This document shows positions 1 to 64,000 of a stretch of DNA of 64,000 nucleotides, piece after piece. Every line of letters starts with the position of its first letter. Within the stretch, counting starts at the first letter, position 1. This stretch comes from an uncultured Pseudomonadales bacterium (lineage in GTDB: Bacteria > Patescibacteriota > Microgenomatia > UBA1400 > PJMF01): positions 64,298 through 128,297 of the forward strand of contig CAZVBO010000003.1 in NCBI GenBank assembly GCA_964625685.1, read 5' to 3'. A program made the translations under genes and the position numbers. The notes under the pieces were generated by a model that did no database searches, was not told where the DNA came from, and was given only the letters and a program-made list of their open reading frames with translations.

Positions 1-2586
1 CACTTTTTTAGATGATGGATCGAAACTAACATATTCACCAGTCTTTAGATGCTTAACTCTAATGCCTCCTATTGCACCACGTCCTAATTCCCGAGCTCTT
101 TGTGCCCCGTGAGAAACCAATCCAGCGTTTTCAATCACTAAGCCATCAGCTTGAACAATTAGAGGATCATGACTCAAATTCATCTGAGAAGCGACCAAAA
201 CAATGGGTAATGCTTGGTTACGATAAAAAACAAGTACTTCTCTAGCTGCTTCGACAGTTTCAAAATCTTCGATATTAACGATGATGGCTTCGGCTAAAGC
301 CTGACCCTGAGCTAGAAGTTTGCCAAATAGTTCAAAATGATCAGTAAGATCCTCATCTTCTTCACCCAACTGATCGATATCAGATTCACGAATTACAGGT
401 GGTAAATCAACAAAGCTATATTTATCAAACCGTTCTTGACGCTCCGCTATTTGTGCCTCAAATCTTTCAGGATTTTGAACAAATTCTTCAATCTCTCTAG
501 GATCAAGTGAAAAAATATCCTGTTCATCGATATTATAACGATCAGCTATTTCAACCAAAACATCCCTTAAAAGCGAGTATTCTTTGACAAATTGGTATTT
601 CACTGTCTCTCTTAGAGCCATATATGTTTGAGAAGCTCGCATCACCCTCTGAAACTCTACCTGTAAGTCAGGTTGAGAATCTAGGAGAGACAAAAGCTGT
701 GCTTCACTTCTCTCACGATCAGATTTTTGTCTCTCAAACTCGGAAGTATATTGATCTCTGGCACTATAAATACCTTCAACGTAATTATGGAGCGCATTTT
801 GGTCATCCTTCAATCGAGGATGTCGAATTTCAAGCATCTCTCCAGTGCTGTAATGACCTACTACTCGTTGGCCAATAGTTAATGCACTATGAAAATCATC
901 TGCACCCGCAATAAATAGATTTGCTTGTGTGATTTCACTACCTTCTAAACCTTGATTAAGTCCTGCAAAAGTGGCATTCACTTCATCTGGGCTCATGCCA
1001 TAATGCTCACCTAGCATCCCTTGCAATCTTTGTGAGTAATAAAATCCTAAACGAGCTGATTTTACAAAATGAACGCATGAAACAGTTCGCATATGCTCGA
1101 GGATGGATTGAGCTTGAATTACTAATTGATCAACAGTTAATTCCTGTAGATCAACCGCTTCCATTGCTTGAATGAATTCGTCTGTATCAGGTTTTCCTTC
1201 CTGTAAGTACTCAGCCATGAATGTATCTGCATGTCTAGCCATTCTGGCTTTAAAGTCTTGGTAAGTTCTAAAATACTCAGCACCCTTTTCTTGACCGTAA
1301 CGACTGTTAAGATCTTCTAAAGTTGGATCCTGAAGATATAAGCCCATCTCTGGGTACTCACCTTTTTCTGGGTCCATTTGAATTTGATCCAAATACTCAC
1401 TTACTAGTGTTTGATTGTATTCTTCTCTAGTTTCTGGAAACCCTGCATAAAAAGTATGGGCATCCCGAGCGATACTAAAATATGGCTTTCCGCCTACATA
1501 ATGCATAAACCCTACTGATTCATCACCCAACGGGTAGCCCATTTGCTGACGACCTAATTGAATTGCACCAGGAACACCACCACTTCCAGTAAAGATATAT
1601 GCAAAAACTCCAAAATCCATTTCCTTTGGCCTTGGCAAAAGTTCACTGAAATTGCTATCACTTAGCACAACAGTTTCGGAATTAAGATCTTGCTTTTCTT
1701 GGTGAATAATTTGTCTGACTCTTTCCTGTGTGTGTTGCACAATATCTTCACGACTCATTTCTAGATTGATCCCATTAACTTCTGTAGTAAGTGTTCTAGC
1801 CTGCAAAATATAAAGTTGTCCATCCTGAATGGCAAACTCGATATCTTGTGGAAGATTATCGAATGACTCTTTGATTTGAAGTGCTAGTTCAGACATATCT
1901 TCCACTTGCTCCTCAGGAATGCTAACTAGATCTGTATTTTTAGATTTGGTAATTCCTTTTTGTGTTGGAGAATAAATTAAAGTGCTCCCCTCAGTAATAC
2001 CATCAACTATCTGATTACCAAAACCAGTCGTATATTGGACTAAAATGCCTTCACCATCGACATCGGTATATATGACTCCTGAAATATCTGGTTCAATCAA
2101 TCTTTGCAATACAACAGCCATCTCAACTTGTGACCCTCCATTTTGATGAAGACTCAAATACTCTTGTACTTGTTGAGATTGTGCTTGTTCGTAAATCGCC
2201 GTCAAAGCCTCTTCAATAGATTGATCAGGAGATTGTAAATAAAATGTTTCAAATACTCCTGCCATACTCAAATCACGACCATCTTCACAAGTAGCAGAGC
2301 TACGAACAGCTACTTTCCCGCCCATTGATTTACGAATTCTTTCAAGCTCACGAATCAGTGAGGAATCAATTTGTCCAGTTTGCTGATAATGAATGAATGC
2401 TTCAGTAGAAACGCCAACAGCGGCTGGAACTGGAAAACCAGCGTGTGTTAGCTCGGCTAAATTTTTTGCTTTACCACCTACTAGATGCCCGTGTCCATTA
2501 ACCATTTTTTCAATGGTCAAAATATGATTGTGTCTCGGGACAATCATTTCATGATTGTATTTTTTATCTCTTTCTCTTCTTTGCAT
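1..2586 (-). CDS. PEP-utilizing enzyme, PEP synthase / rifampicin-phosphotransferase-like; N-terminal ATP-grasp region and C-terminal mobile His domain; C-terminus truncated by the window edge
   Basis: The minus-strand frame is open from a start near 2586 (MQRRKRDKKYNHEMIVPRHNHILTIEKMVNGHGHLVGGKAKNLAEL...) to position 1. A sampled internal stretch (revcomp of 1490-1640) has no stops. Near the window start the frame encodes VSHGAQRARELGRGAIGG, matching the phosphohistidine motif TSHAAIVARELGIP of PEP-utilizing enzymes. The His domain lies more than 800 residues from the N-terminus, as in ~860-aa RPH-like proteins rather than classical ~790-aa PpsA. Only small plus-strand ORFs are listed in this interval, consistent with them being antisense. 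Confidence 0.7.
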   Translation of the reverse strand, partial: MQRRERDKKYNHEMIVPRHNHILTIEKMVNGHGHLVGGKAKNLAELTHAGFPVPAAVGVSTEAFIHYQQTGQIDSSLIRELERIRKSMGGKVAVRSSATCEDGRDLSMAGVFETFYLQSPDQSIEEALTAIYEQAQSQQVQEYLSLHQNGGSQVEMAVVLQRLIEPDISGVIYTDVDGEGILVQYTTGFGNQIVDGITEGSTLIYSPTQKGITKSKNTDLVSIPEEQVEDMSELALQIKESFDNLPQDIEFAIQDGQLYILQARTLTTEVNGINLEMSREDIVQHTQERVRQIIHQEKQDLNSETVVLSDSNFSELLPRPKEMDFGVFAYIFTGSGGVPGAIQLGRQQMGYPLGDESVGFMHYVGGKPYFSIARDAHTFYAGFPETREEYNQTLVSEYLDQIQMDPEKGEYPEMGLYLQDPTLEDLNSRYGQEKGAEYFRTYQDFKARMARHADTFMAEYLQEGKPDTDEFIQAMEAVDLQELTVDQLVIQAQSILEHMRTVSCVHFVKSARLGFYYSQRLQGMLGEHYGMSPDEVNATFAGLNQGLEGSEITQANLFIAGADDFHSALTIGQRVVGHYSTGEMLEIRHPRLKDDQNALHNYVEGIYSARDQYTSEFERQKSDRERSEAQLLSLLDSQPDLQVEFQRVMRASQTYMALRETVKYQFVKEYSLLRDVLVEIADRYNIDEQDIFSLDPREIEEFVQNPERFEAQIAERQERFDKYSFVDLPPVIRESDIDQLGEEDEDLTDHFELFGKLLAQGQALAEAIIVNIEDFETVEAAREVLVFYRNQALPIVLVASQMNLSHDPLIVQADGLVIENAGLVSHGAQRARELGRGAIGGIRVKHLKTGEYVSFDPSSKKV

Positions 2587-2894
2587 TTTATTCCTTTATT
2601 TTTTTATTTCTTTCTCCCAATAAAAAATCCGCCAAGGAGGCAGATTAGGGGAGAAATATACAACTAACCAGCTCCTGCTTTATTTAGCTGAGCTGCCACC
2701 AAGAATAGTGATAAATAGTTGATTTATTTCTCATTACAGAAAACGAGTTTAACCTATCACTACTTCTTTGTAAACTAGCAAACTAGTACACAAGTGCAAA
2801 TAGATTGACATATATGGAAAAATAAGATCTATTCTGATATAATCTGAGCAATTTGCTTCTCGAGTAAATTAGCTCTTTAACAATTCATATCAGT

Positions 2895-2948
2895 CGGCAA
2901 CGCAGAGAGGTAAACAATGTTACTTTTTTGCGTTGCCGATTGGCAACA
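2895..2948 (+). promoter_or_regulatory. Leader structure with mutually exclusive hairpins (CGGCAACGCA...TGCGTTGCCG, and GTTGCC-GATT-GGCAAC) upstream of the membrane-protein gene; candidate operator or attenuator
   Basis: The 10-bp arms 2895-2904 and 2919-2928 pair. The GTTGCC segment (2922-2927) can instead pair with GGCAAC (2932-2937). The same palindrome recurs at 4153-4170. Confidence 0.35.
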
Positions 2949-2988
2949 CTAAAGTAAAAGCGCAACTAGTCCAAAAAAGGAGAAAAAC

Positions 2989-4011
2989 ATGGACGCGCAA
3001 CTAAGCAAAAGCAAGCCTCTCTGGTCAGTTTTCCTGATCGCATTGGGGTCAGCTCTGTTTCTGACCATCGAAAAAATCGTTGACAGTGTCATTAGCAATA
3101 ACTATGCCATTGCAAGCGATCCCATCACAGCGGCCTCAGCATACCTGTTTATCGGTGGCTGGTTTGGTCTGCTCGTTTCCATCGTTCTCGGTAAAGTTCT
3201 GGGTCGGCGTATTCCGGGTCACACCAAAATCGCCTTACCCAGCGCACTGCCGATGCGTCTTTCAGTTTTCGCTGGCATCTCGGCGGCCTTTGCCACTCTG
3301 CTGTTCCTCTGGGGCAATCAGCTCTTTGACCTCAGCATCATGGTAGCCATCTCAAACGGCTACGTATTGATGATCGTCATCTACGAGTGGATGGCTGGTA
3401 AGATCAAGGCTAACAAGTTCTTGCTCCCTGGCCTACTGACCGTGGTGAGCACGGTGCTTGTGGCATTCAACCCTGAGTGGTGGAATGACAGTGCGGTACT
3501 GCATGATGAAGCAGCGAAGTTGTTGATCATCTTCCTCGGCTTCAATCTGTTGGTCGCTTTTGATCGGCTGGTTACCAAGCCTGCCGTCGATCATAGCGAT
3601 CCCATCAATGTGCAGGTTGTCCGTATTGGTACACTCGCTATCACGGGGACTCTGTCTGCCTTCGTTTTGGCAATTACCCGTCAGGAATTCCCAGCCTTTG
3701 TGGAAGCATGTTCGAATATCATCACGTCTCCCGCTGTGTACTTCTTCCTGTTTTTGCTGTTCGCAGCAGTTTTTCTGGGCCAGGTTCTGGAACTGTGGGC
3801 GAAGCAGATCAACGTTGATGTATCCAGCATCGTGATCGTAATCGGACTCCATGTCGGTTTGGGATTTGTGGCCGCGTTGGTCATCGATGCCATTGCTCCC
3901 GGATTTGTAGGTGAGGTACCCGCAGAATGGACCACGCGAATCGTGCGCTTAATCGGTGTTGCCGGTTTGATCTTTGCCACTGTTCTCTTGCAGAACAAAA
4001 AGGCGAAGTAA
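2989..4011 (+). CDS. Polytopic integral membrane protein (~10 predicted TM helices), possible transporter; family unassigned
   Basis: 340-aa ORF with an AGGAG-like RBS (aaaaaggagaaaaac ATG). Hydrophobic helices throughout. GC-richer codon usage than the flanks. Confidence 0.55.
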   Translation: MDAQLSKSKPLWSVFLIALGSALFLTIEKIVDSVISNNYAIASDPITAASAYLFIGGWFGLLVSIVLGKVLGRRIPGHTKIALPSALPMRLSVFAGISAAFATLLFLWGNQLFDLSIMVAISNGYVLMIVIYEWMAGKIKANKFLLPGLLTVVSTVLVAFNPEWWNDSAVLHDEAAKLLIIFLGFNLLVAFDRLVTKPAVDHSDPINVQVVRIGTLAITGTLSAFVLAITRQEFPAFVEACSNIITSPAVYFFLFLLFAAVFLGQVLELWAKQINVDVSSIVIVIGLHVGLGFVAALVIDAIAPGFVGEVPAEWTTRIVRLIGVAGLIFATVLLQNKKAK

Positions 4012-4029
4012 TAACAATCGGTAGCTTTT

Positions 4030-4063
4030 GGTGGGGTGCATCGCGAGGTGCACCCCCACCCTC
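4030..4063 (+). terminator. GC-rich hairpin (GGTGGGGTGCA...TGCACCCCCACC) after the membrane-protein gene; no clear U-tract
   Basis: Inverted repeat seen directly in the sequence. It does not match the T-box consensus. Confidence 0.3.
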
Positions 4064-4152
4064 ACACTGATATGAAACAATGTGAATAACGCTCGTTAAC
4101 AAGTAAATATACTTATCGGTAACACTTTGTGTCTCATTTTTGGGATATAATG

Positions 4153-4170
4153 TGTTGCCGATAGGCAACA
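4153..4170 (+). promoter_or_regulatory. Palindrome TGTTGCC-GATA-GGCAACA immediately downstream of a TATAAT-like box (4146-4151), upstream of trpS; candidate operator
   Basis: 7-bp perfect arms with a 4-nt spacer. Near-identical to the copy at 2922-2937. Confidence 0.4.
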
Positions 4171-4217
4171 AACCGTGAACTATCTCAATCCAACTTAAGT
4201 TGAAGGAGTTAAATCAA

Positions 4218-5240
4218 ATGGCAACAAAAGTCGTACTCACAGGTATGCGTACCACCGGTTCTCTCCACTTGGGCCACTATGTTGGTGCCCTCAAGCAGTG
4301 GAAAGAAATTCAAGATGCAGGAGAGCATGAATGCTACTTCCTGCTCGCTGATGTGCAGGCATTGACCACTCACGCCGATAATCCGGCATTGCTGACACGG
4401 TCAGTGATCGAAGTCACCAAGGACTGGTTGGCGGTGGGTCTAGACCCCACCTTGCCCTATGTCCACTTTGTCCAGCAATCGCAGGTGCCCGAACGCTATG
4501 AACTGTCGGCTTTGCTCATGATGATCGCGCGTTACAGCGAGGTCATGCGCAACCCCACCCTCAAAACGGAACTGGAACGCCAAGAAAACGCCTCTATGGG
4601 TTTTATGGCTTACCCGGTTGATCAGGTGGCGGATATCTATATGGTCAACCCATATCCAGTTAGCCGCGGGGACGAAGTTCTTGTCCCTGTGGGTGAGGAT
4701 CAGGTTCCCCACCTCGAATACGCACGTGACCTTGCCCAGCGTTTCAACCGTGACTATGGGCGTGTGTTTACGCCCTGCAAGCCGCTAGTTGGCGAAGTGG
4801 GTCGTTTGGTTGGCACCGATGGTCAGGCAAAAATGTCAAAGAGCATGGGTAACACCATTCAACTCAGCGACTCTGCCGATGAAGTCAAGAAAAAGGTAAT
4901 GGGGATGTTTACTGACCCGAATCACTTGCGGGTCGATGACCCAGGTGATTCCAGCGACAACAACCCTGTCTTCATGTACCTTCGCGCATTCGACCCCAAT
5001 CAGAACGAAGTCGAAGAACTGGCCGCCCACTATGCGGGTGGTGGTCTGGGCGACGTGGCAGTTAAACGCCGCCTTGTCGCCGTCCTGAACGACTTTCTGG
5101 ACCCGATCCGCCAACGTCGTGCGGAATTCGACAACGCTGACATTGGTCAGTTCATCTATGACGGCTCCATGGCCGCTCGTGAAGCTTGCACCCCTGTTGT
5201 ACAAGCTGTGCGCGAGCACATGGCTCTCGTCATCCCGTAA
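4218..5240 (+). CDS. trpS: Tryptophan--tRNA ligase (class I aaRS)
   Basis: HIGH-type motif TGSLHLGH and an exact KMSKS motif. Length about 340 aa. Start at MATKVVLTG, preceded by the AAGGAG RBS; the longer ORF start at 4200 is rejected. Confidence 0.85.
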   Translation: MATKVVLTGMRTTGSLHLGHYVGALKQWKEIQDAGEHECYFLLADVQALTTHADNPALLTRSVIEVTKDWLAVGLDPTLPYVHFVQQSQVPERYELSALLMMIARYSEVMRNPTLKTELERQENASMGFMAYPVDQVADIYMVNPYPVSRGDEVLVPVGEDQVPHLEYARDLAQRFNRDYGRVFTPCKPLVGEVGRLVGTDGQAKMSKSMGNTIQLSDSADEVKKKVMGMFTDPNHLRVDDPGDSSDNNPVFMYLRAFDPNQNEVEELAAHYAGGGLGDVAVKRRLVAVLNDFLDPIRQRRAEFDNADIGQFIYDGSMAAREACTPVVQAVREHMALVIP

Positions 5241-5318
5241 GCATTCACGGTTTTCCTATCGCAACAATCAACTTCAAACTACAAGCCTTGAAAGCCAAGT
5301 GCTTTGTGCTTTGAGGAT

Positions 5319-5349
5319 TGATCCAAACAAAAGCACATCTTTCGGGGTG
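5319..5349 (+). terminator. Rho-independent terminator for trpS (AAGCACAT...GTGTGCTT followed by TTTTTT)
   Basis: Stem-loop plus a T-run seen directly in the sequence. Confidence 0.6.
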
Positions 5350-5351
5350 TG

Positions 5352-5383
5352 CTTTTTTCATAAAAAAAGACCAGTCGTATTTC
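5352..5383 (-). terminator. Terminator for the convergent minus-strand gene (AGACCAGTC...GACTGGTCT with a T-run on the minus strand)
   Basis: 9-bp stem. The A-run 5352-5358 is a T-run on the minus strand. Confidence 0.55.
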
Positions 5384-5422
5384 AGACTGGTCTATTCACC
5401 TCTCGATGATCTTCATTCACGC

Positions 5423-6031
5423 TCAGCGTGGCTGAATTCCCATCTTTTGTAATGCATCTCGTTCTTCGTACTGAATGACCAGCTTTCCTGCAACTTGCTC
5501 TTCGCGAGCGAATTGCTCTCGAATGACCTGCGTTTTCCTGGTTGAACTCCAACCACTTGGATTGTGTTCTTCGATCCGGTAGCCAGATTGAGCCAACCAA
5601 TTTGCTGAGTATTGAGGGTCTTCTTGCTCATAAAAGAAGATAGCCTCAATAACACCGGGATTTGCTGGCTCATCCATGATGTTTTCAAAACCTGGTGGAC
5701 GGTAGCTGAACTGAAGCTCTGGGCATTGGTGTCCTTTGAATCGCCAGCACTCTACGGTTATTTGTTGACCAGGTTCCAGGATGTATCCGAGACCTTGCTC
5801 GAGCATCTCGAGACCGTCAACTATGCACAGGCCGTCCATGCTGACCACTGCAACGGCACGACGATTGCTATTATTTCTTAGGGAGATTGAAAAGCTTGCT
5901 CCCTTAGGACCATGAACGAATACTTCTTCATTGTGGAGATACTCTGTGAGAGTAATTCCACCCATCTTAATTCCCATACTGAACTGTGAATCTTGTGAAA
6001 TCACGATCTTTCTCCTTTGATTTTGATGCAT
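5423..6031 (-). CDS. Hypothetical protein (202 aa)
   Basis: Complete ORF, convergent with trpS and followed by a terminator. No family recognised. Confidence 0.4.
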   Translation of the reverse strand: MHQNQRRKIVISQDSQFSMGIKMGGITLTEYLHNEEVFVHGPKGASFSISLRNNSNRRAVAVVSMDGLCIVDGLEMLEQGLGYILEPGQQITVECWRFKGHQCPELQFSYRPPGFENIMDEPANPGVIEAIFFYEQEDPQYSANWLAQSGYRIEEHNPSGWSSTRKTQVIREQFAREEQVAGKLVIQYEERDALQKMGIQPR

Positions 6032-6186
6032 TAACAGAGAGATGATTTTGGCACAAACAATTTTAAAACTTTCTCAATGCAGGCGATCTGCAAAAGAAGT
6101 TCACCGGTTCATACCAAAATAACTCTCTGCTCTATGTTAAAGAGCGAAAAGTACCCGAACATTATAGCTTATGAGGTAAAAAATCT

Positions 6187-6681
6187 CTATTCGACAGGAT
6201 TATCTTGCTTGTGAATACCCGCTTTTATTTTTTCTGAACCCTTTTTAAACATATCCTCTTCAGTTAAGGGGCTCATCTTTATAGTTGTGGTATATTCCTC
6301 ATGTAAAGATTGTGTTGCCTTGGTTAACTCTTCATCACTCATTGTTTCAGACAAAATCTCTTTTAAGAATCTTGCCTTATGTTTTAAAGCGGTGAAATTA
6401 TGACCTGCGGTACTGAATTCTTTATGTTTCTTTGATGGATCGAGTACACCAGAAATTGCTGCTATGGCTGCAGTAAAAACCGAAAACCAAATAGTCCATT
6501 CAGGAAAAACACCAGCTCCTGTTAAAATTCCACTGATCGCAGATGCTGTAGCGGGGACTATTTCAAAGATGTACTTTGTCCTCCTTGCACGTTTTGCTGA
6601 GAGATAGTGTGATTCAGCGATGTATTCACAATTATCTCTAATAACCTCACATTCGTTAACTAACTTTTTTTTCAATGTCAT
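6187..6681 (-). CDS. Small 2-TM membrane protein, SLATT-like candidate effector partnered with the upstream nucleotidyltransferase
   Basis: 164 aa. Two adjacent hydrophobic helices (IVPATASAISGILTGAGVFPEWTIWFSVFTAAIAAISGVL). Its start overlaps the stop of the upstream gene (ATGA overlap at 6678-6681). Confidence 0.45.
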   Translation of the reverse strand: MTLKKKLVNECEVIRDNCEYIAESHYLSAKRARRTKYIFEIVPATASAISGILTGAGVFPEWTIWFSVFTAAIAAISGVLDPSKKHKEFSTAGHNFTALKHKARFLKEILSETMSDEELTKATQSLHEEYTTTIKMSPLTEEDMFKKGSEKIKAGIHKQDNPVE

Positions 6682-7622
6682 TCAACCTCCTCTGGGAAAA
6701 CGGTTCCAAATAATTCCCTCCAACCTGCAATTCTTGTAGTCTCTGGCAGGTTGGGGTTCAAGAGAGATATCATATTTTCTGAAATAATTGGCAAAGCTCT
6801 GGTCAAATATGATAAGGCTGGCTCTCGGATATAACGATCTGGAAAGTGAGAGCCTTGGAAATTAATCGGTTTATTCAGGTATTTCTGCATTTCGTTCACC
6901 ATATCAATTAGAAGCAGCGGAGTATTGATTGGAAAGTTATTTGCAATTCTGCGAGCTATAAGTCCTGGAAGTAACTCCGTTGCAAGTATTTCTAAATGGA
7001 CAGAGTCTAACCCCTCAATATCTAGAACATGACGCTTTAGGGCTTTGAGAACTTTGATAAAGGGTATTAATCTTCCACCTGTGGCTTTATTCATTTCTGT
7101 CAAGTAAACAACCTCAAAGTCGTAGTCAGCTATTTCCCAGCCATGTCCTTTCGCAACCCAATAACATCGGCCTTGTTGATAGGATTGAGCCCCATCTAAT
7201 GAAAGGCCTATGTTGTCACGGTATGCGGGAACGAGTTCTACCTTGATTTTTCCATCACCGTAAGGGAAGGTTACCGTTGGAGCATCTTGAACAGGATTCA
7301 TTGCAGAATATCTGTTGCTTCTTTGCAGTAATTCATCAAGAGTTCTAAGTGCTTGGTTGGAACTCAAGCCAGAAGGACTTCTAGTAGAGAAGGTGCCAAG
7401 TATCACTAGGATATCAATATCGAAAACATCATCTGGTCTTGGATGCACTCTGGTTTGTCTTTGCAATGAACCAATAAGCTTTGTTTCTATGGCTCTTGTC
7501 GAGTTATTTTCAAGATAAGTTCTTACTGCATTATGTCGCTGCTCAACCAAGCCCTGGTGAGTATCCTTCAGCTCGAGGTTTGATTGCAGCTTGGTAAAAT
7601 GTTTTCCTAAAAAAATTGACAT
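6678..7622 (-). CDS. Nucleotidyltransferase-fold protein, SMODS / CD-NTase-like candidate second-messenger synthase
   Basis: GS...[DE]h[DE]h pattern: IGSLQRQTRVHPRPDDVFDIDILV. 314 aa. Translationally coupled to the downstream 2-TM gene. Confidence 0.5.
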   Translation of the reverse strand: MSIFLGKHFTKLQSNLELKDTHQGLVEQRHNAVRTYLENNSTRAIETKLIGSLQRQTRVHPRPDDVFDIDILVILGTFSTRSPSGLSSNQALRTLDELLQRSNRYSAMNPVQDAPTVTFPYGDGKIKVELVPAYRDNIGLSLDGAQSYQQGRCYWVAKGHGWEIADYDFEVVYLTEMNKATGGRLIPFIKVLKALKRHVLDIEGLDSVHLEILATELLPGLIARRIANNFPINTPLLLIDMVNEMQKYLNKPINFQGSHFPDRYIREPALSYLTRALPIISENMISLLNPNLPETTRIAGWRELFGTVFPEEVE

Positions 7623-7831
7623 ATTTATTAACTTTACTTATATGGCAATTTTACAATATAAAACCGGATATCCCAATTACAAAACGTGCTCTGCCTGCAG
7701 TGCTACCAATGCTACCAGCACCAGATAGCATTCAATCCTTCTGGACCCTGCAAACATGGTAAGACTGGCAACAAAAAGCCCCATCCATAAGATGAGGCCT
7801 TCATTAGCGTTTTTATAAAAAGAACTTGCTA

Positions 7832-8299
7832 TTACAGTCCAACGCTGTCAGCACCGTAAGCAGCTTGTTCAGTGGTGAAACCTTCAAATTCTAGTTGTTT
7901 TATAAGACCATCTCTTGAGAAGCCTGACAAATCTTGATAGCTTTTAGCCTTTTTGGCAGCCTGTTCATTCCAGTCTGGACTAATTTTATCTACTGCGTAG
8001 GTAGCATCTTCTGTTGAGAATTTTTCAAATTCGAGCTGCTTGATTAAGCCACTTCTTGAAAAACCTGTCATACTGAGGTAAGAATTTGCTTTTCTAACAG
8101 CATTCTTCTGTGCTGTAGTCTCATTGGAAGTTTCTTCGACTTCGGCTGCTTCCTTAGCGTCACCTTTTTCCATTACTTCTGCTGATGGAGTTGAGTTATC
8201 AGATTTAGGTGTTTCATCTCCTGAACCAGCGATGGCGCCAATAACAAAGAGTACTACTAATGCGATAGCACCCCATTTGAGTAATTTTTTCATATTCAT
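7832..8299 (-). CDS. Ltp-family (phage superinfection-exclusion type) membrane-anchored protein with two tandem repeat domains
   Basis: N-terminal TM/signal region. Two repeats of KA(N/K)SY..(M/L)(T/S)GFSR.GLIKQLEFE.F(S/T)(T/E)E.A.Y.(V/A)D, matching the host cell surface-exposed lipoprotein (Ltp) repeat. Confidence 0.55.
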   Translation of the reverse strand: MNMKKLLKWGAIALVVLFVIGAIAGSGDETPKSDNSTPSAEVMEKGDAKEAAEVEETSNETTAQKNAVRKANSYLSMTGFSRSGLIKQLEFEKFSTEDATYAVDKISPDWNEQAAKKAKSYQDLSGFSRDGLIKQLEFEGFTTEQAAYGADSVGL

Positions 8300-8360
8300 C
8301 CTTTATTTGGTATTTCTATCTGGGTGGTTCCAATATTATCACAATCTTTCTATATATGGA

Positions 8361-8636
8361 ATGGCTAAATATGGAAAGCACAACCAGAATAAAGATGTGC
8401 CAATAAGTATCAAAAATGACCAGTATCTGCCATATCGTGAGAAGCTTGGTGAAAGAATCAAGGACCTCAGGAAGAAGCGTGGACACACTCAGGAAAGCTT
8501 TGCTCTTGATGTAGTAAAGATGAACGTGTCTTATTTGGCGAAGATTGAAAACGGTTACGTCAACACATCTGTAAACTACCTTATCCGCATCGCCAAGGGC
8601 CTGAATGTGAAGGTCCGTGACTTGATTGAGTTCTAA
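8361..8636 (+). CDS. XRE-family (Cro/C1-type HTH) transcriptional regulator
   Basis: HTH signature ...GHTQESFALDVVKMNVSYLAKIENGYVNTSVNYLIRIAKGLNV. Start taken at MAKYGKH; the long ORF from 8124 is rejected. Confidence 0.65.
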   Translation: MAKYGKHNQNKDVPISIKNDQYLPYREKLGERIKDLRKKRGHTQESFALDVVKMNVSYLAKIENGYVNTSVNYLIRIAKGLNVKVRDLIEF

Positions 8637-8722
8637 ACTTCCTTTTTTTTGCTTCACTTTCGTGCTTTTTACTGGTAATCTGGTCTAACTCGTATTCAAA
8701 AAGTGTAAAAAAGTATCGAACC

Positions 8723-9769
8723 ATGCCAAAACTACCGTCAAAAAAAGATAACGAAGCAATTGAAGGGGAAATAATATCACCCTCAGAATTAAACGAAATT
8801 TCTAAGCTGGGAAAAGCAATTGGCAGTCAAATAATCCCAGACCTTAAACCCATTATATTTTCTCCTCCTAATCTAAATGATTCCTCCCTGTTTAAAGCTA
8901 TCCAAACTACTTCGTCAATATCGAAAGCCCTATCTCCCACTGTTTTTACTACTGAAATACCAACGAATGATTTGGTAAATAGTCTTAATCTAGGTATAAG
9001 TTTCTACAAAAAATTTGGTGAGGTCATAAGTAACACTATGAAAAAGTGGACTACAATGTTTGATGTAGTCCAGCTGTTGCAAGAGAAACTTGCCAAAATA
9101 GTTGAAGTAATTACAAAGCCACTAATAGATCCATCTTTTTTTAGAATTGTTACACCAGCTATCCATATTGGTCAAAAATATCACGAACAAGATAGTTACA
9201 CAGCTTTACCTCACTCAACTGATAATATTGATAGCTCTCAAAGGTATCTTGAAGAAAGAAGAAGGAAAGAAAACAGGCTACTTGATTTGCAAATTGCTTT
9301 TTATGAAAGGCAGATTGGTTTATCTCAAGGCAGCAAACCTGGTACTGTCAGAATGACACAAGAGGTCAGGCCACTCAGTGCTGTTAATTTAAGCAACCCT
9401 ACGAAAATGTTTCAGTTAAATGAGCCTTCCCAAGTAGTTAATTGGGGAAAGCTATCACTTAATATCAACACAGGTCTATCTACTTTTGGAGAACATACTC
9501 ATCGCTATAAGTTAAATGGACCTCAATTTAAGTTGCTAAAACTTCTTATTGAGAAAAAAGGCTCAGAAGTAAAGTGGAGCGAGTTCTTTGCGGCCGTTCC
9601 GAAACAACTAGAAGATAAAAATGATTTTAATGAAAAAAGAGAATACATCAAGCAAAAAATCAGAGAGATAAGACGATACTATAAGATCAATACTCAGACC
9701 AATCCCGAATCTGAAGTTTTTCTTCCTACAGGAGATGGTTATAAGTTAATCACTCCTATCCACTCCTAA
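8723..9769 (+). CDS. Hypothetical protein (348 aa), AT-rich, phage/plasmid-like
   Basis: Complete ORF. No recognisable domain. Confidence 0.4.
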   Translation: MPKLPSKKDNEAIEGEIISPSELNEISKLGKAIGSQIIPDLKPIIFSPPNLNDSSLFKAIQTTSSISKALSPTVFTTEIPTNDLVNSLNLGISFYKKFGEVISNTMKKWTTMFDVVQLLQEKLAKIVEVITKPLIDPSFFRIVTPAIHIGQKYHEQDSYTALPHSTDNIDSSQRYLEERRRKENRLLDLQIAFYERQIGLSQGSKPGTVRMTQEVRPLSAVNLSNPTKMFQLNEPSQVVNWGKLSLNINTGLSTFGEHTHRYKLNGPQFKLLKLLIEKKGSEVKWSEFFAAVPKQLEDKNDFNEKREYIKQKIREIRRYYKINTQTNPESEVFLPTGDGYKLITPIHS

Positions 9770-10003
9770 CCACTCTTTTCCCCTTTTGACCGCTCCCAGG
9801 TATGCAAAGCTAGACTTGCTCTACTTATTAAATACGTGGAGCACAAGTGGAAGACAATAATCTTCAAGCTATAACATCCCTTAGATCCCAACTTGATTCC
9901 AATGAGGAAGAAATTGTTGCAGGATCGTTTCATTCACTCGCAGAGCTCCTCTTGTCTTTTGTCAATAGATTAGAAGAACAAGAAAAAAGAAAGGAGCATT
10001 CAA

Positions 10004-10291
10004 GTGAAAAACATCAGTGAAATTGAGCTCATCCCTATAAGAGCCATAAATGGCCTTACTTTCTTCGCAAACTTTGTAATTGACCATGATTTTTATGTAG
10101 GCAATGTTGCCGTTTTTACAAAAAGAGACGGAACAGGTTTCCGCTGTGTTTACCCAACCAAAAAACTAAAAAATGGTTCTGAGGTTCCTATTTTTTACCC
10201 AATCAACTATGAAGTTGGACAACAAATTGAAGAAGCAATAACACAAAAAGCATATGAGCTCCTTATGCCAGAGGAAGGAGAGCTTATGTAA
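10004..10291 (+). CDS. Hypothetical small protein (95 aa)
   Basis: GTG start with an AAAGGAG RBS 9 nt upstream. Confidence 0.4.
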   Translation: MKNISEIELIPIRAINGLTFFANFVIDHDFYVGNVAVFTKRDGTGFRCVYPTKKLKNGSEVPIFYPINYEVGQQIEEAITQKAYELLMPEEGELM

Positions 10292-10339
10292 AAAATATTT
10301 TCAACCCAATCTTAGTTACAAATTACACAAAGGAAAAAT

Positions 10340-10726
10340 ATGTCATCAAAAAACATGACCCTAACCGTAAAAACAACCAGTGCTCCTGAGCCAATACCAA
10401 CAGGCGTATATCAGGCAAAGCTATCAGATCTTGAAAAGAGCGAAGGTGACTTTGGTCCCTACCTCAAACTCACGTTTCTCATTACTGACGGTGAGCACAA
10501 GGATACCGAGAGGACCACCATCGCCAGTATGAAACTCAGCACAGGTGCTAAGAATACCAAGCTCTACGATATCGTAGCCGCACTCATGGGTAAGTCACCT
10601 GAAACAAGTACTGAGATTGACCTGGGTGCTTTGGTAGGTAAACCCTGCCAGATACTGGTCAAAGATAAGCCTGGTGATAAAGATGGCTGGCAAATTATTT
10701 CAGAAGTAATGCCAGCAAGTAAATAA
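10340..10726 (+). CDS. Hypothetical protein (128 aa)
   Basis: AAAGGAAAAAT ATG ribosome-binding-site context. No family recognised. Confidence 0.4.
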   Translation: MSSKNMTLTVKTTSAPEPIPTGVYQAKLSDLEKSEGDFGPYLKLTFLITDGEHKDTERTTIASMKLSTGAKNTKLYDIVAALMGKSPETSTEIDLGALVGKPCQILVKDKPGDKDGWQIISEVMPASK

Positions 10727-10741
10727 AACGAAAGCAGGAGG

Positions 10742-13087
10742 GTGTGTCCGACTGGATGCACCCTCCCACAGATTGATATGTCTACTATAACAAACCGCAT
10801 ACCAGCAAACAATCAAGAATGGAGAGAACTTGGTGAGTACTACTTGAATCTTGGTTGGTCTATTATTCCAGTCACAAGTGACAAGAAACCGTTGATTAAG
10901 TGGAAGGAATTTCAAACCAAGCAACCAGCTACAGAACAAGTTGGTGAATGGGCTTCCAGCTCAAAGATAGCTGGCTATGCCCTCGTCACAGGCTCGATCT
11001 CTGGTGTTGTAGTTCTTGACCTTGATGAGGGTTCTGAATTTGACACCTCTACTTTACCTACTACGCCTTTCTCCCAAACTGGTTCTGGTGGCCGACACTA
11101 TTTCTTCAAATCACCTGATAAGACTATTAAAAATGCCGCTGGTTTTGTCAAAAACACTGACTTTCGAGGTGAAGGTGGCTATGCCATCTTGCCACCCAGC
11201 AAACATCCCTCTGGGAATCAATACTTTTGGCTGAGCAATCCAGAAGATACCGAATTGGCTGAAATGCCTGGGAGTCTTATCGACTCAATCAATGGTAACC
11301 AACAGTTAAAACTTAGCGTAAAAAGCGATGAAAATGTCTTTGAAGGTGTAGAAAAGTCTACACGTAATCACTCGGCTACTCAGGTAGCAGGATCGCTTCT
11401 CAGTCGTTACCCAAAAGACGAATGGGAAGCAGTCGTTTGGCCTCTGCTACAAGGTTGGAATACACAAAACAAACCACCTCTTTCAGCAACCGAGCTGAGA
11501 GCTGTATTTGACTCGATAGCCGAGCGTGAAGAAGGTCAGCCAGAACAAGATGAGGGAGGCTCCAATCGTCCCAGCCAAGCCAAACTGTTAGTTGAGATGG
11601 TCCTGGGCAGTAGTATCAAGCTTTTTACTAATCAGTTCCACGAGCCAGTCCTCACTTCACTTGAGACTGGATTCTTAACCTTCAAAATTAGTTCTTCCGC
11701 TACAAAACAGCTTCTCTTCAAGATGTTTTGGGATAGTGAAGGCAAACCACCTAGCTCCGAAGCTGTGAGCAATGCTATTACTACTCTCCAAGGCATTGCA
11801 ACCTATGACCGAGATAAAATCACTGTCTTCAATCGTGTCGGTAGACATAAAAACACAATCTACTATGACATTGGCGATGGCACTCATGTAATAGCTATCG
11901 ACAAAGACGGCTGGAGCATTGACAGTAGCTGCCCTGTCTACTTCAACCGTTTCTCTCACCAAAAACCACAAGTATTGCCCAAGCGTGGTGGCAATCTGGA
12001 AGAAATTCTTGCTTTCATGAACGTGCAGGACCAACAGCAAAAGTTACTAATCTTGACCTTCTTGGTTGTTAGCTTAATTCCAGATATCCCACGAGCCATG
12101 CTGGTACTTCATGGCGATCAGGGTTCGGCAAAATCAAGTCTGCTACGTATTCTCAGAGAAATGATTGATCCCAGCCAAGTGCCACTTCTCACTCCACCTG
12201 ACTCTATTCGTGAGTTGGTTCAGTTTGCCAGCCATCACTATGCCGTCTTTTTGGACAACCTCTCAACCTTGTCTGTTTCATTATCTGATGCCCTCTGCCG
12301 TTTGATAACTGGTGATGGTTTTACTAAAAGACAACTTTTTACTGATGATGAGGACGTACTCTATGCCTACAAGCGAGTGGCTGGCCTTTGTGGTATCAAC
12401 CAAGTCGCAACAAAAGCTGACCTGCTAGATCGTAGCATCATTGTGCCTTTAGAGCGAATATCTGACGGGGATAGACGTGAAGAAAAAAATCTGTGGCATC
12501 GTTTCAAAACAGACAAATCTCTTATTCTTGGAGCCTTATTTGATGCCGTAGCCGCTACTCTCCACACTGTACACGATATTGAACTTACTACCAAACCTCG
12601 CATGGCAGATTACTTCAAGTATGCCACAGCTGCAGCAATCCACTTGGGATATACCGAGCAAGATCTCTCTGATGCCTTCAATCAAAACGTCAAACAACAA
12701 AATGAAGAAGCCATCGACTCTTCACCTGTTGCTCAAACCATTATGGAGTTCATGAGGAACAAATCAAACCAAGAGCTACGCAGTTCAGATCTTTACAAAG
12801 AACTTTTTGAGATAGCTGAGAACCTCAAAATCAAACAGGGTTTTCCCAAATCACCCACTTGGCTGTGGCGGAAAATCAAAGATGTCCGACCTAATTTGAT
12901 GGCCTATGGCCTCAATGTCACCAAAGAAAAAATGGAGGATGGTACTTACATAAGAATCATAAAAACTGCCACCACTGCTTCCAGCACCTCTACATCAAAC
13001 AACTCTGGTCCTGAAAGCACTGGCAACACTGACAACAAAACCGTAGAAAACATGACCGAGGAGGAGATCGAGGAGGCACTCTTCTAA
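10742..13087 (+). CDS. Replication protein: N-terminal bifunctional primase-polymerase (PrimPol) domain plus C-terminal P-loop NTPase/helicase-like region
   Basis: PrimPol motifs VVVLDLDEG, GSGGRHYFF and DFRGEGGYAILPPS. Downstream Walker-A-like HGDQGSAKSS. GTG start at 10742 with AGGAGG just upstream; the alternative ATG is at 10778. Confidence 0.65.
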   Translation: MCPTGCTLPQIDMSTITNRIPANNQEWRELGEYYLNLGWSIIPVTSDKKPLIKWKEFQTKQPATEQVGEWASSSKIAGYALVTGSISGVVVLDLDEGSEFDTSTLPTTPFSQTGSGGRHYFFKSPDKTIKNAAGFVKNTDFRGEGGYAILPPSKHPSGNQYFWLSNPEDTELAEMPGSLIDSINGNQQLKLSVKSDENVFEGVEKSTRNHSATQVAGSLLSRYPKDEWEAVVWPLLQGWNTQNKPPLSATELRAVFDSIAEREEGQPEQDEGGSNRPSQAKLLVEMVLGSSIKLFTNQFHEPVLTSLETGFLTFKISSSATKQLLFKMFWDSEGKPPSSEAVSNAITTLQGIATYDRDKITVFNRVGRHKNTIYYDIGDGTHVIAIDKDGWSIDSSCPVYFNRFSHQKPQVLPKRGGNLEEILAFMNVQDQQQKLLILTFLVVSLIPDIPRAMLVLHGDQGSAKSSLLRILREMIDPSQVPLLTPPDSIRELVQFASHHYAVFLDNLSTLSVSLSDALCRLITGDGFTKRQLFTDDEDVLYAYKRVAGLCGINQVATKADLLDRSIIVPLERISDGDRREEKNLWHRFKTDKSLILGALFDAVAATLHTVHDIELTTKPRMADYFKYATAAAIHLGYTEQDLSDAFNQNVKQQNEEAIDSSPVAQTIMEFMRNKSNQELRSSDLYKELFEIAENLKIKQGFPKSPTWLWRKIKDVRPNLMAYGLNVTKEKMEDGTYIRIIKTATTASSTSTSNNSGPESTGNTDNKTVENMTEEEIEEALF

Positions 13088-13132
13088 TCTCCCCTCTACC
13101 CATAACTGTTACTAATAAACCAGGAGAAAACT

Positions 13133-13516
13133 ATGCAATGCACTTATATCAAAGCTAATAATCAACCTTGTAAGGCTCATGCCATGAAAGGAAGTGAGTT
13201 CTGTTTTACTCACAATCCCGAAACTCGTGATGAACACGCCCAAGCTGTAGTGCTTGGTGGACTCAACTCATCCAGAAAAGACAGCGTTGAGTTGCCTGCA
13301 ATTGATGTCCGTCAGCCTGATGGTGTGGTCCAGTTACTGGAAGAAACAATCAATGGCGTTCGTGATGGCAGTATCCCACCCAAAGTTGCCAGTACTGTTG
13401 GTTACTTGGCTGGACACTTACTAAAAGCCATTGAATCAGCAGATCTCGATAAACGATTAGAGGTGATTGAACGAGTGATTTTGGAACGCAAATCCATAAT
13501 GAAAGGTTCCAAATGA
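13133..13516 (+). CDS. Hypothetical protein (127 aa) with an N-terminal Cys/His cluster
   Basis: AGGAG RBS. C..C..H..C..H pattern in the first 30 residues. Confidence 0.4.
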   Translation: MQCTYIKANNQPCKAHAMKGSEFCFTHNPETRDEHAQAVVLGGLNSSRKDSVELPAIDVRQPDGVVQLLEETINGVRDGSIPPKVASTVGYLAGHLLKAIESADLDKRLEVIERVILERKSIMKGSK

Positions 13517-15021
13517 AAAACTTCTCTATCCAAGCTCTAGCTGGTGTCTTAACGGCAAAAGAACGAGCCAAAATCATTGCAGAATACATCGTCAAAGGTG
13601 ATGAGACTGGTGAAGATTTAGGCCATGAAATCAACAAGATAAAGATGAATATGAGCAATAATCAAATAACCGAATTCAACTTCTACATGGATATGATCCA
13701 AACCGTTCATGTGGTCATGGAAGCCGACTTTCAGACCATGTATTTACGCTTTTTTCTTTATTCTCAGCAACTCGAAAAAATATATCAGCAGTGGTCGATG
13801 AGTATCTACAGCCACTTCACTCGCCGAGATCTGAACTGGTTACCTAAAATTGTCACTCCACAAGGTTACCAAGAATTGTACGAAGAACAAAAAGCCCAAG
13901 AATTATCAGCTGTTTTCTCTCTAGAAACTTTGGCTGAACACGAGGCACTCGCCAAACTCCAGTCAGAAGGTTGGTGGAAAGACACCGATCTATTTATGGT
14001 CCACAAACAGCTGGTAGCTGATGCCAATAAAACCGAGGACCAACTGATTGATGAGTATCTTGACCATGTTGAAGAGCGATTAGCTGCTTATCTCGAATAC
14101 AAAGATAAGAAAAATGCCTTTCTACACCTTTATCAGGAATATGCAGAGTATGAAGGCAAAAGTCGTGACGAAATGAGAGAAATGGTGACAGCCAAGTATG
14201 ACTTTACTCCCACCGATCCAGCTGACACTCAAAAATGGCTTGGTGAGATTGAAAATCAAAAACAACGACTGCAAAAGCTGATTGACAATGGAGTGCTTGA
14301 AGCCGCCATAGTCGGCAATGAATTTGGTTTTTACGGGACCTCAGAGGATAAGGGCAAACCAGGAATCACAGCTACCAGTTGGTATAACTACTCAAAAAAG
14401 TACGATATAGGCTTCAACGATTTTGTTGATGATGTCGATAACCTCATTTACTTTTGCCACAACGATGTAGCTATTATTCAGACCAAACAGAGTCAAGAAA
14501 AGAAAACTGGTGAGCTTACTGCCAATATCATTAAGAAACGAATGCTTGAACACCTTGACCACTTCAACGCAATTACTTACGAACCAATAAGTGGTGATAA
14601 AAAATTGCACCTAGAAGCCAAGACCTTGGAACAAATTAAGCAGTTGCTTTTCTCAATATCAGTAATCAAATTAAGACTCCTTGCCTATATTAGAGTGATT
14701 GAAGCAGTTGAGAACTTTTACTTTGATGGTACTCAGATTGTGTCTCGTAAGACCTGGTATGCCAAAGCCGCTCAAGAGCACTATGATTTTATGCTCCAAC
14801 AACATCAGCAGTACGTTGATTTTGTCTACAACTATTTTGGCAACTTTACTATTGGCTCAGAGGACCCTATTTTTGACTGCCATGATGACATTCAATTCGC
14901 AGAACCAACCGAGGAAGAAATTCAAAAAGTCACTAAGGAGCAGATGAGCTTCATGTTAGAAAAGGCTACTAAAGATAGTCATTTTCGCCCATCACGAACT
15001 CCATTTGACGAAAGAGTATGA
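13513..15021 (+). CDS. Hypothetical protein (502 aa)
   Basis: ATGA overlap with the upstream gene (translational coupling). No domain recognised. Confidence 0.4.
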   Translation: MKNFSIQALAGVLTAKERAKIIAEYIVKGDETGEDLGHEINKIKMNMSNNQITEFNFYMDMIQTVHVVMEADFQTMYLRFFLYSQQLEKIYQQWSMSIYSHFTRRDLNWLPKIVTPQGYQELYEEQKAQELSAVFSLETLAEHEALAKLQSEGWWKDTDLFMVHKQLVADANKTEDQLIDEYLDHVEERLAAYLEYKDKKNAFLHLYQEYAEYEGKSRDEMREMVTAKYDFTPTDPADTQKWLGEIENQKQRLQKLIDNGVLEAAIVGNEFGFYGTSEDKGKPGITATSWYNYSKKYDIGFNDFVDDVDNLIYFCHNDVAIIQTKQSQEKKTGELTANIIKKRMLEHLDHFNAITYEPISGDKKLHLEAKTLEQIKQLLFSISVIKLRLLAYIRVIEAVENFYFDGTQIVSRKTWYAKAAQEHYDFMLQQHQQYVDFVYNYFGNFTIGSEDPIFDCHDDIQFAEPTEEEIQKVTKEQMSFMLEKATKDSHFRPSRTPFDERV

Positions 15022-15040
15022 AATCAGAGAAAATAGCTAT

Positions 15041-15112
15041 GCACTCAACAATCAGCGATAGAACTTTTTTAATGGCCGTCTTGGACAACCGAAGTTCTTT
15101 CGCGTTGAGTGC
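15041..15112 (+). repeat. Imperfect inverted repeat (GCACTCAAC...GATAGAAC / GTTCTTTCG...GTTGAGTGC) around a ~29-bp core, immediately upstream of the serine recombinase gene; candidate recombination (att) site
   Basis: Arms 15041-15064 and 15094-15112 seen directly in the sequence. The position mirrors attP-next-to-int layouts of large serine recombinase elements. Confidence 0.35.
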
Positions 15113-15138
15113 ACCAGGGCGGCCATTTAAGTATAAGG

Positions 15139-16773
15139 ATGAATATGTATCAAAGCACAGACACCTCACAGTTTGACCACGTTAAGAACTGTCTCATTTA
15201 CGCTCGTGTTAGCACTAGCCGCCAAGTTGAGGAAGGTCACTCACTTGAAGATCAAATTGAACGCCTAACTAAATTTGCTAAAGACCGTGAATGGCGAATC
15301 CTCGAAGCGTTCAAAGACGGCGGAAAAAGTGGTGGTTCAACATCAGGACGAGCTGAATTCAATCGTATGCTGGAACGTTGTGCTGATGATCCTGACGTTC
15401 ATGCAGTTTTACTCGAAGAAACTGATCGCTTTGCTCGTAATGCTCAAGACCACTTGGCCGTCAAATCATTTCTCAAAAAACATAACGTGGTCCTGATTGC
15501 TACCCAGCAGCCTAACTTTGGTGATGACCCTGTGGGCAACTTTGTTGACCTCATTATGGCTGGAGCCAATCAGCTGCAAAGAGAAATAACTGGTGTTAAG
15601 ACTAAACGTACTATGGTTGGTTTGGCAGAAAAAGGATTACAACCAGGTGGGGCTGTTCTTGGCTATCTCAACTCATATGAGAAAGGTGTGCCCTGGAAAA
15701 TAGATAAAGAGCGAGTGTACTATGTAAAAGAAGCCTTCCGCCGATATAACACTGGTAACTACTCTATCCATACCCTTGGCGATGAAATTTATGCAGAAGG
15801 CTTTCGTACTCGAAATGGCAAACGTGTTCATTCAAGCAACATTCAAAAAATCCTAACCGATGTTCGTTATCTTGGTTGGGTCAAGTACGATGGCAAAATC
15901 TATAAAAATGGCCAGCACCCTCAACTTATCAATATCACGGAATTTAAAAAAGCGGAGGCAATTATGAAAAAACACAACAAAGGAGCAAATAGGTCACGAA
16001 AGCACAACTGGTTTTTGGCAGGGTTAGTCTACTGCCAACACTGTGGCTCATTGATGTCTGGTGAGAAGCATGAAAAAAGCACTGGCAAAATCTACAAGTA
16101 CTATCGCTGTATGGGACCTAAAAATCATGGTCATACTTGCAACGAACCCTATGCCAACATCGAGAAGGTCCATGACCAACTGTACAAATGGATCACTGGC
16201 TTGGAATTCACCGACACCTTTTTTGATGGCCTTCGCCAAGAGCTAATGTCTCTCATGGAAAACCAAGGCGATACTGTAAAAGACAGACTCGACACTCTCC
16301 AAAAGCGTAAAGAATCAATAGAAAAGAAAATGGATAAGCTGGAAGATCAAATGCTTTCAGAGGTTATTCCACAGGATAGAATCGAGAAAAAGTACAAACC
16401 CTTGCGAGATGAGCTAACAGCCGTTGAAGCCAAAATCGAGAAACTCAATATGCCTTCAAATAATATGGATGAGGAAAAGATCGAAACAATTATCAAGTTC
16501 ATGAAACGCTTGCCAGAACTTTATGATGCCTTCAACAAAAAAGAACGTAAACAATTTCTTAAGTGGTTCACCACAAAGATCATGATAAAGGATAAGAAAA
16601 TTGTTGATATTGCCTATACACCAGGCTTTCAAGCCATGGTTGATAGAGACATCGTTCGGATAAGCGAAACGTGGCTCGAGAAATGGTATGAATTCGGAAA
16701 AATTGATTGGGTCAGCGAGCTGGAATATCCGGAGTGGACGGTAAAGGAAGTGGGGAGGTTCTTACAATATTGA
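15139..16773 (+). CDS. Large serine recombinase (resolvase/invertase N-terminal catalytic domain, recombinase domain, zinc ribbon, coiled coil)
   Basis: CLIYARVSTSRQ (catalytic Ser region), ...DGGKSG..., and zinc ribbon CQHCGSLMSG...YYRC. About 545 aa. Start moved to MNMYQ behind an AAGGA RBS. Confidence 0.85.
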   Translation: MNMYQSTDTSQFDHVKNCLIYARVSTSRQVEEGHSLEDQIERLTKFAKDREWRILEAFKDGGKSGGSTSGRAEFNRMLERCADDPDVHAVLLEETDRFARNAQDHLAVKSFLKKHNVVLIATQQPNFGDDPVGNFVDLIMAGANQLQREITGVKTKRTMVGLAEKGLQPGGAVLGYLNSYEKGVPWKIDKERVYYVKEAFRRYNTGNYSIHTLGDEIYAEGFRTRNGKRVHSSNIQKILTDVRYLGWVKYDGKIYKNGQHPQLINITEFKKAEAIMKKHNKGANRSRKHNWFLAGLVYCQHCGSLMSGEKHEKSTGKIYKYYRCMGPKNHGHTCNEPYANIEKVHDQLYKWITGLEFTDTFFDGLRQELMSLMENQGDTVKDRLDTLQKRKESIEKKMDKLEDQMLSEVIPQDRIEKKYKPLRDELTAVEAKIEKLNMPSNNMDEEKIETIIKFMKRLPELYDAFNKKERKQFLKWFTTKIMIKDKKIVDIAYTPGFQAMVDRDIVRISETWLEKWYEFGKIDWVSELEYPEWTVKEVGRFLQY

Positions 16774-16786
16774 GAGGAAGGAGATG

Positions 16787-17902
16787 TCAATTGAACTTCT
16801 TAGAGTTCTTCTTATTTATTGGGGTAATCGCACCAAGTGAAGATTCTTCATCGGGAGTAGATACATTTCTATAAAACTTCTTCGCTTCTGAATTAAATTT
16901 TTCTACCATATTTCTCATCCTTGAGTTCTCGGCAACCTTACCTTTAATTTCAATTACACGAGCATTTTCTAGGAACCTAGTCATCTGATCCAGCTTAGAA
17001 AAGAATGAGTCAGCCGTTTCCGGCCTATCTCGAGCAACAACTTCCTTTGCTGCTGGGATAGCCTCTTCAGGAGATTCATCAAGAAATACCTTTCTCGCAG
17101 GTTTACACCTCAAAATATCAGCTAAGTCTTTCCTCACGTCATAAGCAGCTGAACGAACTCTCCCAGCTAATACCCATTTAATAAACTTTTCATCAGTTAA
17201 TAAATCTGGACTTTCTTTCTTGATTTTTTGCAAATCGGCACTGCGACAATATTCATAAAAGATGCTAAATTTTTTAATCTCAGCCTCTTTATCATCAATC
17301 TTGGAAATATTGGGGAGATACCTATCTCGCATTAACTCATAGGCGGCAATTTGGGTCCGTAAGGAACTAACATTCATTCCAACTATTTGGGAGATTTCCT
17401 GAAGACTCATCCCATTCTCATCGCTCATTTTATAAATATAGCTAGCTTTTTCGTATGGATCCCATTGTGTTTTCCCCTCAATATGAAGTTTTCCCAACAG
17501 TAAAAAGAGATCTCTAACGTCTATTTCTTGAAGCAGCCTTTTTGCCCGAATCTTTCTCCATTTGTTCTTTTGTCCTTCCGGAGCATTCTTATACAAGTGC
17601 CTATAAGCACAAAGCCTTGTATTACCCTCAACAGCTTGTCCATTTAGCACTAATATTTCTTCAAGTAGCCCTCCATTTATTCTTATGTCTTCAGCTAAGT
17701 CTTTTGTTGAGTCCAACGCCCATAAACTCTTTTCAATAAGATCTTGTCCAAGGTCTTTGCCGTATTTACTTAAAACATAGTTTATTCTTGGATTTTCCGG
17801 ATAATAATCGAGTTGGAAGATATCTATTTCCTCAGTACTAACTGGGATCTTTTTATTCCCTATCGTCATGAAAGAAGTGGCTTGTTTATCTGGCATATCC
17901 AT
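16787..17902 (-). CDS. ParB/Srx-fold N-terminal domain protein with a C-terminal HTH-like region (ParB-like 1)
   Basis: ParB box-like motifs YYPENPR and GGLLEEILVL...EGNTRLCA. Shares the WDPYEKASY[IL] motif with the paralog at 19714-20730. Its start is 3 nt after the SNF2 stop. Confidence 0.55.
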   Translation of the reverse strand: MDMPDKQATSFMTIGNKKIPVSTEEIDIFQLDYYPENPRINYVLSKYGKDLGQDLIEKSLWALDSTKDLAEDIRINGGLLEEILVLNGQAVEGNTRLCAYRHLYKNAPEGQKNKWRKIRAKRLLQEIDVRDLFLLLGKLHIEGKTQWDPYEKASYIYKMSDENGMSLQEISQIVGMNVSSLRTQIAAYELMRDRYLPNISKIDDKEAEIKKFSIFYEYCRSADLQKIKKESPDLLTDEKFIKWVLAGRVRSAAYDVRKDLADILRCKPARKVFLDESPEEAIPAAKEVVARDRPETADSFFSKLDQMTRFLENARVIEIKGKVAENSRMRNMVEKFNSEAKKFYRNVSTPDEESSLGAITPINKKNSKKFN

Positions 17903-17905
17903 ATT

Positions 17906-19318
17906 TTAATTCAATAACTCAATTATTTCCTCTTTTGTTAAATAATTATCATGATTTATTTCTAGTGAATCACCCTGAATTACTCTAGCAACATCTTGTT
18001 TTTTCGCTAATCTGTCTTCAACAAATAGATCGATTGAGTCAGAACAAAGAAGCTTAATAATCCGGCAACGTTTCTCCTGTGAGATTCTATGTATTCTGTC
18101 CTGAGATTGTAGATAATCGACCAAGTTAAAAGATCGATCAAGGTAAATGGCATTATTAGCGGCGGTGAGGGTCAACCCTTCCCTTGCTGCAGAAGGGTTG
18201 GCAACCATAACCTTATATTCAGGATCCTCCTGAAAAGATTTAATATATTTATTTCTCCGAGCAATCTCAACTCCACCATAAATATTAAGAGATCCATACT
18301 TACGGTATCTAGACTTTAGTCCTTTGACATTGTCAACAAATGAGGACCATATAATTACCTTTTCTCCGCTGTGAACAATTTCCTTAACCAATTTATCTAG
18401 AGCAGTAAATTTTGCAGGAGTTTCCTTATAGTCCTTCACAACCAAACCTGGGTTACTAGATATTTGAACTAAGCGTAGAAGCTTTTTTAATATTGATTTG
18501 GCTTCATCAACAATTTTTTCTTCAGGAGTATTGATTATTTCAATGAGTAGTTCTTTTTTGAGTTTCTCATATATTTCGGATTGTTTGGGTGCCATGTCAA
18601 CCACAATCTGCTCATACACTTTCTCTGGAAGCTCAAGAACATTTTCCTTTAAACGTCTTATCGATATCGGGGATATTTTTTTCTGTAATTCTAAATAAAG
18701 ATCCGTTGAACCTTTATCCAAGTTCCCATACCGTTTTTTAAATACCTTAAAATCTTTCCCAAGACTTTCTCCTTTATCGAGAAAATAAAACTGTGCCCAA
18801 ATATCCGTTGGTTTGTTTGCTACAGGCGTACCGCTCAGAATATATCTCCTGGTGGCCAATTTAGATAAACCATTAATTGCTTCAAAGGTTTGGCTCTCTG
18901 GATTCTTAATCCTCTGTGACTCATCAAGAACAACCACAAATTTTTGAGACTCTAGAAGTAACTCAACAATCTCCAATTCCGCTTTAACACCCTCATAATT
19001 AAGAATAAAAATATTCGCAGAAGTAAGAAATCTGTATCCCTTTGATCTGCCACTGCCAGTAATTACAGCTGGAACTAAAAAACTGTGTTTCTTAATTTCA
19101 GACTGCCAGGTATACATTAACGTTTTTGGACAAACGATTAATGCGGCGTCTGTTTTTTTAGTCTTTAACAAAGAAATTATTGTATCTATGACTTCCTTGG
19201 TCTTACCGACCCCTTGTTCATCAAAAAGAGCTGCGTTTGGTTTGGAAACAAGAAAATTTATAGCTTCAAGCTGATGAGGGAAAGGTTGTGTTTTCTTCCT
19301 AAGGTAGTTTTTAGTCAT
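17906..19318 (-). CDS. SNF2-family (SF2) helicase/ATPase
   Basis: Motif I DEQGVGKT, motif II VVLDESQRIKN, motif III LSGTPVANKP and motif VI QSQDRIHRISQ. Start taken at MTKNYLRK, 2 nt after the upstream stop. Confidence 0.8.
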   Translation of the reverse strand: MTKNYLRKKTQPFPHQLEAINFLVSKPNAALFDEQGVGKTKEVIDTIISLLKTKKTDAALIVCPKTLMYTWQSEIKKHSFLVPAVITGSGRSKGYRFLTSANIFILNYEGVKAELEIVELLLESQKFVVVLDESQRIKNPESQTFEAINGLSKLATRRYILSGTPVANKPTDIWAQFYFLDKGESLGKDFKVFKKRYGNLDKGSTDLYLELQKKISPISIRRLKENVLELPEKVYEQIVVDMAPKQSEIYEKLKKELLIEIINTPEEKIVDEAKSILKKLLRLVQISSNPGLVVKDYKETPAKFTALDKLVKEIVHSGEKVIIWSSFVDNVKGLKSRYRKYGSLNIYGGVEIARRNKYIKSFQEDPEYKVMVANPSAAREGLTLTAANNAIYLDRSFNLVDYLQSQDRIHRISQEKRCRIIKLLCSDSIDLFVEDRLAKKQDVARVIQGDSLEINHDNYLTKEEIIELLN

Positions 19319-19319
19319 A

Positions 19320-19712
19320 TTATTCTGGTAGCAACCTATCGGGGATTGGCAGCAATAGTATGTTTCCATCCTGGGAGACCCCACCTACTAAACCCTGAAT
19401 CCGATTTTCTGCTGAGATTGGAAAACCCAAATATATTTTTAAATCAGTAATTACATCTTTTTGCGCAGATATAAAATCCTCCAGCTGTTCATGGGTTCTT
19501 GTACCAAAATCATCAGCGGTTTTTGCTTCTCCGATTGCCAAGCTACCTGACTTCATACCAATGAGATCCGGGCGGTGCCTCTTTATTTTTGGTGGTAATG
19601 ATATCTTTTGCTCATTTTCTGAATAACCCTCAAAGGAGATAACCTCATAGCCGTCAAGGATCATTTTCCTAGCTACTAGCTCGGCTATAAACTGATGCGC
19701 TTTTGAAGCCAT
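19320..19712 (-). CDS. Small protein (130 aa) with a PD-(D/E)xK-like motif; candidate nuclease
   Basis: RPDLIGMKSGSLAIGEAKT fits the PD...E-x-K pattern. Tightly coupled on both sides: 1-nt gap upstream, 2-nt gap downstream. Confidence 0.35.
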   Translation of the reverse strand: MASKAHQFIAELVARKMILDGYEVISFEGYSENEQKISLPPKIKRHRPDLIGMKSGSLAIGEAKTADDFGTRTHEQLEDFISAQKDVITDLKIYLGFPISAENRIQGLVGGVSQDGNILLLPIPDRLLPE

Positions 19713-19713
19713 A

Positions 19714-20730
19714 TTATTTCAATACGGATTGAGCAGTTATTATTAGCTGTTCAATCTTCGCTTTCTTGGCAGGTTCCTCTTCTCTTATTTGCGTTACCTC
19801 ATAATGTCTTAAATGCTTAAGTTGTTCAGTTACCTTTTCTATATCTCTAAATAGTGGCGAGACAACATCAGGTTTAACTGAGGCAAGTAAATCCATCGCT
19901 TCGTCATACCCTTTTTTCTTGAAGACTTCTGCAACTTCATCACTAGAAAAAATTTCTGGTAAATCACGAACGTCAATTGCTCGTGGTATTTTTTCTTCAG
20001 CAACCCATCGACAATAATCGTCTATAGAAAACTCACCAGAACGCAGTAAATTCCTTACCTTCTGCTTTCCAACCAACTCGACAAAATAACTGTACTTTTC
20101 TAAAGGATTGTCAACATCTTCTCCGTAATGAGGTAGGAAGTTGTCCCTCATAACTTCAAATGCCTTGATATCATGTTTGATTTCTGTCTCACTAGATCGA
20201 GCTTCTCTGGCTAATCTTTCCGTTGTGTATCCATTCTCCTTTAAATTAAATAGATAACGGGCTCTTTCATAGGGATCCCAAGCTTGCTTTCCTCCCAGGT
20301 GATATTCAAGTCTGAGAAAAGCAATTGTCTCCTGTGGTGTAGTGGAAGGTAAAACCCTAGCTTTAATTGTCTTCCATTCTTCTTTGTGGGGGTATTTGCG
20401 TGAAAGATCTTCAAACACTAGCCTGCGAGTGTTTCCCTCGATAACAATGTATTCATCACGCTGTTGGACAACCCAAATAGGTTCTAAAAGTCCTTTTGTC
20501 TCAATCGATTCCTTAAGAGAGTCATACTTGGCTTTTGTCTTAACCTTCAAGCCAAGCATAAGTTGTTTTTGAGTAACGTCTTTTTGCTTAACCCCCTTGG
20601 AAATATAGCTATCAATCAAAAACTGAATTCTTGGGTTATCAACATCGAGAAATACTTTATCAATGGGAATTTCTTGAGAAGGTACACTCCCTATTAGTTC
20701 TGATGATAGCTTTTGTTTCTTCATATTCAT
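19714..20730 (-). CDS. ParB/Srx-fold N-terminal domain protein (ParB-like 2)
   Basis: IDKVFLDVDNPR, GLLEPIWVV...YIVIEGNTRRLV, and the WDPYERARYLF motif shared with ParB-like 1. Confidence 0.55.
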   Translation of the reverse strand: MNMKKQKLSSELIGSVPSQEIPIDKVFLDVDNPRIQFLIDSYISKGVKQKDVTQKQLMLGLKVKTKAKYDSLKESIETKGLLEPIWVVQQRDEYIVIEGNTRRLVFEDLSRKYPHKEEWKTIKARVLPSTTPQETIAFLRLEYHLGGKQAWDPYERARYLFNLKENGYTTERLAREARSSETEIKHDIKAFEVMRDNFLPHYGEDVDNPLEKYSYFVELVGKQKVRNLLRSGEFSIDDYCRWVAEEKIPRAIDVRDLPEIFSSDEVAEVFKKKGYDEAMDLLASVKPDVVSPLFRDIEKVTEQLKHLRHYEVTQIREEEPAKKAKIEQLIITAQSVLK

Positions 20731-20739
20731 GATTGATTA

Positions 20740-21591
20740 TCATTTCGAATTGTTATTGAAAATCATAATTTCTTCAACAACTCTTCTTTTGCTTGTAAAA
20801 CCAGCAATGCTTCTTCTGACGGAGACCGTTTTAAAATTGAATCCTTCCTTTAGTAAATCAGCTTCTTCGGACTCAGCATAACTTACAACAAACTGGATTC
20901 CCTTTTTATCGAGTCTGTCCATCCATTTCTTGAGGCACATTATATCATTCATTCCGAATATTGACTTGTCGTATTTGTTAAATATTTTTTTTGATCTCAC
21001 ACTAAAAGGAGGATCCATATAAACAAAGTCACCTTTACGAACTTTTTTCAAGGTTTCTTCAAAACCATTTGAGTGCAATTCAGCATTTTTTAACAATTTT
21101 GCCGCAGTGAAGAAAACCTCGTCTGTGGGCATAACACCCTTATCATCACCACAATACGGAACATTAAATTCTCCTTTACTGTTTGTTCTATACAACCCAT
21201 TGAAACAAAATCTGTTTAAGTAGATAAACCTTGCAGCTCTTTTATTCGGAGACAGTTTGTCGGGCTTTAACGCTCGAATTTTATAGTAATCCTCTTTGCT
21301 TTTATTCAGCTTCTTTATCGCTTTTAGGACAGAGCCAGTATCATTTGAAATCTGTCTATAGGTAGTAATTAATTCTTCATTAATGTCACTCAACAACGCT
21401 TTTTTAGGAGCCAGGCTAAAAAATAAACAGGCTGAGCCAACAAATGGTTCAACGTACCTATTAAAGTCATCACTCCAAAATTCAGATAAAACAGGAATGA
21501 GTTGTCGTTTACTTCCAGCCCATCTTAAAAAGGGCTGAGCAACACTAGTGGTTTTATTATTTTTTTTCATATTTAAACACCAACTAGACAC
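20740..21591 (-). CDS. DNA N6-adenine methyltransferase, Dam/T4Dam family
   Basis: N-terminal FLRWAGSKR, motif I EPFVGSACLFF and motif IV DPPF. Start at either 21591 or 21570. Confidence 0.8.
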   Translation of the reverse strand: MSSWCLNMKKNNKTTSVAQPFLRWAGSKRQLIPVLSEFWSDDFNRYVEPFVGSACLFFSLAPKKALLSDINEELITTYRQISNDTGSVLKAIKKLNKSKEDYYKIRALKPDKLSPNKRAARFIYLNRFCFNGLYRTNSKGEFNVPYCGDDKGVMPTDEVFFTAAKLLKNAELHSNGFEETLKKVRKGDFVYMDPPFSVRSKKIFNKYDKSIFGMNDIMCLKKWMDRLDKKGIQFVVSYAESEEADLLKEGFNFKTVSVRRSIAGFTSKRRVVEEIMIFNNNSK

Positions 21592-21807
21592 TATGTTAAT
21601 TCAGTATACGATAGCGGATCACCTTTGGCGATCCTCATTGTTCTTTAGCAACTGTGACCGATTACGACCGCTTTTGTGGGACGTTTGTTACTTGGTTGGA
21701 CTAGTTATACCCTGGAAACAAAGTCTGGAGAATTTTAAGGCATTCATTGAAGACTAATAGCAACAATCTTTAACGTTAACCCAATCAATAGGGGGAAAGG
21801 TATCAAG

Positions 21808-22629
21808 CTATATACTGTGTTTTTCCTCAATGTAATGCCCTGCCAGATTATCATCTCTTGAAGTCCAGGTTATTGTGGATTTTGTCTTAAGATAAAGCTC
21901 GTGGGCCAGGCTAATGAATTTTTTGTGCCGAGTGGACAGTTTTCCTTTTCGAAATTGTTTCTCATGATATTTGCCCCAACCTCTGACAGCCCAATTTGCC
22001 GCAATCTTACTATCAGTCTTAACTTCAGTTGGTTTGCCCTCAGAAAAACCTCTTAAACAGGCAATGATGCCCAATATTTCACCTTCGTTGTTCGAAAAAT
22101 CGCCAATCCACTTTTCCATAAGAATGGTGCCTTCTTCATCACAGACAACGACAATTGTTTGTTGCCGCCCCTTTTGTCCATTGTTTTTTGTACCCGCATC
22201 ACAAAACAATATCTTTTGGGGTGTTGGTTTAGGATTAGCCTTTTTGGAAGTAGGCGTGTTATCAACTGCGCCGGGGATGGAGACAGAGATGTTTGACTTC
22301 AGTTTTCCCTTATTTTGTTGAAGCTCGGCCGCAATACGAAAAGCCACTTCTTTTCCAACTTCTTTGATAAATGCTTTCGAAGGCTTCCAAGTTATATTTA
22401 AGCCAGGCTGATAAGTCGTGGCATGTGTTCCGCATTTTTTGCATTTTACCCACAAACCTTTAGTTAGACTGCTAAGAGTGTAATATCCCTCACAAAGAGT
22501 AGAACAACGCTCACATCTTACTTTTTCGAAAGCATCATTGTTATCTTCTTGGTCAAATAGTCCGGCTGATTTCATATTTTTAGAATTTCTACTCAATTCT
22601 GATGATACAGAAAAACTGATTTCTATCAT
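21808..22629 (-). CDS. Zinc-ribbon plus RNase H-like domain protein
   Basis: N-terminal CERC...CKKC ribbon. C-terminal RNase H-like acidic residues: FCDAG, EGEILGII, KTDSK and RDDNLAGH. Confidence 0.5.
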   Translation of the reverse strand: MIEISFSVSSELSRNSKNMKSAGLFDQEDNNDAFEKVRCERCSTLCEGYYTLSSLTKGLWVKCKKCGTHATTYQPGLNITWKPSKAFIKEVGKEVAFRIAAELQQNKGKLKSNISVSIPGAVDNTPTSKKANPKPTPQKILFCDAGTKNNGQKGRQQTIVVVCDEEGTILMEKWIGDFSNNEGEILGIIACLRGFSEGKPTEVKTDSKIAANWAVRGWGKYHEKQFRKGKLSTRHKKFISLAHELYLKTKSTITWTSRDDNLAGHYIEEKHSI

Positions 22630-22843
22630 AGTTGACCATCATAGAAAATCTTAGTTGAGAGTTTTTGCCGGATTACCGGTATTTTTCACTCAATTTTCTA
22701 CTTGCGATTGCTGACAAACACGAGCCCTGAGCCACTGTGGCCGCTTTTGTGAGGCTTTCCGACCTCACCTGGCAGTTGTTTGGGGGTCTCAACAAATAAA
22801 ACGCCCGTTTGGGGAGTTGTTGGAGAAATTCAAACAAATATTA

Positions 22844-23455
22844 TCAATCACCATGAAGATAAACCACTGCACCGACAATTTTATCATCCATCACGTAAGG
22901 AACAATAACTTCCGCCTCTGAGTAAAGGTCGTTAAGATATGTCATTCTCAGCCCATTAACATTAGCTTGTAAGCCATAAAGCTTGTCCCTCTTACCCAAC
23001 AGGATATCTTTTATCAAAGCTTCTTTGCGCGTCTCAATTGACGTGGTGATAACACCGCCTGAGAAGAACAGCTTTACAATTCGGTCCTGATCCAAGGTAA
23101 TAAAATACATGGGTTGATTATTGGCTAAACTCACATCGCTGAAGTATCCGGGAACGTCTATGGTAGAGGACTCAGATGCGGTAGCTTCTGTTAATAAATC
23201 CAATCTGGATCTAATGTCTGCCACACATTCAGCATTCCCATTGCATTCAACTGCTTCCGGCAGTATCTTGGTAAAAACTTCATCAAAGAACTGTGGATTC
23301 TCCCGCATTAACTCGGAAACCTGAGCGCTTCTGAGTGTATAGACCCCCTTACCACTCTCATACAAACGCCAAGATACGAAGGCAAGTCCAACAAGTACTA
23401 AAACAATAAGAGCAGTAGCAATACCTAAAAGAGGTTTAGTGAAACGTTTTTTCAT
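22844..23455 (-). CDS. Hypothetical membrane-anchored protein (203 aa)
   Basis: N-terminal TM helix. No family recognised. Confidence 0.4.
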   Translation of the reverse strand: MKKRFTKPLLGIATALIVLVLVGLAFVSWRLYESGKGVYTLRSAQVSELMRENPQFFDEVFTKILPEAVECNGNAECVADIRSRLDLLTEATASESSTIDVPGYFSDVSLANNQPMYFITLDQDRIVKLFFSGGVITTSIETRKEALIKDILLGKRDKLYGLQANVNGLRMTYLNDLYSEAEVIVPYVMDDKIVGAVVYLHGD

Positions 23456-23472
23456 ACTGACTTAATTTTAGC

Positions 23473-24465
23473 TTAAAGCTTCTCGATCTCCCAGCCATCA
23501 TTGTCATAAACAATCACCTGGCCACCTTGAGTGATGGTAAGGCTAACGGTTGGGTAGCGGGTGTTTTTGATTGAAGCACACCAGACACCATCGTCTCGTT
23601 GATAGGCAGTTTCAAGAGTCTGGTCCGTGTCTCCACATTGCTCATACTCTTCCGTGTGAGGATCCTCGTAATCAACCCACCTGACAAAGAAGTTGCCAGG
23701 TTTAGTACCTTGAAACTCATAAGTCATCTGAGCGATATCAACACCCAGAATATCCTGATGATCTTTCATAAACTTTTCTGCCACCGGCCGGATGGCTTCG
23801 GCAGTAGTGTAGCGGGGAGTATTGTCATATTCTGGCTGTGGATCAAACCAACGGGAATCATCATCATTAGTACCCCATCTGCGCTCAGCCTCTCCAACTT
23901 CAACAATGTAGTTGGTGTTGGGATCAACAGTAAAGCCAAACCCACCAGCTGAGTAATGTTCTGAAGCAGGACTGGAATAATCGGTCCCAGTATCATCGGG
24001 ATTGCCATTAAAGCGACTACACAAAAACTCAACCGGCATGTCAGAAGATCCTAGGAACTTCTGAATATTAGTCACTGCTTGTTCTCGCTCTTGTGCAGAG
24101 CGGGCAGTCAACAAACAAAACTTCTCTCGGGCTTCTTTATAAACCTGCGTATCCTTATTAGGGTTTTCCTCCATTACTGCCAGCAATTCTGAGATTTCTG
24201 TAGCCTTTTTTAACTCAGAGGATTGATCACCCAAAAGAAGCCTAACTGAGTCATTAAACGACAACTTATCAAAACAACCAGTGAAGTAATTCCATTTATC
24301 ACCCTCCATCTGAGTTGTGATCGGGAACTGCATATGGGTTTGGGCAAGACAATACCGCTCCTTCGCACCTTTGACACGCAGTACACCAATAAACAGAAGT
24401 ATCGAGAGAATAAACAGCACCCCGACAAGAGGTATAAGACGATTTTTAGATTTCTTCATTGTCAT
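23473..24465 (-). CDS. Hypothetical membrane-anchored protein (330 aa)
   Basis: N-terminal TM helix. No family recognised. Confidence 0.4.
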   Translation of the reverse strand: MTMKKSKNRLIPLVGVLFILSILLFIGVLRVKGAKERYCLAQTHMQFPITTQMEGDKWNYFTGCFDKLSFNDSVRLLLGDQSSELKKATEISELLAVMEENPNKDTQVYKEAREKFCLLTARSAQEREQAVTNIQKFLGSSDMPVEFLCSRFNGNPDDTGTDYSSPASEHYSAGGFGFTVDPNTNYIVEVGEAERRWGTNDDDSRWFDPQPEYDNTPRYTTAEAIRPVAEKFMKDHQDILGVDIAQMTYEFQGTKPGNFFVRWVDYEDPHTEEYEQCGDTDQTLETAYQRDDGVWCASIKNTRYPTVSLTITQGGQVIVYDNDGWEIEKL

Positions 24466-24616
24466 AGTATGTTCCTTTCTCCAAAGTTTGCCGATGTTAG
24501 CTTCCTTTGCTGCTAAAAGTCAAGTTTCTGCCAACATCTGCTACCTGGCTAATTTTAGCATAAATGATGACAAGGAGTCCGTGTTAGATGTGACTGAGAG
24601 TCACTACCCTAGAGAC

Positions 24617-24844
24617 ATGGGTAAACCAATTTCACACCAACACATTCTTAAGAAGTTCGGAGCTAAATTGCAAAAGACCAGGAAAAGCAAAGGCGTAACG
24701 CAGGAAGAACTGGCGTTTAGGATGTCCATGGATCGGACTTATATCGGCATGATTGAGCGCGGTGAGCGCAATCCGACTATACGAACGCTCTACAAAATCG
24801 CCAAAGCGCTGAAAGTTGATTCTTCGGAATTGTTGCCGTTTTAA
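24617..24844 (+). CDS. XRE-family HTH transcriptional regulator
   Basis: KGVTQEELAFRMSMDRTYIGMIERGERNPTIRTLYKIAKAL. Start at MGKPISHQ. Confidence 0.65.
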   Translation: MGKPISHQHILKKFGAKLQKTRKSKGVTQEELAFRMSMDRTYIGMIERGERNPTIRTLYKIAKALKVDSSELLPF

Positions 24845-24923
24845 TTTTTTTCTTACACCTAAACCCATTTAATCCCCGCTTCATCTTGCGTGATGTAGAA
24901 TATAGCTAAACCCATTCAGGGTT

Positions 24924-25205
24924 TTGAATATGTCAGGATTGTTATCGCTAAAATATACAACGTTGTATAAAGCCTTAACCCACCCTATCAGGTTGGAGTT
25001 AGTTAACTTGTTGTTTGAAAAACGTCAGGATGTGGGAAGGCTTGGTGAACAACTCAGCATCAGACAATCAAATGTCAGCCAGCATTTGCAGGTGTTAAGA
25101 AAAAATGGTTTTGTCTTATCTGAAAAAGTGGGCAAACGCAGGATTTACTCTCTAAATCCTGAGTATAAAAAGATAGTAAGCTACTTGATGAAATTTGAGC
25201 CATGA
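24924..25205 (+). CDS. ArsR/SmtB-family metalloregulator
   Basis: LTHPIRLELVNLL...SNVSQHLQVLRKNGFV winged-HTH. Stop overlaps the response-regulator start. Confidence 0.65.
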   Translation: MNMSGLLSLKYTTLYKALTHPIRLELVNLLFEKRQDVGRLGEQLSIRQSNVSQHLQVLRKNGFVLSEKVGKRRIYSLNPEYKKIVSYLMKFEP

Positions 25206-25879
25206 AAATACTAATTATTGAAGACGACCAAATTCTTGCCAAAAACCTGAAAGAGGTGTTAGTAAAGGACGGCTTTGCAGTCGACGTCGCCTTCTCTAAG
25301 GATGGTGGCTTGGTGGAAATAGAAGTCAATGAGTATGACTGTGTAGTGCTCGATATAAATTTGCCTGATGGCAGCGGCTTTGATTTGTTGAAAGAACTTC
25401 GTCAAAGTGAAAATCAAACACCAGTAATTATCGTCACTGCCCGTGGTGAGATTGAAGATAGAGTAAAAGGACTTAATCTAGGCGCCGATGATTATGTACC
25501 TAAACCGATTGATTCCAATGAACTTATTGCCCGCATCAGAGCAGTTATTCGCCGTAATAGTCAAAGTGCCTTGCCAGTGATTACGATAGGTGATCTGGTG
25601 GTAAAACCAGCAGATCACCTTGCAAAAGTTGGAAACAACACCTTAGATTTAACCGCCAAAGAGTTTGCGGTTCTTGAGTACCTCGCCCAACACAGCGGAC
25701 AAGCCGTGACCCGCACCATGCTGATGGAGCATATCTGGGGTAGTGATTTTGATACTTTCTCCAACGTCATTGATGTCTATATCCGAAATTTAAGAAGAAA
25801 ATTAGAAAAACACTCTAAAGACAAACTAATCACTACAATCCGTGGTAAAGGCTATATTTTGGGCAAACATGAGAAATAA
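25202..25879 (+). CDS. OmpR-family response regulator (receiver domain plus winged-helix output)
   Basis: MKILIIEDD...DLNLPDGSGFDLLKELR receiver motifs. C-terminal trans_reg_C-like ...TRTMLMEHIWG.... Confidence 0.85.
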   Translation: MKILIIEDDQILAKNLKEVLVKDGFAVDVAFSKDGGLVEIEVNEYDCVVLDINLPDGSGFDLLKELRQSENQTPVIIVTARGEIEDRVKGLNLGADDYVPKPIDSNELIARIRAVIRRNSQSALPVITIGDLVVKPADHLAKVGNNTLDLTAKEFAVLEYLAQHSGQAVTRTMLMEHIWGSDFDTFSNVIDVYIRNLRRKLEKHSKDKLITTIRGKGYILGKHEK

Positions 25880-27230
25880 ACTACGACACATAACCAGAAC
25901 ACTCAGAGGTAAATTGTCTTTGTGGTATTTGACCTCTGTGGCTCTGATTATCGCCGTCTTTCTAACTGCTGCCGGCATCTTGTTTTGGGTCACTCTGCAA
26001 GACCAAATTGACCATCATGTCCATATTGCCGTTAACGAGGCCAGTGAAATTGTCCAAAATTACCAGGGTGAAGAAAGAGACGAACTTCTGAAAAATCTGG
26101 TCAGCGCACAGGGGATGACCATCATTGTTTTATCTCCTGACGGTGCACCTGTTCTAGAAACCAATAGCCCAGATGTTGCCTTGGTTACTGAACATCAGTT
26201 GCAGAAAATCCTGACCTCCAGTAGCCTCTATGAATCAGCTCCGGTTCACTTCACCGAAAGCAATATCCGTTTTGCAGCCATGCCGGTACAGATCAGTGCC
26301 GGTAAGGGTATTCTGGCGGTGGGTTATTCCACCCAGGTGCTGTATGCCACCTTTAGCAAAATGTTGTTGATTGTCGCCGGCATCGTAGTTCTCCTGGTTT
26401 TACCTATCACCTTTCTTGGTTACCGTCTTCTTAAGAAACAGCTTCAACCCTTAGAAAGTATCGCCAGTCAAGCCGAAAAAATCAGTGACAGTTCTGCTCT
26501 TACTAAACGCATAAGTACCAATTCAGCCACAGAAGAATTGGTTGCCATTCAGACTGCCCTTAATTCCATGCTGGCACAGCTACAAAAAATCTTCTCCAGC
26601 GAACGTCAGTTTTTCTCTGATGCAGCTCACACGCTCAAAACTCCTCTGGCGGTACTACGATCACAAATAGAAACAAGTGACATCACCCAAAAAATGAGAC
26701 AGGAATTGCTATCCACTATTGATACCACTAGTGACACCATTGGCGACTTGCTTTTTCTCTCTAAGGTCGGCGGTAAATCACAGAGGATAGAGAAACTTTC
26801 ACTCACTCAACTTGTGCAAGACTTAGCGGAGTTAACTACAACTTTAGGAGAAGACAAAGGATTGAAGGTTACCTCAGATATTCAGGACAATGTTCAATTT
26901 AAGGCTGACAAAAAACTACTCCAGCGTGCTTTGGCAAACATCGCTCACAACGCAGTTTCATATAATCGTCCTAAAGGGACTATCAATATCAGTCTAAAGA
27001 AACAAACCGGAAAAGTTATTATTAAGATCTCTGATACCGGAATGGGCATCAAAAAAAGCGATCAGACAAAACTCTTCACCCGTTTTTTCAGGGGAGAAAA
27101 CGCCGTAAGTAAAGGCTCAGGGCTGGGGCTGGCAATTGCCAAGGCAGTTGTTGAGGATCTGGGCGGGAAAATAGAGCTTAAATCCGTGGTTAACAAAGGG
27201 ACATCTGTCTTAATTACCCTTCCGGCATAA
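25869..27230 (+). CDS. Sensor histidine kinase (two TM helices, HisKA, HATPase_c)
   Basis: H-box FFSDAAHTLKTPL, N-box HNAVSYN, and G-boxes DTGMGI and GSGLGLAIAK. Overlaps the response-regulator stop. Confidence 0.8.
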   Translation: MRNKLRHITRTLRGKLSLWYLTSVALIIAVFLTAAGILFWVTLQDQIDHHVHIAVNEASEIVQNYQGEERDELLKNLVSAQGMTIIVLSPDGAPVLETNSPDVALVTEHQLQKILTSSSLYESAPVHFTESNIRFAAMPVQISAGKGILAVGYSTQVLYATFSKMLLIVAGIVVLLVLPITFLGYRLLKKQLQPLESIASQAEKISDSSALTKRISTNSATEELVAIQTALNSMLAQLQKIFSSERQFFSDAAHTLKTPLAVLRSQIETSDITQKMRQELLSTIDTTSDTIGDLLFLSKVGGKSQRIEKLSLTQLVQDLAELTTTLGEDKGLKVTSDIQDNVQFKADKKLLQRALANIAHNAVSYNRPKGTINISLKKQTGKVIIKISDTGMGIKKSDQTKLFTRFFRGENAVSKGSGLGLAIAKAVVEDLGGKIELKSVVNKGTSVLITLPA

Positions 27231-27314
27231 CTTCTCCACTACTATACATTTCATCTTCTTTTCATCTTAGGGCTGTTAATCTGCATACAAATACCTTAAT
27301 CAGGAGAAAAAAGT

Positions 27315-28310
27315 ATGCAAGATAATCCAACACCAAGTATTAAAAAGCGATCCAAAACTGCTAAGCTTCAGCAATTGGTTGAAAAGACAGGTTTCTGGAA
27401 GGGTATGGCGCTTATCCTCTTTGCCGTTATTGTTCTGACTCAGGTTTTCGAAGTCAGCATAACTCCCAAACTCTCTTTCCTGAAAGGATTTTCCAAAAAA
27501 CAAAATATCGCGGTAGAGCCTGGTAGTACGACAACCTTCAAAGTTGATACAGCTTCGCTCACCAGCCAGGTGCTTCCAGAAGAAGGTGTGACCCTACCTA
27601 TCACCTGGGGAGATCTGGGCCAGCGGATGGTTGCCGATGGGGTAATTGATGAACAAAAGTTCAGAGCCTTGTTTGAAGGAGGGTTAACCAATACCGAAGA
27701 ACAAATGCTTTCCGGCAATAGTAACCAGCCAGTTGTACTAACTCAGCAAAACAGTCGTTATTTATTGGATCTTTTGTGGGCATTTGGCCTAGCTAACAAA
27801 AACGATATTTTGGAAAACGGCGAAATGACTGATGAAAAATACGGAGGTGATGCGAGTAAATTTGCGGCTACTGGCGGATGGTCATTAGCCAAAGGGGCAG
27901 GCTTTGATCACTACAGCAAACATGCTTATGTGACATTGAGCGATGAACAACAAGCATTAGTGGACAAAGTCTCCCGGGGTATTTACAGGCCATGTTGTGG
28001 TAACTCGACTCATTTCCCTGACTGTAATCATGGCATGGCCATGTTGGGACTGTTGGAGCTGATGGCCAAAAATGGCGCCAATGAACAACAAATGTATGAT
28101 GTGGCTCTCAAAGTTAACTCCTTCTGGTTCCCACAAACTTACATTGATCTGGCTACCTACTTCAAAGAACAAGGTCAAGATTGGGATCAGGTAGATGCCA
28201 AAACCGCTCTTAGCGCTGAGTACTCCAGTGCCCAAGGTTATCAACAGACCCGTCAGAAAATTCAGAGTCTTCCTAAGCCCCAACAAGGCGGTGGTGGCTG
28301 CGGAGCATAA
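27315..28310 (+). CDS. Hypothetical membrane-anchored protein with a Cys/His-rich motif (CCGNSTHFPDCNH) and a C-terminal GGGGCGA tail
   Basis: N-terminal TM helix and a conserved-looking Cys cluster. First gene of a plus-strand operon downstream of the two-component system. Confidence 0.4.
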   Translation: MQDNPTPSIKKRSKTAKLQQLVEKTGFWKGMALILFAVIVLTQVFEVSITPKLSFLKGFSKKQNIAVEPGSTTTFKVDTASLTSQVLPEEGVTLPITWGDLGQRMVADGVIDEQKFRALFEGGLTNTEEQMLSGNSNQPVVLTQQNSRYLLDLLWAFGLANKNDILENGEMTDEKYGGDASKFAATGGWSLAKGAGFDHYSKHAYVTLSDEQQALVDKVSRGIYRPCCGNSTHFPDCNHGMAMLGLLELMAKNGANEQQMYDVALKVNSFWFPQTYIDLATYFKEQGQDWDQVDAKTALSAEYSSAQGYQQTRQKIQSLPKPQQGGGGCGA

Positions 28311-28315
28311 ACACC

Positions 28316-29110
28316 ATGAAGCAGAAACTCAAATTCTCACCACGCAAACTCTTCTGGCAGGTAGCCGCACTTCTGGGGTTAGTTATCCTCTTTGCCAGCC
28401 CGCTGACCTCAGCCGCTCAGATGCTGGGAATGAAACACCAAATCAATGTTCCTTCCGCAGTCTCGGTGGTTGAAGCCAAAGAAATTTATCCAATGTTTAC
28501 CTGCCCCTGCTGTGGTCAGCCACTCAATAAAGAAGAACCTTGCTGCGGAGCCATGACCCAGATGATTGACTTTATCGATCAGAAGGTTACGACAGACGCT
28601 AACAAAGATGAAATTGTTCTGGCCACGGCTCAGGAGTTCGGGTTGGAGAGACTCACAGAGGAATCAGACAGGCTGGCTCTGCGCGAACAACTACTAGCCA
28701 ATGCTCCTGAGAATGCTCCCAGAATTGCCACCAATGAAACCAAACAGGATTTAGGTATCGTCAGGCAGGCAAACGGTATAGTGACAACTGAGTTTATTAT
28801 CAAAAACGAGGGTAAAAGCGATCTTGTTATCAACAAGCTTTCATCTTCCTGTGGCTGCACCTCAGCCAGTTTAGTTTATCAGGAGCAAGAAGGTCCACGC
28901 TTCTATATGGCCGGACACGGACATGATGAGCCTGATGCCAGCTGGCAGGTAGCCATTGCTCCAGGTGATGAAGCCACTATCAAAGTTTACTATGACCCGA
29001 CTGTTCATCCTGACTTGACCGGACCGGTCACCCGCACGGTCTCAGTCCACTCTAACGACCCAGTTGATTTTGAAACCAAGTTAACAATTACCTTAGAACA
29101 GGAGAAATAA
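28316..29110 (+). CDS. DUF1573-type CxC protein with an N-terminal signal peptide and a Cys-rich CPCCG...PCCG segment
   Basis: C-terminal LSSSCGCTSASL resembles the DUF1573 CxC core. N-terminal FTCPCCGQPLNKEEPCCGAM. Confidence 0.45.
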   Translation: MKQKLKFSPRKLFWQVAALLGLVILFASPLTSAAQMLGMKHQINVPSAVSVVEAKEIYPMFTCPCCGQPLNKEEPCCGAMTQMIDFIDQKVTTDANKDEIVLATAQEFGLERLTEESDRLALREQLLANAPENAPRIATNETKQDLGIVRQANGIVTTEFIIKNEGKSDLVINKLSSSCGCTSASLVYQEQEGPRFYMAGHGHDEPDASWQVAIAPGDEATIKVYYDPTVHPDLTGPVTRTVSVHSNDPVDFETKLTITLEQEK

Positions 29111-29111
29111 T

Positions 29112-29657
29112 ATGAATCACGATTGCTGCAATCCTAAAGATAAAAAACATAACACCAAGAAGGGTCCAGATTCCTTTTTAATTGGAATCATTGTAGTCAC
29201 ACTTCTAATCCTAGGTGGAGCCGTTTACTTTGGCTCCAAAATTGGTGCTACTTCTCAGGTGACGGCCGATTCTCAAGTCAGCATGATGGTGGGAGAAAAT
29301 AGATACGATTGGGGCACTATCGATATCAACGGTGGCACGGTTAGCAAATCTTTTGCTATCGAAAATAAAGGTTCTACCCCACTTAAACTTTACGATATTA
29401 AAACTTCCTGCATGTGTACTACTGCCCAGCTAAAAACAGCGGACCAGACTTCTAAAAAATTTGGCATGCACGAAAAGAACTCCAGCGTCTTTGAGGTCAA
29501 ACCGGGAGAAACAGCCGAACTAGTTGTCGAATTTGATCCGTTGTTCCACGGCCCTAGTGGAGTCGGTCCCATCAGCCGAACCGTGACCATGAATACCAAC
29601 TCAGAGGACAATCCAACTCTATCATTTCAGTTAGCAGCCAATGTGGTTAAAAAATAA
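29112..29657 (+). CDS. DUF1573-type CxC protein (membrane-anchored)
   Basis: IKTSCMCTTAQL core. N-terminal TM helix. Confidence 0.45.
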   Translation: MNHDCCNPKDKKHNTKKGPDSFLIGIIVVTLLILGGAVYFGSKIGATSQVTADSQVSMMVGENRYDWGTIDINGGTVSKSFAIENKGSTPLKLYDIKTSCMCTTAQLKTADQTSKKFGMHEKNSSVFEVKPGETAELVVEFDPLFHGPSGVGPISRTVTMNTNSEDNPTLSFQLAANVVKK

Positions 29658-29664
29658 GGCAAGT

Positions 29665-30426
29665 ATGAATAAAACAAAACTAGTACTGAGTATTCTTGTG
29701 GCAATTATCCTAGCCGGATGGGGAATCCGATGGGTGATGAGTCAAAACCAACAATCCAACAAAACTTCAACACTGACTCAGGAAACAATAAAGGGAGCAA
29801 AAGTTTCTCTCGTTAGCCCACAGGAATTTGCAAAGTTGGCTCAAGCCGAAAATGCTTTTGTGGTTGATGTTCACACGCCGGAGCAAACTCATATTCCTGG
29901 CACAGATGCATTCATTCCAGATACAGAAATTAGTGCCAGAGCTAGTGAATTGCCTCAAGACAAATCCACCCCAATTTTAGTCTATTGTCGCTCCGGCAGT
30001 ATGAGTCAGCGAGCTAGCCAAGAAATAGCCGATTTAGGTTATACCAATGTTTATGATCTAAAAGGTGGCACTAATGCCTACAAAGAACAACAGGTTTCCG
30101 TTCAGCTCTGGCCGAATAAGCAGGAACTAGGCACCGTCATTTATGGTGATGTAGCTACTACCAGCTTTACCCTAACCAACTACAGCCCATTGCCTCTTAA
30201 AATTACCCGTGTTTCTACTTCGTGCGGTTGTACTAAAGCCAGTGTAGACAAGGAAGAATTGGGAGCTTATGAAAGCACAACAGTCAATGTCTCCTTTGAT
30301 CCGGCGGTGCATAAAGATGACACTGACTTGGGCGAGCTAACCAGAACTATTTATGTGGAAACTGACAACCCTAATTATTCTGATTTAGAAACTATAATCA
30401 CAGCCAACGTGATTAAGAAAAATTAA
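29665..30426 (+). CDS. Rhodanese domain fused to a DUF1573-type CxC domain
   Basis: Rhodanese active-site loop VYCRSGSMSQRAS. C-terminal VSTSCGCTKASV. N-terminal TM anchor. Confidence 0.55.
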   Translation: MNKTKLVLSILVAIILAGWGIRWVMSQNQQSNKTSTLTQETIKGAKVSLVSPQEFAKLAQAENAFVVDVHTPEQTHIPGTDAFIPDTEISARASELPQDKSTPILVYCRSGSMSQRASQEIADLGYTNVYDLKGGTNAYKEQQVSVQLWPNKQELGTVIYGDVATTSFTLTNYSPLPLKITRVSTSCGCTKASVDKEELGAYESTTVNVSFDPAVHKDDTDLGELTRTIYVETDNPNYSDLETIITANVIKKN

Positions 30427-30427
30427 G

Positions 30428-31273
30428 ATGGACACCTTATTTCAACTCTCCCTATTAGCTTCATTTATTGCCGGTATGGTGGCTCTGTTTGCTCCCTGCT
30501 GTATTACTTTCCTGCTTCCGGCTTACTTTGCCAACGTTTTCAAAGAGAAAAAGCGGGTTGTCTTAATGACTTTTATTTATTCTTTAGGAATATTTACCGT
30601 TATGTTGCCGGTAGTATTGGGCGCCAAAGCCCTGAGTCAGATGTTCTTCAACCTGCATGATAAAACCTATATCATCGGTGGTTTATTTTTAATCTTTGTC
30701 GGCTTCGGATCATTACTTGGTTTCAAGTTACCCATGCCGCGCTTTAGTTTCACCAAACAAGCTGACGATCCACTTTCAACCTACATTCTGGGAATCATCT
30801 CCGGTATTACTAGCGCCTGCTGCGCACCAGTGTTGATCGGAGTAGTTGCCTTATCAACTCTCAGTCCAACCATGGCCCAGTCGTTACTAGTTGGTTTCTT
30901 TTACGTACTAGGGATGGTCACACCTCTTTATCTAGCCAGTCTATTTATTGATAAAAGAAACTTTCTTGCTAAACCTATCTTTCGTAAACCTTTTAGAGAA
31001 GTAACATTCCTGGGCAAAACTCATATGATTACTGTCTCCAATATGGTCTCGTTTGTAATGTTTGTGGGCATGGGGCTTCTAACTATCTTCCTATCATTAT
31101 CAGGAAAATTGGCTATGAACAGGAGTGAAGAAAGTGTGACTCAAGCGATTCAAAATGTGGCGGTTTCAGTGACCACCTTTGTCCAAAAGATACCAGGGCT
31201 GGATATTATCTTTACCTTGGTAGCCTTCTGGTTACTTTACAAATTCCTAAAGTACATCAATCGGGAGAAATAA
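30428..31273 (+). CDS. CcdA/DsbD-like integral membrane thiol-disulfide transfer protein (two CC pairs in TM helices)
   Basis: LFAPCCITFLLP and ITSACCAPVLIG. Polytopic. Confidence 0.45.
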   Translation: MDTLFQLSLLASFIAGMVALFAPCCITFLLPAYFANVFKEKKRVVLMTFIYSLGIFTVMLPVVLGAKALSQMFFNLHDKTYIIGGLFLIFVGFGSLLGFKLPMPRFSFTKQADDPLSTYILGIISGITSACCAPVLIGVVALSTLSPTMAQSLLVGFFYVLGMVTPLYLASLFIDKRNFLAKPIFRKPFREVTFLGKTHMITVSNMVSFVMFVGMGLLTIFLSLSGKLAMNRSEESVTQAIQNVAVSVTTFVQKIPGLDIIFTLVAFWLLYKFLKYINREK

Positions 31274-31277
31274 TCTC

Positions 31278-31553
31278 TTATTTCGAGGCAATTAGGTTAT
31301 AAACAAACACAAACGAGTAAACTCCCAAGAAACTGATTGCGGCCGCTTCAATCATTCCGCCAACCAATCCCATAAAGCTTAGATTGAAAAACATATGCCA
31401 GGAAGCCATCGCTTCAGCTGCTGATACATAAAGTCCCATCTTGGCTAGTACCCAAAGCAATAGCATTACTAAAGCTGACCAAACTGCCAAAGCAGTTGCT
31501 GCGGGCTGAGCATTAAGCTTCCCTCTTCTGTTATGCATATTTTGCATGTTCAC
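31278..31553 (-). CDS. Small membrane protein (91 aa)
   Basis: Two hydrophobic helices. Confidence 0.3.
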   Translation of the reverse strand: MNMQNMHNRRGKLNAQPAATALAVWSALVMLLLWVLAKMGLYVSAAEAMASWHMFFNLSFMGLVGGMIEAAAISFLGVYSFVFVYNLIASK

Positions 31554-31565
31554 CTCCTTTTTAAT

Positions 31566-32018
31566 TTATAATTGCCAACTAAAATCCTCAGTTTCATTAT
31601 CAACCCCTTCAAGAGTCAGTGTCAATTGTTTTGGGTCTCCGTTAAGGGGAGTAAAAATCAATTGTCCTGAAAGGTGATGCCCACTGTTTCCACCGGTCCA
31701 TGTCGCGGGCTTATAAGTATTGCCACTATCATCCGCTAACATTGCGATTTGGGTATAGTCATAATTTAACTCTACCGAGTGAGTATTCATCGACAATTCA
31801 AAAACAATATCCTTCCCTGGTTGTATCGAAACCGGCTTTACCTCAACTTCTACTGCACCCATGGTTTTGGATTGCGATGATATTCCTGAAGCTTGCACAT
31901 TTGTTTCTATTGTCGGGGAAGTCGTTGCAGAAGCTTCCTGTTTCTGTTTTGCCGTTATTCCAAAAACAACCACTCCCGCAAGAACAAGCAGGATGATAAA
32001 AAATATTTTTGAATTCAT
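31566..32018 (-). CDS. Secreted/anchored hypothetical protein (150 aa)
   Basis: N-terminal signal/TM. No family recognised. Confidence 0.35.
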   Translation of the reverse strand: MNSKIFFIILLVLAGVVVFGITAKQKQEASATTSPTIETNVQASGISSQSKTMGAVEVEVKPVSIQPGKDIVFELSMNTHSVELNYDYTQIAMLADDSGNTYKPATWTGGNSGHHLSGQLIFTPLNGDPKQLTLTLEGVDNETEDFSWQL

Positions 32019-32527
32019 AACACCTCCTTTTGTTTATGAGAAATCGAGTTAAAGATAACTGCTAACTTAGGACGGCCAGTAATAAACCAGAGCATCATGC
32101 CGACCCTTATCAGATTAGCCAGAACGCCAAAAATCAAAAGTTGCTCTTGATACTCGCTCAAAAATAAGGCAGCGGCAGATAAACCCAATATGGGCAAAAG
32201 ATCAACAGCATGATGAGCACAGCAGGCCACCATGGCCATGCCAGAAACGGCAGTACTAGTACCAGCTGCCATTTTAGAATCTTTCTTCTCCTGAAGATTA
32301 AAATGAATGCCTTTTCGCATCAGCCAGAATAACCCCATCTGAACTCCAAAACCGACAATCAACAGGCTCATCCAAGGTTGAAATAGTACAAATTGAGTTA
32401 GGGGATGATTAGGATCTCCGGTTACAACAAAAAGAAGCAGGTAATAAAAAGCACTTAATCCCAGTAACCCTAAAAAGAATCCCTGAATAAAGATTGACCA
32501 AGGTCTGCTCGAAGCATTACTTAACAT
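32015..32527 (-). CDS. Membrane protein with a CCAHH motif (possible metal ligand)
   Basis: Polytopic. AMVACCAHHAV. Stop/start overlap with the neighbouring gene. Confidence 0.35.
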   Translation of the reverse strand: MLSNASSRPWSIFIQGFFLGLLGLSAFYYLLLFVVTGDPNHPLTQFVLFQPWMSLLIVGFGVQMGLFWLMRKGIHFNLQEKKDSKMAAGTSTAVSGMAMVACCAHHAVDLLPILGLSAAALFLSEYQEQLLIFGVLANLIRVGMMLWFITGRPKLAVIFNSISHKQKEVL

Positions 32528-32567
32528 GATTTCACTATACGAGAGCTAAGATGAAACCAGGATGAAA

Positions 32568-34706
32568 TTAAACCTCTAACCTTACCTTACGGAGTGTCAT
32601 GGCATTTATCACCACAATTACCGAAGACATACTCATCAATAGTGCTCCGACTGCAGGGGTCAGTCTAAAACCAAAAGGAATAAATAATCCTGCTGCGGCC
32701 GGAATAGCCAGGACGTTATATCCCAGCGCCCAGAAAAGATTTTGCAGCATCTTGGAATACACTTTGCGAGATAAAATAATTAAGCGAACAATATGCTGAG
32801 GGTTTGATTGGGTCAGAACAATATCCCCAGCTTCCACCGCTACATCAGTGCCTGCACCAATCGCCACACCAGCATTAGCCTGAGTCAGAGCAGGGGCATC
32901 GTTAACTCCGTCTCCAGCCATGACTACTACATTACCTTTATCTTGTAACTCCCTGATGTGCTTATATTTGTCTTCAGGTAATACTTCGGCAAAGACCGTA
33001 TCAATTCCTAATTGCTTTGCTATCGGGGTAGCCGCCGCCTGACTATCGCCGGTGAGCATCGCTACTTTTACTCCCAATTTATGAAGCTCTTCCACCGCCT
33101 GTTTGGATTCCGGCTTAACCTGATCACTGAGAGCAATTACTCCCAGAACTTTGTCCTTATCCGCCACAAAAACAGGTGTCTTCCCTTCTGAGGAAAGCTC
33201 GTCATAAACTGTAGCAACTTCTTTATTCCAAACTTTCCTCTCTTCCATTAGACGTTTATTACCCAAGAAATATTGTTGCCCACTATAAATGCCTTCCATA
33301 CCCTTGCCGGCCAGATTTTTAATTTTTGTTGCCTCAGAATAATTTACTTTCTTTTCTTTCAGATGCGAAACAATCGCCATCCCGATAACATGAGACGAAT
33401 GAGACTCAATGCTACCAGCGATTTGTAACAGTTTCTTTTCATCTCCCGAGAGCGTATGTATACCCGTCACTCCGAATTCTCCTTTAGTTAAAGTGCCGGT
33501 TTTATCAAAAACCACATAATCGGCATTTTTAACTACCTCAATCTTGCCCATGTCTTTAATAAAGACTCCGTTTTTGACTGCCAGTCGGGTAGCAATGGTT
33601 GAAACGGTGGGGATAGCCAACCCCAAAGCATGAGGACAGGCAATCACCAACACAGTAATAGCTAAGGTAGCCGCAAAGACAAACGGCTGACCCACAACCA
33701 CAGCCCAAATAAACAAAGATAAGATAGAAACACTCAAGGCAACAAATGTTAACCATTTAGCAGCCCGGTCGGCTAGTTTTTGGGCGGAAGGCTTGGTTTG
33801 TTTGGCTTCGGAAATTAGATTCTGAATCTGGCCAATGGTGGACGATTCGCCAACGCGCATCAGTCTAACTTCTACAGAGCCATCAATACTGATGGCTCCG
33901 GCTACTATTTCCATACCAGTCTCTTTTTCAACAGGTTTTGATTCACCGGTAATATGAGCCTCGTTAAAATTTCCATTACCTTTAACAATCTCACCATCGG
34001 CTGGGACTTTCTCCCCAGGTTTCACAATCACCACATCACCTTCTTTTAGTGAGGCGAGTTCTACTTCTTTAACACCATTCTTAGTTTTCAAATGGGCTTC
34101 TTTCGGCAATAACTTGGCAACTTCCTTTAAGGCGTCTCCAGCCGCTGTTGAAGACTTGGCTTCCAGGAAATGACCAAACAACAGTACCCAGATCAGAGTA
34201 GAAATTTCCAGATAGAACTCGGTGCTAATGGCAGGAATAAAGGTCGAAGCGGCAGAGAAAAGATAGCCGGCACCGACTCCCAAGGAAACAAGCGTCATCA
34301 TCCCGTACTGCTTCATCTGAATTTCCATCTTGGCGTGCTCAAAGAAAACCAAACCAAAATAGAAGATGACGGTAGCAATACCAAACTCCAGCAAAGAACG
34401 CAGAGCAAAGTCAGGTACTCCCAGAAACTTAACCGCCGGTTCGGAGAAAATGGCTAGAGGGACAAGCAAAGCAGTGACTATGAAGAATCGCTTCAAAAAG
34501 TCGGCTGCCGCTTCCGGACTAGCCATCATGCTGGCATGGTCATGCTCAGCGTGCCCTGAATCCATGTCACTTTTCTTGACTAAATCCATGCCACCACACT
34601 TGGGACACTTACCCGGCTTATCTTCTTTGATTTCAGGATGCATAGGGCAGGTGTAGTAGTCCCTGCCACCTTCGTGCTGGTGATTATGATCCATATTGTG
34701 TTTCAT
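32568..34706 (-). CDS. Copper-translocating P1B-type ATPase, CopB-like (CPH motif) with a His-rich N-terminus and a CPMHP...CPKCGM heavy-metal-binding domain
   Basis: MKHNMDHNHQHEGG...YYTCPMHPE...CPKCGG. TM motif IACPHALGLA, phosphorylation site DKTGTLT, hinge GDGVNDAPAL. Confidence 0.85.
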   Translation of the reverse strand: MKHNMDHNHQHEGGRDYYTCPMHPEIKEDKPGKCPKCGGMDLVKKSDMDSGHAEHDHASMMASPEAAADFLKRFFIVTALLVPLAIFSEPAVKFLGVPDFALRSLLEFGIATVIFYFGLVFFEHAKMEIQMKQYGMMTLVSLGVGAGYLFSAASTFIPAISTEFYLEISTLIWVLLFGHFLEAKSSTAAGDALKEVAKLLPKEAHLKTKNGVKEVELASLKEGDVVIVKPGEKVPADGEIVKGNGNFNEAHITGESKPVEKETGMEIVAGAISIDGSVEVRLMRVGESSTIGQIQNLISEAKQTKPSAQKLADRAAKWLTFVALSVSILSLFIWAVVVGQPFVFAATLAITVLVIACPHALGLAIPTVSTIATRLAVKNGVFIKDMGKIEVVKNADYVVFDKTGTLTKGEFGVTGIHTLSGDEKKLLQIAGSIESHSSHVIGMAIVSHLKEKKVNYSEATKIKNLAGKGMEGIYSGQQYFLGNKRLMEERKVWNKEVATVYDELSSEGKTPVFVADKDKVLGVIALSDQVKPESKQAVEELHKLGVKVAMLTGDSQAAATPIAKQLGIDTVFAEVLPEDKYKHIRELQDKGNVVVMAGDGVNDAPALTQANAGVAIGAGTDVAVEAGDIVLTQSNPQHIVRLIILSRKVYSKMLQNLFWALGYNVLAIPAAAGLFIPFGFRLTPAVGALLMSMSSVIVVINAMTLRKVRLEV

Positions 34707-34712
34707 TTTTAT

Positions 34713-35303
34713 TTACTTTTTATGCGCTCTTCGAAGGAAAAAGTACGTACCGGAAGCCAAGAAAGCGATTGCCATAATCCAAGTTACTGTCCCCAAAATT
34801 CCATAGCCACCGTAACCCATCATCGAACCAAAGCCCATCATTCCGGTTGGGGCATTAAAATTACGATTATTGTTATAGCCCATCATGTCTCCACCCATCA
34901 TCATTCCTGGTCCATAGTTGGTATTACCGTATCCTAAATAAGCTTGCCCCATATTGATATGCATCTGCCTCAAAGACTCTGAACCTTCGCCACCCATCAT
35001 TCGGTCCATAACTTCGTGGGCTTCACCTGGATGCTGGAGTTCCATGACCGCATCACCCAAACGTTCCCAATCATCGTCACTAACTTTGGAAAGATCAAGT
35101 TCCTGAACTGTCGACACATTCTGAGATTCAAGAATACCCTGCAACACGACTTCCACTGACTCAGCGTGACCTTCTTTCGTCTCCACCTCAGTTTCCTCGT
35201 TATCTAAACCCATCATTGAACCCATTTGAGCATGAGCCAAACGAGTGTTTAGAAAAAACAAACTGCTAAAAATTACAAAACTGGCAAGAATTATTTTCTT
35301 CAT
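34713..35303 (-). CDS. Secreted Met/Gly-rich protein with a C-terminal TM anchor (putative Cu-binding, low complexity)
   Basis: Signal peptide. MMG/GY repeats. Paralogous to 36209-36890. Confidence 0.4.
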   Translation of the reverse strand: MKKIILASFVIFSSLFFLNTRLAHAQMGSMMGLDNEETEVETKEGHAESVEVVLQGILESQNVSTVQELDLSKVSDDDWERLGDAVMELQHPGEAHEVMDRMMGGEGSESLRQMHINMGQAYLGYGNTNYGPGMMMGGDMMGYNNNRNFNAPTGMMGFGSMMGYGGYGILGTVTWIMAIAFLASGTYFFLRRAHKK

Positions 35304-35317
35304 ATTTGATTCCCTTC

Positions 35318-35716
35318 TTAACTAACCGCCTGGTGCAGGGCAGCACTAAGTTTTGATTCTACTTCCCGAGCTATCTTTGCTACAGTCACATTTTCCGATA
35401 ACATCAAAGCGGCTGTCGGTTTCATCACACCTATGTATACTGTACCATTTTCCTCATAAACGATCACGTTGCAAGGCAACAATAAACCAACTTCTTTCTC
35501 TGCCTGGAGAGCCTTATAAGCATTGGGAGGATTGCATGCTCCCAGAATTACATAATTGGGATAGTCAATGTTAAGCTTTTTCTTCAAAGCTTCTTTGACA
35601 TCTATCCGAGTTAGAATCCCAAAGCCTTGTTTTTCGAGTTCCTGAGTAATGGCAGTAACAGCCTCTTCGAAGGCGCCATCATATTTTTGTTTGATTGAAT
35701 AGATAGGTTGATTCAT
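35318..35716 (-). CDS. DUF302 domain protein
   Basis: ...GFGILTRIDV...YVILGACNP... typical DUF302 pattern. 132 aa. Confidence 0.55.
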   Translation of the reverse strand: MNQPIYSIKQKYDGAFEEAVTAITQELEKQGFGILTRIDVKEALKKKLNIDYPNYVILGACNPPNAYKALQAEKEVGLLLPCNVIVYEENGTVYIGVMKPTAALMLSENVTVAKIAREVESKLSAALHQAVS

Positions 35717-35719
35717 AGT

Positions 35720-35923
35720 TTATTCTCCGATATATTTTTCCGGATCATCTTTAAAATGCTTTTGACAATGATCTGAGCAAAAATAATAGGTTTTACCTTT
35801 ATAATTTGCTTTGTATTGCGTTTGACCAGTAATCTCCATGCCGCAAACCAAATCTATTTCATTAGCTTTAGTTTCAACTTGCATCCCCATTTTTGATAAA
35901 AGCTTGTCTGTTAGTTTAGTCAT
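35720..35923 (-). CDS. YHS-domain metal-binding protein
   Basis: CGMEI...YYFCSDHCQKHFKDDPEKY. Confidence 0.55.
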   Translation of the reverse strand: MTKLTDKLLSKMGMQVETKANEIDLVCGMEITGQTQYKANYKGKTYYFCSDHCQKHFKDDPEKYIGE

Positions 35924-35992
35924 ATTTGTTCCTTATTTAACTGATCTACGGCAACTATATACCAGCAAAGATGAAACCAAGATGAAATACCA

Positions 35993-36202
35993 CTATTGAG
36001 TAGTCTCATCCTGTTTAGGAGGGCATTTAGAATCAGCATAAGAGCAAAAAACACAACATTCTCCTTCTTTGGGCTTGAGGACTTCATCGCAATTAGTGCA
36101 CTTGTAAAAATGCTGGCAGGCATCAGTGGGCATCTGTTCTTCTTTTTCGAAACCACACTTTGGACAGGTAATGGTGGCTTTTGTTTTTATTTTTTTATCC
36201 AT
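35993..36202 (-). CDS. Small Cys-rich protein (9 Cys in 69 aa), putative metal-binding
   Basis: CPKCG...C..C..C..CC.FC...C. Confidence 0.4.
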   Translation of the reverse strand: MDKKIKTKATITCPKCGFEKEEQMPTDACQHFYKCTNCDEVLKPKEGECCVFCSYADSKCPPKQDETTQ

Positions 36203-36208
36203 AGATTT

Positions 36209-36890
36209 TTATGTTAAATCTTTCTTCTTTTTTTCAAACTCTTTTTTTTCAATTTCTCCCTTGGCGTAGCGTTCTTTGAGGATTTCAAGAGCAGATTTAT
36301 CTTGTGTTTGGCTTTTTCCCTGATTAGCTATCCATTTGATCAAGGCGATAATGCCTACAATAATCAGCCCCCAGAACAAGATCATAAAGACCCAGCCAAA
36401 ACCCCAACCAAGTAAACCCATTGGGTTAGTACCGAAATTTCCCATCATATAATTTCCTCCTCCTCCCATCATACCCATCATTGGTATCATTCCGCCACCT
36501 ATCATTGTTTGAGGTATGGGAGCATCAGCTTCACACCCGCTCATCCGTTTACCCATCCCAATGTGCATTTGATCTGCACCCTCCTCACCCATCATTCGCT
36601 CCATCATTGAATCCATTTCCTCATGAGATTCACCAGCCATCAAACCCATAAAGTACATGCCCAGATTATGAAAATCATCATCTGACAAATTCTCACACCC
36701 TATCTCTTGTGCCTGTAACTTGTCCCAAATTCCTTTTCCCTCGGCCTCTCCCTCGGCGGTATGGCCATCGCTTGACTGCTCACCGGAATTATTTACTCCC
36801 ATCATATTCATTATTCCCTGAGCGCCTACAAAAGAGGGAGAGAATAAACCGAAAAGAGTGATTAAAATCAAACTGATAAGAACTTGTTTC
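36209..36890 (-). CDS. Secreted Met/Gly-rich protein with a C-terminal TM and SHOCT-like tail
   Basis: Start taken at MKQVLISL. MMG repeats. TM WVFMILFWGLIIVGIIALI, then ...LKERYAKGEIEKKEFEKKKKDL. Confidence 0.4.
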
Positions 36891-36896
36891 ATGGTT

Positions 36897-37279
36897 TTAC
36901 TTAGATTTATCAATAATGCTTCTGATAGTCTTATCAACTTCCTCAGACAAACTTCCTAACTTGGCTTCAGGGAAAAATTGCGGCAACACAATCGGTCTCA
37001 TGCCTGAAATGAATGTTTTGCCGTCTTTGACATAAACATTGATTTTGCAGGGGAGACAAAGGCCAATTCTAATATCAGCCTGCAGTACGGTATAAGCACT
37101 TTTGGCATTGCAAATCTCGATGATTTTAAACGGTCCGATTTCAAAACCTTTGGCACCGATTGTTTTTTGGACATCATGGATATGTATACCTTAAATCCCG
37201 CTTTAGCAGTTTCTTCCTCCACAGCAGAAATTGCCCTGTTAAATGTTTTCTTGGTTTTGACTGTATAATCAAATTCCAT
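36897..37279 (-). pseudogene. DUF302 family gene disrupted by a frameshift
   Basis: Frame A gives MEFDYTVKTKKTFNRAISAVEEETAKAGFKVYI.... Frame B continues HDVQKTIGAKGFEIGPFKIIEICNAKSAYTVLQ...LPCKINVYVKDGKTFISGMRP.... Both parts match the intact paralog at 35318-35716. The junction lies near 37190-37200. Confidence 0.45.
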
Positions 37280-38159
37280 GGTAACCATTATTACACTCAA
37301 TCCCCGAACAGTACTCTTTTGTCTCTAGCTCTATAGTAGAGTGCTCTATGTGATGATTTGAAAGCTCGTCTTTGATGACTTTTCTAGTCTTGTCAGTATC
37401 TTTCAAAAGACTTTCGTCAACAACTATATGTCCCGTAAAGATATCCGTCTCGCCCTCCAGTGACCAAACATGAATATCATGGACTCCCAATACGCCCTTT
37501 GTTTTCATCAACCCCTCTTTAATATGATTTATGTCAATATGCCCAGGAACGCCTTGCAAAAATATATTTAGGGTTTCTTTAAGGTTCTTACCCACACCCC
37601 AGAGAATAAAGACCGTATAACCAATAGTCATTATCGGATCAACGATATGGCTGTCCCAAAAAAGAATAATGATACTACCTATAAGAACAACAACCCATCC
37701 TAATACATCTTCCAATAAATGCCAGGTTAACACCTTTTCATTCATGCTGGCGCCTCTTTTTAATCTCAAAGCGCCCGCTCCATTAACAACGACACCCAAT
37801 ACTGCCAGAAGAATCATACCCTGGGCATTAACGTGCTCGGGATTAATAAGGCGGGGAATGGCTCTTGAGAGAATAAAAAGTGAGCCTCCGGTAAGCACTA
37901 TCCCTGCAAAGATTGCAGATAAAAGGGATAATCGCTGGTAGCCGAAAGTACGCCGCTGATCGGGTTCCTTTTGAGACTTTTTCTCTAAAACATACGAAGA
38001 AATTAAAGTAACCGAATCACCAAAATCATGCAGGGCATCTGATAGGATTGTTAAACTGTTTGTTAATAATCCTCCGACAACTTCTACAACTGTAAAGAAA
38101 ATATTTAGAGCGACTACAACTTTGATATTTTCTGATCTTTTGTTTTCGTGATTGTGCAT
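37269..38159 (-). CDS. Cation diffusion facilitator (CzcD-like) metal efflux protein
   Basis: Six TM helices with an HDxxD-like LHDFGD motif. C-terminal cytoplasmic domain. Confidence 0.75.
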   Translation of the reverse strand: MHNHENKRSENIKVVVALNIFFTVVEVVGGLLTNSLTILSDALHDFGDSVTLISSYVLEKKSQKEPDQRRTFGYQRLSLLSAIFAGIVLTGGSLFILSRAIPRLINPEHVNAQGMILLAVLGVVVNGAGALRLKRGASMNEKVLTWHLLEDVLGWVVVLIGSIIILFWDSHIVDPIMTIGYTVFILWGVGKNLKETLNIFLQGVPGHIDINHIKEGLMKTKGVLGVHDIHVWSLEGETDIFTGHIVVDESLLKDTDKTRKVIKDELSNHHIEHSTIELETKEYCSGIECNNGYHGI

Positions 38160-38307
38160 ACAACAATTGTAACAGCCAAGCTCTTGGTGTTCACTCTTGA
38201 TTCCTCTAGCCCCTCACAACTTCTTTCTGTAAAAATAGAAAACTATGTCTTTTGAAGATTTGCGTTTTCCTAAAATAAAGAATGGTGAGGTGAGTCACCA
38301 TCTCTCT

Positions 38308-38961
38308 TTATTTGACAACTTTCGTACCAGTTACCAAACGCGATGCACTAATGTGTTTTTCTTGGGTAGAGGAAAATCCAGTTTCTCGCAGAGCTTCTTC
38401 CAAGTCCTCCTTTATAAACTCGAAGACAGAGCGTGGCTCAAAGAATCGTAAATAAAGAGAGAGTGGATACTTAGACCAATTAGTAACTTGACGAACATCC
38501 AAAATTACAATTTTCCCGTCGGTTTTGAGAGTGCGGAAAGCCTCTTTTAATGCCGCATCTCTTTCATCCTTTGGCATTTCGTGCAGCGCAAACGAGATTG
38601 TAACAGCGTCAAAATAAGAATTAGGGAACGGTAAATTCTGCGCTGTTCCCTCCATAAAAGATATGTTAGGAAGCTCGCCAGCCTTCCTTGTGGCAACATT
38701 AAGCATATCTGATGAGAGATCCAGACCAAACACCTGAGAAGTCGATCTAGCTTTGGCTAGCCGGGTAGTTACTGTGCCTGTTCCACAGCATAAATCCAAA
38801 ATATTTCCATCTCTATCAATCTCCTCAATGACCGCCCCTCTTAAACGTTCAGCTTGGGGAAATAATTCAAAGAGGTCGTAAAACCTTGCCCAGTTGCCAA
38901 ATTTCCTTTTTGTTTCATTGTGAAGCGCTTGTTGTCTTGTGTTTTTCATTCTCTCTGACAT
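38308..38961 (-). CDS. Class I SAM-dependent methyltransferase
   Basis: Motif I ILDLCCGTGTVT. UbiE/COQ5-like. Confidence 0.6.
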   Translation of the reverse strand: MSERMKNTRQQALHNETKRKFGNWARFYDLFELFPQAERLRGAVIEEIDRDGNILDLCCGTGTVTTRLAKARSTSQVFGLDLSSDMLNVATRKAGELPNISFMEGTAQNLPFPNSYFDAVTISFALHEMPKDERDAALKEAFRTLKTDGKIVILDVRQVTNWSKYPLSLYLRFFEPRSVFEFIKEDLEEALRETGFSSTQEKHISASRLVTGTKVVK

Positions 38962-39002
38962 GGATTTTAAATAACTTTCCTCCGAAATTTATTTTTCTTT
39001 AA

Positions 39003-40883
39003 TTATTTCGCTACTCTGAGTCCATTCCCGATTGCCAGCAATTCTCCCACCTCATGGACAGCAACGGCAATAGTAATTGTCATGATACCTGCTAAGGCCG
39101 AGGGAATAAGCGCAGCCAAAAGCAGAAGGGAGAATATAATATTCTGTCTGCTGATAGCGCGTGCCTTCTTGCCAAGCTCAATCGCATAAGCAACTTTAGT
39201 AATATCATCACTCATCAAAGCTACATCCGCTGCTTCAATTGCCGCATCAGCCCCAGCAGTTCCCATTGCCATGCCGACTGTCGCGGTAGCGAGGGCTGGG
39301 GCATCGTTGACTCCATCGCCAATCATCACAACATCTTGGTATTCCTTTTTAAGTTCGTTAATCGCGGCAATTTTATCTTCTGGTTTGAGATTCGCTCGCA
39401 CATCATCCATATCAAGTTCTTTTGCAATTGCCTTAGCTGTGACTTCATTATCTCCCGTGAGCATTGCTACTTTTACTCCCATGTGATGAAGTTCCTCAAT
39501 GACTGCTTTTGCTTGCTCCCGTATTTCATCTCGGATCGCTAGCGCTCCCAGAATACTACTTTTGCCACCGACATAAATAACCGTTTTTCCATCCTGTCGC
39601 AACCTATCCATTTTGGCAATGAATCCCTTGTCTGCGTTTTCAAATAACTCTTGTTTGCCTACCTGAATAATTTGTTTTCCAACTTTCGCTACCGCGCCAG
39701 CTCCCGTCAGAGCTTTGAATGATTCTGTTTTTTTTAAATCTATGTCCATTTCTTTTGCTTTTGCAACAACAGCCCGCGCCAGCGGATGTTCTGAAAACTG
39801 CTCTAAACTCGCCGCGAGTTTTAACACCTCTGTCTCACTACCGTTGACTGCTGCGATATCTGTTACTACTGGTTTTCCAAGTGTGAGTGTTCCTGTTTTG
39901 TCAAAGGCAACTGCTTGGATTTTGCCAACATTTTCTAAATGCATACCACCTTTTATAAGCACCCCATTTTTACCGGCTGTTCCTATGCCGGTAGCGACAG
40001 CGACCGGTGTTGACATGACAAGTGCACAAGGAGCAGCGGCTACCAAAAAAACGATCGCTCGCTCTGCCCAAAGAGAAAATGAGAGCCCGAACAAAGGAGG
40101 CAAAACAAGAAGCAACAATCCCACTAATAATACGATAGGAGAGTACTTCTCGCCAAACCTTTCAATAAAGACTTGAGCCTTGCTCTTTTTATCTTGGGCC
40201 TCTTCAACTAGATGTACCATTTTGGACAACGTATTATCTGCAAATGCAGCTGTCACTTTTATTTCCAAAACACCTTCTTGGTTTATAGTAGCGGCGTAAG
40301 CCTTCATGCCCACTTCTTTTTCAACCGGAATAGACTCGCCTGTAACTGGTGCTTCGTTGATGCTGGATGATCCTTTTACAATCACTCCGTCAGTTGGCAG
40401 GGATTCACCAGGACGAACAATAAAAATGTCATCGACTTGTAATTTTGTTGCTGCAATCGTTGCCTCCTTTCCATTTTTTAGAACCCGCGCTTTTTTCGGA
40501 GCGAGATCCAACAACTTTCGAATCGACGCTCGGGTTCTGGCGAAAGTATAACCCTCTAACCCTTCTGCCGCCCCATAGATGAATACCAGTAGCGCCGCTT
40601 CTTCCCAGAGACCTAAGACTCCTGCTCCGATTGCTGCGGCCAGCATCAACAGTTCAATATCTACTTCTTTGCAATGAATCAATTCATCGATGCCTTCTTT
40701 TGCCCAGTAATAACCACCTATTATCATCGCGGTGATATACAAAATCGTTGAAAAGTACGCCTGGATAACGCCAAAGCGGAATAAAAAATACGATACGCCA
40801 ATTATTGCCCCTGCGATAAGAGCATTTCGCATCTGCGGATAGGTATACCATTTGTACTCAGTAATCGATTCTCTTTTACTCAT
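39003..40883 (-). CDS. P1B-type heavy-metal ATPase without an N-terminal metal-binding domain (APC TM motif)
   Basis: AAAPCALVMSTP, DKTGTLT, GDGVNDAPAL. Start taken at MSKRESITEY to avoid overlap with arsR. Confidence 0.75.
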   Translation of the reverse strand: MSKRESITEYKWYTYPQMRNALIAGAIIGVSYFLFRFGVIQAYFSTILYITAMIIGGYYWAKEGIDELIHCKEVDIELLMLAAAIGAGVLGLWEEAALLVFIYGAAEGLEGYTFARTRASIRKLLDLAPKKARVLKNGKEATIAATKLQVDDIFIVRPGESLPTDGVIVKGSSSINEAPVTGESIPVEKEVGMKAYAATINQEGVLEIKVTAAFADNTLSKMVHLVEEAQDKKSKAQVFIERFGEKYSPIVLLVGLLLLVLPPLFGLSFSLWAERAIVFLVAAAPCALVMSTPVAVATGIGTAGKNGVLIKGGMHLENVGKIQAVAFDKTGTLTLGKPVVTDIAAVNGSETEVLKLAASLEQFSEHPLARAVVAKAKEMDIDLKKTESFKALTGAGAVAKVGKQIIQVGKQELFENADKGFIAKMDRLRQDGKTVIYVGGKSSILGALAIRDEIREQAKAVIEELHHMGVKVAMLTGDNEVTAKAIAKELDMDDVRANLKPEDKIAAINELKKEYQDVVMIGDGVNDAPALATATVGMAMGTAGADAAIEAADVALMSDDITKVAYAIELGKKARAISRQNIIFSLLLLAALIPSALAGIMTITIAVAVHEVGELLAIGNGLRVAK

Positions 40884-40893
40884 AATAGTTATT

Positions 40894-41208
40894 TTAATAC
40901 CTTGTGCACTTGAACAGCTCTTTTGAGTGTTGGCTGACAATCTTTCGCGCCTTTTTGATAACCTCTTTTACTTCGTCCCCTGATAGTTGATAGTATGAAT
41001 TTCGGCCTTCTCTCTTGTTTTGTACGAGCCCGCAATCTAAAAGACATGCCAAATGGGTTGAGGCGTTCGGCTGCGACAGCTTTGTTTCTTTAACTATTTC
41101 TGAAACAGTTTTTGGGCCGTCCAAAATGGTTTCTAATATTGAAAGCCGAGACTGGTCAGCGAATCCTTTAAAAAGTTTAGCTTCTAGTTGCACTTGTCTT
41201 CTAGTCAT
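40894..41208 (-). CDS. ArsR/SmtB-family metal-sensing repressor
   Basis: LSILETILDGPKTVSEIV...ASTHLACLLDCGLV. Confidence 0.7.
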   Translation of the reverse strand: MTRRQVQLEAKLFKGFADQSRLSILETILDGPKTVSEIVKETKLSQPNASTHLACLLDCGLVQNKREGRNSYYQLSGDEVKEVIKKARKIVSQHSKELFKCTRY

Positions 41209-41218
41209 AGTAATATAA

Positions 41219-41242
41219 ATATATCAGTAATCACTTATATAT
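41219..41242 (+). promoter_or_regulatory. 12-0-12 imperfect inverted repeat ATATATCAGTAA/TCACTTATATAT in the divergent arsR-dsbA intergenic region; candidate ArsR operator
   Basis: 10 of 12 positions symmetric. Located between divergent starts. Confidence 0.35.
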
Positions 41243-41256
41243 ACAACCTGATTAAT

Positions 41257-42003
41257 ATGAACATGGAAGAAACAATTCAATCCCAACAGCTTACAAAAAA
41301 AGAACGTCGGGAACTAAAAATACAGCGCAAATTAGAAGCTCGCAAAAAACAAGAACGACAAAAGCGGATTAAGAAAATTAGTCTATGGTCGGTTATTCTC
41401 TTGGGAGTTGTTGCAGTTATTTTTGCTTTTAAGCTAAGTGGTGGTTCATCGTCAGATCAACCCACTTTGTCAGTTGATGCAGTAGCTACCACTGATCAAA
41501 CCAAGGGCAACAGCGAATCAAAGGTATTGCTGGTGGAATATAGCGATTTTCAGTGTCCAGCTTGCGGCCGTTACTATCCACTTTTAAAGCAGTTAAATCA
41601 AGAATTGGGAGATAAAATTCAGTTTGTCTACAGACACTTCCCCTTAAGACAGGCACACCGTAATGCAGAACCAGCGGCATTTGCAGCAGAGGCAGCAGGC
41701 AGACAAGGAAAGTTTTGGGAAATGCACGATCTTATTTTTGAGGGACAAAAAAACTGGTCTGAAAAGGGAAACGCCAAGAAGACCTTTATTGAATATGCCG
41801 AGTCTTTGAATCTTGATATTGATAAATTTAAGACCGATATGGGATCAAAAGAGATAAAAAATAAGGTTAGAAATGATTATAGTAGTGGTATAAAAGCAGG
41901 AGTCAATTCCACTCCCACACTCTTTTTAAACGGTGAGAAGCTGCAGAATCCAAGAGATTATGAAGCATTGAAAAAGCTTGTCGAGGAATCATTGGGTCAA
42001 TAG
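41257..42003 (+). CDS. DsbA-like thioredoxin-fold protein (CPAC) with a K/R-rich N-terminus and TM anchor
   Basis: FQCPACGRYY. Confidence 0.6.
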   Translation: MNMEETIQSQQLTKKERRELKIQRKLEARKKQERQKRIKKISLWSVILLGVVAVIFAFKLSGGSSSDQPTLSVDAVATTDQTKGNSESKVLLVEYSDFQCPACGRYYPLLKQLNQELGDKIQFVYRHFPLRQAHRNAEPAAFAAEAAGRQGKFWEMHDLIFEGQKNWSEKGNAKKTFIEYAESLNLDIDKFKTDMGSKEIKNKVRNDYSSGIKAGVNSTPTLFLNGEKLQNPRDYEALKKLVEESLGQ

Positions 42004-42024
42004 CCGTGTATACGATAAAAGGAG

Positions 42025-42228
42025 GTGAGAATTATGTTTGAACAACCAATAAATTTCTGGTCAAAGCATGTTATCCTGTCAAATCTGTCTCATTTTTCAG
42101 GCGGATTTGGAGCAGCTGTTTTGTTGCAGCACTATCTCGCTGGCAACGTATTTTTGCCAGCAATTGTCGGATGGCTTGCTATTGCTTTTACATTAATAAC
42201 ACACTTTATTGCTTATACTAGTAAGTAA
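42025..42228 (+). CDS. Small membrane protein (67 aa)
   Basis: AGGAGG RBS and two hydrophobic helices. Confidence 0.35.
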   Translation: MRIMFEQPINFWSKHVILSNLSHFSGGFGAAVLLQHYLAGNVFLPAIVGWLAIAFTLITHFIAYTSK

Positions 42229-42296
42229 GTGGAAAGACTGGGTAATTAAATAAGGAAGTGATAACTTATGAACTGGAAAGAAGTAAAGCAAATAAA

Positions 42297-43511
42297 ATGA
42301 ATATCACAAAAATAAGACAAGACTTTCCCCTGCTACAGTACGGTCTGAAGGGCAAGCCCGTCGTCTATTTTGACAACGCTTGCCAGACACTACGACCTTT
42401 ATCTGTTATTGACGCTGTTAATCAATACTACCGGGAGTATCCGGCCTGTGCTGGGCGTAGTGTGCACAAATTGGGAGAGCTTGTAACTAAAAAATGTGAT
42501 GAGGCCAGAAAATTAGTAGCTGATTTTATTGGCGCTAAAAGGAAAGAAGAGATTATCTTTACCAGAAACACCACCGAAGGGATAAACTTAGTTGCTCATT
42601 CCTTGGGATTAAGAACAGGTGACATTGTCATTACCACCGACAAAGAACACAATTCTAACTTGGTTCCTTGGCAAAGACTGGCTCAAAAAATCGGCATTAT
42701 TCACAAGATTGTTCCTTCAAAAAAAGACAACACCTTTAACCTGGAAGCCTTTGCAGAAATCATGAATGATAAAGTGAAACTGGTTTCCATGGTTTACACC
42801 TCAAACTTGGATGGTGTTACCATTCCGGCTGAAAAGATTATAAAAATTGCCCACAGTCACGGAAGCAAAGTCTTACTGGATGCTGCTCAAGCAATCCCTC
42901 ACCAGAAAATAAATGTCAGGAAACTTAATGTAGATTTCTTAGCCTTTTCAGGACATAAAATGCTGGGCCCATCAGGCACGGGCGTGCTTTATGGTAAATA
43001 TAAACTTCTGGAAGAACTGGAACCATTTTTAGTAGGCGGTGATACGGTTGAATACTCCACCTACAAAGATCATCAATTCCTGCCTTTACCTGAGAAATTT
43101 GAGGCAGGACTACAAAACTATGCTGGTATTGTTGGATTAGGAGAAGCGGTTAAATATTTGGAGCAGGTTGGTTTAAAAAACATTGTCGGGCAAGAATACA
43201 AATTAAACAAATTTATAACTAATGAGCTAACCAAAATTGCCCGGATAAAAATCATCGGTCCTCAAGACCCTGCATTGCGAGGGGGAATAGTGTCTTTTTG
43301 TGTTGAAGACGTAGATCCACATCAGATCGCACTTATCTCAGATGAATCGTCCAACATCATGATTCGTTCTGGTCAGCACTGCGTTCATTCCTGGTTTAAT
43401 GCTCACAATATCCCAGGATCGGCCAGAGCATCACTGTATTTTTATAACACTCTTGAGGAAGCGGAAACATTTATTACCAATTTACAAAAGACCGTTAAGC
43501 TTTTAACCTGA
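42297..43511 (+). CDS. Cysteine desulfurase-like class V aminotransferase (SufS/NifS-like)
   Basis: PLP-lysine region SGHKMLGPSGTGVLYG. Active-site Cys context SGQHCVH. Start taken at MNITKIRQ. Confidence 0.7.
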   Translation: MNITKIRQDFPLLQYGLKGKPVVYFDNACQTLRPLSVIDAVNQYYREYPACAGRSVHKLGELVTKKCDEARKLVADFIGAKRKEEIIFTRNTTEGINLVAHSLGLRTGDIVITTDKEHNSNLVPWQRLAQKIGIIHKIVPSKKDNTFNLEAFAEIMNDKVKLVSMVYTSNLDGVTIPAEKIIKIAHSHGSKVLLDAAQAIPHQKINVRKLNVDFLAFSGHKMLGPSGTGVLYGKYKLLEELEPFLVGGDTVEYSTYKDHQFLPLPEKFEAGLQNYAGIVGLGEAVKYLEQVGLKNIVGQEYKLNKFITNELTKIARIKIIGPQDPALRGGIVSFCVEDVDPHQIALISDESSNIMIRSGQHCVHSWFNAHNIPGSARASLYFYNTLEEAETFITNLQKTVKLLT

Positions 43512-43514
43512 ATT

Positions 43515-44441
43515 ATGTTTTGTCTACTTGCTTTAATCATATTTTCTATTCTGGGTATCTTTAGCGCCAGTCATAGACAGTTGGCTAAAGAAGCTTTTGA
43601 CTGCGTTTTTAGAAGAATAACACTGCGTCCTTGTAACACCGGCTTTGATAAAAAAATAAAAAGTAAGATTGTCGGCAAACTGTTAAATAGATCAGAGTTT
43701 GTAGCTAAGCTACTGAACAAGCACTTTGAAATGGTCTCGTGGGTTTTCTTTATCATACTTTTGGGGAGTGGTTTATGGGTAGTAAAAGGAGGATACAACT
43801 TTTATATGTATGGCAGCTGTAACGGCCTGAATGCCTCAGGTTTCTGCGCATTTGACCCAACAGGAGAAAATAACAAGGTCTCTCAAATTAGTGATAGCTG
43901 TAGTTTAAATCCTCCCTCAGAAAGCGACTTGGATTTAGCAGCAATCAACTTGAGTGAGTATCCTACGAAAGATGCCGGCTCAGAAGATAGCTTAGTATTT
44001 ATCGGCTGTTACAACTGCGATTATACCCGTAAAGCCTATCCGTTGATACAAAAATTGCAAGATAACTATGAATTTAATTACACTTTTGTTCATTTCCCTG
44101 TTAAAGATGAAACTTCGTATATATCCAACTATGTTTATTGTGGCAATTTGCAAGATCCAGAAAAACTTTGGCGGTTCAATGGTAAATTATTTGCTTCAAG
44201 TAAGGAGGATGTTTCTAACAATGGGTATGTAGATAAAATTGCAGTAGAAGTGGGATTTGATGTTGATGCCTTACAAGCATGCGTTACAAGTGAAGAAACG
44301 CAAAAGATAGTTGATAATCAATTTGAACAAGTACGCGCAACCGGAATTTACGGCACTCCCACTATTTTTATCAATGACAAGGCCCTGGTAGGTCCTAAGC
44401 CATACAGGGTTTATCAAAGAATGCTGGGGAAGTTTTGGTAA
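43515..44441 (+). CDS. Membrane-anchored DsbA-like thioredoxin-fold protein (CYNC)
   Basis: N-terminal TM helices. FIGCYNCDYTRKAYP. Confidence 0.5.
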   Translation: MFCLLALIIFSILGIFSASHRQLAKEAFDCVFRRITLRPCNTGFDKKIKSKIVGKLLNRSEFVAKLLNKHFEMVSWVFFIILLGSGLWVVKGGYNFYMYGSCNGLNASGFCAFDPTGENNKVSQISDSCSLNPPSESDLDLAAINLSEYPTKDAGSEDSLVFIGCYNCDYTRKAYPLIQKLQDNYEFNYTFVHFPVKDETSYISNYVYCGNLQDPEKLWRFNGKLFASSKEDVSNNGYVDKIAVEVGFDVDALQACVTSEETQKIVDNQFEQVRATGIYGTPTIFINDKALVGPKPYRVYQRMLGKFW

Positions 44442-44468
44442 TGAACAACCACTTCGTAGTTAATTGTT

Positions 44469-45101
44469 TCACCTGGCAAGCTTTTCTGGGGATTGGTTTT
44501 TGTAGGTGTCAATATATTTCTGAAGTAAAGCTTGGTCTACTTCCTCTAACTTCATCATCCTGCTCCAAGATACAACTGCAATTTTTGCGTCATTAGCATT
44601 CCTGGGCGAAATAATCACGCTTTGAGAATTTTGCTTTCCAATTTCTTCCAGTATGTTTTTTGTCTCCTCATCCACATTCTTATAGGAGATCCAAATACCT
44701 CCATGCTCTAGTCCATGAACTGCTGCTTTGTCCTCTATTTCTTTGCTGTAAACACCCCATTTTTCCGCTTGGGCTAAGTGTCCACCCGAAGTGGGAGGGT
44801 TAGTCTTGTATTCAACAGTGGTTCCTAACGGCACATGATCTCTGCCTTCGATCGGAAACTCTTCCACCTTTCCGTCCAGGGAAACCGTTTCAACTTTTTG
44901 TTCAAACTCAATCCGTTCAGGAGACTTTTTAGTTAGTTGTAGGTAGCCAAATATTGCAACAACTAGTACCACGATGACAAAACTCCAATTGCGGATCATT
45001 TTGATCGTCTCGGTTTTGCGTTCATTCTCCCGCCTCAACGCCTTGAGCTTTTTCTTGCGCTCGTGCTTGGGTAGCTCGTTCCATTCTTCTGGATAATCCA
45101 T
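44469..45101 (-). CDS. DUF3105-like membrane-anchored protein
   Basis: Start at MDYPEEW, 1 nt after the upstream stop. HGLEHGGIWISY motif. Confidence 0.4.
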   Translation of the reverse strand: MDYPEEWNELPKHERKKKLKALRRENERKTETIKMIRNWSFVIVVLVVAIFGYLQLTKKSPERIEFEQKVETVSLDGKVEEFPIEGRDHVPLGTTVEYKTNPPTSGGHLAQAEKWGVYSKEIEDKAAVHGLEHGGIWISYKNVDEETKNILEEIGKQNSQSVIISPRNANDAKIAVVSWSRMMKLEEVDQALLQKYIDTYKNQSPEKLAR

Positions 45102-45102
45102 G

Positions 45103-45744
45103 TTAGTGTCCTTCTCCTTCCCCCGTGTGGCCAGGGCCACCACAGCCGTCCAGCATATCCCAGAGATCAGCCACCTGCTGACCGTCATAGCCCTTTTCAG
45201 CAATAAGATACTTGGCTAAGCCTTCAAACGCCGTCCAGCGCCAACATTTACAGCAACAAGGTCCGCCTTCATCGGACATTTCCATGGCAGTGTCATATAT
45301 GGACTGCTGATCTTCATTTAAGGTAATAGTCTGTTGGTATTCGAAAAGTTGCTTGGCTAGAGCTACGGGAATGTTGTATGGATCCTCGGGAATAACATCT
45401 ATATCGGAATATTTTTTTAGCCTTTCAACCTGTTCCTGATAACGATGAAAGTCCATGGCTCCACAACAGGCTCCCTGAATACTCTCTTCATCTGAAAAGC
45501 CGTCAACAGTCGTTGGTTGCAGCCCACAAAAACTACTAGTGGCTGTTTTTGTGGTTGAAAGATAGTTAAATGCCTCTTGAGTTCCGGCAGCAAAGGCAGA
45601 TTTAACTCCGAAAGTGGCATTTTTTGAGCCGTTTCCAAAAATGTCATTTAAGTTAAATTTAAGACCGCCTGTAGCGCCTACGCCGACAACGAAAGACAAC
45701 ACAACTGCACCCAAGATTAAAAAATAGGAATATTTCTGTTTCAT
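45103..45744 (-). CDS. Secreted Cys-rich hypothetical protein
   Basis: Signal peptide. GACCGAMDFH, GGPCCCKCW and DGCGGPGH. Confidence 0.4.
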   Translation of the reverse strand: MKQKYSYFLILGAVVLSFVVGVGATGGLKFNLNDIFGNGSKNATFGVKSAFAAGTQEAFNYLSTTKTATSSFCGLQPTTVDGFSDEESIQGACCGAMDFHRYQEQVERLKKYSDIDVIPEDPYNIPVALAKQLFEYQQTITLNEDQQSIYDTAMEMSDEGGPCCCKCWRWTAFEGLAKYLIAEKGYDGQQVADLWDMLDGCGGPGHTGEGEGH

Positions 45745-46280
45745 GATGTACTTCTTACCCCACACACGAGTGGGTCATTAATTTTTTTCATAGTAAAGTG
45801 AATAGCAAACAATATAACGCCTATGCCCAAGAAACCGAATTCCTGACCTCTAAAGGGAAGGAATCCCAACACAGCCGTAGCCGTTCCAAAGCCAATAAGA
45901 GAAGTTAAAACTACCGACCCACAAGAAGCGCAGCCTACTCCCAACAAGCTGGTTGCTACTCCCAGAGTCGACATACCCATGGACCGCTGCAATTTAGCAG
46001 TTTGACGCGTGTAATAACCTAAGAGGCTCACCTGTACCCCTGCCAATCCAGCACTAACAAAAGTTACAGCCCGCGAAAGCGCGGTGAAGTTAGTTTGCAA
46101 AGAACCCAACAGACTAGTCATGAGATTGGTTTTCTGCCACAAAGTCATGGTTGAACTAGTCATAGTCTTGGTTATTAAATGAAGATTTGGCAACCAGGCG
46201 GCAAAAGCAATTACAGCCAATGAGACTGTAATTGCCACTGCTAAATATTTCGGTTGTCTAATTATTTCTATAACTGTCAT
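45741..46280 (-). CDS. Integral membrane protein with GCASCG in a TM helix (possible membrane thiol oxidoreductase)
   Basis: Polytopic. ATGA overlap with the downstream gene. Confidence 0.4.
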   Translation of the reverse strand: MTVIEIIRQPKYLAVAITVSLAVIAFAAWLPNLHLITKTMTSSTMTLWQKTNLMTSLLGSLQTNFTALSRAVTFVSAGLAGVQVSLLGYYTRQTAKLQRSMGMSTLGVATSLLGVGCASCGSVVLTSLIGFGTATAVLGFLPFRGQEFGFLGIGVILFAIHFTMKKINDPLVCGVRSTS

Positions 46281-46282
46281 GG

Positions 46283-47056
46283 TTACTCTAGTAATGGGTC
46301 AATCACTGCCTGGAAAGCAGCGTATGGCTGAGCACCCACTACTAAGTCACCATCAATTTCACCATTGCCAGCTGACTTACCAATCACAAAGGTGGGGGTT
46401 CCCGATGCCCCAGCCGCAGATCCGTCCGCAATATCCTTTTTGACTTCATCCGTTTGGGAGGTATCAGCGATACAGGTATTAAACGAATTTAGATTTAATC
46501 CCAAATCAGTAGCAATAGTTGTCAGATCAGCACCAGATAAACCATTGCCGTTTGATTTGGTTCGGGTAAAGATCTCGTCATGATACTGGAAGTATTTGGA
46601 GTCACCCCCTTGCTCACGGGCACAGTTGGCAGCTACTGCTTCTTTGGTGGCCATCGGATCATGGAAAGATAACGGGAAATCCCGATAGACGATTTTTACC
46701 TTGCCAGTATCCACATAATTTTTGATTAACTGAGGTAAGGTTTCGTCAAAGTGGCGTTTACAAAACGGACATTCATAGTCAGAAAATTCTACAATAGTAA
46801 TTGGTGCGTTTTTATCTCCCAGAACAGGGTCGTCATCAACCGATGCCACACCTTTGGTGGGTTGCTGGGGCTGAGGAGCGGCAGCCTGAGCAGGTTGTTG
46901 ATTATTAATTGAACCTTGCACTGTTCCTTTTTCCAGCATCTGCACTTTGGTATAGAGGGAACCAACTAAAAAGGCAGCCACTACTAAAGCTGCGGTCAAT
47001 ATGGGAACTAATTTCCCGGAAAAAAGCTTCGTTGTTAGTTTTGTAGTTTCACTCAT
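46283..47056 (-). CDS. DsbA-family thiol:disulfide oxidoreductase (CPFC), membrane-anchored
   Basis: FSDYECPFCKRHF. Confidence 0.65.
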   Translation of the reverse strand: MSETTKLTTKLFSGKLVPILTAALVVAAFLVGSLYTKVQMLEKGTVQGSINNQQPAQAAAPQPQQPTKGVASVDDDPVLGDKNAPITIVEFSDYECPFCKRHFDETLPQLIKNYVDTGKVKIVYRDFPLSFHDPMATKEAVAANCAREQGGDSKYFQYHDEIFTRTKSNGNGLSGADLTTIATDLGLNLNSFNTCIADTSQTDEVKKDIADGSAAGASGTPTFVIGKSAGNGEIDGDLVVGAQPYAAFQAVIDPLLE

Positions 47057-47123
47057 ATGCTCTCCTTAAAAGTTTGACAGGCTTTACTATCTCCTACAAC
47101 TGTAGGTGATTATTTTTCTCTTG

Positions 47124-48119
47124 TCAATGAGAAGATGAAAGCGAAAAAGAAGCGGGCACTAAGGGAGTAAAATTATGTGTATCTTTGGTCTCATGACCGG
47201 AGCAATCAGTGGTTTGACATCCCTCTTCCACCCTACAAACACCACCCGTTTCAAAAGCAAATTCAGCAGCTACCTGACTTGGCTGAACAATGGCAATTCC
47301 CAACATTAGGGCTAGGCTAAATATACTCACGGACAATGGCTTCATGCCAATCCGCTCAAACGAGAGCTTGTTGCCTACCAAAGATTCAACTCGTCTTTCA
47401 ATCGGCGAGGTGGCAAAGTGCGGAAAAGAGTCGCCAGCATACTGTAAATTCAGCGCCAGTGAGCCACACAGATGGTCCCGTGTTTTTTGCTTATCAACCA
47501 CGAAGGCATCTGCCGCTAATTCAAACTCAGTCCTCAGCTCTCGAGCCAGGTGCTCAATCAGCGGAATAAAGAAAAACAGAGAACTGATCAATCTGGAGAA
47601 CAGTAGCCATAAGACATGATTGCTTCGAAGATGATACAACTCATGGAGAATCACCGCTTCCAATTGTTCTCTTGAGAGTTTTTGGATTAACAACCGAGAA
47701 ACAACAATTTTGGGTTTAATTAAACCAATAGTATATGCACTCAATTTACCACCTTTGACTACTAAAATTGTCTTTTCTGTAAGGTCGTGCTTATTTATGA
47801 TCCACTGCAACTTGTCGGGTGTTCTCTCGATCGCCCTGAGTTGGTGTAGTCGCCGGTGAGCTATCAAAAACCGTACCAATTGCCGCAATGCCAAGCCAAC
47901 TCCAACGGCAGCAATCAGCAATACGAACGAGGACACTACGCCGTCAGGATTAAAGTGAATGTGTTCGCCGACATCCTTCAGGATTTCACCACAGGCAGTA
48001 ATGAAAAACTGAGGATGCAGACTGGTTTTAGTAGCTAGCAAATATGATCCCAGCAAAAAGATGGCGCTTGAGACGACTACGAATATGGTAAATAGATTAA
48101 TCCTTATTTTTATTCTCAT
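47124..48119 (-). CDS. M56-family (BlaR1/MecR1-like) zinc metalloprotease signal transducer with a short Cys-rich C-terminal tail
   Basis: HELYHL (HExxH). N-terminal TM helices. C-terminal TM then CRVEEGCQTTDCSGH. No beta-lactam sensor domain. Confidence 0.6.
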   Translation of the reverse strand: MRIKIRINLFTIFVVVSSAIFLLGSYLLATKTSLHPQFFITACGEILKDVGEHIHFNPDGVVSSFVLLIAAVGVGLALRQLVRFLIAHRRLHQLRAIERTPDKLQWIINKHDLTEKTILVVKGGKLSAYTIGLIKPKIVVSRLLIQKLSREQLEAVILHELYHLRSNHVLWLLFSRLISSLFFFIPLIEHLARELRTEFELAADAFVVDKQKTRDHLCGSLALNLQYAGDSFPHFATSPIERRVESLVGNKLSFERIGMKPLSVSIFSLALMLGIAIVQPSQVAAEFAFETGGVCRVEEGCQTTDCSGHETKDTHNFTPLVPASFSLSSSH

Positions 48120-48520
48120 TTTTTCTGTAATTTCTCTATTAGCTTCTGGCGAGTATCTTCTGAGATATCATCCAAACCGTCCACAAAAGCAATCAAAGCT
48201 TCCTCACCAAACTGGCCAGTGAAGTTTCCCATTGTCTGATTAATCAGGGATGACAAAATGTTTTTTTGCTTGGCTGCCGGTTTATAGACATGAGTTTTGC
48301 CCTGCAATTTTCTTTTAAGCAACCCTTTGTCCACCAAGCGGGTCATGATGGTTTGCACGGTGTTGTAAGCGATCTCCCGATCCTGGCTAATACAATCCAC
48401 AATATCTCTGGCCGTACAGGTTTTCTTTTCCCAAATACAAGCCATCACTTCCTGCTCCAGCGGTCCCAAAGAAACTTTTTTCATACCTACAAGTGTAGGA
48501 CTAAATACACAATATTTCAA
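48116..48520 (-). CDS. BlaI/MecI/CopY-family transcriptional repressor
   Basis: LGPLEQEVMACIWEKKTCTARDIV...YNTVQTIMTRLVDKGLL. Start overlaps the M56 gene. Confidence 0.7.
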   Translation of the reverse strand: MKYCVFSPTLVGMKKVSLGPLEQEVMACIWEKKTCTARDIVDCISQDREIAYNTVQTIMTRLVDKGLLKRKLQGKTHVYKPAAKQKNILSSLINQTMGNFTGQFGEEALIAFVDGLDDISEDTRQKLIEKLQKK

Positions 48521-48639
48521 CGAGAATTAAGTAAATACTTAGTTGCTTACATTAGTAAACATAAATCACCACAAAGTTTATTGAGATAAACATAAGACTC
48601 CCGCTAGGCTGGACATAGTTAATTCCAATTTGAATTTCT

Positions 48640-48894
48640 ATGTCACAGCCAAAACCTGCCACTTACCTTACCAGCGATCTTGCTCTCGCTACCACTATCT
48701 CCCTCAACTTTCCCATTGAAGATATTGATCGAACCAATCCGCGCAAAGCGGTTTTTGTGTTTCGCAGGTCTCCAGAACTAGAGGAGCTTGTTGATTCTTA
48801 CTTCTCCAATCAGCTTAAGGTCTCACCACAAGTCTTTTTCAACCAATTGCGCGATGTCAAAGCCAGATTATATGCGGAAAAACGACCATGGTAA
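48640..48894 (+). CDS. Hypothetical protein (84 aa)
   Basis: ORF only. Confidence 0.3.
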   Translation: MSQPKPATYLTSDLALATTISLNFPIEDIDRTNPRKAVFVFRRSPELEELVDSYFSNQLKVSPQVFFNQLRDVKARLYAEKRPW

Positions 48895-49059
48895 GCCGAC
48901 AACTATTACTCGAGCTGAAGAAAATTATTGAAGAAGACTATGGAATCAAATTGACCTTGGCCGAAGTGATGGAAGTAGCCACTACATTGGTGGACTTTGC
49001 AGAAACGGCCATGAAGATTGAAGCCAAGCCCGATACCTCATAAAGAGCTTGGTTAATAA

Positions 49060-49557
49060 ATGAAAATGAAAATGTCAAAACAACCACCAACAGACAACCT
49101 GTACCTCCAAATCTGGAGAAATCCTATCTTCAAGGAACTTCTTTTAGCGCAGGTAACAGCCGATCAATGGCATACTTTCACTGCTTTGGCAGTCTTCATG
49201 AACAAAAAGGGTGAGTGTTATCCCTCTCAAAACAGACTCAAACAAATTCTTGGTTTAAATAGCGTGGCCAGTGTAAGCAGAAGAATTATTTCTTTGGAGA
49301 AAGCCCGTTTCAAAGGCGAGCCTCTGATTACAGTCTTTCGAGATAAAAAGATGAAACGTAAAGGTAAATTCCTCTTTGCCAGCAATGGCTACCAACTCAA
49401 CCAAAACATCATCACTATCTTCGCTCCGCATGACACCACCGTCGCACGGAGACAACAACAAATGGAAGATTTTCAAGCAAACAAGGCTAATCTCGTCAAT
49501 AGATTGCACATCAATGCGTCACGGAAAGACGATAAACAAACTAGAAGGAGTTTTTAA
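49060..49557 (+). CDS. Winged-HTH protein of the phage/plasmid replication-initiator-associated type
   Basis: ...CYPSQNRLKQILGLNSVASVSRRIISLEKARF.... Confidence 0.4.
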   Translation: MKMKMSKQPPTDNLYLQIWRNPIFKELLLAQVTADQWHTFTALAVFMNKKGECYPSQNRLKQILGLNSVASVSRRIISLEKARFKGEPLITVFRDKKMKRKGKFLFASNGYQLNQNIITIFAPHDTTVARRQQQMEDFQANKANLVNRLHINASRKDDKQTRRSF

Positions 49558-49586
49558 CAAAAAATTTAACGAAAACAGCGCCGTTT

Positions 49587-50012
49587 ATGAAAGACAAATC
49601 AGTAGCAAAACCAACAGAAAAACTTATAAGGAAGATTGGTCAATTCTTGGTCAAAAATTGGTCGACTTTTCAGGGTGGGCAGCATGTGGGCAAAATGAGG
49701 GCAGATTTAGAGGAGTTTAAGGCTAAACAGGGTGTACAAAAGGTGGACAGAAATAGGACAGAAAACCTGCACCAACTCTTCGTCAAAACTGCGCCAACTA
49801 AGGTTCACCGGTGCTTCACTGAAACTTCACCGGATTTTGGAAGCTTTAGCCTAAAAACCCTTCGGTATGGTGACGGTGAAATGTCGGTGGTTTTTGACCC
49901 TTCATTTGTCCTGTTTCCGCGTATAGCCCAGTATATGCGGAAAGTCCTGATTCAATTTGATATTCCCTCGAGTTACCTATATGTTGTTGTGTTGAAAAGA
50001 GTCTGCCTATGA
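49587..50012 (+). CDS. Hypothetical protein (141 aa)
   Basis: ORF whose stop overlaps the recombinase start. Confidence 0.3.
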   Translation: MKDKSVAKPTEKLIRKIGQFLVKNWSTFQGGQHVGKMRADLEEFKAKQGVQKVDRNRTENLHQLFVKTAPTKVHRCFTETSPDFGSFSLKTLRYGDGEMSVVFDPSFVLFPRIAQYMRKVLIQFDIPSSYLYVVVLKRVCL

Positions 50013-51595
50013 AAAGCGTTATATTCTGCCGAGTCTCCAGCAAAGAACAAGAAGAAACGGGCTACTCCCTCCCGGCGCAGGAGAAGTTCCTGCGAGAATA
50101 TGGCGACAAGCAAGGCTTGGAGGTTAAAAAGGTCTTTGCCATCTCTGAGTCTGCAGCAGGCAAAAGCCAACGCAAGGTCTTTGAGGAAATGATCGCCTAT
50201 GTCAGAAAACAAAATATTTGTGCCATCATTGTCGAAACCACGGACCGTTTAACCCGTAACTTCTCTGATGTGCCCACCATCGACCTCTGGATCACCGAGA
50301 GTGAAGAACACCAAATCCACTTGGCCAAAGAAGCCTGCATCTTGCACAACTCTTCCCGCTCACACGAATGGTTTATGTGGCGAGTCAAAGTTGCTACCGC
50401 TGAATATTATGTCCGCCTGCTTTCCGAGAACGTTAAGAAGGGACAAAAAGAAAAACTGGCTCAGGGCTGGCTGCCAACCAGACCACCACTAGGATATAAA
50501 ACCGTTGGCGAAACCGGTCACAAGATCCACATTGTTGATGAAGGTGCTTCTAAACTAGTGATCAAGATGTTTGAACTTTATGCCTCCGGCGATTATTCCA
50601 TCAAGAAACTGGCCAACACCATGTATCAAGAAGGCATGAGATCTCCTCAGGGCAACAGGCTGGCCATCAGCCGAACTCACTCCCTACTGCGCGATCCTTT
50701 CTATATGGGTAAGATTAGATGGAATGATGAAATTTACGAAGGCAAACAAGAGCCATTAATCAGTAAAGAATTATTTGATAAGGTTCAGAAGTTACTTAAA
50801 AGCAAAACCACTCCCACTTATATGAAACACAGCTACTTATTCAAAGGCTTAATTCGCTGCACTACCTGCAAAGGGCTGATTACCTGGGAACTACACCGAG
50901 GTCATCGCTACGGACACTGCAACCACTACAACAAATGCCCTCAGAAAACATGGGTTAAGGAGCCTGGGACCGAAGAACAACTCTTGAGAGGATTTGAGAA
51001 TCTAAGAATTAAGAACAAACGAGTCACCGAATGGCTCAAAAAAGCACTCAAGGAAAGCCATCAGGACGAAGTCCAGTATCACAACAGCACTGTGGGCGAA
51101 CTAGAAACCCGCTATGAGGCGGTTAGTAGACGAATGGACAAGTTATACGATGACAAACTTGATGAAAAAATCACTCAGGAGTTTTATAACCGTAAGTTTA
51201 AGCAGTACTCCAAAGAAAAAGACGAACTCACCGAAACCATTAAACGCCACTCCACCGCCAGCACAGGTTATCTTAACCTAGGCATTAATCTATACGAACT
51301 CTCGCAACGAGCCAAAGAAATCTACCTCACTGCCAAAAAGAAGGACATGCTGGACGAACAACGCGCCCTTATCAGACTGGTATTCAAAAAGCTCATCTTA
51401 GACGAAGGCAAACTCAGCTGGGAGTACTCCCGAGCCTTTAAGATCCTGTCTGAGGCAGTAAGTCAGACAAATTGTTCTAAAGTGGAAAATTTGGAGGGTT
51501 TGGAAAAAGAAACTTTCGAACATCACGAAAAGAGCGATGTTACGGGACAAAAAGACTCTTTGTCGCCCTCTCATCCCATCTGGCTCCCCGAGTAG
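50009..51595 (+). CDS. Large serine recombinase (second copy)
   Basis: VIFCRVSSKEQ, resolvase domain, recombinase domain, zinc ribbon CTTCKG...HCNHYNKC, coiled coil. The last 15 nt overlap the tRNA-Asn 3' end. Confidence 0.85.
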   Translation: MKSVIFCRVSSKEQEETGYSLPAQEKFLREYGDKQGLEVKKVFAISESAAGKSQRKVFEEMIAYVRKQNICAIIVETTDRLTRNFSDVPTIDLWITESEEHQIHLAKEACILHNSSRSHEWFMWRVKVATAEYYVRLLSENVKKGQKEKLAQGWLPTRPPLGYKTVGETGHKIHIVDEGASKLVIKMFELYASGDYSIKKLANTMYQEGMRSPQGNRLAISRTHSLLRDPFYMGKIRWNDEIYEGKQEPLISKELFDKVQKLLKSKTTPTYMKHSYLFKGLIRCTTCKGLITWELHRGHRYGHCNHYNKCPQKTWVKEPGTEEQLLRGFENLRIKNKRVTEWLKKALKESHQDEVQYHNSTVGELETRYEAVSRRMDKLYDDKLDEKITQEFYNRKFKQYSKEKDELTETIKRHSTASTGYLNLGINLYELSQRAKEIYLTAKKKDMLDEQRALIRLVFKKLILDEGKLSWEYSRAFKILSEAVSQTNCSKVENLEGLEKETFEHHEKSDVTGQKDSLSPSHPIWLPE

Positions 51596-51655
51596 GATTC
51601 GAACCTACAACCTTGAAGTTAACAGCTTCCTGCTCTGCCATTGAGCTATCGGGGA
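51581..51655 (-). tRNA. tRNA-Asn (anticodon GTT), encoded CCA
   Basis: Manual cloverleaf. Acceptor UCCCCGA/UCGGGGA, D stem GCUC/GAGC, anticodon loop CU-GUU-AA, T arm GGUUCGAAUCC. Starts with U like E. coli tRNA-Asn. Confidence 0.75.
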
Positions 51656-51680
51656 TAGAACACTCATTCTATCGAATACT

Positions 51681-52001
51681 TTAACAGTTTCCTGCCCTGC
51701 CTCCTCCAGCTGGCGGAGAGCTATCGGGAAATTGTGCTAAATAATTTTTAAGGCAACTTTTAATAAATTCACGACCGCGATATGATTTTAGCTGTTTTTC
51801 TCTCTGTAAGCAGGATACTCTATCTCTACACATTTCATGATATATGAGTATCCACTTTCCATCATATCTACTTGTATATGAATTTTTAAAAGTATGATTG
51901 TTGTGTAATTTTAATCTATTTTCTAAATCCTGTGTTTGACCAATATATAGTTTTTTATGATTTAAATTATATATTGCGTATACACAATAATTCATACACA
52001 T
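51681..52001 (-). CDS. GIY-YIG nuclease domain protein; its 3' end reads through the tRNA-like fragment
   Basis: VYAIYN...KLYIGQT and downstream R/E residues. 106 aa. Confidence 0.55.
   Translation of the reverse strand: MCMNYCVYAIYNLNHKKLYIGQTQDLENRLKLHNNHTFKNSYTSRYDGKWILIYHEMCRDRVSCLQREKQLKSYRGREFIKSCLKNYLAQFPDSSPPAGGGRAGNC
51683..51721 (-). other. Degenerate duplicate of the tRNA-Asn 5' half (pseudo-tRNA fragment / att-like remnant)
   Basis: The reverse complement TTCCCGATAGCTC...CAGGGCAGGAAACTGTT matches the tRNA 5' half TCCCCGATAGCTC...CAGAGCAGGAAGCTGTT, with the D-loop replaced. Confidence 0.45.
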
Positions 52002-52077
52002 ATCGCTTCAGCGACAACTTGAGATTATAACAACACTTGTGGCAAAAAACCAGTCTGAGCCAAAGAGAAAGAAGAGC

Positions 52078-53229
52078 TTAATCCAAGAAATCTTGCAGTT
52101 GTTTGCGGCGACTGGGATGGCGTAGTTTGCGCAAGGCTTTAGCTTCAATCTGACGAATTCGCTCTCGAGTAACCCCAAACTTTTGACCGACTTCTTCTAA
52201 AGTCATCGCTCTCCCACCATTCAAGCCGAAACGCATACTCAGCACTTTGGCTTCACGATCAGATAAAGCCCCCAAAACTTCCGTAATATTCTCGCGTAAC
52301 ATTTGCTGACTGGTCGCTTCATAAGGCGAAACCTGATTTTCGTCGGCAATAAAATCACCCAAGACACTATCTTCTTCATCTCCAATTGGAGTTTCCAGTG
52401 AGGTCGTATTTTGAGAAATTTTGAGAATTTCCCGGACTTTATCGGGATCCATGTCCTCCATGGCATCGGCAATTTCCTCAGGAGTAGGCTCTCGCCCTAA
52501 ATCCTGCATTAACTTACGAGAAGTCCGCATCAACTTGTTGATGGTTTCGACCATGTGAACCGGAATCCGAATAGTCCGAGCCTGGTCAGCAATAGCTCGA
52601 GTAATAGCTTGGCGAATCCACCACGTGGCGTAGGTAGAAAATTTGAAACCCTTGGTCCAATCGTACTTTTCCACCGCTCGGATCAAACCCTTATTGCCTT
52701 CTTGAATTAAATCAAGGAAAGTCATACCTCGCCCAATATATTTTTTGGCAATCGACACCACTAACCGTAAGTTAGAAGCAGTCAGCTTTTCTTTCGCCGC
52801 GGTGTCACCTGATTCAGCCAGTTGAGCCAACTTAATCTCTTGTTCTCGAGTTAACAGCGGAATGCGACCAATTTCCTTGAGGTACATTCTGACTGGATCA
52901 GACACCCCGGTGTAACTCAAACTATTGAGCACTTCCAGCTCCCGCTCCATTTGAGAGACGTCTTCCGTCTTGTCATCGACGGTTACCGACTCAAACACAT
53001 CAATATTGTTATCGACAATTTCGGAATAGAAATCATCCAGTAAGTTCAAGTAACTTTCTGGTTCCACAAACACTTCCAAGACATCGTCTTGAGTCACAAA
53101 TCCCTGTTGCTTGGCTTTTTTGAGTAAAGCATCGACCTCCCGTTGGAGGGCTTTCGGAATTTTGGCATCGGTTGGTTGAGTTGTTGAAATAATTGAAGTT
53201 GAAGCAGTTGATTGAGAGTCTTTGGCCAT
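52078..53229 (-). CDS. rpoD: RNA polymerase primary sigma factor (sigma-70)
   Basis: Regions 2-4 [54 protein letters not shown]. Start at MAKDSQ behind a GGGGA RBS. Confidence 0.9.
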
Positions 53230-53274
53230 AGTTTTCCCCACTAAAATCACAAGATGAAGTCAAATTATACTGAT

Positions 53275-53302
53275 ATTTATGCCGTTGTCAACTTTGGAAA
53301 AG
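53275..53302 (-). promoter_or_regulatory. Sigma-70-type promoter for rpoD (TTGACA-16-TATAAT on the minus strand)
   Basis: -35 at 53297-53302 and -10 at 53275-53280, about 45 nt upstream of the start codon. Confidence 0.55.
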
Positions 53303-53418
53303 GATACTCGTCTAGTGACTATTTTATCGTCATCCTGAACTTGATTCAGGATCTAGGGCGTTTTCAACAAATCCTGGATCCTGATTTTCATCAGGATGAC
53401 ATTATAAAAAAAGTCAAT

Positions 53419-54726
53419 TTAAACCCGTCCCCGTAGCAACATCGCATCCACTACACTCTTCACCGCCCCCATATACGTGGCCATCCGACCATTGACTTGA
53501 GAAATAGCTTTTTGTTGCCACATCTGGTCAAAGGCTTTTTCCATGAGTGGTTGCAGTTTATTGATCACTTCTTCATGTGACCAATAATATCCTTGTAAGT
53601 TCTGAACCCATTCAAAATAAGAAGTGGTCACTCCGCCGGCATTGGCTAAGACATCAGGAATCACTAAAATCTTCTTTTTATTCAAAATTTCATCCGCCTC
53701 AGGTGTAATGGGGCCATTGGCCATTTCGATAATGGCTTTAGCTTTAACCTTATCGGCATTCTCAGCCGTAATTACATTTTCCAAAGCCGCTGGCACTAAA
53801 ATATCGACATCAAGTTCCAAGACTTCTTCATTGGTTAAAGTCTTGCCCAAACTTAAATCGCAACTGTCCTGGTCACAGGCACATTGACTAATTGAGCCAG
53901 ATTGCTTTTTACATTCCAATGTTTTGGCTGGATTGAGCCCCGATTCCACATAGATGCCTCCTTTAGAATCAGAGACTGCCACCACCTTGTAGCCCAACCG
54001 ATCGGCGTGATAAGCAAACCAATAGCCCACATTCCCAAAACCTTGAATGGCAACTGTCACATCTTTTTTGCGCTCATAACCCAGTTCTTTAACGAGTTTC
54101 TCTAAAATAAAGACTCCACCCAAGCCCGTAGCTTCATCTCGACCTTGAGAGCCACCTAGCTCCAGTGGTTTTCCCGTAAAAGTCGCCAAAGGATTTTCCG
54201 TGACTTGACCTTGTTCTCGTTGAAACTGTTCATATTCATCCACCATCCAAGCCATGATTTGACCGGTGGTATTGACGTCGGGAGCAGGAATATCGGTCCA
54301 AGGGCCAACAGAGTCAGCAATTAAGCGCGCATAGGCGCGACTCAAACGCTGTAATTCACCCTCACTCAACTCTTTAGGATCAACTACGACCCCACCTTTT
54401 CCCCCACCATAGGGAATGCCGGTGACCGCACATTTCCAGGTCATCCAGGTAGACAAGGCTTTAACTTCATCTAAACTCACATTTTGGTGAAAGCGGATTC
54501 CCCCCTTGAATGGACCACGCGCATTATTGTGCTGAGAACGGTAGGCTTGAAATTCTTTGGTCGAGCCATCATCCATTTTCACTTTCAGCTTGCCTTCAAC
54601 TAAATTTTGTGGTTCTTTCAGTTGGTCAATGGCCGCATCAAATCGTTTTTTATCGTGATACTGCTCCCGTAACAGCTTGGCCACGGCTTCAAGTTGGTGA
54701 ATGGAATTGGTATGAGGATTATTCAT
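53419..54726 (-). CDS. gdhA: Glutamate dehydrogenase (NAD(P)+)
   Basis: KCAVTGIPYGGGKGG and GFGNVG motifs. 435 aa. Confidence 0.9.
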   Translation of the reverse strand: MNNPHTNSIHQLEAVAKLLREQYHDKKRFDAAIDQLKEPQNLVEGKLKVKMDDGSTKEFQAYRSQHNNARGPFKGGIRFHQNVSLDEVKALSTWMTWKCAVTGIPYGGGKGGVVVDPKELSEGELQRLSRAYARLIADSVGPWTDIPAPDVNTTGQIMAWMVDEYEQFQREQGQVTENPLATFTGKPLELGGSQGRDEATGLGGVFILEKLVKELGYERKKDVTVAIQGFGNVGYWFAYHADRLGYKVVAVSDSKGGIYVESGLNPAKTLECKKQSGSISQCACDQDSCDLSLGKTLTNEEVLELDVDILVPAALENVITAENADKVKAKAIIEMANGPITPEADEILNKKKILVIPDVLANAGGVTTSYFEWVQNLQGYYWSHEEVINKLQPLMEKAFDQMWQQKAISQVNGRMATYMGAVKSVVDAMLLRGRV

Positions 54727-54738
54727 AGTCTCCTTTAA

Positions 54739-54768
54739 TTGTCATCCCGCGTCAGACGCGGGATCCAT
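54739..54768. repeat. GC-rich palindromic element TTGTCATCCCGCG-loop-CGCGGGATCCAT (REP-like); copies also at 58337-58365 and, inverted, at 56131-56156
   Basis: Three intergenic copies seen directly in the sequence. Confidence 0.5.
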
Positions 54769-54873
54769 CTGCTACTATACACCCATAAATAAGTAAATTT
54801 CAAAAATACATTCCAAAGCTGTTTCATCGACGAGATTCTAAACTTGTTCAAAGTTGAAATATATTTTTCCTAA

Positions 54874-56067
54874 TTACGAGTCTATTGATACCTTTCTGAT
54901 TGCCTCAACAATCGCTGGTACCACCCGTTTATCAAATGGTTCCGGAATAATCGAGTCAACACTCGGCTGTGTAATTAGCGCAGCCAAGGCTTGAGCCGCC
55001 GCTTGTTTCATGTCATGAGTAATTTTGGGCAATCTCAAATCTACGACTGCTTTAAAAATCCCGGGGAAAGCCAACACATTATTAATCTGATTGGCGAAAT
55101 CACTCCGCCCAGTGGCAACTACCATCGCGCCTGCTTTTACAGCCACCTCCGGCATAATTTCTGGCACCGGGTTGGCCATGGCAAAGACAATTGCCTTATC
55201 CGCCATCTGCGAAATCATCTCAGGAGCTATCGTTTCCGGCCCAGACACACCAATCACCACGTCCGCGCCTGTCAAGGCATCAGCTAAAGATCCCGTTTGG
55301 TGAACTTTATTGGTCACACTCGCAATCGCTTGCTTGTAAACATTCAGATCCTGACGCTCGGGGTAGATGGCACCTTTACTATCCACTACAATCACATCTT
55401 TGACCGATCGTGCTCCATCCTGAATTCGACAGCCAAACTGGCTACACTCTAAACCGAGTAACATTTTAGTAATGGCTAAGCCAGCTGCACCGGCCCCTAC
55501 TACCACCACTTTTAATTCTTCAAAAGGTTTGTTGACTACTTTGGCGGCATTGGTTAATGCTGCAGTCACTACAATTGCCGTGCCATGCTGATCATCATGA
55601 AACACCGGAATCCCAATCTCCTGAAGTTCATCCTCAATTTGGAAACAACGGGGCGCCGAAATATCTTCTAAATTAATCCCGGCAAAAGTGGGAGCGACTT
55701 GTTTGACAAACTGAACAATATCACCGGGCTGTTGAGAATTAATAACCAGGGGAAAAGCATCAATTCCCGCAAACTCTTTCATCAACAGTGCTTTACCTTC
55801 CATCACCGGCATGGCTGCCTCGGGGCCAATGTTCCCTAAACCTAACACCGCACTGCCATCCGAAATCACCGCCACCGTTCGACCCCTCAACGTCAGCTCA
55901 AAAGATTTAGTCACATCTTTAGCAATTACCCGACTCACTTCAGCCACTCCAGGAGTATATACTTGAGATAACTCAGTCCGATTGGTGACACTCACCCGAG
56001 AGGCAACTCCAAGTTTCCCCTGATGTTGTTGATGGAGGTCGACTGATTGTTGATAGACGTTATCCAT
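54874..56067 (-). CDS. NAD(P)-dependent malic enzyme (short type)
   Basis: VVVGAGAAGLAITKML and the general malic-enzyme fold. Start at MDNVYQ behind GAGGTG. Confidence 0.8.
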   Translation of the reverse strand: MDNVYQQSVDLHQQHQGKLGVASRVSVTNRTELSQVYTPGVAEVSRVIAKDVTKSFELTLRGRTVAVISDGSAVLGLGNIGPEAAMPVMEGKALLMKEFAGIDAFPLVINSQQPGDIVQFVKQVAPTFAGINLEDISAPRCFQIEDELQEIGIPVFHDDQHGTAIVVTAALTNAAKVVNKPFEELKVVVVGAGAAGLAITKMLLGLECSQFGCRIQDGARSVKDVIVVDSKGAIYPERQDLNVYKQAIASVTNKVHQTGSLADALTGADVVIGVSGPETIAPEMISQMADKAIVFAMANPVPEIMPEVAVKAGAMVVATGRSDFANQINNVLAFPGIFKAVVDLRLPKITHDMKQAAAQALAALITQPSVDSIIPEPFDKRVVPAIVEAIRKVSIDS

Positions 56068-56334
56068 AAAAAGCACACCTCGTCATTTCCTCGAAAGAGG
56101 GAATCTGGGACATTGGTTGAGCTCTTCCAGATCCCCGCATTCGCGAGGATGACAGACTATTTTTTAAAAAAAATTTTGGTTTCTGACTTCCCCGCCTGCA
56201 GCAGCTTTGCTGCAAGCAATGCGGGCAGGTGGCTTTAAACCTTTACCCCTCTATCCCTTTTAAACCTGAATACTTTCTTTCCGCCCAAGGCGGACCAGCC
56301 TCGGGCTGGCTTTCAACTTTCTGGCTTCTGGCTT

Positions 56335-57408
56335 TCAACTTTTTTGATTCATTTCCAGCCACTTTTCGGCATCCAGTGACGCCGCTGTGCCTTGACCAGC
56401 GGATGTAATGGCTTGCTTGTAGCGTAAATCAACCACATCGCCAGCTGCAAACACACCTGGCACTGAAGTCATACTGGGATAGACAATCAGTCCCTCTTCA
56501 TTCAAAGCTTGTTGGGCCATCGTCACCCCAGCTTGACTGGCACTTTGAGGCGTAACTACATAACCATGAGCATCTAACTCTACCTGACCTTGAAATAACT
56601 GAGTCAAAGGTTTGTGGCCAATCGCATAAAATAAACCATCAGTCGGCACGACTCGAGGTTCTTGACCCATAGTTTCTAACTTAATTTGCGTTAATTTGGT
56701 ATCTCCCAAGGCTTCGACCACTTGAGTATTCCACAAGACCTCCACTTTAGGATGATTGAGTACTCGCTCCTGCATGATTTTACTGGCTTTAAAACTATCG
56801 CGGCGATGGACCACTTTAACTTCTTTAGCAAACTTAGTCAGAGCCAACGTATCTTCCATGGCACTATCTCCACCACCCACCACATAAGCTACTTTATCTT
56901 TATAAAAAGCGGCATCACAGACAGCACAAGTAGCAATCCCTTTCCCAAAAAACTGATCTTCTCCAGGGATTCCTAACATGATAGCGGCGGCGCCAGTGGA
57001 GATGATCACACTTTCTGCTTCAAAGCCAGGTGGTTGCTCCATCACCTGCTGGCGAAAATCCTTCATTTGGTCAGGCGTTAAGTACTCAAACTGAGTCGGA
57101 TCAAATTTATCAGGTAAGTTGGTCCAAACTTTGAACGGCCGCTGTGAAAAATCGACCGCACTCACCCACGCATCCACGATCTGCGTTTCAAACCGAGCGG
57201 CTTGTTCGCGCATCTCAATCATTAAATCAGGTCCATTTTTGCCTTCCTTAAATCCAGGAAAGTTTTCAACTACGCCGGTATTCATTAATTGACCACCAGA
57301 TTTTAAGCCCCCAATTAAGATAGGGGCCAGCTTGGCCCGGCCGGCATATATGCCAGCCGTAAAGCCAGCTGGCCCCGAACCAATAATTAACAACTTTGTT
57401 TTTTGCAT
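56335..57408 (-). CDS. trxB: Thioredoxin-disulfide reductase
   Basis: N-terminal GSGPAG FAD motif. Redox-active CAVCD. 357 aa, slightly long for the family. Confidence 0.85.
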   Translation of the reverse strand: MQKTKLLIIGSGPAGFTAGIYAGRAKLAPILIGGLKSGGQLMNTGVVENFPGFKEGKNGPDLMIEMREQAARFETQIVDAWVSAVDFSQRPFKVWTNLPDKFDPTQFEYLTPDQMKDFRQQVMEQPPGFEAESVIISTGAAAIMLGIPGEDQFFGKGIATCAVCDAAFYKDKVAYVVGGGDSAMEDTLALTKFAKEVKVVHRRDSFKASKIMQERVLNHPKVEVLWNTQVVEALGDTKLTQIKLETMGQEPRVVPTDGLFYAIGHKPLTQLFQGQVELDAHGYVVTPQSASQAGVTMAQQALNEEGLIVYPSMTSVPGVFAAGDVVDLRYKQAITSAGQGTAASLDAEKWLEMNQKS

Positions 57409-57767
57409 ACTTTATTCCTTTGGCTTTTAATATATTCTTGAACCGCTTGTTCAACACCTTCTAAATTTCTTTTAACTTCGTTATCAGCAAATCGCAAAAA
57501 ATGCAATCCTACTTGCTCTAATCTAATTTGTCTTACCTCATCATAATCTCCTTTATAATCATGACTGTCTCCATCGATTTCTATAACTAACTGAAGTTTT
57601 TGACAATAGAAATCTACAATGTAATTCAATAAAGGTTTTTGGCGATTAAAAGTATATCCTCCAATTTTGGTCTTTAAGACCTGCCAAAGTAAAATTTCAG
57701 AAAGAGTACTTTGGTTTCGTAATTTTCTTGCTTTTGTTTTTAATGTTGGATTGTAATAAATTCGCAT
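57387..57767 (-). CDS. DUF559 (Vsr/restriction-endonuclease-like fold) domain protein
   Basis: ...YTFNRQ...IVDFYC...LVIEIDG.SH...D..R...L...G...LRF. Start at MRIYYNPT behind an AGAGG RBS. Overlaps the trxB start by 22 nt. Confidence 0.5.
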   Translation of the reverse strand: MRIYYNPTLKTKARKLRNQSTLSEILLWQVLKTKIGGYTFNRQKPLLNYIVDFYCQKLQLVIEIDGDSHDYKGDYDEVRQIRLEQVGLHFLRFADNEVKRNLEGVEQAVQEYIKSQRNKVCKKQSC

Positions 57768-57775
57768 AGGATAAA

Positions 57776-57829
57776 TGCCTCTGTCTGGATTTCTCCAGAC
57801 GTCTCCTCTTAGAAAGAGGAGATTTTGAG
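57776..57829. repeat. Structured element X, copy A: two consecutive hairpins (TCTGGA-TTTC-TCCAGA and TCTCCTCTT-AGAA-AAGAGGAGA)
   Basis: The second copy at 60873-60925 has compensatory changes in hairpin 1 (TCTCGCTATCGCTAGA). Confidence 0.5.
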
Positions 57830-57865
57830 TTAATTTATCTCTCATGTATTACAACAAAGTGACCT

Positions 57866-57932
57866 AGTCCCCTTTTCCTAAAAGGGGCATCAAGTCAGGC
57901 ACTTCAAAGTGCATGACCTGATGGGGCATTTA
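57866..57932. repeat. Structured element Y, copy A (CCCCTTTTCCTAAAAGGGG hairpin, then CATCAAGT...ACCTGATGGGGCATTT)
   Basis: The second copy at 60813-60866 has conserved flanks and a variable middle. Confidence 0.5.
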
Positions 57933-58286
57933 CTCTAATGCTTTATCAAGCATCTCTCTGTATCCATCCTCCCCAGGAAAACCAATTTTCCGGTCAACTT
58001 CTTCCATTTGATCACCTTTTTTCTTCATTACCACCACCGTCGGAATACTCATTACTCCAAACTGACCAGCCACATCTCGATTTTCATCCACATCAAGTTT
58101 GGCAATCACAGCTTTGCCTGCATACTCACCAGCCAACTTGTCTACAATGGGAGCTGCCATTTTACAAGGACCACACCATTGGGCAAAAAAATCAATGAAC
58201 ACTGGTTGATCTCCAGCATCTTTTAAGGTTTGTTTGAAGGTGTCTTCGCTTAAGTGAAGAGCGCCTTTCTGAGTATTATCGGCCAT
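57930..58286 (-). CDS. trxA: Thioredoxin
   Basis: WCGPCK active site. 118 aa. AAGGAGG RBS. Confidence 0.85.
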   Translation of the reverse strand: MADNTQKGALHLSEDTFKQTLKDAGDQPVFIDFFAQWCGPCKMAAPIVDKLAGEYAGKAVIAKLDVDENRDVAGQFGVMSIPTVVVMKKKGDQMEEVDRKIGFPGEDGYREMLDKALE

Positions 58287-58288
58287 AG

Positions 58289-58328
58289 AGCCTCCTTATT
58301 AATATTTAATGATTAATGTCTAATGTCT
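58289..58328. repeat. Heptad (TAATGnn / CAnTAAy)n tract immediately upstream of trxA
   Basis: TTAATGATTAATGTCTAATGTCTAATGTCTAAC, 7-bp periodicity. Related tracts at 58428-58458, 60575-60624, 60780-60808, 60988-61019 and 63680-63715. Confidence 0.6.
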
Positions 58329-58458
58329 AATGTCTAACACTGGATTGTCATTCCCGCGAAGGCGGGAATCCATACTTATTTAACTTGCCCTAGATTCTGA
58401 GTTAAACTCAGGATGACAGTTAAACTGTAAACATTAACCAATAATCATTAGTCACTAA

Positions 58459-58746
58459 TTAGTATCTAAATACTTCCTTTAGAATCTCATCCAAATCACC
58501 CAGCCGGCGTTCTTTGGAACAATGACTGGCTTCACTGGTCAGTAAGTCCCGAGCCACTCGGCCCAGCGAACTGCGAGCCGCAATCACTTGCCGCACAATA
58601 TCCACACAGGCTCTTTCATCTTCATACATCTTAATCACGCCGTCAAGCTGACCTCGGATTCTCTTGAGTTGAGTCAGCGTTTGATCAGAACTTGCAGCCG
58701 GCGAGTTTTTAGCAGCCGTTAATTTCAGTTTCATCATGGCTCTCAT
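58459..58746 (-). CDS. CsoR/RcnR-family (DUF156) metal-sensing repressor
   Basis: ...LKRIRGQLDGVIKMYEDERACVDIVRQVIAARSSLGRVARDLL..SHC. Confidence 0.55.
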   Translation of the reverse strand: MRAMMKLKLTAAKNSPAASSDQTLTQLKRIRGQLDGVIKMYEDERACVDIVRQVIAARSSLGRVARDLLTSEASHCSKERRLGDLDEILKEVFRY

Positions 58747-58789
58747 GATACCCCTAGGGGGTATGTAGTGTCAATGGGAAAAGGGGCGA

Positions 58790-60571
58790 TTAGTTTTTGC
58801 GTTTTAATAACACAATTTGTTTTAATAGCTCAGATTGGCGAGCTTCTTCTTGAGGAGTTTTTTCAGCCTTAGCATCCAGCTGATCCAGTTCATGAGTGAT
58901 CTGAGCCACTGCTTCTGCCACTGAGAGCGCCTTCAAATCTTTGAGGGTGTTATCCCACTCTTTCTCGAGGTCTAATTCATCGACAATTTCAATATAGTCA
59001 GGCTGAAGATAAACTTCAGACACCAACTGTTGTTGATCTTCTGGCAGTTGCTTCATAAACTGGGTCAAATCAAAGCTACTAGACTGCTTTTCTAAAGTTT
59101 GAACCAGTGGTTTGACACCTATTTTTTTCCATCGCAAATTTTTTAGTTCAGATACTCGATGAGTCTCAAACGGCATTCGAAAGAATAAGAAGAGAATATA
59201 ACTTTCCAGTCTTTCCCGGCGAGTTTGAGGCTGGTCTTTTTCCACTGGTTCAACTGAAGTAGCAGCTTTTTTAGAACTAGCAAAAAGCGTCGTTTTATCT
59301 TTAAAGGTGTCAATATCTTTCCGCACCACTTCATCTTTGACTCCCAAAACTTGAGCCAACTTTTTAATGTAAAAATCTTGTTCCACCGCATGAGGAATAC
59401 TGCCAAAGATAGGTGCTAACTCATCAATGATTTGCCGTTTTCCTTCTGGAGTTTGGGTGCCATATTGATTGACTGCATTTTGCAAAAAGAATTCGTAGAC
59501 CGAGACAGAAGTTTTGGTGGCTTCTCGCCACGCTTTCGGATCAGTTTTGGCTAGCTCATCCGGATCTTTACCTGAGGGTAACTTCAAAACTCGTAGCTCA
59601 ATTTCAAACTCGCGAGCTAAAGTAATGGCTCTCTTGGTTGCTTCTCGGCCAGCACTATCCATGTCGAGACTTAACAATACTTTTTTGACCGTTCGCCGCA
59701 GTAACTGCAATTGTTCTCGAGTCAAAGCCGAACCTTTAATCGCTACAATCTGATTCACATGCGCCTGAGTCGAGGAAATAACATCTAGTTCTCCCTCAGC
59801 CACAATTACTTCCTGAGCTTGACGAATGTGCTGGTAGAGCTGAGAGTAGCCAAACAACAATTCTGACTTGTGATACAGCATCGTTTCCGGACTATTAATA
59901 TACTTAGCTTCTTTAACATCTTTTTTCAAAGTCCGACCAGAAAAGCCAACAATTTGCCCTCGAGCATTAGTCAGTGGAAACATGACTCGATCTCGAAATC
60001 GATCGTAATACCGACCATTTCGGCCTTTAATAATCAAACCAGCCGCTTCTAAATCAGCTAAACTATACTTTTTCTTTTGATGCAAGTATTTAATTAAGCC
60101 ATCCCAACCAGGCAAAGCATACCCCATCTGGAAAATTTTGATCGATTCTTTGACAATTCCCCGTTGATGGAGATACTCCCGGGCTGGTTCACCTGCCGGG
60201 TGAGTGGTTAGTAGATAGTGATAGTATTCTTTGGTTAAATCTAAAATATCCAGCAGTCGTTCTCTTTGTTCGTCCTGAGGAGTAGCTTGATAGTCTTTGA
60301 GCTCAATCCCGGCCCGATCAGCTAAATACTTCAAACTTTCGTAAAAGCTCATCCCTTCATACTTTTCTAAAAAGTTAAATACATCACCTGATTCTCCACA
60401 GCCAAAACAGCGATAGCGTTGGAGCTGTTCATTCACAAAAAAAGAGGGTGACTTTTCACTATGAAAAGGACACAATCCTTTGTAATTGACTCCAGATCGT
60501 TTGAGTTCAACTCGCTCCCCAATGATCTGGACGATATCGCTGGCATCTTTGACTTGTTTGGCTTGGGACAT
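58790..60571 (-). CDS. dnaG: DNA primase
   Basis: Zinc-binding CPFHSEKSPSF...CFGCGESGD and TOPRIM EGELDVIS...DMDSAG. 593 aa. Confidence 0.9.
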   Translation of the reverse strand: MSQAKQVKDASDIVQIIGERVELKRSGVNYKGLCPFHSEKSPSFFVNEQLQRYRCFGCGESGDVFNFLEKYEGMSFYESLKYLADRAGIELKDYQATPQDEQRERLLDILDLTKEYYHYLLTTHPAGEPAREYLHQRGIVKESIKIFQMGYALPGWDGLIKYLHQKKKYSLADLEAAGLIIKGRNGRYYDRFRDRVMFPLTNARGQIVGFSGRTLKKDVKEAKYINSPETMLYHKSELLFGYSQLYQHIRQAQEVIVAEGELDVISSTQAHVNQIVAIKGSALTREQLQLLRRTVKKVLLSLDMDSAGREATKRAITLAREFEIELRVLKLPSGKDPDELAKTDPKAWREATKTSVSVYEFFLQNAVNQYGTQTPEGKRQIIDELAPIFGSIPHAVEQDFYIKKLAQVLGVKDEVVRKDIDTFKDKTTLFASSKKAATSVEPVEKDQPQTRRERLESYILFLFFRMPFETHRVSELKNLRWKKIGVKPLVQTLEKQSSSFDLTQFMKQLPEDQQQLVSEVYLQPDYIEIVDELDLEKEWDNTLKDLKALSVAEAVAQITHELDQLDAKAEKTPQEEARQSELLKQIVLLKRKN

Positions 60572-60574
60572 GGT

Positions 60575-60624
60575 TTAATGATTAATGTTTATTGGTTATT
60601 GATTATTGATTATTGTTTAATTTC
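60575..60624. repeat. Heptad (CAATAAT-like)n tract abutting the dnaG start codon
   Basis: Gene-sense ATTAAACAATAATCAATAATCAATAACCAATAAACATTAATCATTAAACC-ATG. No Shine-Dalgarno sequence. Confidence 0.6.
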
Positions 60625-61033
60625 ACAATCTCAAGATGTTAGTTTTTTTCCCTTAACTTGGAATTTGCCTGCCTGCGCAGACAGGTTTGGATTTTGGAAT
60701 TTGGAATTTATAGCCTCATTATCAAGTATACCTTATTTCTTGCAACTAACAATCAAAACCCGAATGGAAAAGCAAGTGATTAGTGTCTAATGTTTAATGG
60801 TTAATGACAAATCCCCTTTTTCTAAAAGGGGCATCAAGTGAGTGAAACGAACCTGATGGGGCATTTCAGTAATGGCTTAAACACCTCTGTCTCGCTATCG
60901 CTAGACTTCTCCTCTTTGATAAGAGGAGATTTTCTATTTATTCTTCGCATACCATTCACAACTGACACGAAATACTGGCACTAATCACTAACCAATAAAC
61001 AATAACCATTCGCTTCCCTGTTATAATGAAGGT

Positions 61034-61387
61034 ATGTCTAAAAAGAAACGCAATCAACAAAACCCTGCCTTCGCTACCCCTTTCGGCAAATACTTTAAAC
61101 TGCTGGATGAAGTCGACAAGGGTCAACGTTACTCTAAAGAATTTGGCTCCATCCTGATTTTGGGACTGGTTGAAGAAATTGGCGAGATGGCTCGAGCCTA
61201 CTTAGCTAAGCATGGTCGTAAAAAAACCAATCTAGCAGCTCAAGCTGATGAAACTTATGAGCAAGAACTCGGTGATATCTTACTGACCATTATTCGGTTT
61301 GCCCGCGTTAAGAAAATTAATCTCGATGAACGCATCATGTATTCACTCCAAAAAATCGAAAAACGGAAAACCGAACCGAAACGATAG
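61034..61387 (+). CDS. MazG-like nucleoside triphosphate pyrophosphohydrolase family protein
   Basis: EExGE...A....E.GD.LL pattern: LVEEIGEMARAYL...ELGDILLTII. Confidence 0.5.
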   Translation: MSKKKRNQQNPAFATPFGKYFKLLDEVDKGQRYSKEFGSILILGLVEEIGEMARAYLAKHGRKKTNLAAQADETYEQELGDILLTIIRFARVKKINLDERIMYSLQKIEKRKTEPKR

Positions 61388-61514
61388 AGAATTTTTTGCA
61401 GCTAATGACTACCTAATTAGTTCAAAGTATATCAATCCCTCGAGGTTTGTCAATAACTTTGGGAAGAATTGCTGGTTTAGATTTTTCAAAAAAGGAATCC
61501 TTTGAATAATCAGA

Positions 61515-63245
61515 TTATAATCCGATACTTTGGATTGAATTTGCAATTGCTTGTGCTAACGCTATGTGTCCATCCGGGTTCGGATGTATACCATCAACAG
61601 TATGGGAAGCTCCATCATCATCTGCTTTGAGTATAACTCTTTCGTCAGCCACTACATGAGCCCAATTACGACCTGAAATAACTTGTGGAATATAGGTGTC
61701 TCCTATGCTATCCCAAAGAGAATCGCTTCCCCTTCTCCATGGTTTTACTATTCCTATTTTTGCGTTTGGCTCGAAAACGTGAGCGGTATCTAGCAAATAC
61801 TGATAGTCTGTAACCCACTGAGCTTCATTTCCAGACAAATTTGCTGAATCATTAACACCTAGACTAAAAATAATCCAATTGGTCCCATGATATCGACTTG
61901 CAAAATCGTCATTAATAACCGAAGTGAACTTTAAACTACCTGTCGTGCCGTAGTTAACTCCGTAAGAATTTCTTCCATCGCGCAATGGGAATTCATTCCA
62001 AACTAAACCAGTAGAAGATGTTAGTAAATCGCGAGTACGAGCAGCAAAACCATTTTCATATTGAGGATATGTATTTGTATCATCCCCACTTCCAACTGTT
62101 TTGCTATCACCAATAAACAAAATACCTTTATCAACAGTAGAGGTACCAGTGTATAGATCAACAAAAAGAGGAAAACACTGCAGTTCAGATCCTGCATGGC
62201 TTACCTTTACTCCAGTCGCCATAAAATTACTACGAGCATTATTATATTCAACCTTAAAAGTGGTGTTTACATAGACTCTGATTGCATAACGATCCAATTC
62301 AGCCCAAACTCTATATGTTGTGCCACTTGTCCAAGTATGGGAGGTGCTGGCACGTTCTGTTTCAGTACCACTAGATTTCTCGATGATTTTGATAGTACTA
62401 TTTGCCTGATCCATTCTAATTATCCAGCAATTATTATCATCGGTTTGTCTGACTATTAGTTCCTGAGTAATGCCTGTTTGCGCAGTAATTGTGTGATAGA
62501 TTTGCGCATCAGCTTTACTTGTTGCTGTGTCGTTGTCGACGGTTGTTGGTTTTCGACTCGTAACAATACCAAAGCGATCACGAAAGTTAGAAGGTAGTCT
62601 AGTTGTAACACCAATCTGCTGAAATTTTAATGGACGATTAACGTCGTTAAAACGCCATCTGATATTAGCTGCTGTTTGAGTTTCATTTACATGGGATAGT
62701 GTCCACTTACTTTCACCAATGAAACGTTTAAAGTAGAATGCACCAGGAAAACGACTTACTATCAGCTGTTCACAAATTGTTGGTTTGCTAGTGTATACAC
62801 CATTAATCTGCCCCCATGCCTTCCTGTCGTCAACGTTTTGGGCGCGAAAATTATTATAGTACTGAGTGAAGTACATCAAATCAGTGCTTGAGGCGTTAAT
62901 ATCGCTATCAAAACCTAAAAAACCATTTGAACGACGTGCATCCCAAATTTTAACTCTTGCATACGCAGCTATACCTATCTGGTTAGAAAATTCTGCGCTA
63001 TGAATTTCAGGATCGTTATATGATAGATAAATAGTATCTTCCCGTTCTAGCTCATTATTGTTGATGTTATAGAGAGCAGTCGAATCATTTATATTCAAAC
63101 TACCCAATTCAACATATGGTGATCCTAAAACTCCATTGATGCTATTATCATCTGGTCCCTGAAATGAAGCCGAAAGTAAATTAAAAATTAACCTTTTTTG
63201 ACCTGTTTTAGTCGCGAAATTAACTCTTTGTCTTGCTAGTTTCAT
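61515..63245 (-). CDS. Large secreted/surface protein with a C-terminal SGNH/GDSL hydrolase domain
   Basis: GDSKTVGSGDD (block I), GVNDSANL (block III), DGIHPNPDGH (block V). The N-terminal ~360 aa are beta-rich and unassigned. Confidence 0.5.
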   Translation of the reverse strand: MKLARQRVNFATKTGQKRLIFNLLSASFQGPDDNSINGVLGSPYVELGSLNINDSTALYNINNNELEREDTIYLSYNDPEIHSAEFSNQIGIAAYARVKIWDARRSNGFLGFDSDINASSTDLMYFTQYYNNFRAQNVDDRKAWGQINGVYTSKPTICEQLIVSRFPGAFYFKRFIGESKWTLSHVNETQTAANIRWRFNDVNRPLKFQQIGVTTRLPSNFRDRFGIVTSRKPTTVDNDTATSKADAQIYHTITAQTGITQELIVRQTDDNNCWIIRMDQANSTIKIIEKSSGTETERASTSHTWTSGTTYRVWAELDRYAIRVYVNTTFKVEYNNARSNFMATGVKVSHAGSELQCFPLFVDLYTGTSTVDKGILFIGDSKTVGSGDDTNTYPQYENGFAARTRDLLTSSTGLVWNEFPLRDGRNSYGVNYGTTGSLKFTSVINDDFASRYHGTNWIIFSLGVNDSANLSGNEAQWVTDYQYLLDTAHVFEPNAKIGIVKPWRRGSDSLWDSIGDTYIPQVISGRNWAHVVADERVILKADDDGASHTVDGIHPNPDGHIALAQAIANSIQSIGL

Positions 63246-63249
63246 AATG

Positions 63250-63687
63250 TTAGCTCATATTCTGGCCAGACAAAAAGCCAAACCAATTAGTACCGTCAGG
63301 AGAGAAAAAACCAATAACATCAATCGCCCCTATTGCGGTTGAGAGAGTAGGATCATTGCCATTATCCCATTTCACTTCTGAAGGCCAGGTGATAGTATAA
63401 CTACCAGAACCACCTTGTTTCACAACTACAGTCAGTGATTGTCCAGCCACAGCAGTGGGGAAAGTAAGAGTACAATTTTGAGTTAGAGTTAAATAATGAA
63501 TTCCAGCACTGGTTGGTGCTGGCAGAGTATAAGAAGCACCTGCATCTGATTGAGTATTCACGACATCAGTAACAAGTCCAGTGGAAAGACCATGGGTTCC
63601 ATCTGAGTTATGCTCAACTTCCAGAAACTCATTTAAAACTGTTCCCCAGTTGCCATCATCTCCATTTACGGTTGGTAGTCTTGCCAT
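63250..63687 (-). CDS. Hypothetical protein (145 aa), possible surface or structural partner of the SGNH protein
   Basis: ORF 5 nt upstream of the SGNH gene. Gly/Thr-rich. Confidence 0.35.
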   Translation of the reverse strand: MARLPTVNGDDGNWGTVLNEFLEVEHNSDGTHGLSTGLVTDVVNTQSDAGASYTLPAPTSAGIHYLTLTQNCTLTFPTAVAGQSLTVVVKQGGSGSYTITWPSEVKWDNGNDPTLSTAIGAIDVIGFFSPDGTNWFGFLSGQNMS

Positions 63688-63743
63688 ACTTTAATGATTA
63701 TTGGCTAATGGTTAATGGTTAATCCTACCAATGCTGATAGGAT

Positions 63744-63947
63744 TTAAGCACCATAGGGACCAGAGCCAAAACCTCCTCTTACTAACTTTGACTGTTTTTT
63801 ATTGTTGTTTACTAAATTCGGGTCTGAGATGGTACTCATTAAACTTGAAATTCCCGTGATAGCAAGCATCAGTAACCCTAAGTGAAGTAAGAATTCTCTC
63901 CTGGTCATTTGCTTGGTCAATAATTCATCAAAGGAAAATATTTTCAT
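63744..63947 (-). CDS. Small protein with a twin-arginine (RREFLLHLG) signal-like N-terminus
   Basis: MTRREFLLHLGLLMLAITGISS. Confidence 0.3.
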   Translation of the reverse strand: MKIFSFDELLTKQMTRREFLLHLGLLMLAITGISSLMSTISDPNLVNNNKKQSKLVRGGFGSGPYGA

Positions 63948-64000
63948 CTTCCTTCACTATAGTATAGAGTGAAAATCACAGTCAAGCGGGGAAAATCATG

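Follow-up and report, generated by a model that had tools for sequence, protein, structure and literature searches.

Sequence profiles and predicted structures indicate that two adjacent genes on the minus strand at 6187–7622 are very probably a minimal CBASS operon of type I, with an anti-phage signalling role. The analyzed window (the whole stretch of 64,000 nucleotides) comes from a genome that probably belongs to the Patescibacteria (CPR). The first-pass annotation had proposed a SMODS nucleotidyltransferase and a SLATT-like membrane protein as a candidate second-messenger pair, and the profiles, predicted structures, acidic triad and gene linkage described below support this proposal. The ORF check of the window showed that the first gene (6678–7622, minus strand) encodes a protein of 314 aa, a CD-NTase (SMODS-family cGAS/DncV-like nucleotidyltransferase) by profiles, motif, AF2 model and Foldseek. 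The second gene (6187–6681, minus strand) encodes a protein of 164 aa, a SLATT_4-family 2-TM effector by NCBIfam, PADLOC, hydropathy and AF2 model. Stop and start overlap as previously described: the cyclase stop TGA (6678–6680) and the effector start ATG (6679–6681) share a 4-nt ATGA overlap (6678–6681). A Shine-Dalgarno sequence GAGGAGG (6686–6692) is located inside the cyclase gene, 4 nt upstream of the effector ATG. The stretch at 6678–6692 (minus strand), comprising the Shine-Dalgarno sequence, a 4-nt spacer and the overlap, was read from the sequence as a translational-coupling junction.

The gene upstream of the pair encodes an Ltp-type surface lipoprotein (superinfection exclusion; 7832–8299, minus strand). 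An intrinsic terminator of this gene was found at 7771–7802 (minus strand), consisting of a 13-bp hairpin followed by UUUUUGUU. The hairpin had a folding energy of −17 kcal/mol (z = −3.27), and 0 of 200 shuffles folded equally well; it was revealed by RNA folding and was not listed by a simple terminator scan. Since the Ltp gene has its own terminator, the cyclase-SLATT pair is a separate transcription unit. A weak candidate sigma-70-like promoter (TTGGGA-17-TAAAAT; 7648–7676, minus strand; 9/12 matches in a consensus scan) sits within the 209 nt that separate the cyclase from the Ltp gene, and promoter-like sites in the region were not enriched over shuffles. No terminator was identified 3′ of the SLATT gene, where the 91 nt downstream folded like shuffles (z = −1.3). 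The Rfam scan of the whole window detected tRNA-Asn only, with no non-coding RNA near the pair.

The cyclase matched the Pfam SMODS profile (PF18144) with E = 8.5e-14 and 52.5 bits, above the gathering score of 26.5, as the first-pass annotation had anticipated. It was also matched by 29 PADLOC CBASS "Cyclase" models, of which the best, PDLC00823 (E = 3.8e-23), covered residues 7–311 and thus the full length. PF18144 was precomputed on all 105 of 105 cyclase homologues. The GS...DxD nucleotidyltransferase signature, noticed earlier from the sequence, is IGSLQRQTRVHPRPDDVFDIDILV at residues 50–73 of the 314-aa protein. G51, S52, D68, D70 and the third acidic residue D136 did not vary among 30 aligned homologues with identities down to 36%, so the conserved acidic triad on which the earlier reading depended is present. 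In the AF2 model (pLDDT 92.3, pTM 0.90), D68 and D70 lie on strand 67–78, and D136 lies at the end of strand 126–136.

The predicted structure of the cyclase has the full two-lobed cGAS/DncV-like fold, with an NTase core and a C-terminal helical lobe. The top 40+ Foldseek matches in the PDB were all bacterial CD-NTases (CdnD, CdnG, CdnB, CdnC, CdnE and DncV) with TM scores of 0.6–0.77. The best fold match was PaCdnD (E = 1.5e-13, TM 0.70–0.76), and a PDB sequence-profile search again returned PaCdnD chains over the full length (E = 6e-15). The evidence on the clade is this nearest solved structure. The NCBIfam CBASS_cyclase equivalogs were missed (NF041117 with 67.7 bits and NF041116 with 13 bits, cut-off 200). 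These models are narrow equivalogs, so missing them places the protein in a divergent subclade and does not argue against its membership of the superfamily. The subclade comprises about 113 clusters at 50% identity and is centred on CPR and other uncultured lineages. Its members are publicly annotated as "hypothetical protein" or "nucleotidyltransferase", and the closest relatives with an annotation, which are on plasmids, bear the label "CBASS oligonucleotide cyclase".

The effector scored 71.6 bits with the NCBIfam SLATT_4 profile NF033632, above the cut-off of 55, while the Pfam SLATT_4 profile (PF18186) scored below threshold (20.1 bits against a gathering score of 27). Among the partner proteins of the homologous loci, NF033632 was matched at E ≤ 0.01 by 23/23 and PF18186 by 17/23; only 2/23 weakly touched the SLATT_6 model. 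Relatives either bear the name "SLATT domain-containing protein" or have PF18186, which is precomputed on many of them. When the SLATT protein was the sole query of a word-index homology search, 2 relatives only were recovered, and the family was recovered with a profile built from the locus-derived partners. In PADLOC, five "2TM Effector" models matched the effector at E ≤ 1e-11 (PDLC00712, E = 7.5e-20), and the top match was the RT-associated SLATT model RTasSLATT (PDLC03811, E = 1.5e-24).

Two adjacent transmembrane helices had been noted in the 164-aa protein, and hydropathy and structure prediction agree on them. Kyte-Doolittle peaks were found at residues about 38–59 and 62–82. The AF2 model is confident and all-alpha (pLDDT 92.1), with helices at 3–55, 61–80, 82–113, 116–136 and 142–153. 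The predicted layout is a cytoplasmic N-terminal helix leading into TM1 (~38–59), a short outer loop, TM2 (~62–82) and a cytoplasmic C-terminal helical region (82–153). Basic residues flank the TM segments (KRARRTK before TM1 and SKKHK after TM2), which places both soluble segments in the cytoplasm, where the nucleotide signal would be. The SLATT_4 residues E10, H25, Y130, P138 and T140 were invariant, and R104, K100 and H101 were nearly invariant. Sequence and fold searches of a PDB copy returned no solved structure of a SLATT protein, so a pore or oligomer mechanism is hypothetical.

The first-pass annotation had made its reading depend on co-occurrence of the two genes in related genomes. 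A SLATT homologue was located directly downstream of the cyclase homologue, on the same strand, in 34/36 genomes. These loci belong to the CPR, Nitrospirota, Proteobacteria, Acidobacteriota, Bacillota, Omnitrophota and other phyla. These genomes are independent of one another, and the recurrence of the pairing is not due to chance. Among 32 measured junctions, an overlap was seen in 15, with a length of 4 nt in 11 cases, and a gap of 0–17 nt in a further 15, so that 30 either overlap or lie within 17 nt. The divergence of cyclase and effector was correlated (Spearman 0.64, p = 1e-4). For the two loci without a downstream SLATT gene, a cyclase-SLATT fusion was considered and rejected. The long ORF of locus L027 arises by artefactual read-through, since the genome is GC-rich, and a 342-aa gene converges on it. 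In locus L032, a second gene resembles an NTase, and a SLATT-like 2-TM ORF on the opposite strand is within 2 kb of the SMODS gene.

Both genes are under strong purifying selection. Compared with the relative L001, the cyclase had a dN/dS of 0.043 and the effector one of 0.055 at dS of 0.4–0.6. This makes it very improbable that the two genes have lost their function and are decaying, as might be supposed from the reduced genome and a possibly defective element: a dN/dS of about 0.05 speaks against decay, both ORFs are intact, the catalytic residues are preserved, and relatives at 77–96% identity have retained the lengths of 314 and 164 aa. We also consider it very improbable that the 314-aa protein is a nucleotidyltransferase without a diffusible signal (an MNT-type antitoxin or a CCA-adding-like enzyme, with a protein or nucleic acid as the target of nucleotidylation), whose 2-TM toxin or holin-like partner is regulated by direct interaction. 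The GS/DxD core is common to Pol-beta-superfamily NTases, and tight translational coupling is typical of toxin-antitoxin pairs too. The cyclase had a weak match to an archaeal CCA-adding enzyme (E = 0.021), and one SLATT relative marginally matched a phage holin family (E = 0.002). However, the whole two-lobed CD-NTase architecture was matched (PADLOC residues 7–311, PaCdnD over the full length, TM 0.70–0.77), and enzymes other than CD-NTases ranked low among the fold matches. The 314-aa cyclase is also much larger than MNT antitoxins. The MNT-like toxin-antitoxin reading was set aside, since the match spans the full CD-NTase architecture.

The assignment to type I CBASS is based on gene content and operon structure. 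The 4-nt overlap, the internal Shine-Dalgarno sequence, the Ltp terminator and the conserved junctions point to the operon organization of type I CBASS. No CBASS accessory genes (Cap2/Cap3, HORMA/TRIP13 and Cap9-12) were detected by Pfam, PADLOC and NCBIfam in the flanking ORFs 5423–6031, 7832–8299 and 8723–9769, and the immediate neighbours of the pair are only Ltp and an unrelated 202-aa ORF. The lack of Cap2/3 and HORMA/TRIP13 genes indicates type I.

A CD-NTase and SLATT operon is an already recognized architecture. Burroughs et al. (2015) reportedly predicted SMODS-SLATT conflict systems computationally, with a SMODS synthetase beside a SLATT 2-TM effector. There is no difference in kind here, and the pair is one more instance of that architecture, from a divergent subclade. 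The association is encoded in the Pfam family names SMODS and SLATT themselves. In type I CBASS operons, CD-NTases of clades D, E and F are commonly paired with 2- or 4-TM effectors (bioRxiv 10.1101/2023.05.21.541620). The same study showed that EcCdnF04-SLATT6 restricted phage at least 10,000-fold and that SLATT6 versions of CBASS protect against diverse dsDNA phages (bioRxiv 10.1101/2023.05.21.541620). SLATT4 and SLATT6 are both among the CBASS membrane effectors (PMC12480259). EcCdnF04-SLATT6 and EcCdnF05-SLATT6 share with the present pair a gene order in which a small SLATT 2-TM protein comes after the CD-NTase, without Cap2/Cap3 or HORMA/TRIP13. Their effector is SLATT_6, whereas the one here is SLATT_4; their host is E. 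coli, whereas the host here is uncultured and probably CPR. The nearest solved relative of the present cyclase is the clade D enzyme PaCdnD, at about 20% identity.

Pseudomonas aeruginosa ATCC27853 CdnD (PDB 6P82, 6P8J, 6P8U) was the best profile and fold match. It is similar in size (300 aa), and its GS and DxD motifs align with those of the cyclase in the profile alignment, whereas the identity is 19–20% and the partner effector differs. According to the PDB entry titles, PaCdnD is a type III CBASS enzyme regulated by HORMA and Trip13, and such genes are absent here. The effector belongs to the same superfamily as the RT-associated SLATT proteins of DRT/UG-Abi systems and ThsH of type VII Thoeris. 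SLATT proteins also serve DRT reverse transcriptases and TIR/Thoeris systems; because they are shared with other sensors, a SLATT effector by itself is not diagnostic of CBASS. Unlike in those systems, the upstream partner here is a CD-NTase, and there is no RT or TIR gene nearby. For ThsH, membrane oligomerization upon cADPR binding has been proposed, and in the literature SLATT proteins are only "thought to" disrupt membranes.

By analogy with these systems, we infer a mechanism in which the CD-NTase would be made in an inactive or low-activity state, and phage infection would lead it to turn NTPs into a cyclic oligonucleotide. A cyclic trinucleotide is a reasonable guess for this signal, given that the nearest enzyme of solved structure belongs to clade D. 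The signal would bind the cytoplasmic helical parts of the co-translated SLATT_4 protein, which may then oligomerize in the inner membrane and permeabilize it. The infected cell would be killed or arrested before the release of phage progeny (abortive infection).

A mobile, integrative island spanning about 10.6 kb (6190–16800) carries the pair at one end; it was recognized by Pfam, PHROG, DNA similarity and a GC drop. The gene order of the island is the CBASS pair, Ltp, an HTH regulator, a 348-aa protein, a SpoVG-like protein, an SSB-like protein, a PrimPol/PriCT primase, a 127-aa protein, a 502-aa protein and a large serine recombinase (15109–16773, Pfam/PHROG). The Ltp gene is a cargo neighbour outside the CBASS pair. 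It has two PF07553 repeats (E = 1.5e-33) and matched PHROG 4980 "superinfection exclusion" (E = 4.4e-45), in agreement with the Ltp-type gene that the first-pass annotation had placed next to the pair. In the relative L037, a DUF4352 protein stands in place of Ltp. The GC content falls from 0.49–0.51 at 3–6 kb to 0.38 at 6–7 kb. The earlier placement of the pair at the edge of an AT-rich accessory region can thus be sharpened: by its sequence context, the pair forms the terminal cargo of a mobile island with a serine recombinase and a PrimPol primase.

DNA similarity to two relatives ends at the SLATT stop codon (window position about 6193), and the similarity to L037 reaches window position 16677, spanning most of the recombinase gene. 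The island flanks differ in each of three related genomes, which places the islands at different chromosomal sites. A repeat search of 5900–17100 for att sites returned short, imperfect two-copy matches of the chance type, with no flanking direct repeats, as expected for a serine recombinase. A known-phage origin of the island was rejected after megablast of 5400–17000 against 50,697 phage records gave zero matches. A tblastn search of the cyclase against the same 50,697 records also gave zero matches.

This setting raises the question of who benefits from the pair. It might serve the mobile island over the host, as an addiction or stabilization module or as an inter-element weapon, for example in a satellite-like island that acts with Ltp against non-helper phages. 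The pair is at the very end of the ~10.6 kb island, beside a swappable superinfection-exclusion slot (Ltp or the DUF4352 protein of L037), and is retained in all three island copies seen. The island also resembles phage satellites in carrying a primase, an HTH regulator and a recombinase with no virion genes recognizable by Pfam or PHROG. We nevertheless regard this reading as improbable. Most of the other 33 loci, spread over many phyla, have the pair in unrelated surroundings, which argues that it is self-contained and independent of the island, and no helper phage, packaging gene or evidence of excision was found. Moreover, it would alter the beneficiary and not the molecular mechanism of the type I CBASS operon.

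The value of the assignment of the pair to type I CBASS lies mainly in annotation: records now named "hypothetical" or "nucleotidyltransferase" can be relabelled as type I CBASS with a SLATT_4 effector. It also documents CBASS in a probable Patescibacteria/CPR genome; in a full-text literature search, CBASS and Patescibacteria were mentioned jointly in only 4 papers, and in no title or abstract. The locus further illustrates defence genes as mobile-element cargo, with the module at the cargo end of a compact island that has a swappable exclusion-gene slot. SLATT_4 is small, well conserved and confidently modelled, and is therefore a candidate for structural and ligand-binding work. We speculate, at rather long odds, that the cyclase subclade may make an undescribed signal read by SLATT_4, and that a satellite-like island may spread the module in Patescibacteria, bundling CBASS with surface exclusion as a portable two-layer immunity for a minimal-genome episymbiont.

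The 314-aa cyclase ORF and the 164-aa SLATT ORF described in the first-pass annotation are present (6678..7622 and 6187..6681), both on the minus strand. Their stop and start codons overlap, also as described there, and the minus-strand reading shows this overlap to be ATGA at 6678-6681. The junction reads ...GAG GAG GTT GAA TGA, in which the final A of GAA and the TG of the stop codon form the ATG of the SLATT gene, and a Shine-Dalgarno sequence (GAGGAGG, 6686-6692) lies 4 nt 5′ of this ATG. The nucleotidyltransferase motif quoted in that annotation, IGSLQRQTRVHPRPDDVFDIDILV, was found at residues 50-73 of the 314-aa protein. The neighbouring Ltp gene, 5′ of the pair, ends in a strong hairpin with a U-tract (-17 kcal/mol, z=-3.3), so the pair probably has its own promoter. 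This promoter would lie in the 209-nt spacer between Ltp and the cyclase gene, where one weak sigma-70-like candidate (7676-7648) was detected.

The 314-aa protein is a CD-NTase (cGAS/DncV-like nucleotidyltransferase). It matched the Pfam SMODS profile PF18144 with 52.5 bits, above the gathering score of 26.5, and 29 PADLOC CBASS 'Cyclase' models. The best of these, PDLC00823 (E=3.8e-23), aligned residues 7-311 with model positions 7-283 of 285. The cut-off of the NCBIfam 'CBASS oligonucleotide cyclase' models, which are narrow equivalog models, was missed (67.7 vs 200 bits), consistent with the public names of its relatives, 'hypothetical protein' or 'nucleotidyltransferase'. The closest annotated plasmid genes (22-28% identity) are labelled 'CBASS oligonucleotide cyclase'. 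Across 30 aligned homologues reaching as low as 36% identity, G51, S52, D68, D70 and D136 were invariant; these residues form the GS motif and the complete acidic triad of Pol-beta-type and cGAS-like enzymes. The AF2 model built from this alignment was confident (pLDDT 92.3, pTM 0.90). Foldseek against the PDB gave more than 40 best matches, every one a bacterial CD-NTase, which bears out the predicted nucleotidyltransferase fold. Pseudomonas aeruginosa CdnD ranked first (6P8U, 6P82, 6P8J; E=1.5e-13, TM 0.70-0.76), followed by CdnG, CdnB, Enterobacter CdnD02, CdnC, CdnE and DncV. A sequence-profile search of PDB chains returned the same PaCdnD chains (E=6e-15) with end-to-end alignment. When 1.84 billion cluster representatives were scanned exhaustively with HMMER, 113 clusters passed E<=1e-30 and 1185 passed E<=1e-3; the subclade is modest in size and mostly metagenomic.

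The 164-aa protein is a SLATT_4 two-TM effector. It passed NCBIfam SLATT_4 NF033632 (71.6 vs 55 bits); its match to Pfam SLATT_4 was sub-threshold (20.1 vs 27 bits). Among the SLATT homologues from related loci, 23/23 matched the NCBIfam and 17/23 the Pfam model at E<=0.01. The 164-aa protein also matched the PADLOC CBASS '2TM Effector' model PDLC00712 (E=7.5e-20) and four others at E<=1e-11, and the reverse-transcriptase-associated SLATT model PDLC03811 (E=1.5e-24). A profile search recovered 130 relatives, many named 'SLATT domain-containing protein' or carrying PF18186. Hydropathy placed two adjacent TM segments at residues ~38-59 and ~62-82, in agreement with the two helices reported earlier, and AF2 with a 45-sequence alignment gave a confident all-helical model (pLDDT 92.1, pTM 0.82; helices 3-55, 61-80, 82-113, 116-136 and 142-153). 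Both soluble segments are predicted to be cytoplasmic by the positive-inside rule, because the basic cluster KRARRTK precedes TM1 and SKKHK follows TM2. Residues E10, H25, Y130, P138 and T140 were invariant, and Y20, E23, K100, H101, R104, H157 and D160 nearly so. The conserved polar residues all fall within these two segments and likely represent a putative ligand-binding and oligomerisation surface. No solved structure in the PDB resembled the protein by sequence or fold.

Relatives of the cyclase were scanned in one genome per species (GTDB), giving 36 loci in Patescibacteria, Nitrospirota, Alpha- and Gammaproteobacteria, Acidobacteriota, Bacillota, Omnitrophota, Zixibacteria, Cloacimonadota and others. 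The best SLATT match was the next downstream ORF on the same strand in 34 of the 36 loci (E 2e-103 to 1e-4), and the pairing is not by chance. Of 32 junctions measured, 15 overlapped (11 by the identical 4 nt) and 15 had a gap of 0-17 nt. Divergence from the window pair was correlated between cyclase and SLATT (Spearman 0.64, p=1e-4). In comparison with the 92%-identical relative L001, the cyclase has a dN/dS of 0.043 and the SLATT gene one of 0.055 (dS 0.42-0.61), so selection maintains both genes. Two loci are exceptions. The Anaeromyxobacteraceae locus (L032, 2676-4942) is a variant architecture, with a second, different NTase-like ORF of 398 aa directly 3′ of the cyclase homologue and, instead of the coupled SLATT gene, a 205-aa 2-TM ORF on the opposite strand within 2 kb. 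In the Acidobacteriaceae locus (L027, 5974-7815), the cyclase homologue lacks SLATT and is abutted by a converging 342-aa gene, which could reflect effector loss or replacement.

No flanking ORF matched the CBASS accessory models (Cap2/Cap3, HORMA/TRIP13 and others), so the pair has a minimal, type I architecture. The SMODS-SLATT conflict system proposed at first is thus a type I CBASS with a SLATT_4 effector. The commonest type I pairing brings together a clade D/E/F cyclase and a 2- or 4-TM effector, and EcCdnF04-SLATT6 restricts phages of five families at least 10,000-fold (bioRxiv 10.1101/2023.05.21.541620). That system is likewise a CD-NTase and SLATT pair; the window effector is SLATT_4. 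CBASS membrane effectors include SLATT4 and SLATT6 (PMC12480259). By analogy with characterised CBASS, from which we infer signal identity, trigger and pore, the CD-NTase would be activated upon phage infection and would make a cyclic oligonucleotide. This would bind the cytoplasmic helices of SLATT, which would oligomerise, breach the membrane and so abort the infection. For the signal, a cyclic trinucleotide may reasonably be guessed, because the nearest solved enzyme is the clade-D PaCdnD.

The first-pass annotation placed the pair at the edge of an AT-rich accessory region. GC falls from 0.49-0.51 across 3-6 kb to 0.38 at 6-7 kb, and the placement can be sharpened to the end of a mobile island of ~10.6 kb. 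Next to the pair (6187-7622, minus) are the Ltp lipoprotein (7832-8299, minus), whose reported identity was supported by PF07553 (E=1.5e-33) and PHROG 'superinfection exclusion' (E=4e-45), an HTH_3 regulator (8340-8636), a 348-aa protein (8723-9769), SpoVG-like (10004-10291) and SSB-like (10340-10726) proteins, a 781-aa PrimPol/PriCT_1 primase (10742-13087), two proteins of unknown family (127 aa, 13133-13516; 502 aa, 13513-15021) and a large serine recombinase (15109-16773; PHROG 'integrase', E=1e-91). L001, a Candidatus Woesebacteria MAG, shares 92% DNA identity with the island from window 13619 down to 6194, ending at the SLATT stop codon. L037, an 890-kb JGI contig with a 77% identical cyclase, has the same gene order; its similarity runs from window 6193 to 16677, covering most of the recombinase gene, and its chromosomal flanks differ. 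It follows that the pair is cargo conserved at the end of an integrative element (6190 to ~16800) whose site differs among the three genomes. Between the HTH regulator and the pair is a variable slot, occupied in the window by Ltp and in L037 by a DUF4352/DUF5067 protein (9293-9838), which suggests a position for swappable surface-exclusion cargo. No virion genes were recognised on the island, and its chromosomal sites in L001 and L037 differ; it is therefore a satellite-like or cryptic integrative element. Neither island nor cyclase matched a known phage. No att repeats were found around the island, as expected for a serine recombinase.

Some alternative readings of the pair were considered. 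The island itself might be the beneficiary, through addiction or satellite-style interference; this is improbable, and it would alter the beneficiary with the chemistry unchanged. A non-signalling NTase paired with a membrane toxin is more improbable still, the cyclase matching CD-NTases over its whole architecture. The least probable reading is a decaying remnant, against which stand the intact motifs and a dN/dS of ~0.05.

The window is chromosomal, carrying TrpRS, DnaG, glutamate dehydrogenase and malic enzyme; an identical cyclase, flanked likewise by TrpRS, was found in runs SRR13617032, 42, 45 and 46. A 202-aa ORF (5423-6031, minus; 193 aa as called in Logan contigs), whose GC is host-like at ~0.49, sits between TrpRS and the end of the island. 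It had no match in Pfam, NCBIfam, PHROGs or PADLOC and is absent from the L001 and L037 island flanks. Positions 1-3000 are also low in GC (0.37-0.40), so AT-rich DNA borders the GC-rich TrpRS block (3-6 kb) on either side; the ORF list, which excludes ORFs running off the window end, has none of >=90 aa there. A second AT-rich block (16787-21591, minus) adjoins the island and encodes two weakly PD-Lambda-5_A/ParB-like proteins (16787-17902 and 19714-20730), a SNF2 helicase (17906-19384; ZorD/DpdE-like helicase region, E=1e-59) and a Dam-class N6-adenine methyltransferase (20740-21591). This block may be a further defence or mobile-element cluster. The 3′ end of a second large serine recombinase gene (50009-51595, plus) overlaps tRNA-Asn (51581-51655, minus), which is the sole tRNA gene of the window. 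Proteins from Woesebacteria and Patescibacteria are among the members of this recombinase's 90% cluster. The names carried by its relatives and by the closest copy of the island point to Patescibacteria/Woesebacteria as the probable host lineage. The region 50009-51655 probably marks another integrated element. Heavy-metal genes occupy 32568-40940, with P-type ATPases at 32568-34706 (HMBD domain) and 39003-40940 and a cation-efflux gene at 37269-38159. The latter has a 66%-identical DNA counterpart beside the island in L037 (11797-20939), so the two hosts look related, with differing island positions.

Type I CBASS with a SLATT_4 effector is a kind of system already known. The added interest here lies in a SLATT protein without any solved structure in the PDB search, in the probable CPR (Patescibacteria) host, and in the compact mobile island that carries the pair beside an apparently swappable exclusion gene.

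Follow-up and report, generated by a model that had tools for sequence, protein, structure and literature searches.

A Dam-methylase variant of a widespread, apparently undescribed four-gene cassette that is most likely a restriction-modification-like immune system

Described systems closest to the locus

Hma stands for helicase-methylase-ATPase. Its HmaA protein is an SNF2 helicase with a fused PD-(D/E)xK nickase domain that gives anti-phage defence, both the nuclease and the helicase being essential (PMC11232893). The locus described here comprises five genes within a stretch of 64,000 nucleotides of DNA (hereafter, the window). It resembles Hma in combining an SNF2 motor, a PD-(D/E)xK nuclease and an adenine methylase, with an extra ATPase in its radical SAM-type relatives, but differs from it in that: (i) the nuclease is a separate protein of 130 amino acids; (ii) two ParB paralogues are obligatory; (iii) the PADLOC match to HmaA is weak and partial (5.7e-16); and (iv) no HmaC-like ATPase is found in the window.

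In the Dpd and Dnd systems, preQ0 insertion depends on DpdB, a ParB-like ATPase, and phosphorothioation is under the control of DndB (PMC12839542; PMC10853773). The likeness to the locus lies in the pairing of a complex modification module with what would be a multi-protein restriction module, in the ParB-like protein (DpdB or DndB) and, for Dpd, in the SNF2-like helicase DpdE, which matches the helicase core of the window SNF2 protein at 2.4e-41, as well as in a DpdB-like gene (1.4e-16), which is confined to distant relatives of type A (radical SAM). Nevertheless, the ParB paralogues of the core form a distinct EGNTR family, as opposed to DGQHR, and the modification enzyme of the core is a Dam methyltransferase or a B12-radical SAM enzyme. 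The sequence-only reading had stated that Dnd and Dpd use different partners, and indeed DpdA/TGT, DpdC and DndACDE are missing from the window: PADLOC gave no matches to DpdA, DpdB or DpdC in ten genes of the operon and its vicinity, and the DndACDE and SspABCD modification genes have no PADLOC, Pfam or NCBIfam matches in the locus.

DISARM class 1 shares with the locus the pairing of an SNF2 protein with an adenine methylase, an operon in a defence island and, presumably, self-marking by methylation, but the window lacks DrmA, DrmB and DrmC. In agreement with the previous exclusion of this system, PADLOC detected no DrmB among the ten genes and a sole, partial DrmA match (1.2e-7) that falls inside the SNF2 gene. 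The DrmD models match only the generic core of the SNF2 protein (4e-23, far below ZorD and DpdE), and the methylase belongs to the D12 class. Zorya type I also unites an SNF2 protein with a restriction-fold (Mrr-like) nuclease effector, and its ZorD is the best PADLOC match of the window SNF2 protein (1.2e-59). But the ZorD profile is matched at positions 443-896 of 908 only, ZorA, ZorB and ZorC are absent here, and Zorya has no modification module. All these PADLOC helicase matches are confined to the SNF2 portions of ZorD, DpdE, DrmD and HmaA.

PD-lambda-5 is a reported anti-phage system of two genes, namely a ParB-like protein and a D12-like methylase. The same pairing is present in the locus, but PD-lambda-5 has neither the SNF2 protein nor the small nuclease. 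The window ParB-like proteins match PD-Lambda-5_A weakly and N-terminally (1.6e-7 and 2.1e-5); the full-length protein (about 450-500 aa) is absent, the A-models covering about 80-190 N-terminal residues at 1.6e-7 to 9e-3. The methylase matches PD-Lambda-5_B at 5.5e-14, far more weakly than MTase_II (4e-76). As to the DpnII cassette (dpnM, dpnA, dpnB), the window methylase is closest to M1.DpnII (3.8e-49) and the core is inserted within a DpnII cassette in five species, but the window has neither the DpnII endonuclease nor a second methylase. Finally, MADS requires MAD6, MAD7 and MAD8 (bioRxiv 10.1101/2023.03.30.534895). This candidate was rejected: the window genes have no mad6-8 matches, and the mad2-type methylases detected among neighbours, only near distant loci, do not alter the verdict because mad2 is only the methylase of that system.

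The five-gene operon

The five genes lie on the minus strand at 16787-21591, all of them where the sequence-only reading had placed them and with the make-up it gave: a Dam-family methyltransferase, two ParB-like paralogues, a restriction-fold protein of 130 aa and an SNF2 protein. Its tight spacing (1-9 nt) is also confirmed, with stop-to-next-start gaps of 9, 1, 1 and 3 nt, and the motifs it quoted (RPDLIGMKSGSLAIGEAKT and WDPYE[KR]A[SR]Y) are seen in the translations. The sole sizeable non-coding gap next to the five genes, upstream of the methylase (21592..21807, minus strand), presumably holds the operon promoter; a promoter scan of this intergenic region returned a single, weak sigma-70-like match at 21631..21603 on the minus strand. 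Promoter and terminator matches in the region are no commoner than in shuffled sequence, and no terminator-like sites were detected on the minus strand within the operon. An Rfam scan of the window gave a tRNA-Asn and nothing else.

The methyltransferase gene (20740..21591, minus strand) is the modification module of the window's variant. Its longest reading frame starts with GTG at 21591, but the ATG at 21570 is the likely start, since the resulting 276-aa product is the one called on identical contigs. The protein belongs to the D12 class (Pfam PF02086, 5.9e-48), matches TIGR00571 'dam' in NCBIfam at 4.1e-67 (227 bits, cutoff 115) and shows by eye the EPFVGSA (FxGxG-like) and DPPF motifs. 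Its closest solved relative is M1.DpnII (2dpm), followed by E. coli Dam (7e-28) and T4 Dam (7e-15). These three enzymes are GATC-specific. Avoidance of GATC in the window was dropped as a hint of specificity: its observed/expected ratio of 0.79 is not distinctive and lies inside the range of other 4-mer palindromes.

ParB-like A (338 aa; 19714..20730, minus strand) comprises a ParB/Srx N-terminal domain, a helix-turn-helix (HTH) and a helical C-terminal region. ParB-like B (371 aa; 16787..17902, minus strand) is its paralogue (27% identity, E 9e-29), and its NPR, EGNxR and W..E.A motifs are invariant across 13 divergent homologues. Their assignment to the ParB/Srx superfamily holds at the level of fold, with the N-terminal ParB fold, a Box II-like GxxR and the subsequent HTH all present; a fold search was needed because matches of both proteins to the PDB by sequence alone were marginal (E > 0.1). 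A profile search reached ParB at 1.7e-3. Besides, ParB-like B matches phrog_3694 (3.4e-13) and, over its N-terminal part only, the PADLOC models PDC-M38A (8e-9) and PD-Lambda-5_A (1.6e-7).

Between ParB-like A and the SNF2 gene lies the stand-alone PD-(D/E)xK nuclease of 130 aa (19320..19712, minus strand), which resembles the cleavage domain of FokI and N.BspD6I. Structure prediction agrees with the fold proposed for it: the protein folds like a restriction endonuclease, and its D...(E/D)xK triad is conserved. The model shows a cleavage-domain-like fold only, with no recognisable DNA-recognition domain. The SNF2 gene (17906..19318, minus strand) encodes a minimal ATPase/translocase of 470 aa devoid of accessory domains; its longest reading frame extends to 19384, but the 470-aa form agrees with homologues. 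Pfam identifies the SNF2 domain (PF00176, 8.7e-41) and Helicase_C (PF00271, 5.5e-14), and the helicase motifs I, II, III and VI, which had been reported as complete, are intact by eye in the translation (GVGKT, DESQ, SGTP and QSQDRIHRISQ).

The conserved core and its modification partners

The core, in the order ParBA-nuclease-SNF2-ParBB, occurs in at least 241 species genomes of Bacteria and Archaea, including gut Firmicutes, Bacteroidales, rhizobia and CPR bacteria. From these 241 species-level matches, 80 loci were fetched for close study. The order is kept in nearly all of them, from CPR bacteria to Thermoplasmata, and the identities of the core components co-vary from locus to locus. A modification-type enzyme adjoins the core in every one of the 80 loci that has enough flanking sequence. 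This partner is (i) a B12-binding radical SAM enzyme in 58/80 loci (PF04055 in 36/39 members of the family and PF02310 in 21/39); (ii) a D12 methyltransferase in about 16 of the 80; or (iii) an N6_N4 methyltransferase, in locus L033. Radical SAM loci often add a GHKL ATPase and a DpdB/DndB-like protein, the latter gene being found in eight of them. None of these homologues (radical SAM, GHKL, DndB-like) was detected by hmmsearch of all window reading frames, for which reason the 502-aa protein beside the recombinase was ruled out as a hidden radical SAM partner. Since the nuclease strictly co-occurs with ParB-SNF2-ParB and the place of the D12 methyltransferase is taken by a radical SAM enzyme in 58 of 80 loci, the comparison identifies the four-gene core as the conserved unit and the Dam methyltransferase as one of several interchangeable modification partners. 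The gene order, tight coupling, folds, catalytic motifs, core conservation and adjacency of modifying enzymes are direct results of computation.

The joint conservation of all five genes stands in the window's clade, where they recur in the same order in L005, L007, L010 and L013; in L008, instead, the methyltransferase is divergent. Within this clade, the D12 form switches (276 aa versus about 450 aa) while the core is still 58-64% identical. In a neighbour-joining distance tree of SNF2, D12-linked loci fall into at least two distinct clades, including that of the window, among radical-SAM-linked lineages; this nesting suggests that the modification module has been swapped independently.

The methylase and the 130-aa nuclease had been likened to a Type II restriction-modification pair. 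An ordinary pair of this kind, interleaved by chance with unrelated ParB and helicase genes, would account for a D12 methylase, predicted to be a DNA methyltransferase with intact motifs (PF02086 and TIGR00571, above cutoff), sharing an operon with a PD-(D/E)xK protein. But the nuclease turns out not to be the partner of the methylase: its family sits between ParBA and SNF2 in all 75 loci with a readable gap, and it is not specific to D12 methylases, which are missing from 58 of the 80 loci. If, in addition, the lack of a DNA-recognition domain and the change of methylase form inside the window's clade over a steady core are considered, this explanation is very improbable.

A further possibility is that the core assists DNA modification, or the sensing of it, and is not a restriction arm. 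In one form, ParB and SNF2 proteins load or spread the modifying enzyme, much as DpdB assists DpdA, and the nuclease nicks DNA for access; in another, the core is a Type IV-like module directed against DNA with foreign modifications, and its association with methylases is incidental. In Dpd and Dnd, the ParB-like proteins take part in modification, as seen in preQ0 insertion and in the regulation of phosphorothioation (PMC12839542; PMC10853773), so that the two ParB paralogues may contribute to writing the DNA mark, not to reading it. The DpdB/DndB-like gene of eight radical SAM loci points the same way. Likewise, in five Firmicutes species (L048, L066, L068, L072 and L077) the core lies between dpnM/dpnA-like methyltransferases and a DpnII endonuclease, so that a conventional, dedicated endonuclease already reads the same mark, which counts against the core as restriction arm. 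However, Dam-type and N6_N4 methylases work alone, and yet the core is unchanged where they replace the radical SAM enzyme. Moreover, the catalytic triad is kept in 74/75 loci and, in consequence, DNA cutting seems to matter for the function of the core. As for the Type IV form, it leaves the operon coupling to the methylase (0-9 nt) unexplained. On balance, the accessory role is unlikely.

Genomic context and mobility

The mobile-element context described by the sequence-only reading was found again, and a defence-island context was seen as well. A large serine recombinase (15109-16773) adjoins the operon, as it had noted, within an element that also carries a PrimPol. Regarding the AT-rich cassette it described, the GC content is 0.36-0.38 over 17-22 kb, but the contrast with the flanks (about 0.40-0.45) is modest. 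Mobilisation of the operon as a unit with the recombinase is plausible; against it, a search for att-type direct or inverted repeats over 5000-26000 gave only short imperfect matches, as expected by chance, and only some homologous loci have adjacent recombinases. Contigs with the 502-aa neighbour all come from one sample series and have an identical context, and no cassette-free element was found among them. In a plain listing with no baseline frequency, the neighbours of homologous loci include methyltransferases, Type II restriction endonucleases, AbiL, PARIS AriA, OLD/Toprim ATPases, PIN and toxin-antitoxin genes. The D12-linked clades, the DpnII nesting and this defence-island or mobile-element context are likewise computed directly.

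In the polyvalent proteins of phages and conjugative elements, coupling of SNF2 ATPases with adenine methylases and ParB domains is widespread (PMC5512222). The locus could be an anti-restriction or establishment module of a mobile element, in which a DarB-like methylase-SNF2 dyad and ParB nickases would protect or prime the DNA of the element itself as it enters a new host. Besides this coupling, the match of the window SNF2 protein to phrog_62 (1.2e-117), the adjoining PrimPol and serine recombinase element, and the type IV secretion system next to L008 are in line with such a role. But the core was found in 0/50,697 phage genomes, in 7/72,556 plasmids (all large and alphaproteobacterial, six rhizobial and one from Roseomonas) and in 5 of 2.9 million viral contigs, and the DNA of 16500-24400 has no similarity to GenBank phages. 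Most of the 80 loci are chromosomal, without transfer genes, and have a radical SAM enzyme, not a methylase; DarB-type modules, for their part, have no conserved stand-alone restriction-fold nuclease. An establishment function is, hence, improbable.

The sequence-only reading had itself raised phage partition and replication, carried out by ParB and helicase next to an orphan Dam; the same roles of plasmid type are considered here as well. A ParB fold with HTH and a nearby PrimPol replication gene would fit. But there is no recurrent ParA-like family in the set of 669 neighbours from the 80 loci, nor did Pfam give a ParA-like match among 20 window proteins scanned, those on either side of the operon included; core loci always contain a nuclease and a modification enzyme; and the core is absent from the phage genomes and almost absent from plasmids. 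Partition is, in short, hardly credible, and the original observation stands.

Proposed mechanism

The locus is most likely a Dam-methylase variant of a widespread, apparently undescribed restriction-modification-like immune system, because its core recurs in at least 241 species beside a DNA-modifying enzyme. The tight operon, the folds and intact motifs, the apparent swaps of the modification module, the position of the core inside DpnII operons, the defence-type neighbours and the near absence from phages and plasmids also speak for this reading, as do the precedents of HmaA and of the ParB-like proteins in Dnd, Dpd and PD-lambda-5. As to how it would work, we lean towards a restriction system guided by modification and driven by ATP, whose modification modules can be exchanged. 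The methylase would mark host DNA, probably at GATC, and the four-gene core would police DNA that lacks the mark. The two ParB/Srx paralogues would use their HTH domains to bind DNA and, with CTP or another NTP bound, would close into a clamp or sensor, NTP-gated and probably heterodimeric, that would recruit or license the SNF2 motor; this motor would translocate along double-stranded DNA, and the small FokI-like PD-(D/E)xK subunit would nick or cleave it. The methylase is replaced in most relatives by a B12-binding radical SAM enzyme, which presumably writes a different DNA mark. From the comparisons above we infer the methylation target, self/non-self discrimination, ParB clamping, complex formation and cleavage of unmodified DNA. 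Dam-type methylases need no helper proteins and mobile elements often carry orphan Dam genes; both facts count against the restriction-system reading.

A more far-reaching version is tentative and, in our judgement, rather doubtful: a new class of modification-based immunity, in which a heterodimeric ParB-type NTP-gated clamp surveys DNA and licenses the SNF2 motor and the FokI-like mini-nuclease, the ancestral self-mark is an unknown DNA modification (C-methylation, for instance, or some other radical-installed adduct) made by a B12-dependent radical SAM enzyme, and the window holds a core re-wired to Dam.

Significance

The earlier statement that the operon belongs to no nameable defence architecture agrees with the searches: there are no models for the core in PADLOC (2023 version), NCBIfam or Pfam, and no description of the cassette was found in the open-access literature, where a recent one could be missed. 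The cassette accounts for clusters that go unnamed in RefSeq, annotated as 'hypothetical protein / ParB N-terminal domain / DEAD-box helicase / radical SAM'. So far, the roles known for ParB-type proteins are mainly in chromosome segregation and in transcriptional silencing, and as accessories in Dnd and Dpd. If the proposed reading is true, a widespread immune system of at least 241 species of Bacteria and Archaea would be added, with a sensor made of such proteins. The radical SAM partner of most loci would possibly perform an unknown enzymatic DNA modification, and the natural swap to Dam would make the system simple to approach by experiment, since it joins the same core to a mark that is well understood.

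Organisation of the operon and its proteins

The five same-direction minus-strand ORFs described in the sequence-only reading are present at 16787-21591 in the ORF table and the translations. The stop-to-start gaps between them are as follows: (i) 9 nt between the methylase and ParB-like A (ParBA); (ii) 1 nt between ParBA and the 130-aa protein; (iii) 1 nt between the 130-aa protein and SNF2, with the SNF2 start at ATG 19318; and (iv) 3 nt between SNF2 and ParB-like B (ParBB). For the methylase, the most likely start codon is the ATG at 21570 rather than the GTG at 21591; it yields the 276-aa product annotated on identical metagenomic contigs. For SNF2, the product is taken to be 470 aa long, in agreement with the length of its homologues.

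The methylase is a D12-class, Dam-family enzyme (PF02086, 5.9e-48; TIGR00571, 227 bits against a cutoff of 115), as had been proposed. Among solved structures, M1.DpnII (3.8e-49) is the nearest to it, followed by E. coli Dam (7e-28) and T4 Dam (7e-15). Because all three are GATC enzymes, GATC is its likely target, judging by this kinship.

All the motifs of the SNF2 helicase that were checked by eye are present. The protein is a bare motor with no added domain, and the defence models ZorD, DpdE, DrmD and HmaA match it over the helicase cores only. The two ParB-like proteins are indeed paralogous (27% identity, E 9e-29), and ParB is barely detected in them by sequence profiles (ParB_N, 0.0099). 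Both keep an NPR motif near the N-terminus, an EGN(T/S/R)R motif and a W..(Y/F)E.A motif, which we take to be the positions of the ParB arginine-rich Box II (GERRxRA) and Box III. That the operon is partition or replication machinery is scarcely credible.

Pfam, PADLOC, NCBIfam and PHROGs contain nothing that matches the 130-aa protein. The gene itself is genuine and conserved, its product showing invariant H6, HRPD (46-49) and GEAKT (61-65), and the assignment to the PD-(D/E)xK nucleases stands. As modelled, it has a cleavage-domain fold without a recognition domain; that such a nuclease and the methylase make up a plain Type II pair is highly improbable. Across 1.84 billion representatives, a full profile search gave a family of 504 members, nearly all of 130-145 aa. 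In three proteins of 333-340 aa (P0295, P0333 and P0334), the family corresponds to the C-terminal portion; such proteins, possibly natural fusions, might show which protein is the direct partner of the nuclease.

Conservation of the four-gene core

The gene order of the window is kept on contigs whose small-protein homologue is 46-60% identical to that of the window. The methylase, ParBA, nuclease, SNF2 and ParBB recur together in that order at three homologous loci (L005, L007 and L010), while at a fourth, L008, the methylase lies in divergent orientation beside the other genes. When GTDB representatives, one genome for each species, were scanned with a ParBA profile, 241 loci were found, and 80 of these were fetched. 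Their hosts include both bacteria (among them Candidatus Daviesbacteria, Chloroflexota, Planctomycetota, Acidobacteriota, Bacteroidales, Prevotella, Clostridia, Blautia, Ruminococcus, Bacilli and Proteobacteria) and archaea (Thermoplasmata and others).

In tblastn comparisons of the 80 fetched loci, ParBA, SNF2 and ParBB occur in order in essentially all the non-truncated ones. In 75/75 readable loci, the gap between ParBA and SNF2 is occupied by a protein of some 135 aa showing the pattern H...PD...GEAKT...(H/R)(S/T)..Q, and in 74 of these loci it has an intact D...(E/D)xK triad. The entity that is conserved is therefore the four-gene core (ParBA, nuclease, SNF2 and ParBB).

Directly downstream of the core, seven Bacteroidales loci (L037, L038, L052, L060, L061, L063 and L064; for instance, L063 13860-15098) encode a protein family of some 410 aa that matches nothing in Pfam or PADLOC and may be an extra component specific to this lineage.

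Variation of the modification partner

The 669 ORFs neighbouring the core were clustered and their representatives scanned for domains. Among the 80 loci, the following partners can be distinguished: (i) a protein of about 480-690 aa with an invariant CxxxCxxC motif, directly downstream or upstream of the core in 58 loci, whose members match Radical_SAM (36/39, best 8.7e-20) and B12-binding (21/39, best 1e-11); (ii) a GHKL (HATPase_c_3) ATPase, in 26 loci; (iii) a DndB/DpdB-like DGQHR protein (DpdB, 1.4e-16), in 8 loci; and (iv) a D12 methylase, in about 16 loci. Partners (i) to (iii) are absent from the window. A DNA-modifying-type enzyme adjoins the core in every locus with enough flanking sequence. 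In the closest genome, a Daviesbacteria (locus L013), the neighbour is a divergent 457-aa D12 enzyme, and in an archaeon (L033) it is an N6_N4 methylase.

In a neighbour-joining distance tree of SNF2, which carries no support values, the D12-linked loci form two separate clades among radical-SAM-linked lineages: that of the window, and one of Bacilli/Clostridia with one Saccharibacteria locus. Members of the window's clade differ in their methylase, which has been swapped between a 276-aa Dam type and a D12 type of about 450 aa, while their cores are still 58-64% identical. Swappable modification genes around a constant effector core are the pattern of restriction-modification-type systems. 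That the core instead serves the modification side of these pairings, or is itself modification-dependent, is rather unlikely.

Genomic context

In five Bacilli/Clostridia species (L048, L066, L068, L072 and L077; for instance, L072 6128-12572), the order is D12 methylase, N6_N4 methylase, core and DpnII endonuclease (Pfam DpnII, 3.4e-109); that is, the core is inserted inside a classical GATC restriction-modification operon, between dpnM/dpnA-like methylases and the DpnII endonuclease. In other loci, the core is flanked by a D12 methylase and a DUF6996-DUF6997-DUF7226 protein. Proteins of this architecture (L059 8614-9912; L074 13884-15149; L008 7289-8053; L012 4081-4572) are repeatedly paired with D12 or N6_N4 methylases next to the core, and may be an uncharacterised family of Type II restriction endonucleases.

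Among sampled neighbours, PADLOC matches include methylases (mad2 type, 8), Type II REases, AbiL, AriA, OLD/Toprim ATPases and several candidate systems, a qualitative picture drawn with no baseline. An OLD-family ATPase and prophage genes neighbour L010, a type IV secretion system L008, and PIN and toxin-antitoxin genes L059 and L109; integrases or serine recombinases adjoin the core in individual loci. The core was found in none of 50,697 GenBank phage genomes, in 5 of 2.9 million viral contigs and in 7 of 72,556 plasmids, all of them large and alphaproteobacterial (six rhizobial, one Roseomonas). That the operon is a DarB-type anti-restriction module of a mobile element (PMC5512222) is improbable. 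The RefSeq labels of the Rhizobium leguminosarum WSM1325 copy on pR132505 (RLEG_RS34120-34150) go no further than hypothetical, hypothetical, DEAD/DEAH helicase, ParB N-terminal domain protein, DGQHR protein, radical SAM protein and ATP-binding protein.

In the window, the AT-rich cassette proposed around the operon is real but modest (GC 0.36-0.38 over 17-22 kb versus about 0.40-0.45 on both flanks). One flank is formed by the large serine recombinase noted earlier (15109-16773, plus strand). It belongs to an integrative-element backbone (10742-16773, plus strand) with a 781-aa PrimPol (10742-13087, plus strand), a 127-aa protein and a 502-aa unknown protein. On the other flank, an RNase H-like gene is accompanied by two membrane-protein genes. 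A search for att repeats gave none; mobilisation of the operon as a unit is plausible. Copies of the 502-aa protein at at least 90% identity occur in several Candidatus Woesebacteria MAGs, and since its 90%-identity cluster is named from these, the window probably comes from a member of Candidatus Woesebacteria (CPR).

About 10 kb from the operon, a SMODS nucleotidyltransferase (6678-7622, minus strand; PF18144, 8.5e-14) immediately precedes a SLATT_4-like two-transmembrane protein (6187-6681, minus strand; weak match, 5.6e-4), and together (6187-7622) they look like a minimal CBASS-like signalling/effector pair. An Ltp-type surface lipoprotein (7832-8299, minus strand; PF07553, 1.5e-33) belongs to a family linked to prophage superinfection exclusion, and its presence suggests that mobile-element and defence genes form one mosaic over all of 6-25 kb. 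A second large serine recombinase (50009-51595, plus strand), whose 3' end overlaps a tRNA-Asn (51581-51655, minus strand), probably marks the edge of another integrated element (50009-51655). Two P-type heavy-metal ATPases (32568-34706 and 39003-40940, minus strand), Cu2+-exporting and Cd2+/Zn2+-exporting according to the JGI names for cluster members, are ordinary host genes.

Proposed mechanism and known systems

PD-lambda-5 reportedly combines a ParB-like protein with a D12-like methylase; its PADLOC models give only weak matches to the operon. The defining gene set of DISARM, Dpd, Dnd/Ssp, Zorya, PD-lambda-5, MADS, BREX or ParABS is found complete in no case (2023 version of PADLOC), and a full-text search of open-access papers and preprints found no description of the cassette.

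A restriction-modification-like mechanism is, by a small margin over even chances, the reading we adopt. The methylase would mark self DNA; the two ParB paralogues, bound to DNA, would serve as its NTP-gated clamp or sensor; SNF2 would provide translocation; and the small nuclease would cut or nick unmarked DNA. The combination of SNF2 and PD-(D/E)xK has a precedent in HmaA, where the nickase domain is instead fused to the helicase and defence needs both activities (PMC11232893), while the ParB paralogues have theirs in the ParB-like proteins that function in Dpd and Dnd (PMC12839542, PMC10853773). A more radical reading, ParB-clamp-based surveillance with an unknown radical-SAM DNA mark, has a lower but appreciable probability.

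The original observation of a tightly coupled five-gene operon is confirmed, and its interpretation is supported in part and sharpened to a four-gene core with a varying partner enzyme. The operon is best read as a multi-gene, modification-linked restriction system whose core has apparently not been described so far. The finding merits experimental follow-up, and relatives of the operon occur in cultivable hosts.

Follow-up and report, generated by a model that had tools for sequence, protein, structure and literature searches.

A conserved operon of cysteine-rich proteins and a CcdA-like membrane protein beside copper pumps in a CPR bacterium

A five-gene operon (g1 to g5) in the window, ie the whole 64,000-nt stretch of DNA that was analysed, is interpreted as a copper-stress module acting on the outer side of the cytoplasmic membrane, where reductant delivered by a CcdA-type protein would maintain Cu(I)-binding thiols. 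We put the probability of this interpretation at about 0.5. The core of the system consists of g1, which is its conserved hub, a DUF1573 Cys-x-Cys protein (g3) and the CcdA-like g5.

Results and discussion

The operon and its neighbours

The five open reading frames are closely packed on one strand at 27315-31273, with the coordinates given in a preliminary description of this DNA. The spacings g1/g2, g2/g3, g3/g4 and g4/g5 are 5, 1, -17 (or +7) and 1 nt, and an AGGAG ribosome-binding site stands 5' of g1. The genes of the region are:

ArsR/SmtB-family regulator, 24924..25205, + strand, 93 aa (PF01022, 2.5e-10)
OmpR-type response regulator, 25202..25879, + strand, nearest to the heavy-metal CopR/CusR/SilR subfamily
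Sensor histidine kinase, 25842..27230, + strand, nearest to heavy-metal sensor kinases, two TM segments
g1, 27315..28310, + strand, 331 aa, membrane-anchored, four conserved Cys, without known family
g2, 28316..29110, + strand, 264 aa, secreted or anchored, N-terminal CPCCG...PCCG domain and DUF1573 (CGC)
g3, 29112..29657, + strand, 181 aa, TM-anchored DUF1573 with a CxC-Met-His cluster
g4, 29641..30426, + strand, TM-anchored rhodanese::DUF1573 fusion
g5, 30428..31273, + strand, 281 aa, CcdA-superfamily membrane protein
Small two-TM protein, 31278..31553, - strand, 91 aa, convergent with g5
Anchored beta-rich protein, 31566..32018, - strand, 150 aa, DUF5643-like, paired with the tm170 gene
tm170, 32015..32527, - strand, four-TM protein with an intramembrane CCAHH motif
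CopB-type P1B ATPase, 32568..34706, - strand, His-rich N-terminus, HMBD domain, CPH motif
Secreted Met-rich protein, 34713..35303, - strand, 20 Met in 196 aa by composition

Hydropathy gives one N-terminal hydrophobic segment in each of g1-g4 and seven in g5; together with the basic N-termini, this fits a predicted extracytoplasmic location of g1-g4. Translation of g4 probably begins at Met9 (29665), a start that is invariant among nine orthologues and is the one picked by gene callers.

The copper-type ATPase, ArsR and two-component genes flank the operon as the preliminary description had it, the regulatory genes directly upstream of g1 and the CPH-type ATPase gene 1.3 kb downstream on the opposite strand. 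The ArsR protein scores above cutoff with NF033788 (72.8 bits, cutoff 55) and contains no cysteines. Its stop overlaps the start of the response regulator, and it is kept upstream of the cassette in loci L001-L003, L091, L105 and L115. The response regulator, which is directly 5' of g1 in close loci too, has TIGR01387 as its best NCBIfam match (215 bits, below the cutoff of 279), and the histidine kinase has TIGR01386 (188 bits, below the cutoff of 292). The TM segments of the kinase are at residues 33-51 and 174-192 with HHVH in the outward loop between them; some gene callers choose a later start, giving 436 aa. The scores of the two-component system below the heavy-metal subfamily cutoffs, and the cysteine-free ArsR, would both count against the copper-redox reading.

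The ATPase is well above cutoff with TIGR01511 (copper ATPase; 564 bits, cutoff 397), contains the HMBD domain PF19335 and has the motifs CPH and MSMSS. Relatives of the Met-rich protein recur in g1 loci. The 91-aa protein, which has a very weak resemblance to DUF5676, adjoins the cassette also in L001, L002 and L081-L088. The beta-rich protein matches PF18705 at 3.4e-6, under its cutoff; its gene is within 5 kb of g1 in 16/81 loci, every time beside the tm170 family, which is itself that close in 18/81.

Conservation and copper context

The layout is far beyond chance and turns up repeatedly, in dozens of genomes and metagenome contigs that are independent of one another. Synteny was compared over about 160 related loci, selected through g1 or g4, and neighbours within 5 kb were counted, without de-replication, over 81 g1 loci: a DUF1573 gene was present in 55 and a CcdA-like gene in 51, the two occurring together in 44, and 48 had a P1B ATPase. 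The operon genes are strongly co-conserved with one another and with copper pumps and sensors. In a g4-anchored scan the rhodanese::DUF1573 fusion was followed by a g5 gene in 37 of 52 loci, a pairing to which the preliminary description had drawn attention.

The ATPases beside g1 have CPH (21), CPC (16) or CPD (9) motifs, and none of them carries a Zn/Cd signature. CsoR-like repressors occur in 21 loci and CopG/DUF411 in 10/81, the latter also in Burkholderia g1 islands. Met-rich proteins and YHS domains are further neighbours, and a multicopper oxidase gene is found in the 97%-identical island of L082.

Distribution of the cassette is patchy, with near-identical copies across lineages (proteins 77-100% identical to g5 occur across CPR lineages), a pattern typical of accessory, horizontally moved genes. 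Homologues of g1 are found on Burkholderia and Paraburkholderia plasmids in islands for copper and heavy metals with CueR-/MerR-type regulation, and g5-type genes are there too. The order in B. contaminans is cueR ... g5-type CcdA - redoxin - Trx ... P1B ATPase - g1.

The hub protein g1

The sequence CCGNSTHFPDCNH at residues 227-239 and the C-terminal GGGGCGA of g1 were found as previously noted; the protein had been counted among the DUF1573 proteins and is not one. Sequence searches gave no Pfam, NCBIfam or PDB match. The AF2 model has pLDDT >90 over approximately residues 80-160 and 200-320, Foldseek found no fold match for it in the PDB, and the fold is predicted to be novel and all-alpha. 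C227, C228, D236, C237 and C329 are invariant in 116 diverse representatives, one of the invariant cysteines being part of a C-terminal tail rich in Gly. The gene is present in at least 546 species genomes, and its proteins make up at least 668 clusters at 50% identity.

Other members of the g1 family are fused to HMA, cupredoxin, rhodanese (directly, in 3/116 representatives), DsbC_N and membrane domains with Cys motifs. The position at DsbC_N is normally occupied by a thioredoxin domain that is reduced by DsbD. Membrane proteins with CC or CxxC that are linked or fused to g1 include tm170 (CCAHH), a GCxxCG domain and HMA::DsbD_2. In the tm170::g1 fusion P0257 the N-terminal domain is 31% identical (E 3e-19) to tm170 of the window, and tm170 appears to be a functional partner of g1.

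The CcdA-like protein g5 and the case for metal passage

The earlier assignment of g5 as a CcdA/DsbD-like protein with two CC pairs (residues 24-25 and 131-132) held: phmmer matched it at E 9e-7 to 5vkv, a solved structure of Thermus CcdA, though against DsbD_TM (PF02683) it reached 21.9 bits where the gathering score is 27.1. C24 and C131 align with the CcdA redox cysteines of TM1 and TM4, and each is then followed by one extra vicinal cysteine. Among the g5-type relatives CCAP is present in 30/30; PCC is kept in 28, and the other two ORFs are N-terminally truncated and do not include TM1. The Burkholderia copy keeps both pairs too.

These extra cysteines would equally allow g5 to pass metal. 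It would then be a transporter on a CcdA scaffold, its four intramembrane cysteines binding a thiophilic ion such as Cu(I), Ag(I) or Hg(II), a proposal we consider rather unlikely; we are as sceptical of its companion idea, that the DUF1573 proteins and g1 serve as outer-face binding and hand-off proteins in the manner of MerT/MerP. One cysteine per helix suffices for a redox relay, and the strictly conserved second ones, which would be unneeded in thiol-disulfide exchange and resemble metal-binding CC pairs, appear to weigh against the copper-redox reading, as may the Pfam score of g5 below gathering. Metal passage is also favoured by the CC/CxxC membrane proteins linked or fused to g1, by the DUF1573 Cys-x-Cys, Met and His as a plausible Cu(I) ligand set, and by merA/merB near g1 in P. 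fungorum, which would keep mercury and other thiophilic metals as candidates.

MerT/MerP combines a vicinal Cys-Cys in a TM helix with an outer-face cysteine partner that binds metal, and g5 with its partners is alike in both respects. However, g5 matches DsbD_TM/CcdA, has no Pfam MerT match and no MerT sequence relationship, and the nearby pumps are copper-type. An importer beside exporters would make little evident sense without a cytoplasmic detoxifying enzyme, and the window contains none, MerA included. In 21 loci the position of g5 is taken by a CcdA-like protein with single cysteines (PC...PC), and TlpA-like redoxins, which are classic clients of CcdA, are partnered with g5-type genes; both observations argue against metal passage. 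A TlpA/ResA-like redoxin is beside g1 in seven loci and adjoins a g5-type CcdA in six of them; none of the seven has a DUF1573 gene within 5 kb, and the redoxin seems to replace DUF1573 in some loci (gene displacement).

The DUF1573 proteins, the rhodanese fusion and persulfide

Domain searches upheld the earlier assignments of DUF1573 (PF07610) to g2 (3.3e-15), g3 (1.9e-13) and g4 (3.1e-15) and of rhodanese (PF00581, 5.1e-13) to g4, with the active-site loop YCRSG at residue 116. The N-terminal CPCCG...PCCG motif of g2 was located at Cys 63, 65, 66, 76 and 77; CPCC, CC and CGC are kept in 8/9 orthologues. Across 51 relatives of g3 the conserved positions include C100, C102, M119 and H146, and an N-terminal C5/C6 pair is invariant within the close subfamily. 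The AF2 model of g3 (pLDDT 86) is an Ig-like sandwich of PapD/ASH-like fold, with 2qsv, a P. gingivalis protein of unknown function, among its top matches. This modelled fold, unlike DsbD-alpha or known copper chaperones, would be a further point against the copper-redox reading.

Both g2 and g4 are accessory. L006, L009, L010 and L012 are without g2, and its domain type occurs in 9/81 g1 loci; g4 is missing from close cassettes (eg L009, L012), and rhodanese is found in 14/81 g1 loci. That accessory character tells against a persulfide relay, in which rhodanese-made persulfide would be passed to the cysteines of DUF1573 and g1 for sulfide or polysulfide detoxification or for extracellular precipitation of copper sulfide. 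We hold this to be improbable, even with the catalytic Cys116, the CGC motif and His224 invariant in nine g4-type fusions, rhodanese fused both to DUF1573 and to g1, and DsrE-family genes in the P. fungorum island. The ArsR and CsoR families include persulfide sensors, among them BigR, a weak NCBIfam match here, but the ArsR of the window has no Cys and would therefore be incapable of BigR-style sensing. Sulfide:quinone oxidoreductase and persulfide dioxygenase were not seen, and copper pumps and copper proteins dominate the neighbours.

A general role in envelope folding or cytochrome c maturation (CcdA/Dsb-like), placed in a metal island by chance, is very improbable: relatives of g5 are annotated as 'cytochrome c biogenesis protein CcdA' in many databases and some g1 loci have DsbA-like and VKOR-like genes, but the association with P1B ATPases, CsoR, CopG, HMA and cupredoxin holds systematically across phyla, the window has no cytochrome c or heme-lyase genes, and the patchy, near-identical cassette is typical of accessory mobile genes.

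Comparison with known systems

The copper-resistance protein CopG is thioredoxin-like in fold. A Cys-rich protein of the periplasm (DUF411; CxCC and Met), it is linked genetically to copper exporters (PMC7558416). In g2 the CPCCG motif is of similar flavour, and no window protein matched PF04214 (CopG).

Copper-linked reductant relays have precedents in Scs and TlpA-Sco (PMC10907172, PMC7558416). Scs (ScsB/ScsC/ScsD; Salmonella, Proteus, Caulobacter) is a copper-induced envelope system in which a DsbD/CcdA-superfamily membrane protein reduces outer-face Cys proteins that are Cu(I) binders as well (PMC10907172). A DsbC-type N-terminal dimerisation domain is present in one relative of g1, as in Scs; unlike there, the clients are Ig-like DUF1573 CxC proteins and a novel all-alpha four-Cys domain rather than thioredoxin folds, g5 is a bare CcdA core without the periplasmic domains of ScsB and with extra vicinal Cys, and the operon belongs to a CPR bacterium. 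Sco and CoxB have their copper-binding cysteines reduced by TlpA (PMC7558416). As in CcdA-ResA and CcdA-TlpA-Sco, both redox cysteines of g5 are in place in the alignment to solved CcdA and its partners are single-TM-anchored outer-face proteins, with a TlpA-like redoxin in some loci. The differences are that g5 has about 60 more C-terminal residues with an added TM and falls below the PF02683 gathering score, that the apparent client g1 has no known family, and that the window is without cytochrome c, Sco or oxidase genes.

The Tso operon (TsoB, a rhodanese/DsbD-fusion selenoprotein, and TsoR, ArsR-type) shares rhodanese, a DsbD/CcdA-type membrane domain and an ArsR regulator with the present system, and OS_HP2, a DUF1573 'UGC' selenoprotein, shares the DUF1573 CxC, the first Cys being selenocysteine in some organisms. 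Here there is no selenocysteine, the domains are on separate proteins, and all NCBIfam scores were far below cutoff (TsoB 18.9/805, TsoR 29/115, OS_HP2 40-46/100). Both are, to our knowledge, uncharacterised.

Proposed function

In the copper-stress module, the CopRS-like two-component system would turn on expression, and Cu(I) expelled by the adjacent CopB-type ATPase would be captured by the membrane-anchored cysteine proteins, which might also, or instead, mend copper-oxidised thiols. In g1 the Cys of the flexible tail, rich in Gly, would serve the RPCC...DCNHG site, and a CxC-His(-Met) cluster would come from the Ig-fold DUF1573 domains of g2, g3 and g4. CcdA-type electron transfer would drive the relay, g5 taking reducing equivalents from thioredoxin in the cytoplasm to the other side of the membrane, where they would keep the cysteines reduced or recycle them; we infer the topology, copper as the metal, and the existence and direction of this electron flow. 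The g4 rhodanese and the g2 CPCCG domain may be optional additions, supplying this relay with persulfide or extra metal-thiolate chemistry, and the divergent tm170 gene may belong to the same network.

The preliminary description had proposed an extracytoplasmic relay for thiols, persulfide or copper, corresponding to no characterised pathway. That much fits the evidence, the g1 fusions included; the hub role of g1 and the accessory nature of g2 and g4 had been missed. The conserved cysteine-rich proteins and the CcdA-type protein are almost always found beside copper pumps, and the system is therefore probably an undescribed one for copper handling and thiol protection, working outside the membrane of an ultra-small CPR bacterium.

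Operon and surroundings

The operon analysed here sits in a metal island, and its best-supported interpretation is an outer-face copper-stress module, for which we infer the topology, the metal and the electron flow. The five co-directional reading frames claimed in the preliminary description are placed at exactly those coordinates by the ORF list, and all the motifs it quoted for their products were found.

Genes of the operon (ORF list)
27315-28310, +, g1, 331-aa protein without a family
28316-29110, +, g2, CPCCG motif and DUF1573 domain
29112-29657, +, g3, DUF1573 protein
29641-30426, +, g4, rhodanese::DUF1573 fusion
30428-31273, +, g5, CcdA-like membrane protein

Neighbouring genes are 1-5 nt apart or, at one junction, overlap slightly, and g1 has an AGGAG site 8 nt upstream of its start. 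Met9 of g4 (29665), an invariant start in nine orthologues and also the choice of the gene callers, is probably the true start. Promoter and terminator scans found fewer sites than in shuffled controls and were uninformative. Each of g1-g4 has, by hydropathy, one N-terminal hydrophobic segment behind a basic N-terminus, which fits an outward-facing location.

Upstream are an ArsR protein without cysteines and a two-component system. The top matches of the response regulator and histidine kinase are NCBIfam heavy-metal subfamilies, both below cutoff (TIGR01387, 215 bits vs 279, and TIGR01386, 188 bits vs 292, respectively). Downstream, the opposite strand encodes three small proteins, membrane-embedded or anchored, and then a CopB-type pump with CPH in TM4, MSMSS, a His-rich N-terminus and an HMBD domain, which scores 564 bits against the copper-ATPase model TIGR01511 (cutoff 397). 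Past the pump lie Met-rich proteins, DUF302, YHS, a CDF transporter, a methyltransferase and a second pump, of the Cd/Zn family.

Divergent trio downstream of g5
32015-32527, -, four-TM protein with CCAHH (tm170)
31566-32018, -, DUF5643-like anchored protein
31278-31553, -, two-TM protein

Several other genes were recorded. The Met-rich proteins, secreted or anchored, have MMGG-type repeats (34713-35303 and 36209-36937, both -; the latter also carries a SHOCT domain) and look from their sequences like Cu(I)-binding proteins; the Burkholderia contaminans island holds a similar one. The gene beside those for the YHS-domain protein and DUF302 (35993-36202, -) encodes 69 aa, ten of them cysteines arranged in zinc-ribbon-like pairs. 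The CDF transporter, a class I SAM methyltransferase and a P1B ATPase form a second metal module (37269-40940, -), whose ATPase has an unusual APC motif in TM4 and passes the Cd-family model TIGR01512. Upstream of the island, 19714-24465 (-) encodes a 338-aa protein, a Dam-like DNA methyltransferase (PF02086, found in the identical locus L081), an RNase H-like protein and two conserved family-less proteins of 203 and 330 aa. Both L081 and L083 have these genes alongside the island, and they may be the boundary of a mobile element.

DUF1573 and rhodanese proteins

The DUF1573 domains (PF07610) assigned earlier to g2, g3 and g4 score 56.3, 50.7 and 56.4 bits, respectively, above the gathering score of 26.1, and the rhodanese domain (PF00581) of g4 also clears its own, at 49.8 bits (gathering score 22.2). 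The S-C-x-C-T motif reads SCGCT in g2 and g4 and SCMCT in g3. The structural model of g3 is a PapD/ASH-like Ig sandwich (pLDDT 86), with 2qsv, a Porphyromonas gingivalis protein of unknown function, among its top structural matches. A DsbD-alpha-like or copper-chaperone-like fold for DUF1573 was rejected, as the top 50 Foldseek matches in the PDB were PapD/ASH/HYDIN-type domains only. Conserved in 51 g3 relatives are TSC-x-CT, the Met of an F-G-M motif and the His of D-P-x-x-H-G-P. In some DUF1573 proteins the first cysteine of the CxC motif is selenocysteine (PMC9312934, PMC13188914). In g4 and all nine orthologous fusions compared, the putative catalytic Cys116 (active-site loop YCRSGSMS), the CGC motif and His224 are unchanged.

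The N-terminal tail of g3 (residues 1-21, window 29112-29180), predicted to be cytoplasmic, has an M-x-H-D-C-C motif. All 28 close relatives share its C5 and C6, which distant DUF1573 partners lack, a pattern hinting that the tail may provide a second metal or thiol site on the inner side. Eight metagenome loci (L137-L144) carry rhodanese::DUF1573 fusions 57-59% identical to g4 and then only a methyltransferase, distantly like the product of window gene 38308-38961; g1 and g5 are not present there, so g4-type proteins have a second context too.

The g1 family

The hub of the system is g1, which had no match in Pfam, NCBIfam, PDB sequences or PDB folds. Membership of the PCYCGC family (PF13798), or kinship with another family, was discarded, there being no Pfam match even at E up to 10 and none in the PDB. 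Its predicted structure is an all-alpha domain in which some 156 residues exceed pLDDT 90, and Foldseek found no match for it in the PDB (best E 2.9). Among 116 diverse representatives (27-53% identity) only C227, C228, D236, C237 and C329 are invariant, the last located in a low-confidence C-terminal tail, GGGGCG(A/V). A profile search gave at least 668 clusters at 50% identity. The genomes in which g1 relatives were found are almost all Patescibacteria/CPR (eg Levybacteria, Woesebacteria, Roizmanbacteria, WWE3 and Parcubacteria), which assigns the window to a CPR bacterium as well. Relatives were looked for in phages and none was found.

Fusion partners of g1 include an HMA domain (P0248, source name 'copper chaperone CopZ'), a cupredoxin (P0382), rhodanese (three cases among the representatives), a four-TM CxxC protein (P0254) and a GCxxCG-bearing membrane domain some 200 aa long (15 or more cases). 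In P0246 the partner is the N-terminal dimerisation domain of DsbC, which normally precedes a thioredoxin domain reduced by DsbD. In P0257 it is a domain 31% identical (E 3e-19) to tm170, the four-TM protein with an intramembrane CCAHH. Because of this last fusion tm170 belongs functionally with the operon, and the finding thus reaches past 27315-31273. The tm170 and DUF5643-like proteins co-occur in 16-18 of 81 g1 loci. By BLAST, tm170 has no similarity to the GCxxCG membrane domain.

The CcdA variant

The CcdA-like designation of g5 held as a relationship, with a phmmer match to Thermus CcdA (5vkv) at E 9e-7, and failed as formal membership, at 21.9 bits against the PF02683 gathering score of 27.1; many relatives at 80-90% identity have a precomputed PF02683 match. 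Against the six TM segments of a CcdA core, hydropathy gives seven for g5, and the PF02683 match spans residues 8-172, with a C-terminal extension beyond; Pfam and NCBIfam identify a membrane core only. C24 and C131 align with both canonical CcdA redox cysteines of 5vkv (TM1 P-C and TM4 C-x-x-P), and C25 and C132 are extra vicinal cysteines beyond that pair. CCAP (TM4) is present in 30/30 g5-type relatives and PCC (TM1) in all 28 that include TM1. MerT (PF02411) gave no match to g5 at E up to 0.01, nor to tm170 at E up to 10. An identical g5 sequence occurs on 18 contigs, and proteins 77-100% identical occur in several CPR lineages, which indicates that the island has moved horizontally.

Core and accessory genes

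Window proteins were mapped onto 80 genome loci retrieved via g1, giving 81 loci with the window.

Genes within 5 kb of g1 (raw counts out of 81 loci, related loci each counted)
DUF1573, 55
CcdA-like, any type, 51
g5 type (CC/CC), 31
Single-Cys CcdA-like type, 21
DUF1573 and CcdA-like together, 44
P1B ATPase, 48
CsoR-like, 21
Rhodanese, 14
CopG/DUF411, 10
TlpA-like redoxin, 7

The closest loci have the order RR-HK-g1-(g2)-g3-(g4)-g5, where RR and HK are the response regulator and histidine kinase; g2 is absent from L006, L009, L010 and L012, and g4 from L009, L012 and L013. Distant loci (g1 identity 45-58%) usually run small TM protein, DUF1573, CcdA-like gene, g1, P1B ATPase, sometimes with small C-terminal-CC proteins between the CcdA-like gene and g1, and often with a CsoR-like repressor. 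An independent metagenome scan, anchored on g4, placed g5 directly downstream in 37 of the 52 loci with enough sequence; g1 was present in 32/39 and g3 in 34/39, again as raw counts.

Of the rival explanations, the main one is that the four-Cys g5 passes metal, as MerT does, and not electrons. The strict conservation of its vicinal cysteine pairs speaks for metal passage, but single-Cys CcdA-like proteins replace g5 at other loci, and g5 also pairs with TlpA-like redoxins: a redoxin adjoins a g5-type CcdA in six of the seven redoxin loci, and at all seven DUF1573 is missing from the 5 kb around g1. A rhodanese-centred persulfide relay may operate on the side, but most loci lack rhodanese, so the core function must be another.

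An apparent DUF1573::CcdA fusion in L042 crosses a masked N-run and was set aside as an assembly artefact; the long DUF1573 proteins of L025, L065 and L066 are beta-propeller fusions. Nine loci (L021, L023, L033, L037, L044, L051, L054, L070 and L079) have an alternative cassette upstream of g1, in the order CopG/DUF411, TM protein with HCPLC, small protein ending in CC, then g1. It includes the four-TM CxxC member fused to g1 in P0254, and none of its small proteins has a Pfam family. CPR-type cassettes also appear on contigs titled 'uncultured Pseudomonadales' or 'Gammaproteobacteria' (L001, L002, L013, L020, L023 and L069; TPA co-assembly MAG records); these titles are probably mislabelled bins, not real occurrences.

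The metal, and occurrence outside CPR

By a rough motif test, the ATPases within 5 kb of g1 have CPH (21), CPC (16) or CPD (9) in TM4, and in none was the HE-x-[GS]-T signature of Zn/Cd pumps found. A 97%-identical island, L082, has an additional multicopper oxidase, a CsoR-like repressor and YHS.

By tblastn, g1 is not limited to CPR: g1-like 'hypothetical proteins' with 34-37% identity were found on ten Burkholderia/Paraburkholderia plasmids. The order on the B. contaminans plasmid (L170) is cueR, Cys/His-rich protein, Met-rich protein, DUF2933, g5-type CcdA, redoxin, Trx, ICMT, Prx, P1B ATPase, g1 homologue, with DUF411, DsbD, CcdA, TlpA and SCO genes in the vicinity. The g1 homologue there is LXE92_RS39755 and the g5-type ccdA LXE92_RS39725 (NZ_CP090638); in B. 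thailandensis the g1 homologue is JMY07_RS29590 (NZ_CP068711). The annotated start of its g5-type CcdA (L170 2591-3604) is an internal Met, losing TM1 and the PCC motif; translation from an upstream Met regains ALFAPCC, and SSCCAPVL is also there. The g1 homologues of B. thailandensis and P. fungorum also lie within metal islands, the latter near merA/merB. Because the copper context is systematic and crosses phyla, the operon is unlikely to serve housekeeping folding or cytochromes.

The Burkholderia g1 homologues have about 18 residues after the conserved tail cysteine. Those of B. contaminans and B. thailandensis (L170 8857-9807, L169 8977-9930) carry the twin-arginine-like signal RRRFL, a hint that they may be exported already folded or loaded with a cofactor. 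A class I SAM methyltransferase adjoins g1 in 3/3 Burkholderia plasmid contexts; a methyltransferase partner shared with the window island was rejected, as the enzymes are dissimilar and CPR loci lack the Burkholderia type. In the B. thailandensis island, L169 13037-16978 encodes an ECF sigma factor with DUF1109, then DUF2282, DUF692, a DNA-binding-domain protein and DoxX. This set resembles Gig, a cluster that gold and copper induce in Cupriavidus; PMC10304878 mentions Gig by name.

Proposed mechanism and comparison with known systems

In the proposed copper-stress module the pump would expel Cu(I), the thiolates of g1 and the DUF1573 domains would capture it, and g5 would hold their cysteines reduced; the rhodanese and CPCCG domains would be optional extras. 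In its fullest form the proposal is that g1 represents a new class of outer-face four-Cys domain of unseen fold, a metal or redox centre with a swinging C-terminal Cys arm; that DUF1573 is a new class of Ig-fold CxC carrier to which a four-Cys CcdA variant hands electrons or Cu(I); and that jointly they make up an unrecognised Cu(I) detoxification pathway, widespread in CPR and mobile enough to reach Burkholderia plasmids. We give this full proposal a probability of roughly one in three; if true, it would provide the first function for two large orphan families.

Precedents exist in Scs, a system induced by copper, and in the TlpA-Sco pathway (PMC10907172, PMC7558416). By analogy, the system would work like Scs or CcdA-TlpA-Sco, but it is a member of neither. 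In contrast to both, the putative clients of the operon differ in fold, its CcdA core (g5) is a variant that scores under the Pfam threshold, and no described family accommodates g1. In Scs, the DsbD-like protein carries N- and C-terminal periplasmic domains and ScsC has a thioredoxin fold, whereas g5 is without such domains and no thioredoxin-fold protein was found within 27315-31273 by Pfam or NCBIfam. The Tso and OS_HP2 models of NCBIfam have a domain vocabulary in common with the operon, although the scores are far below cutoff (TsoB NF045694, 18.9 vs 805; TsoR NF045707, 29.3 vs 115; OS_HP2 NF041425, 40-46 vs 100). Literature searches on g1, DUF1573 function and the g1-g5 cassette found no paper. 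We read the operon as a copper-linked extracytoplasmic thiol system; its two orphan components might have genuinely new roles.

DUF1573 is a large orphan family of Bacteroidota, Planctomycetota and CPR, selenoprotein forms included, and the g1 family, with thousands of members, is wholly unannotated. The operon and its relatives link both to copper export and CcdA-type membrane proteins, a context that is testable. The four-Cys form of CcdA raises the question of whether this scaffold can carry metals besides electrons. As g1 and g5-type genes lie in CueR-linked islands on plasmids of culturable Burkholderia, genetics and biochemistry are feasible there now. CPR bacteria are not culturable alone, and that they keep and exchange an accessory module this often despite their tiny genomes is informative on metal stress in these organisms.
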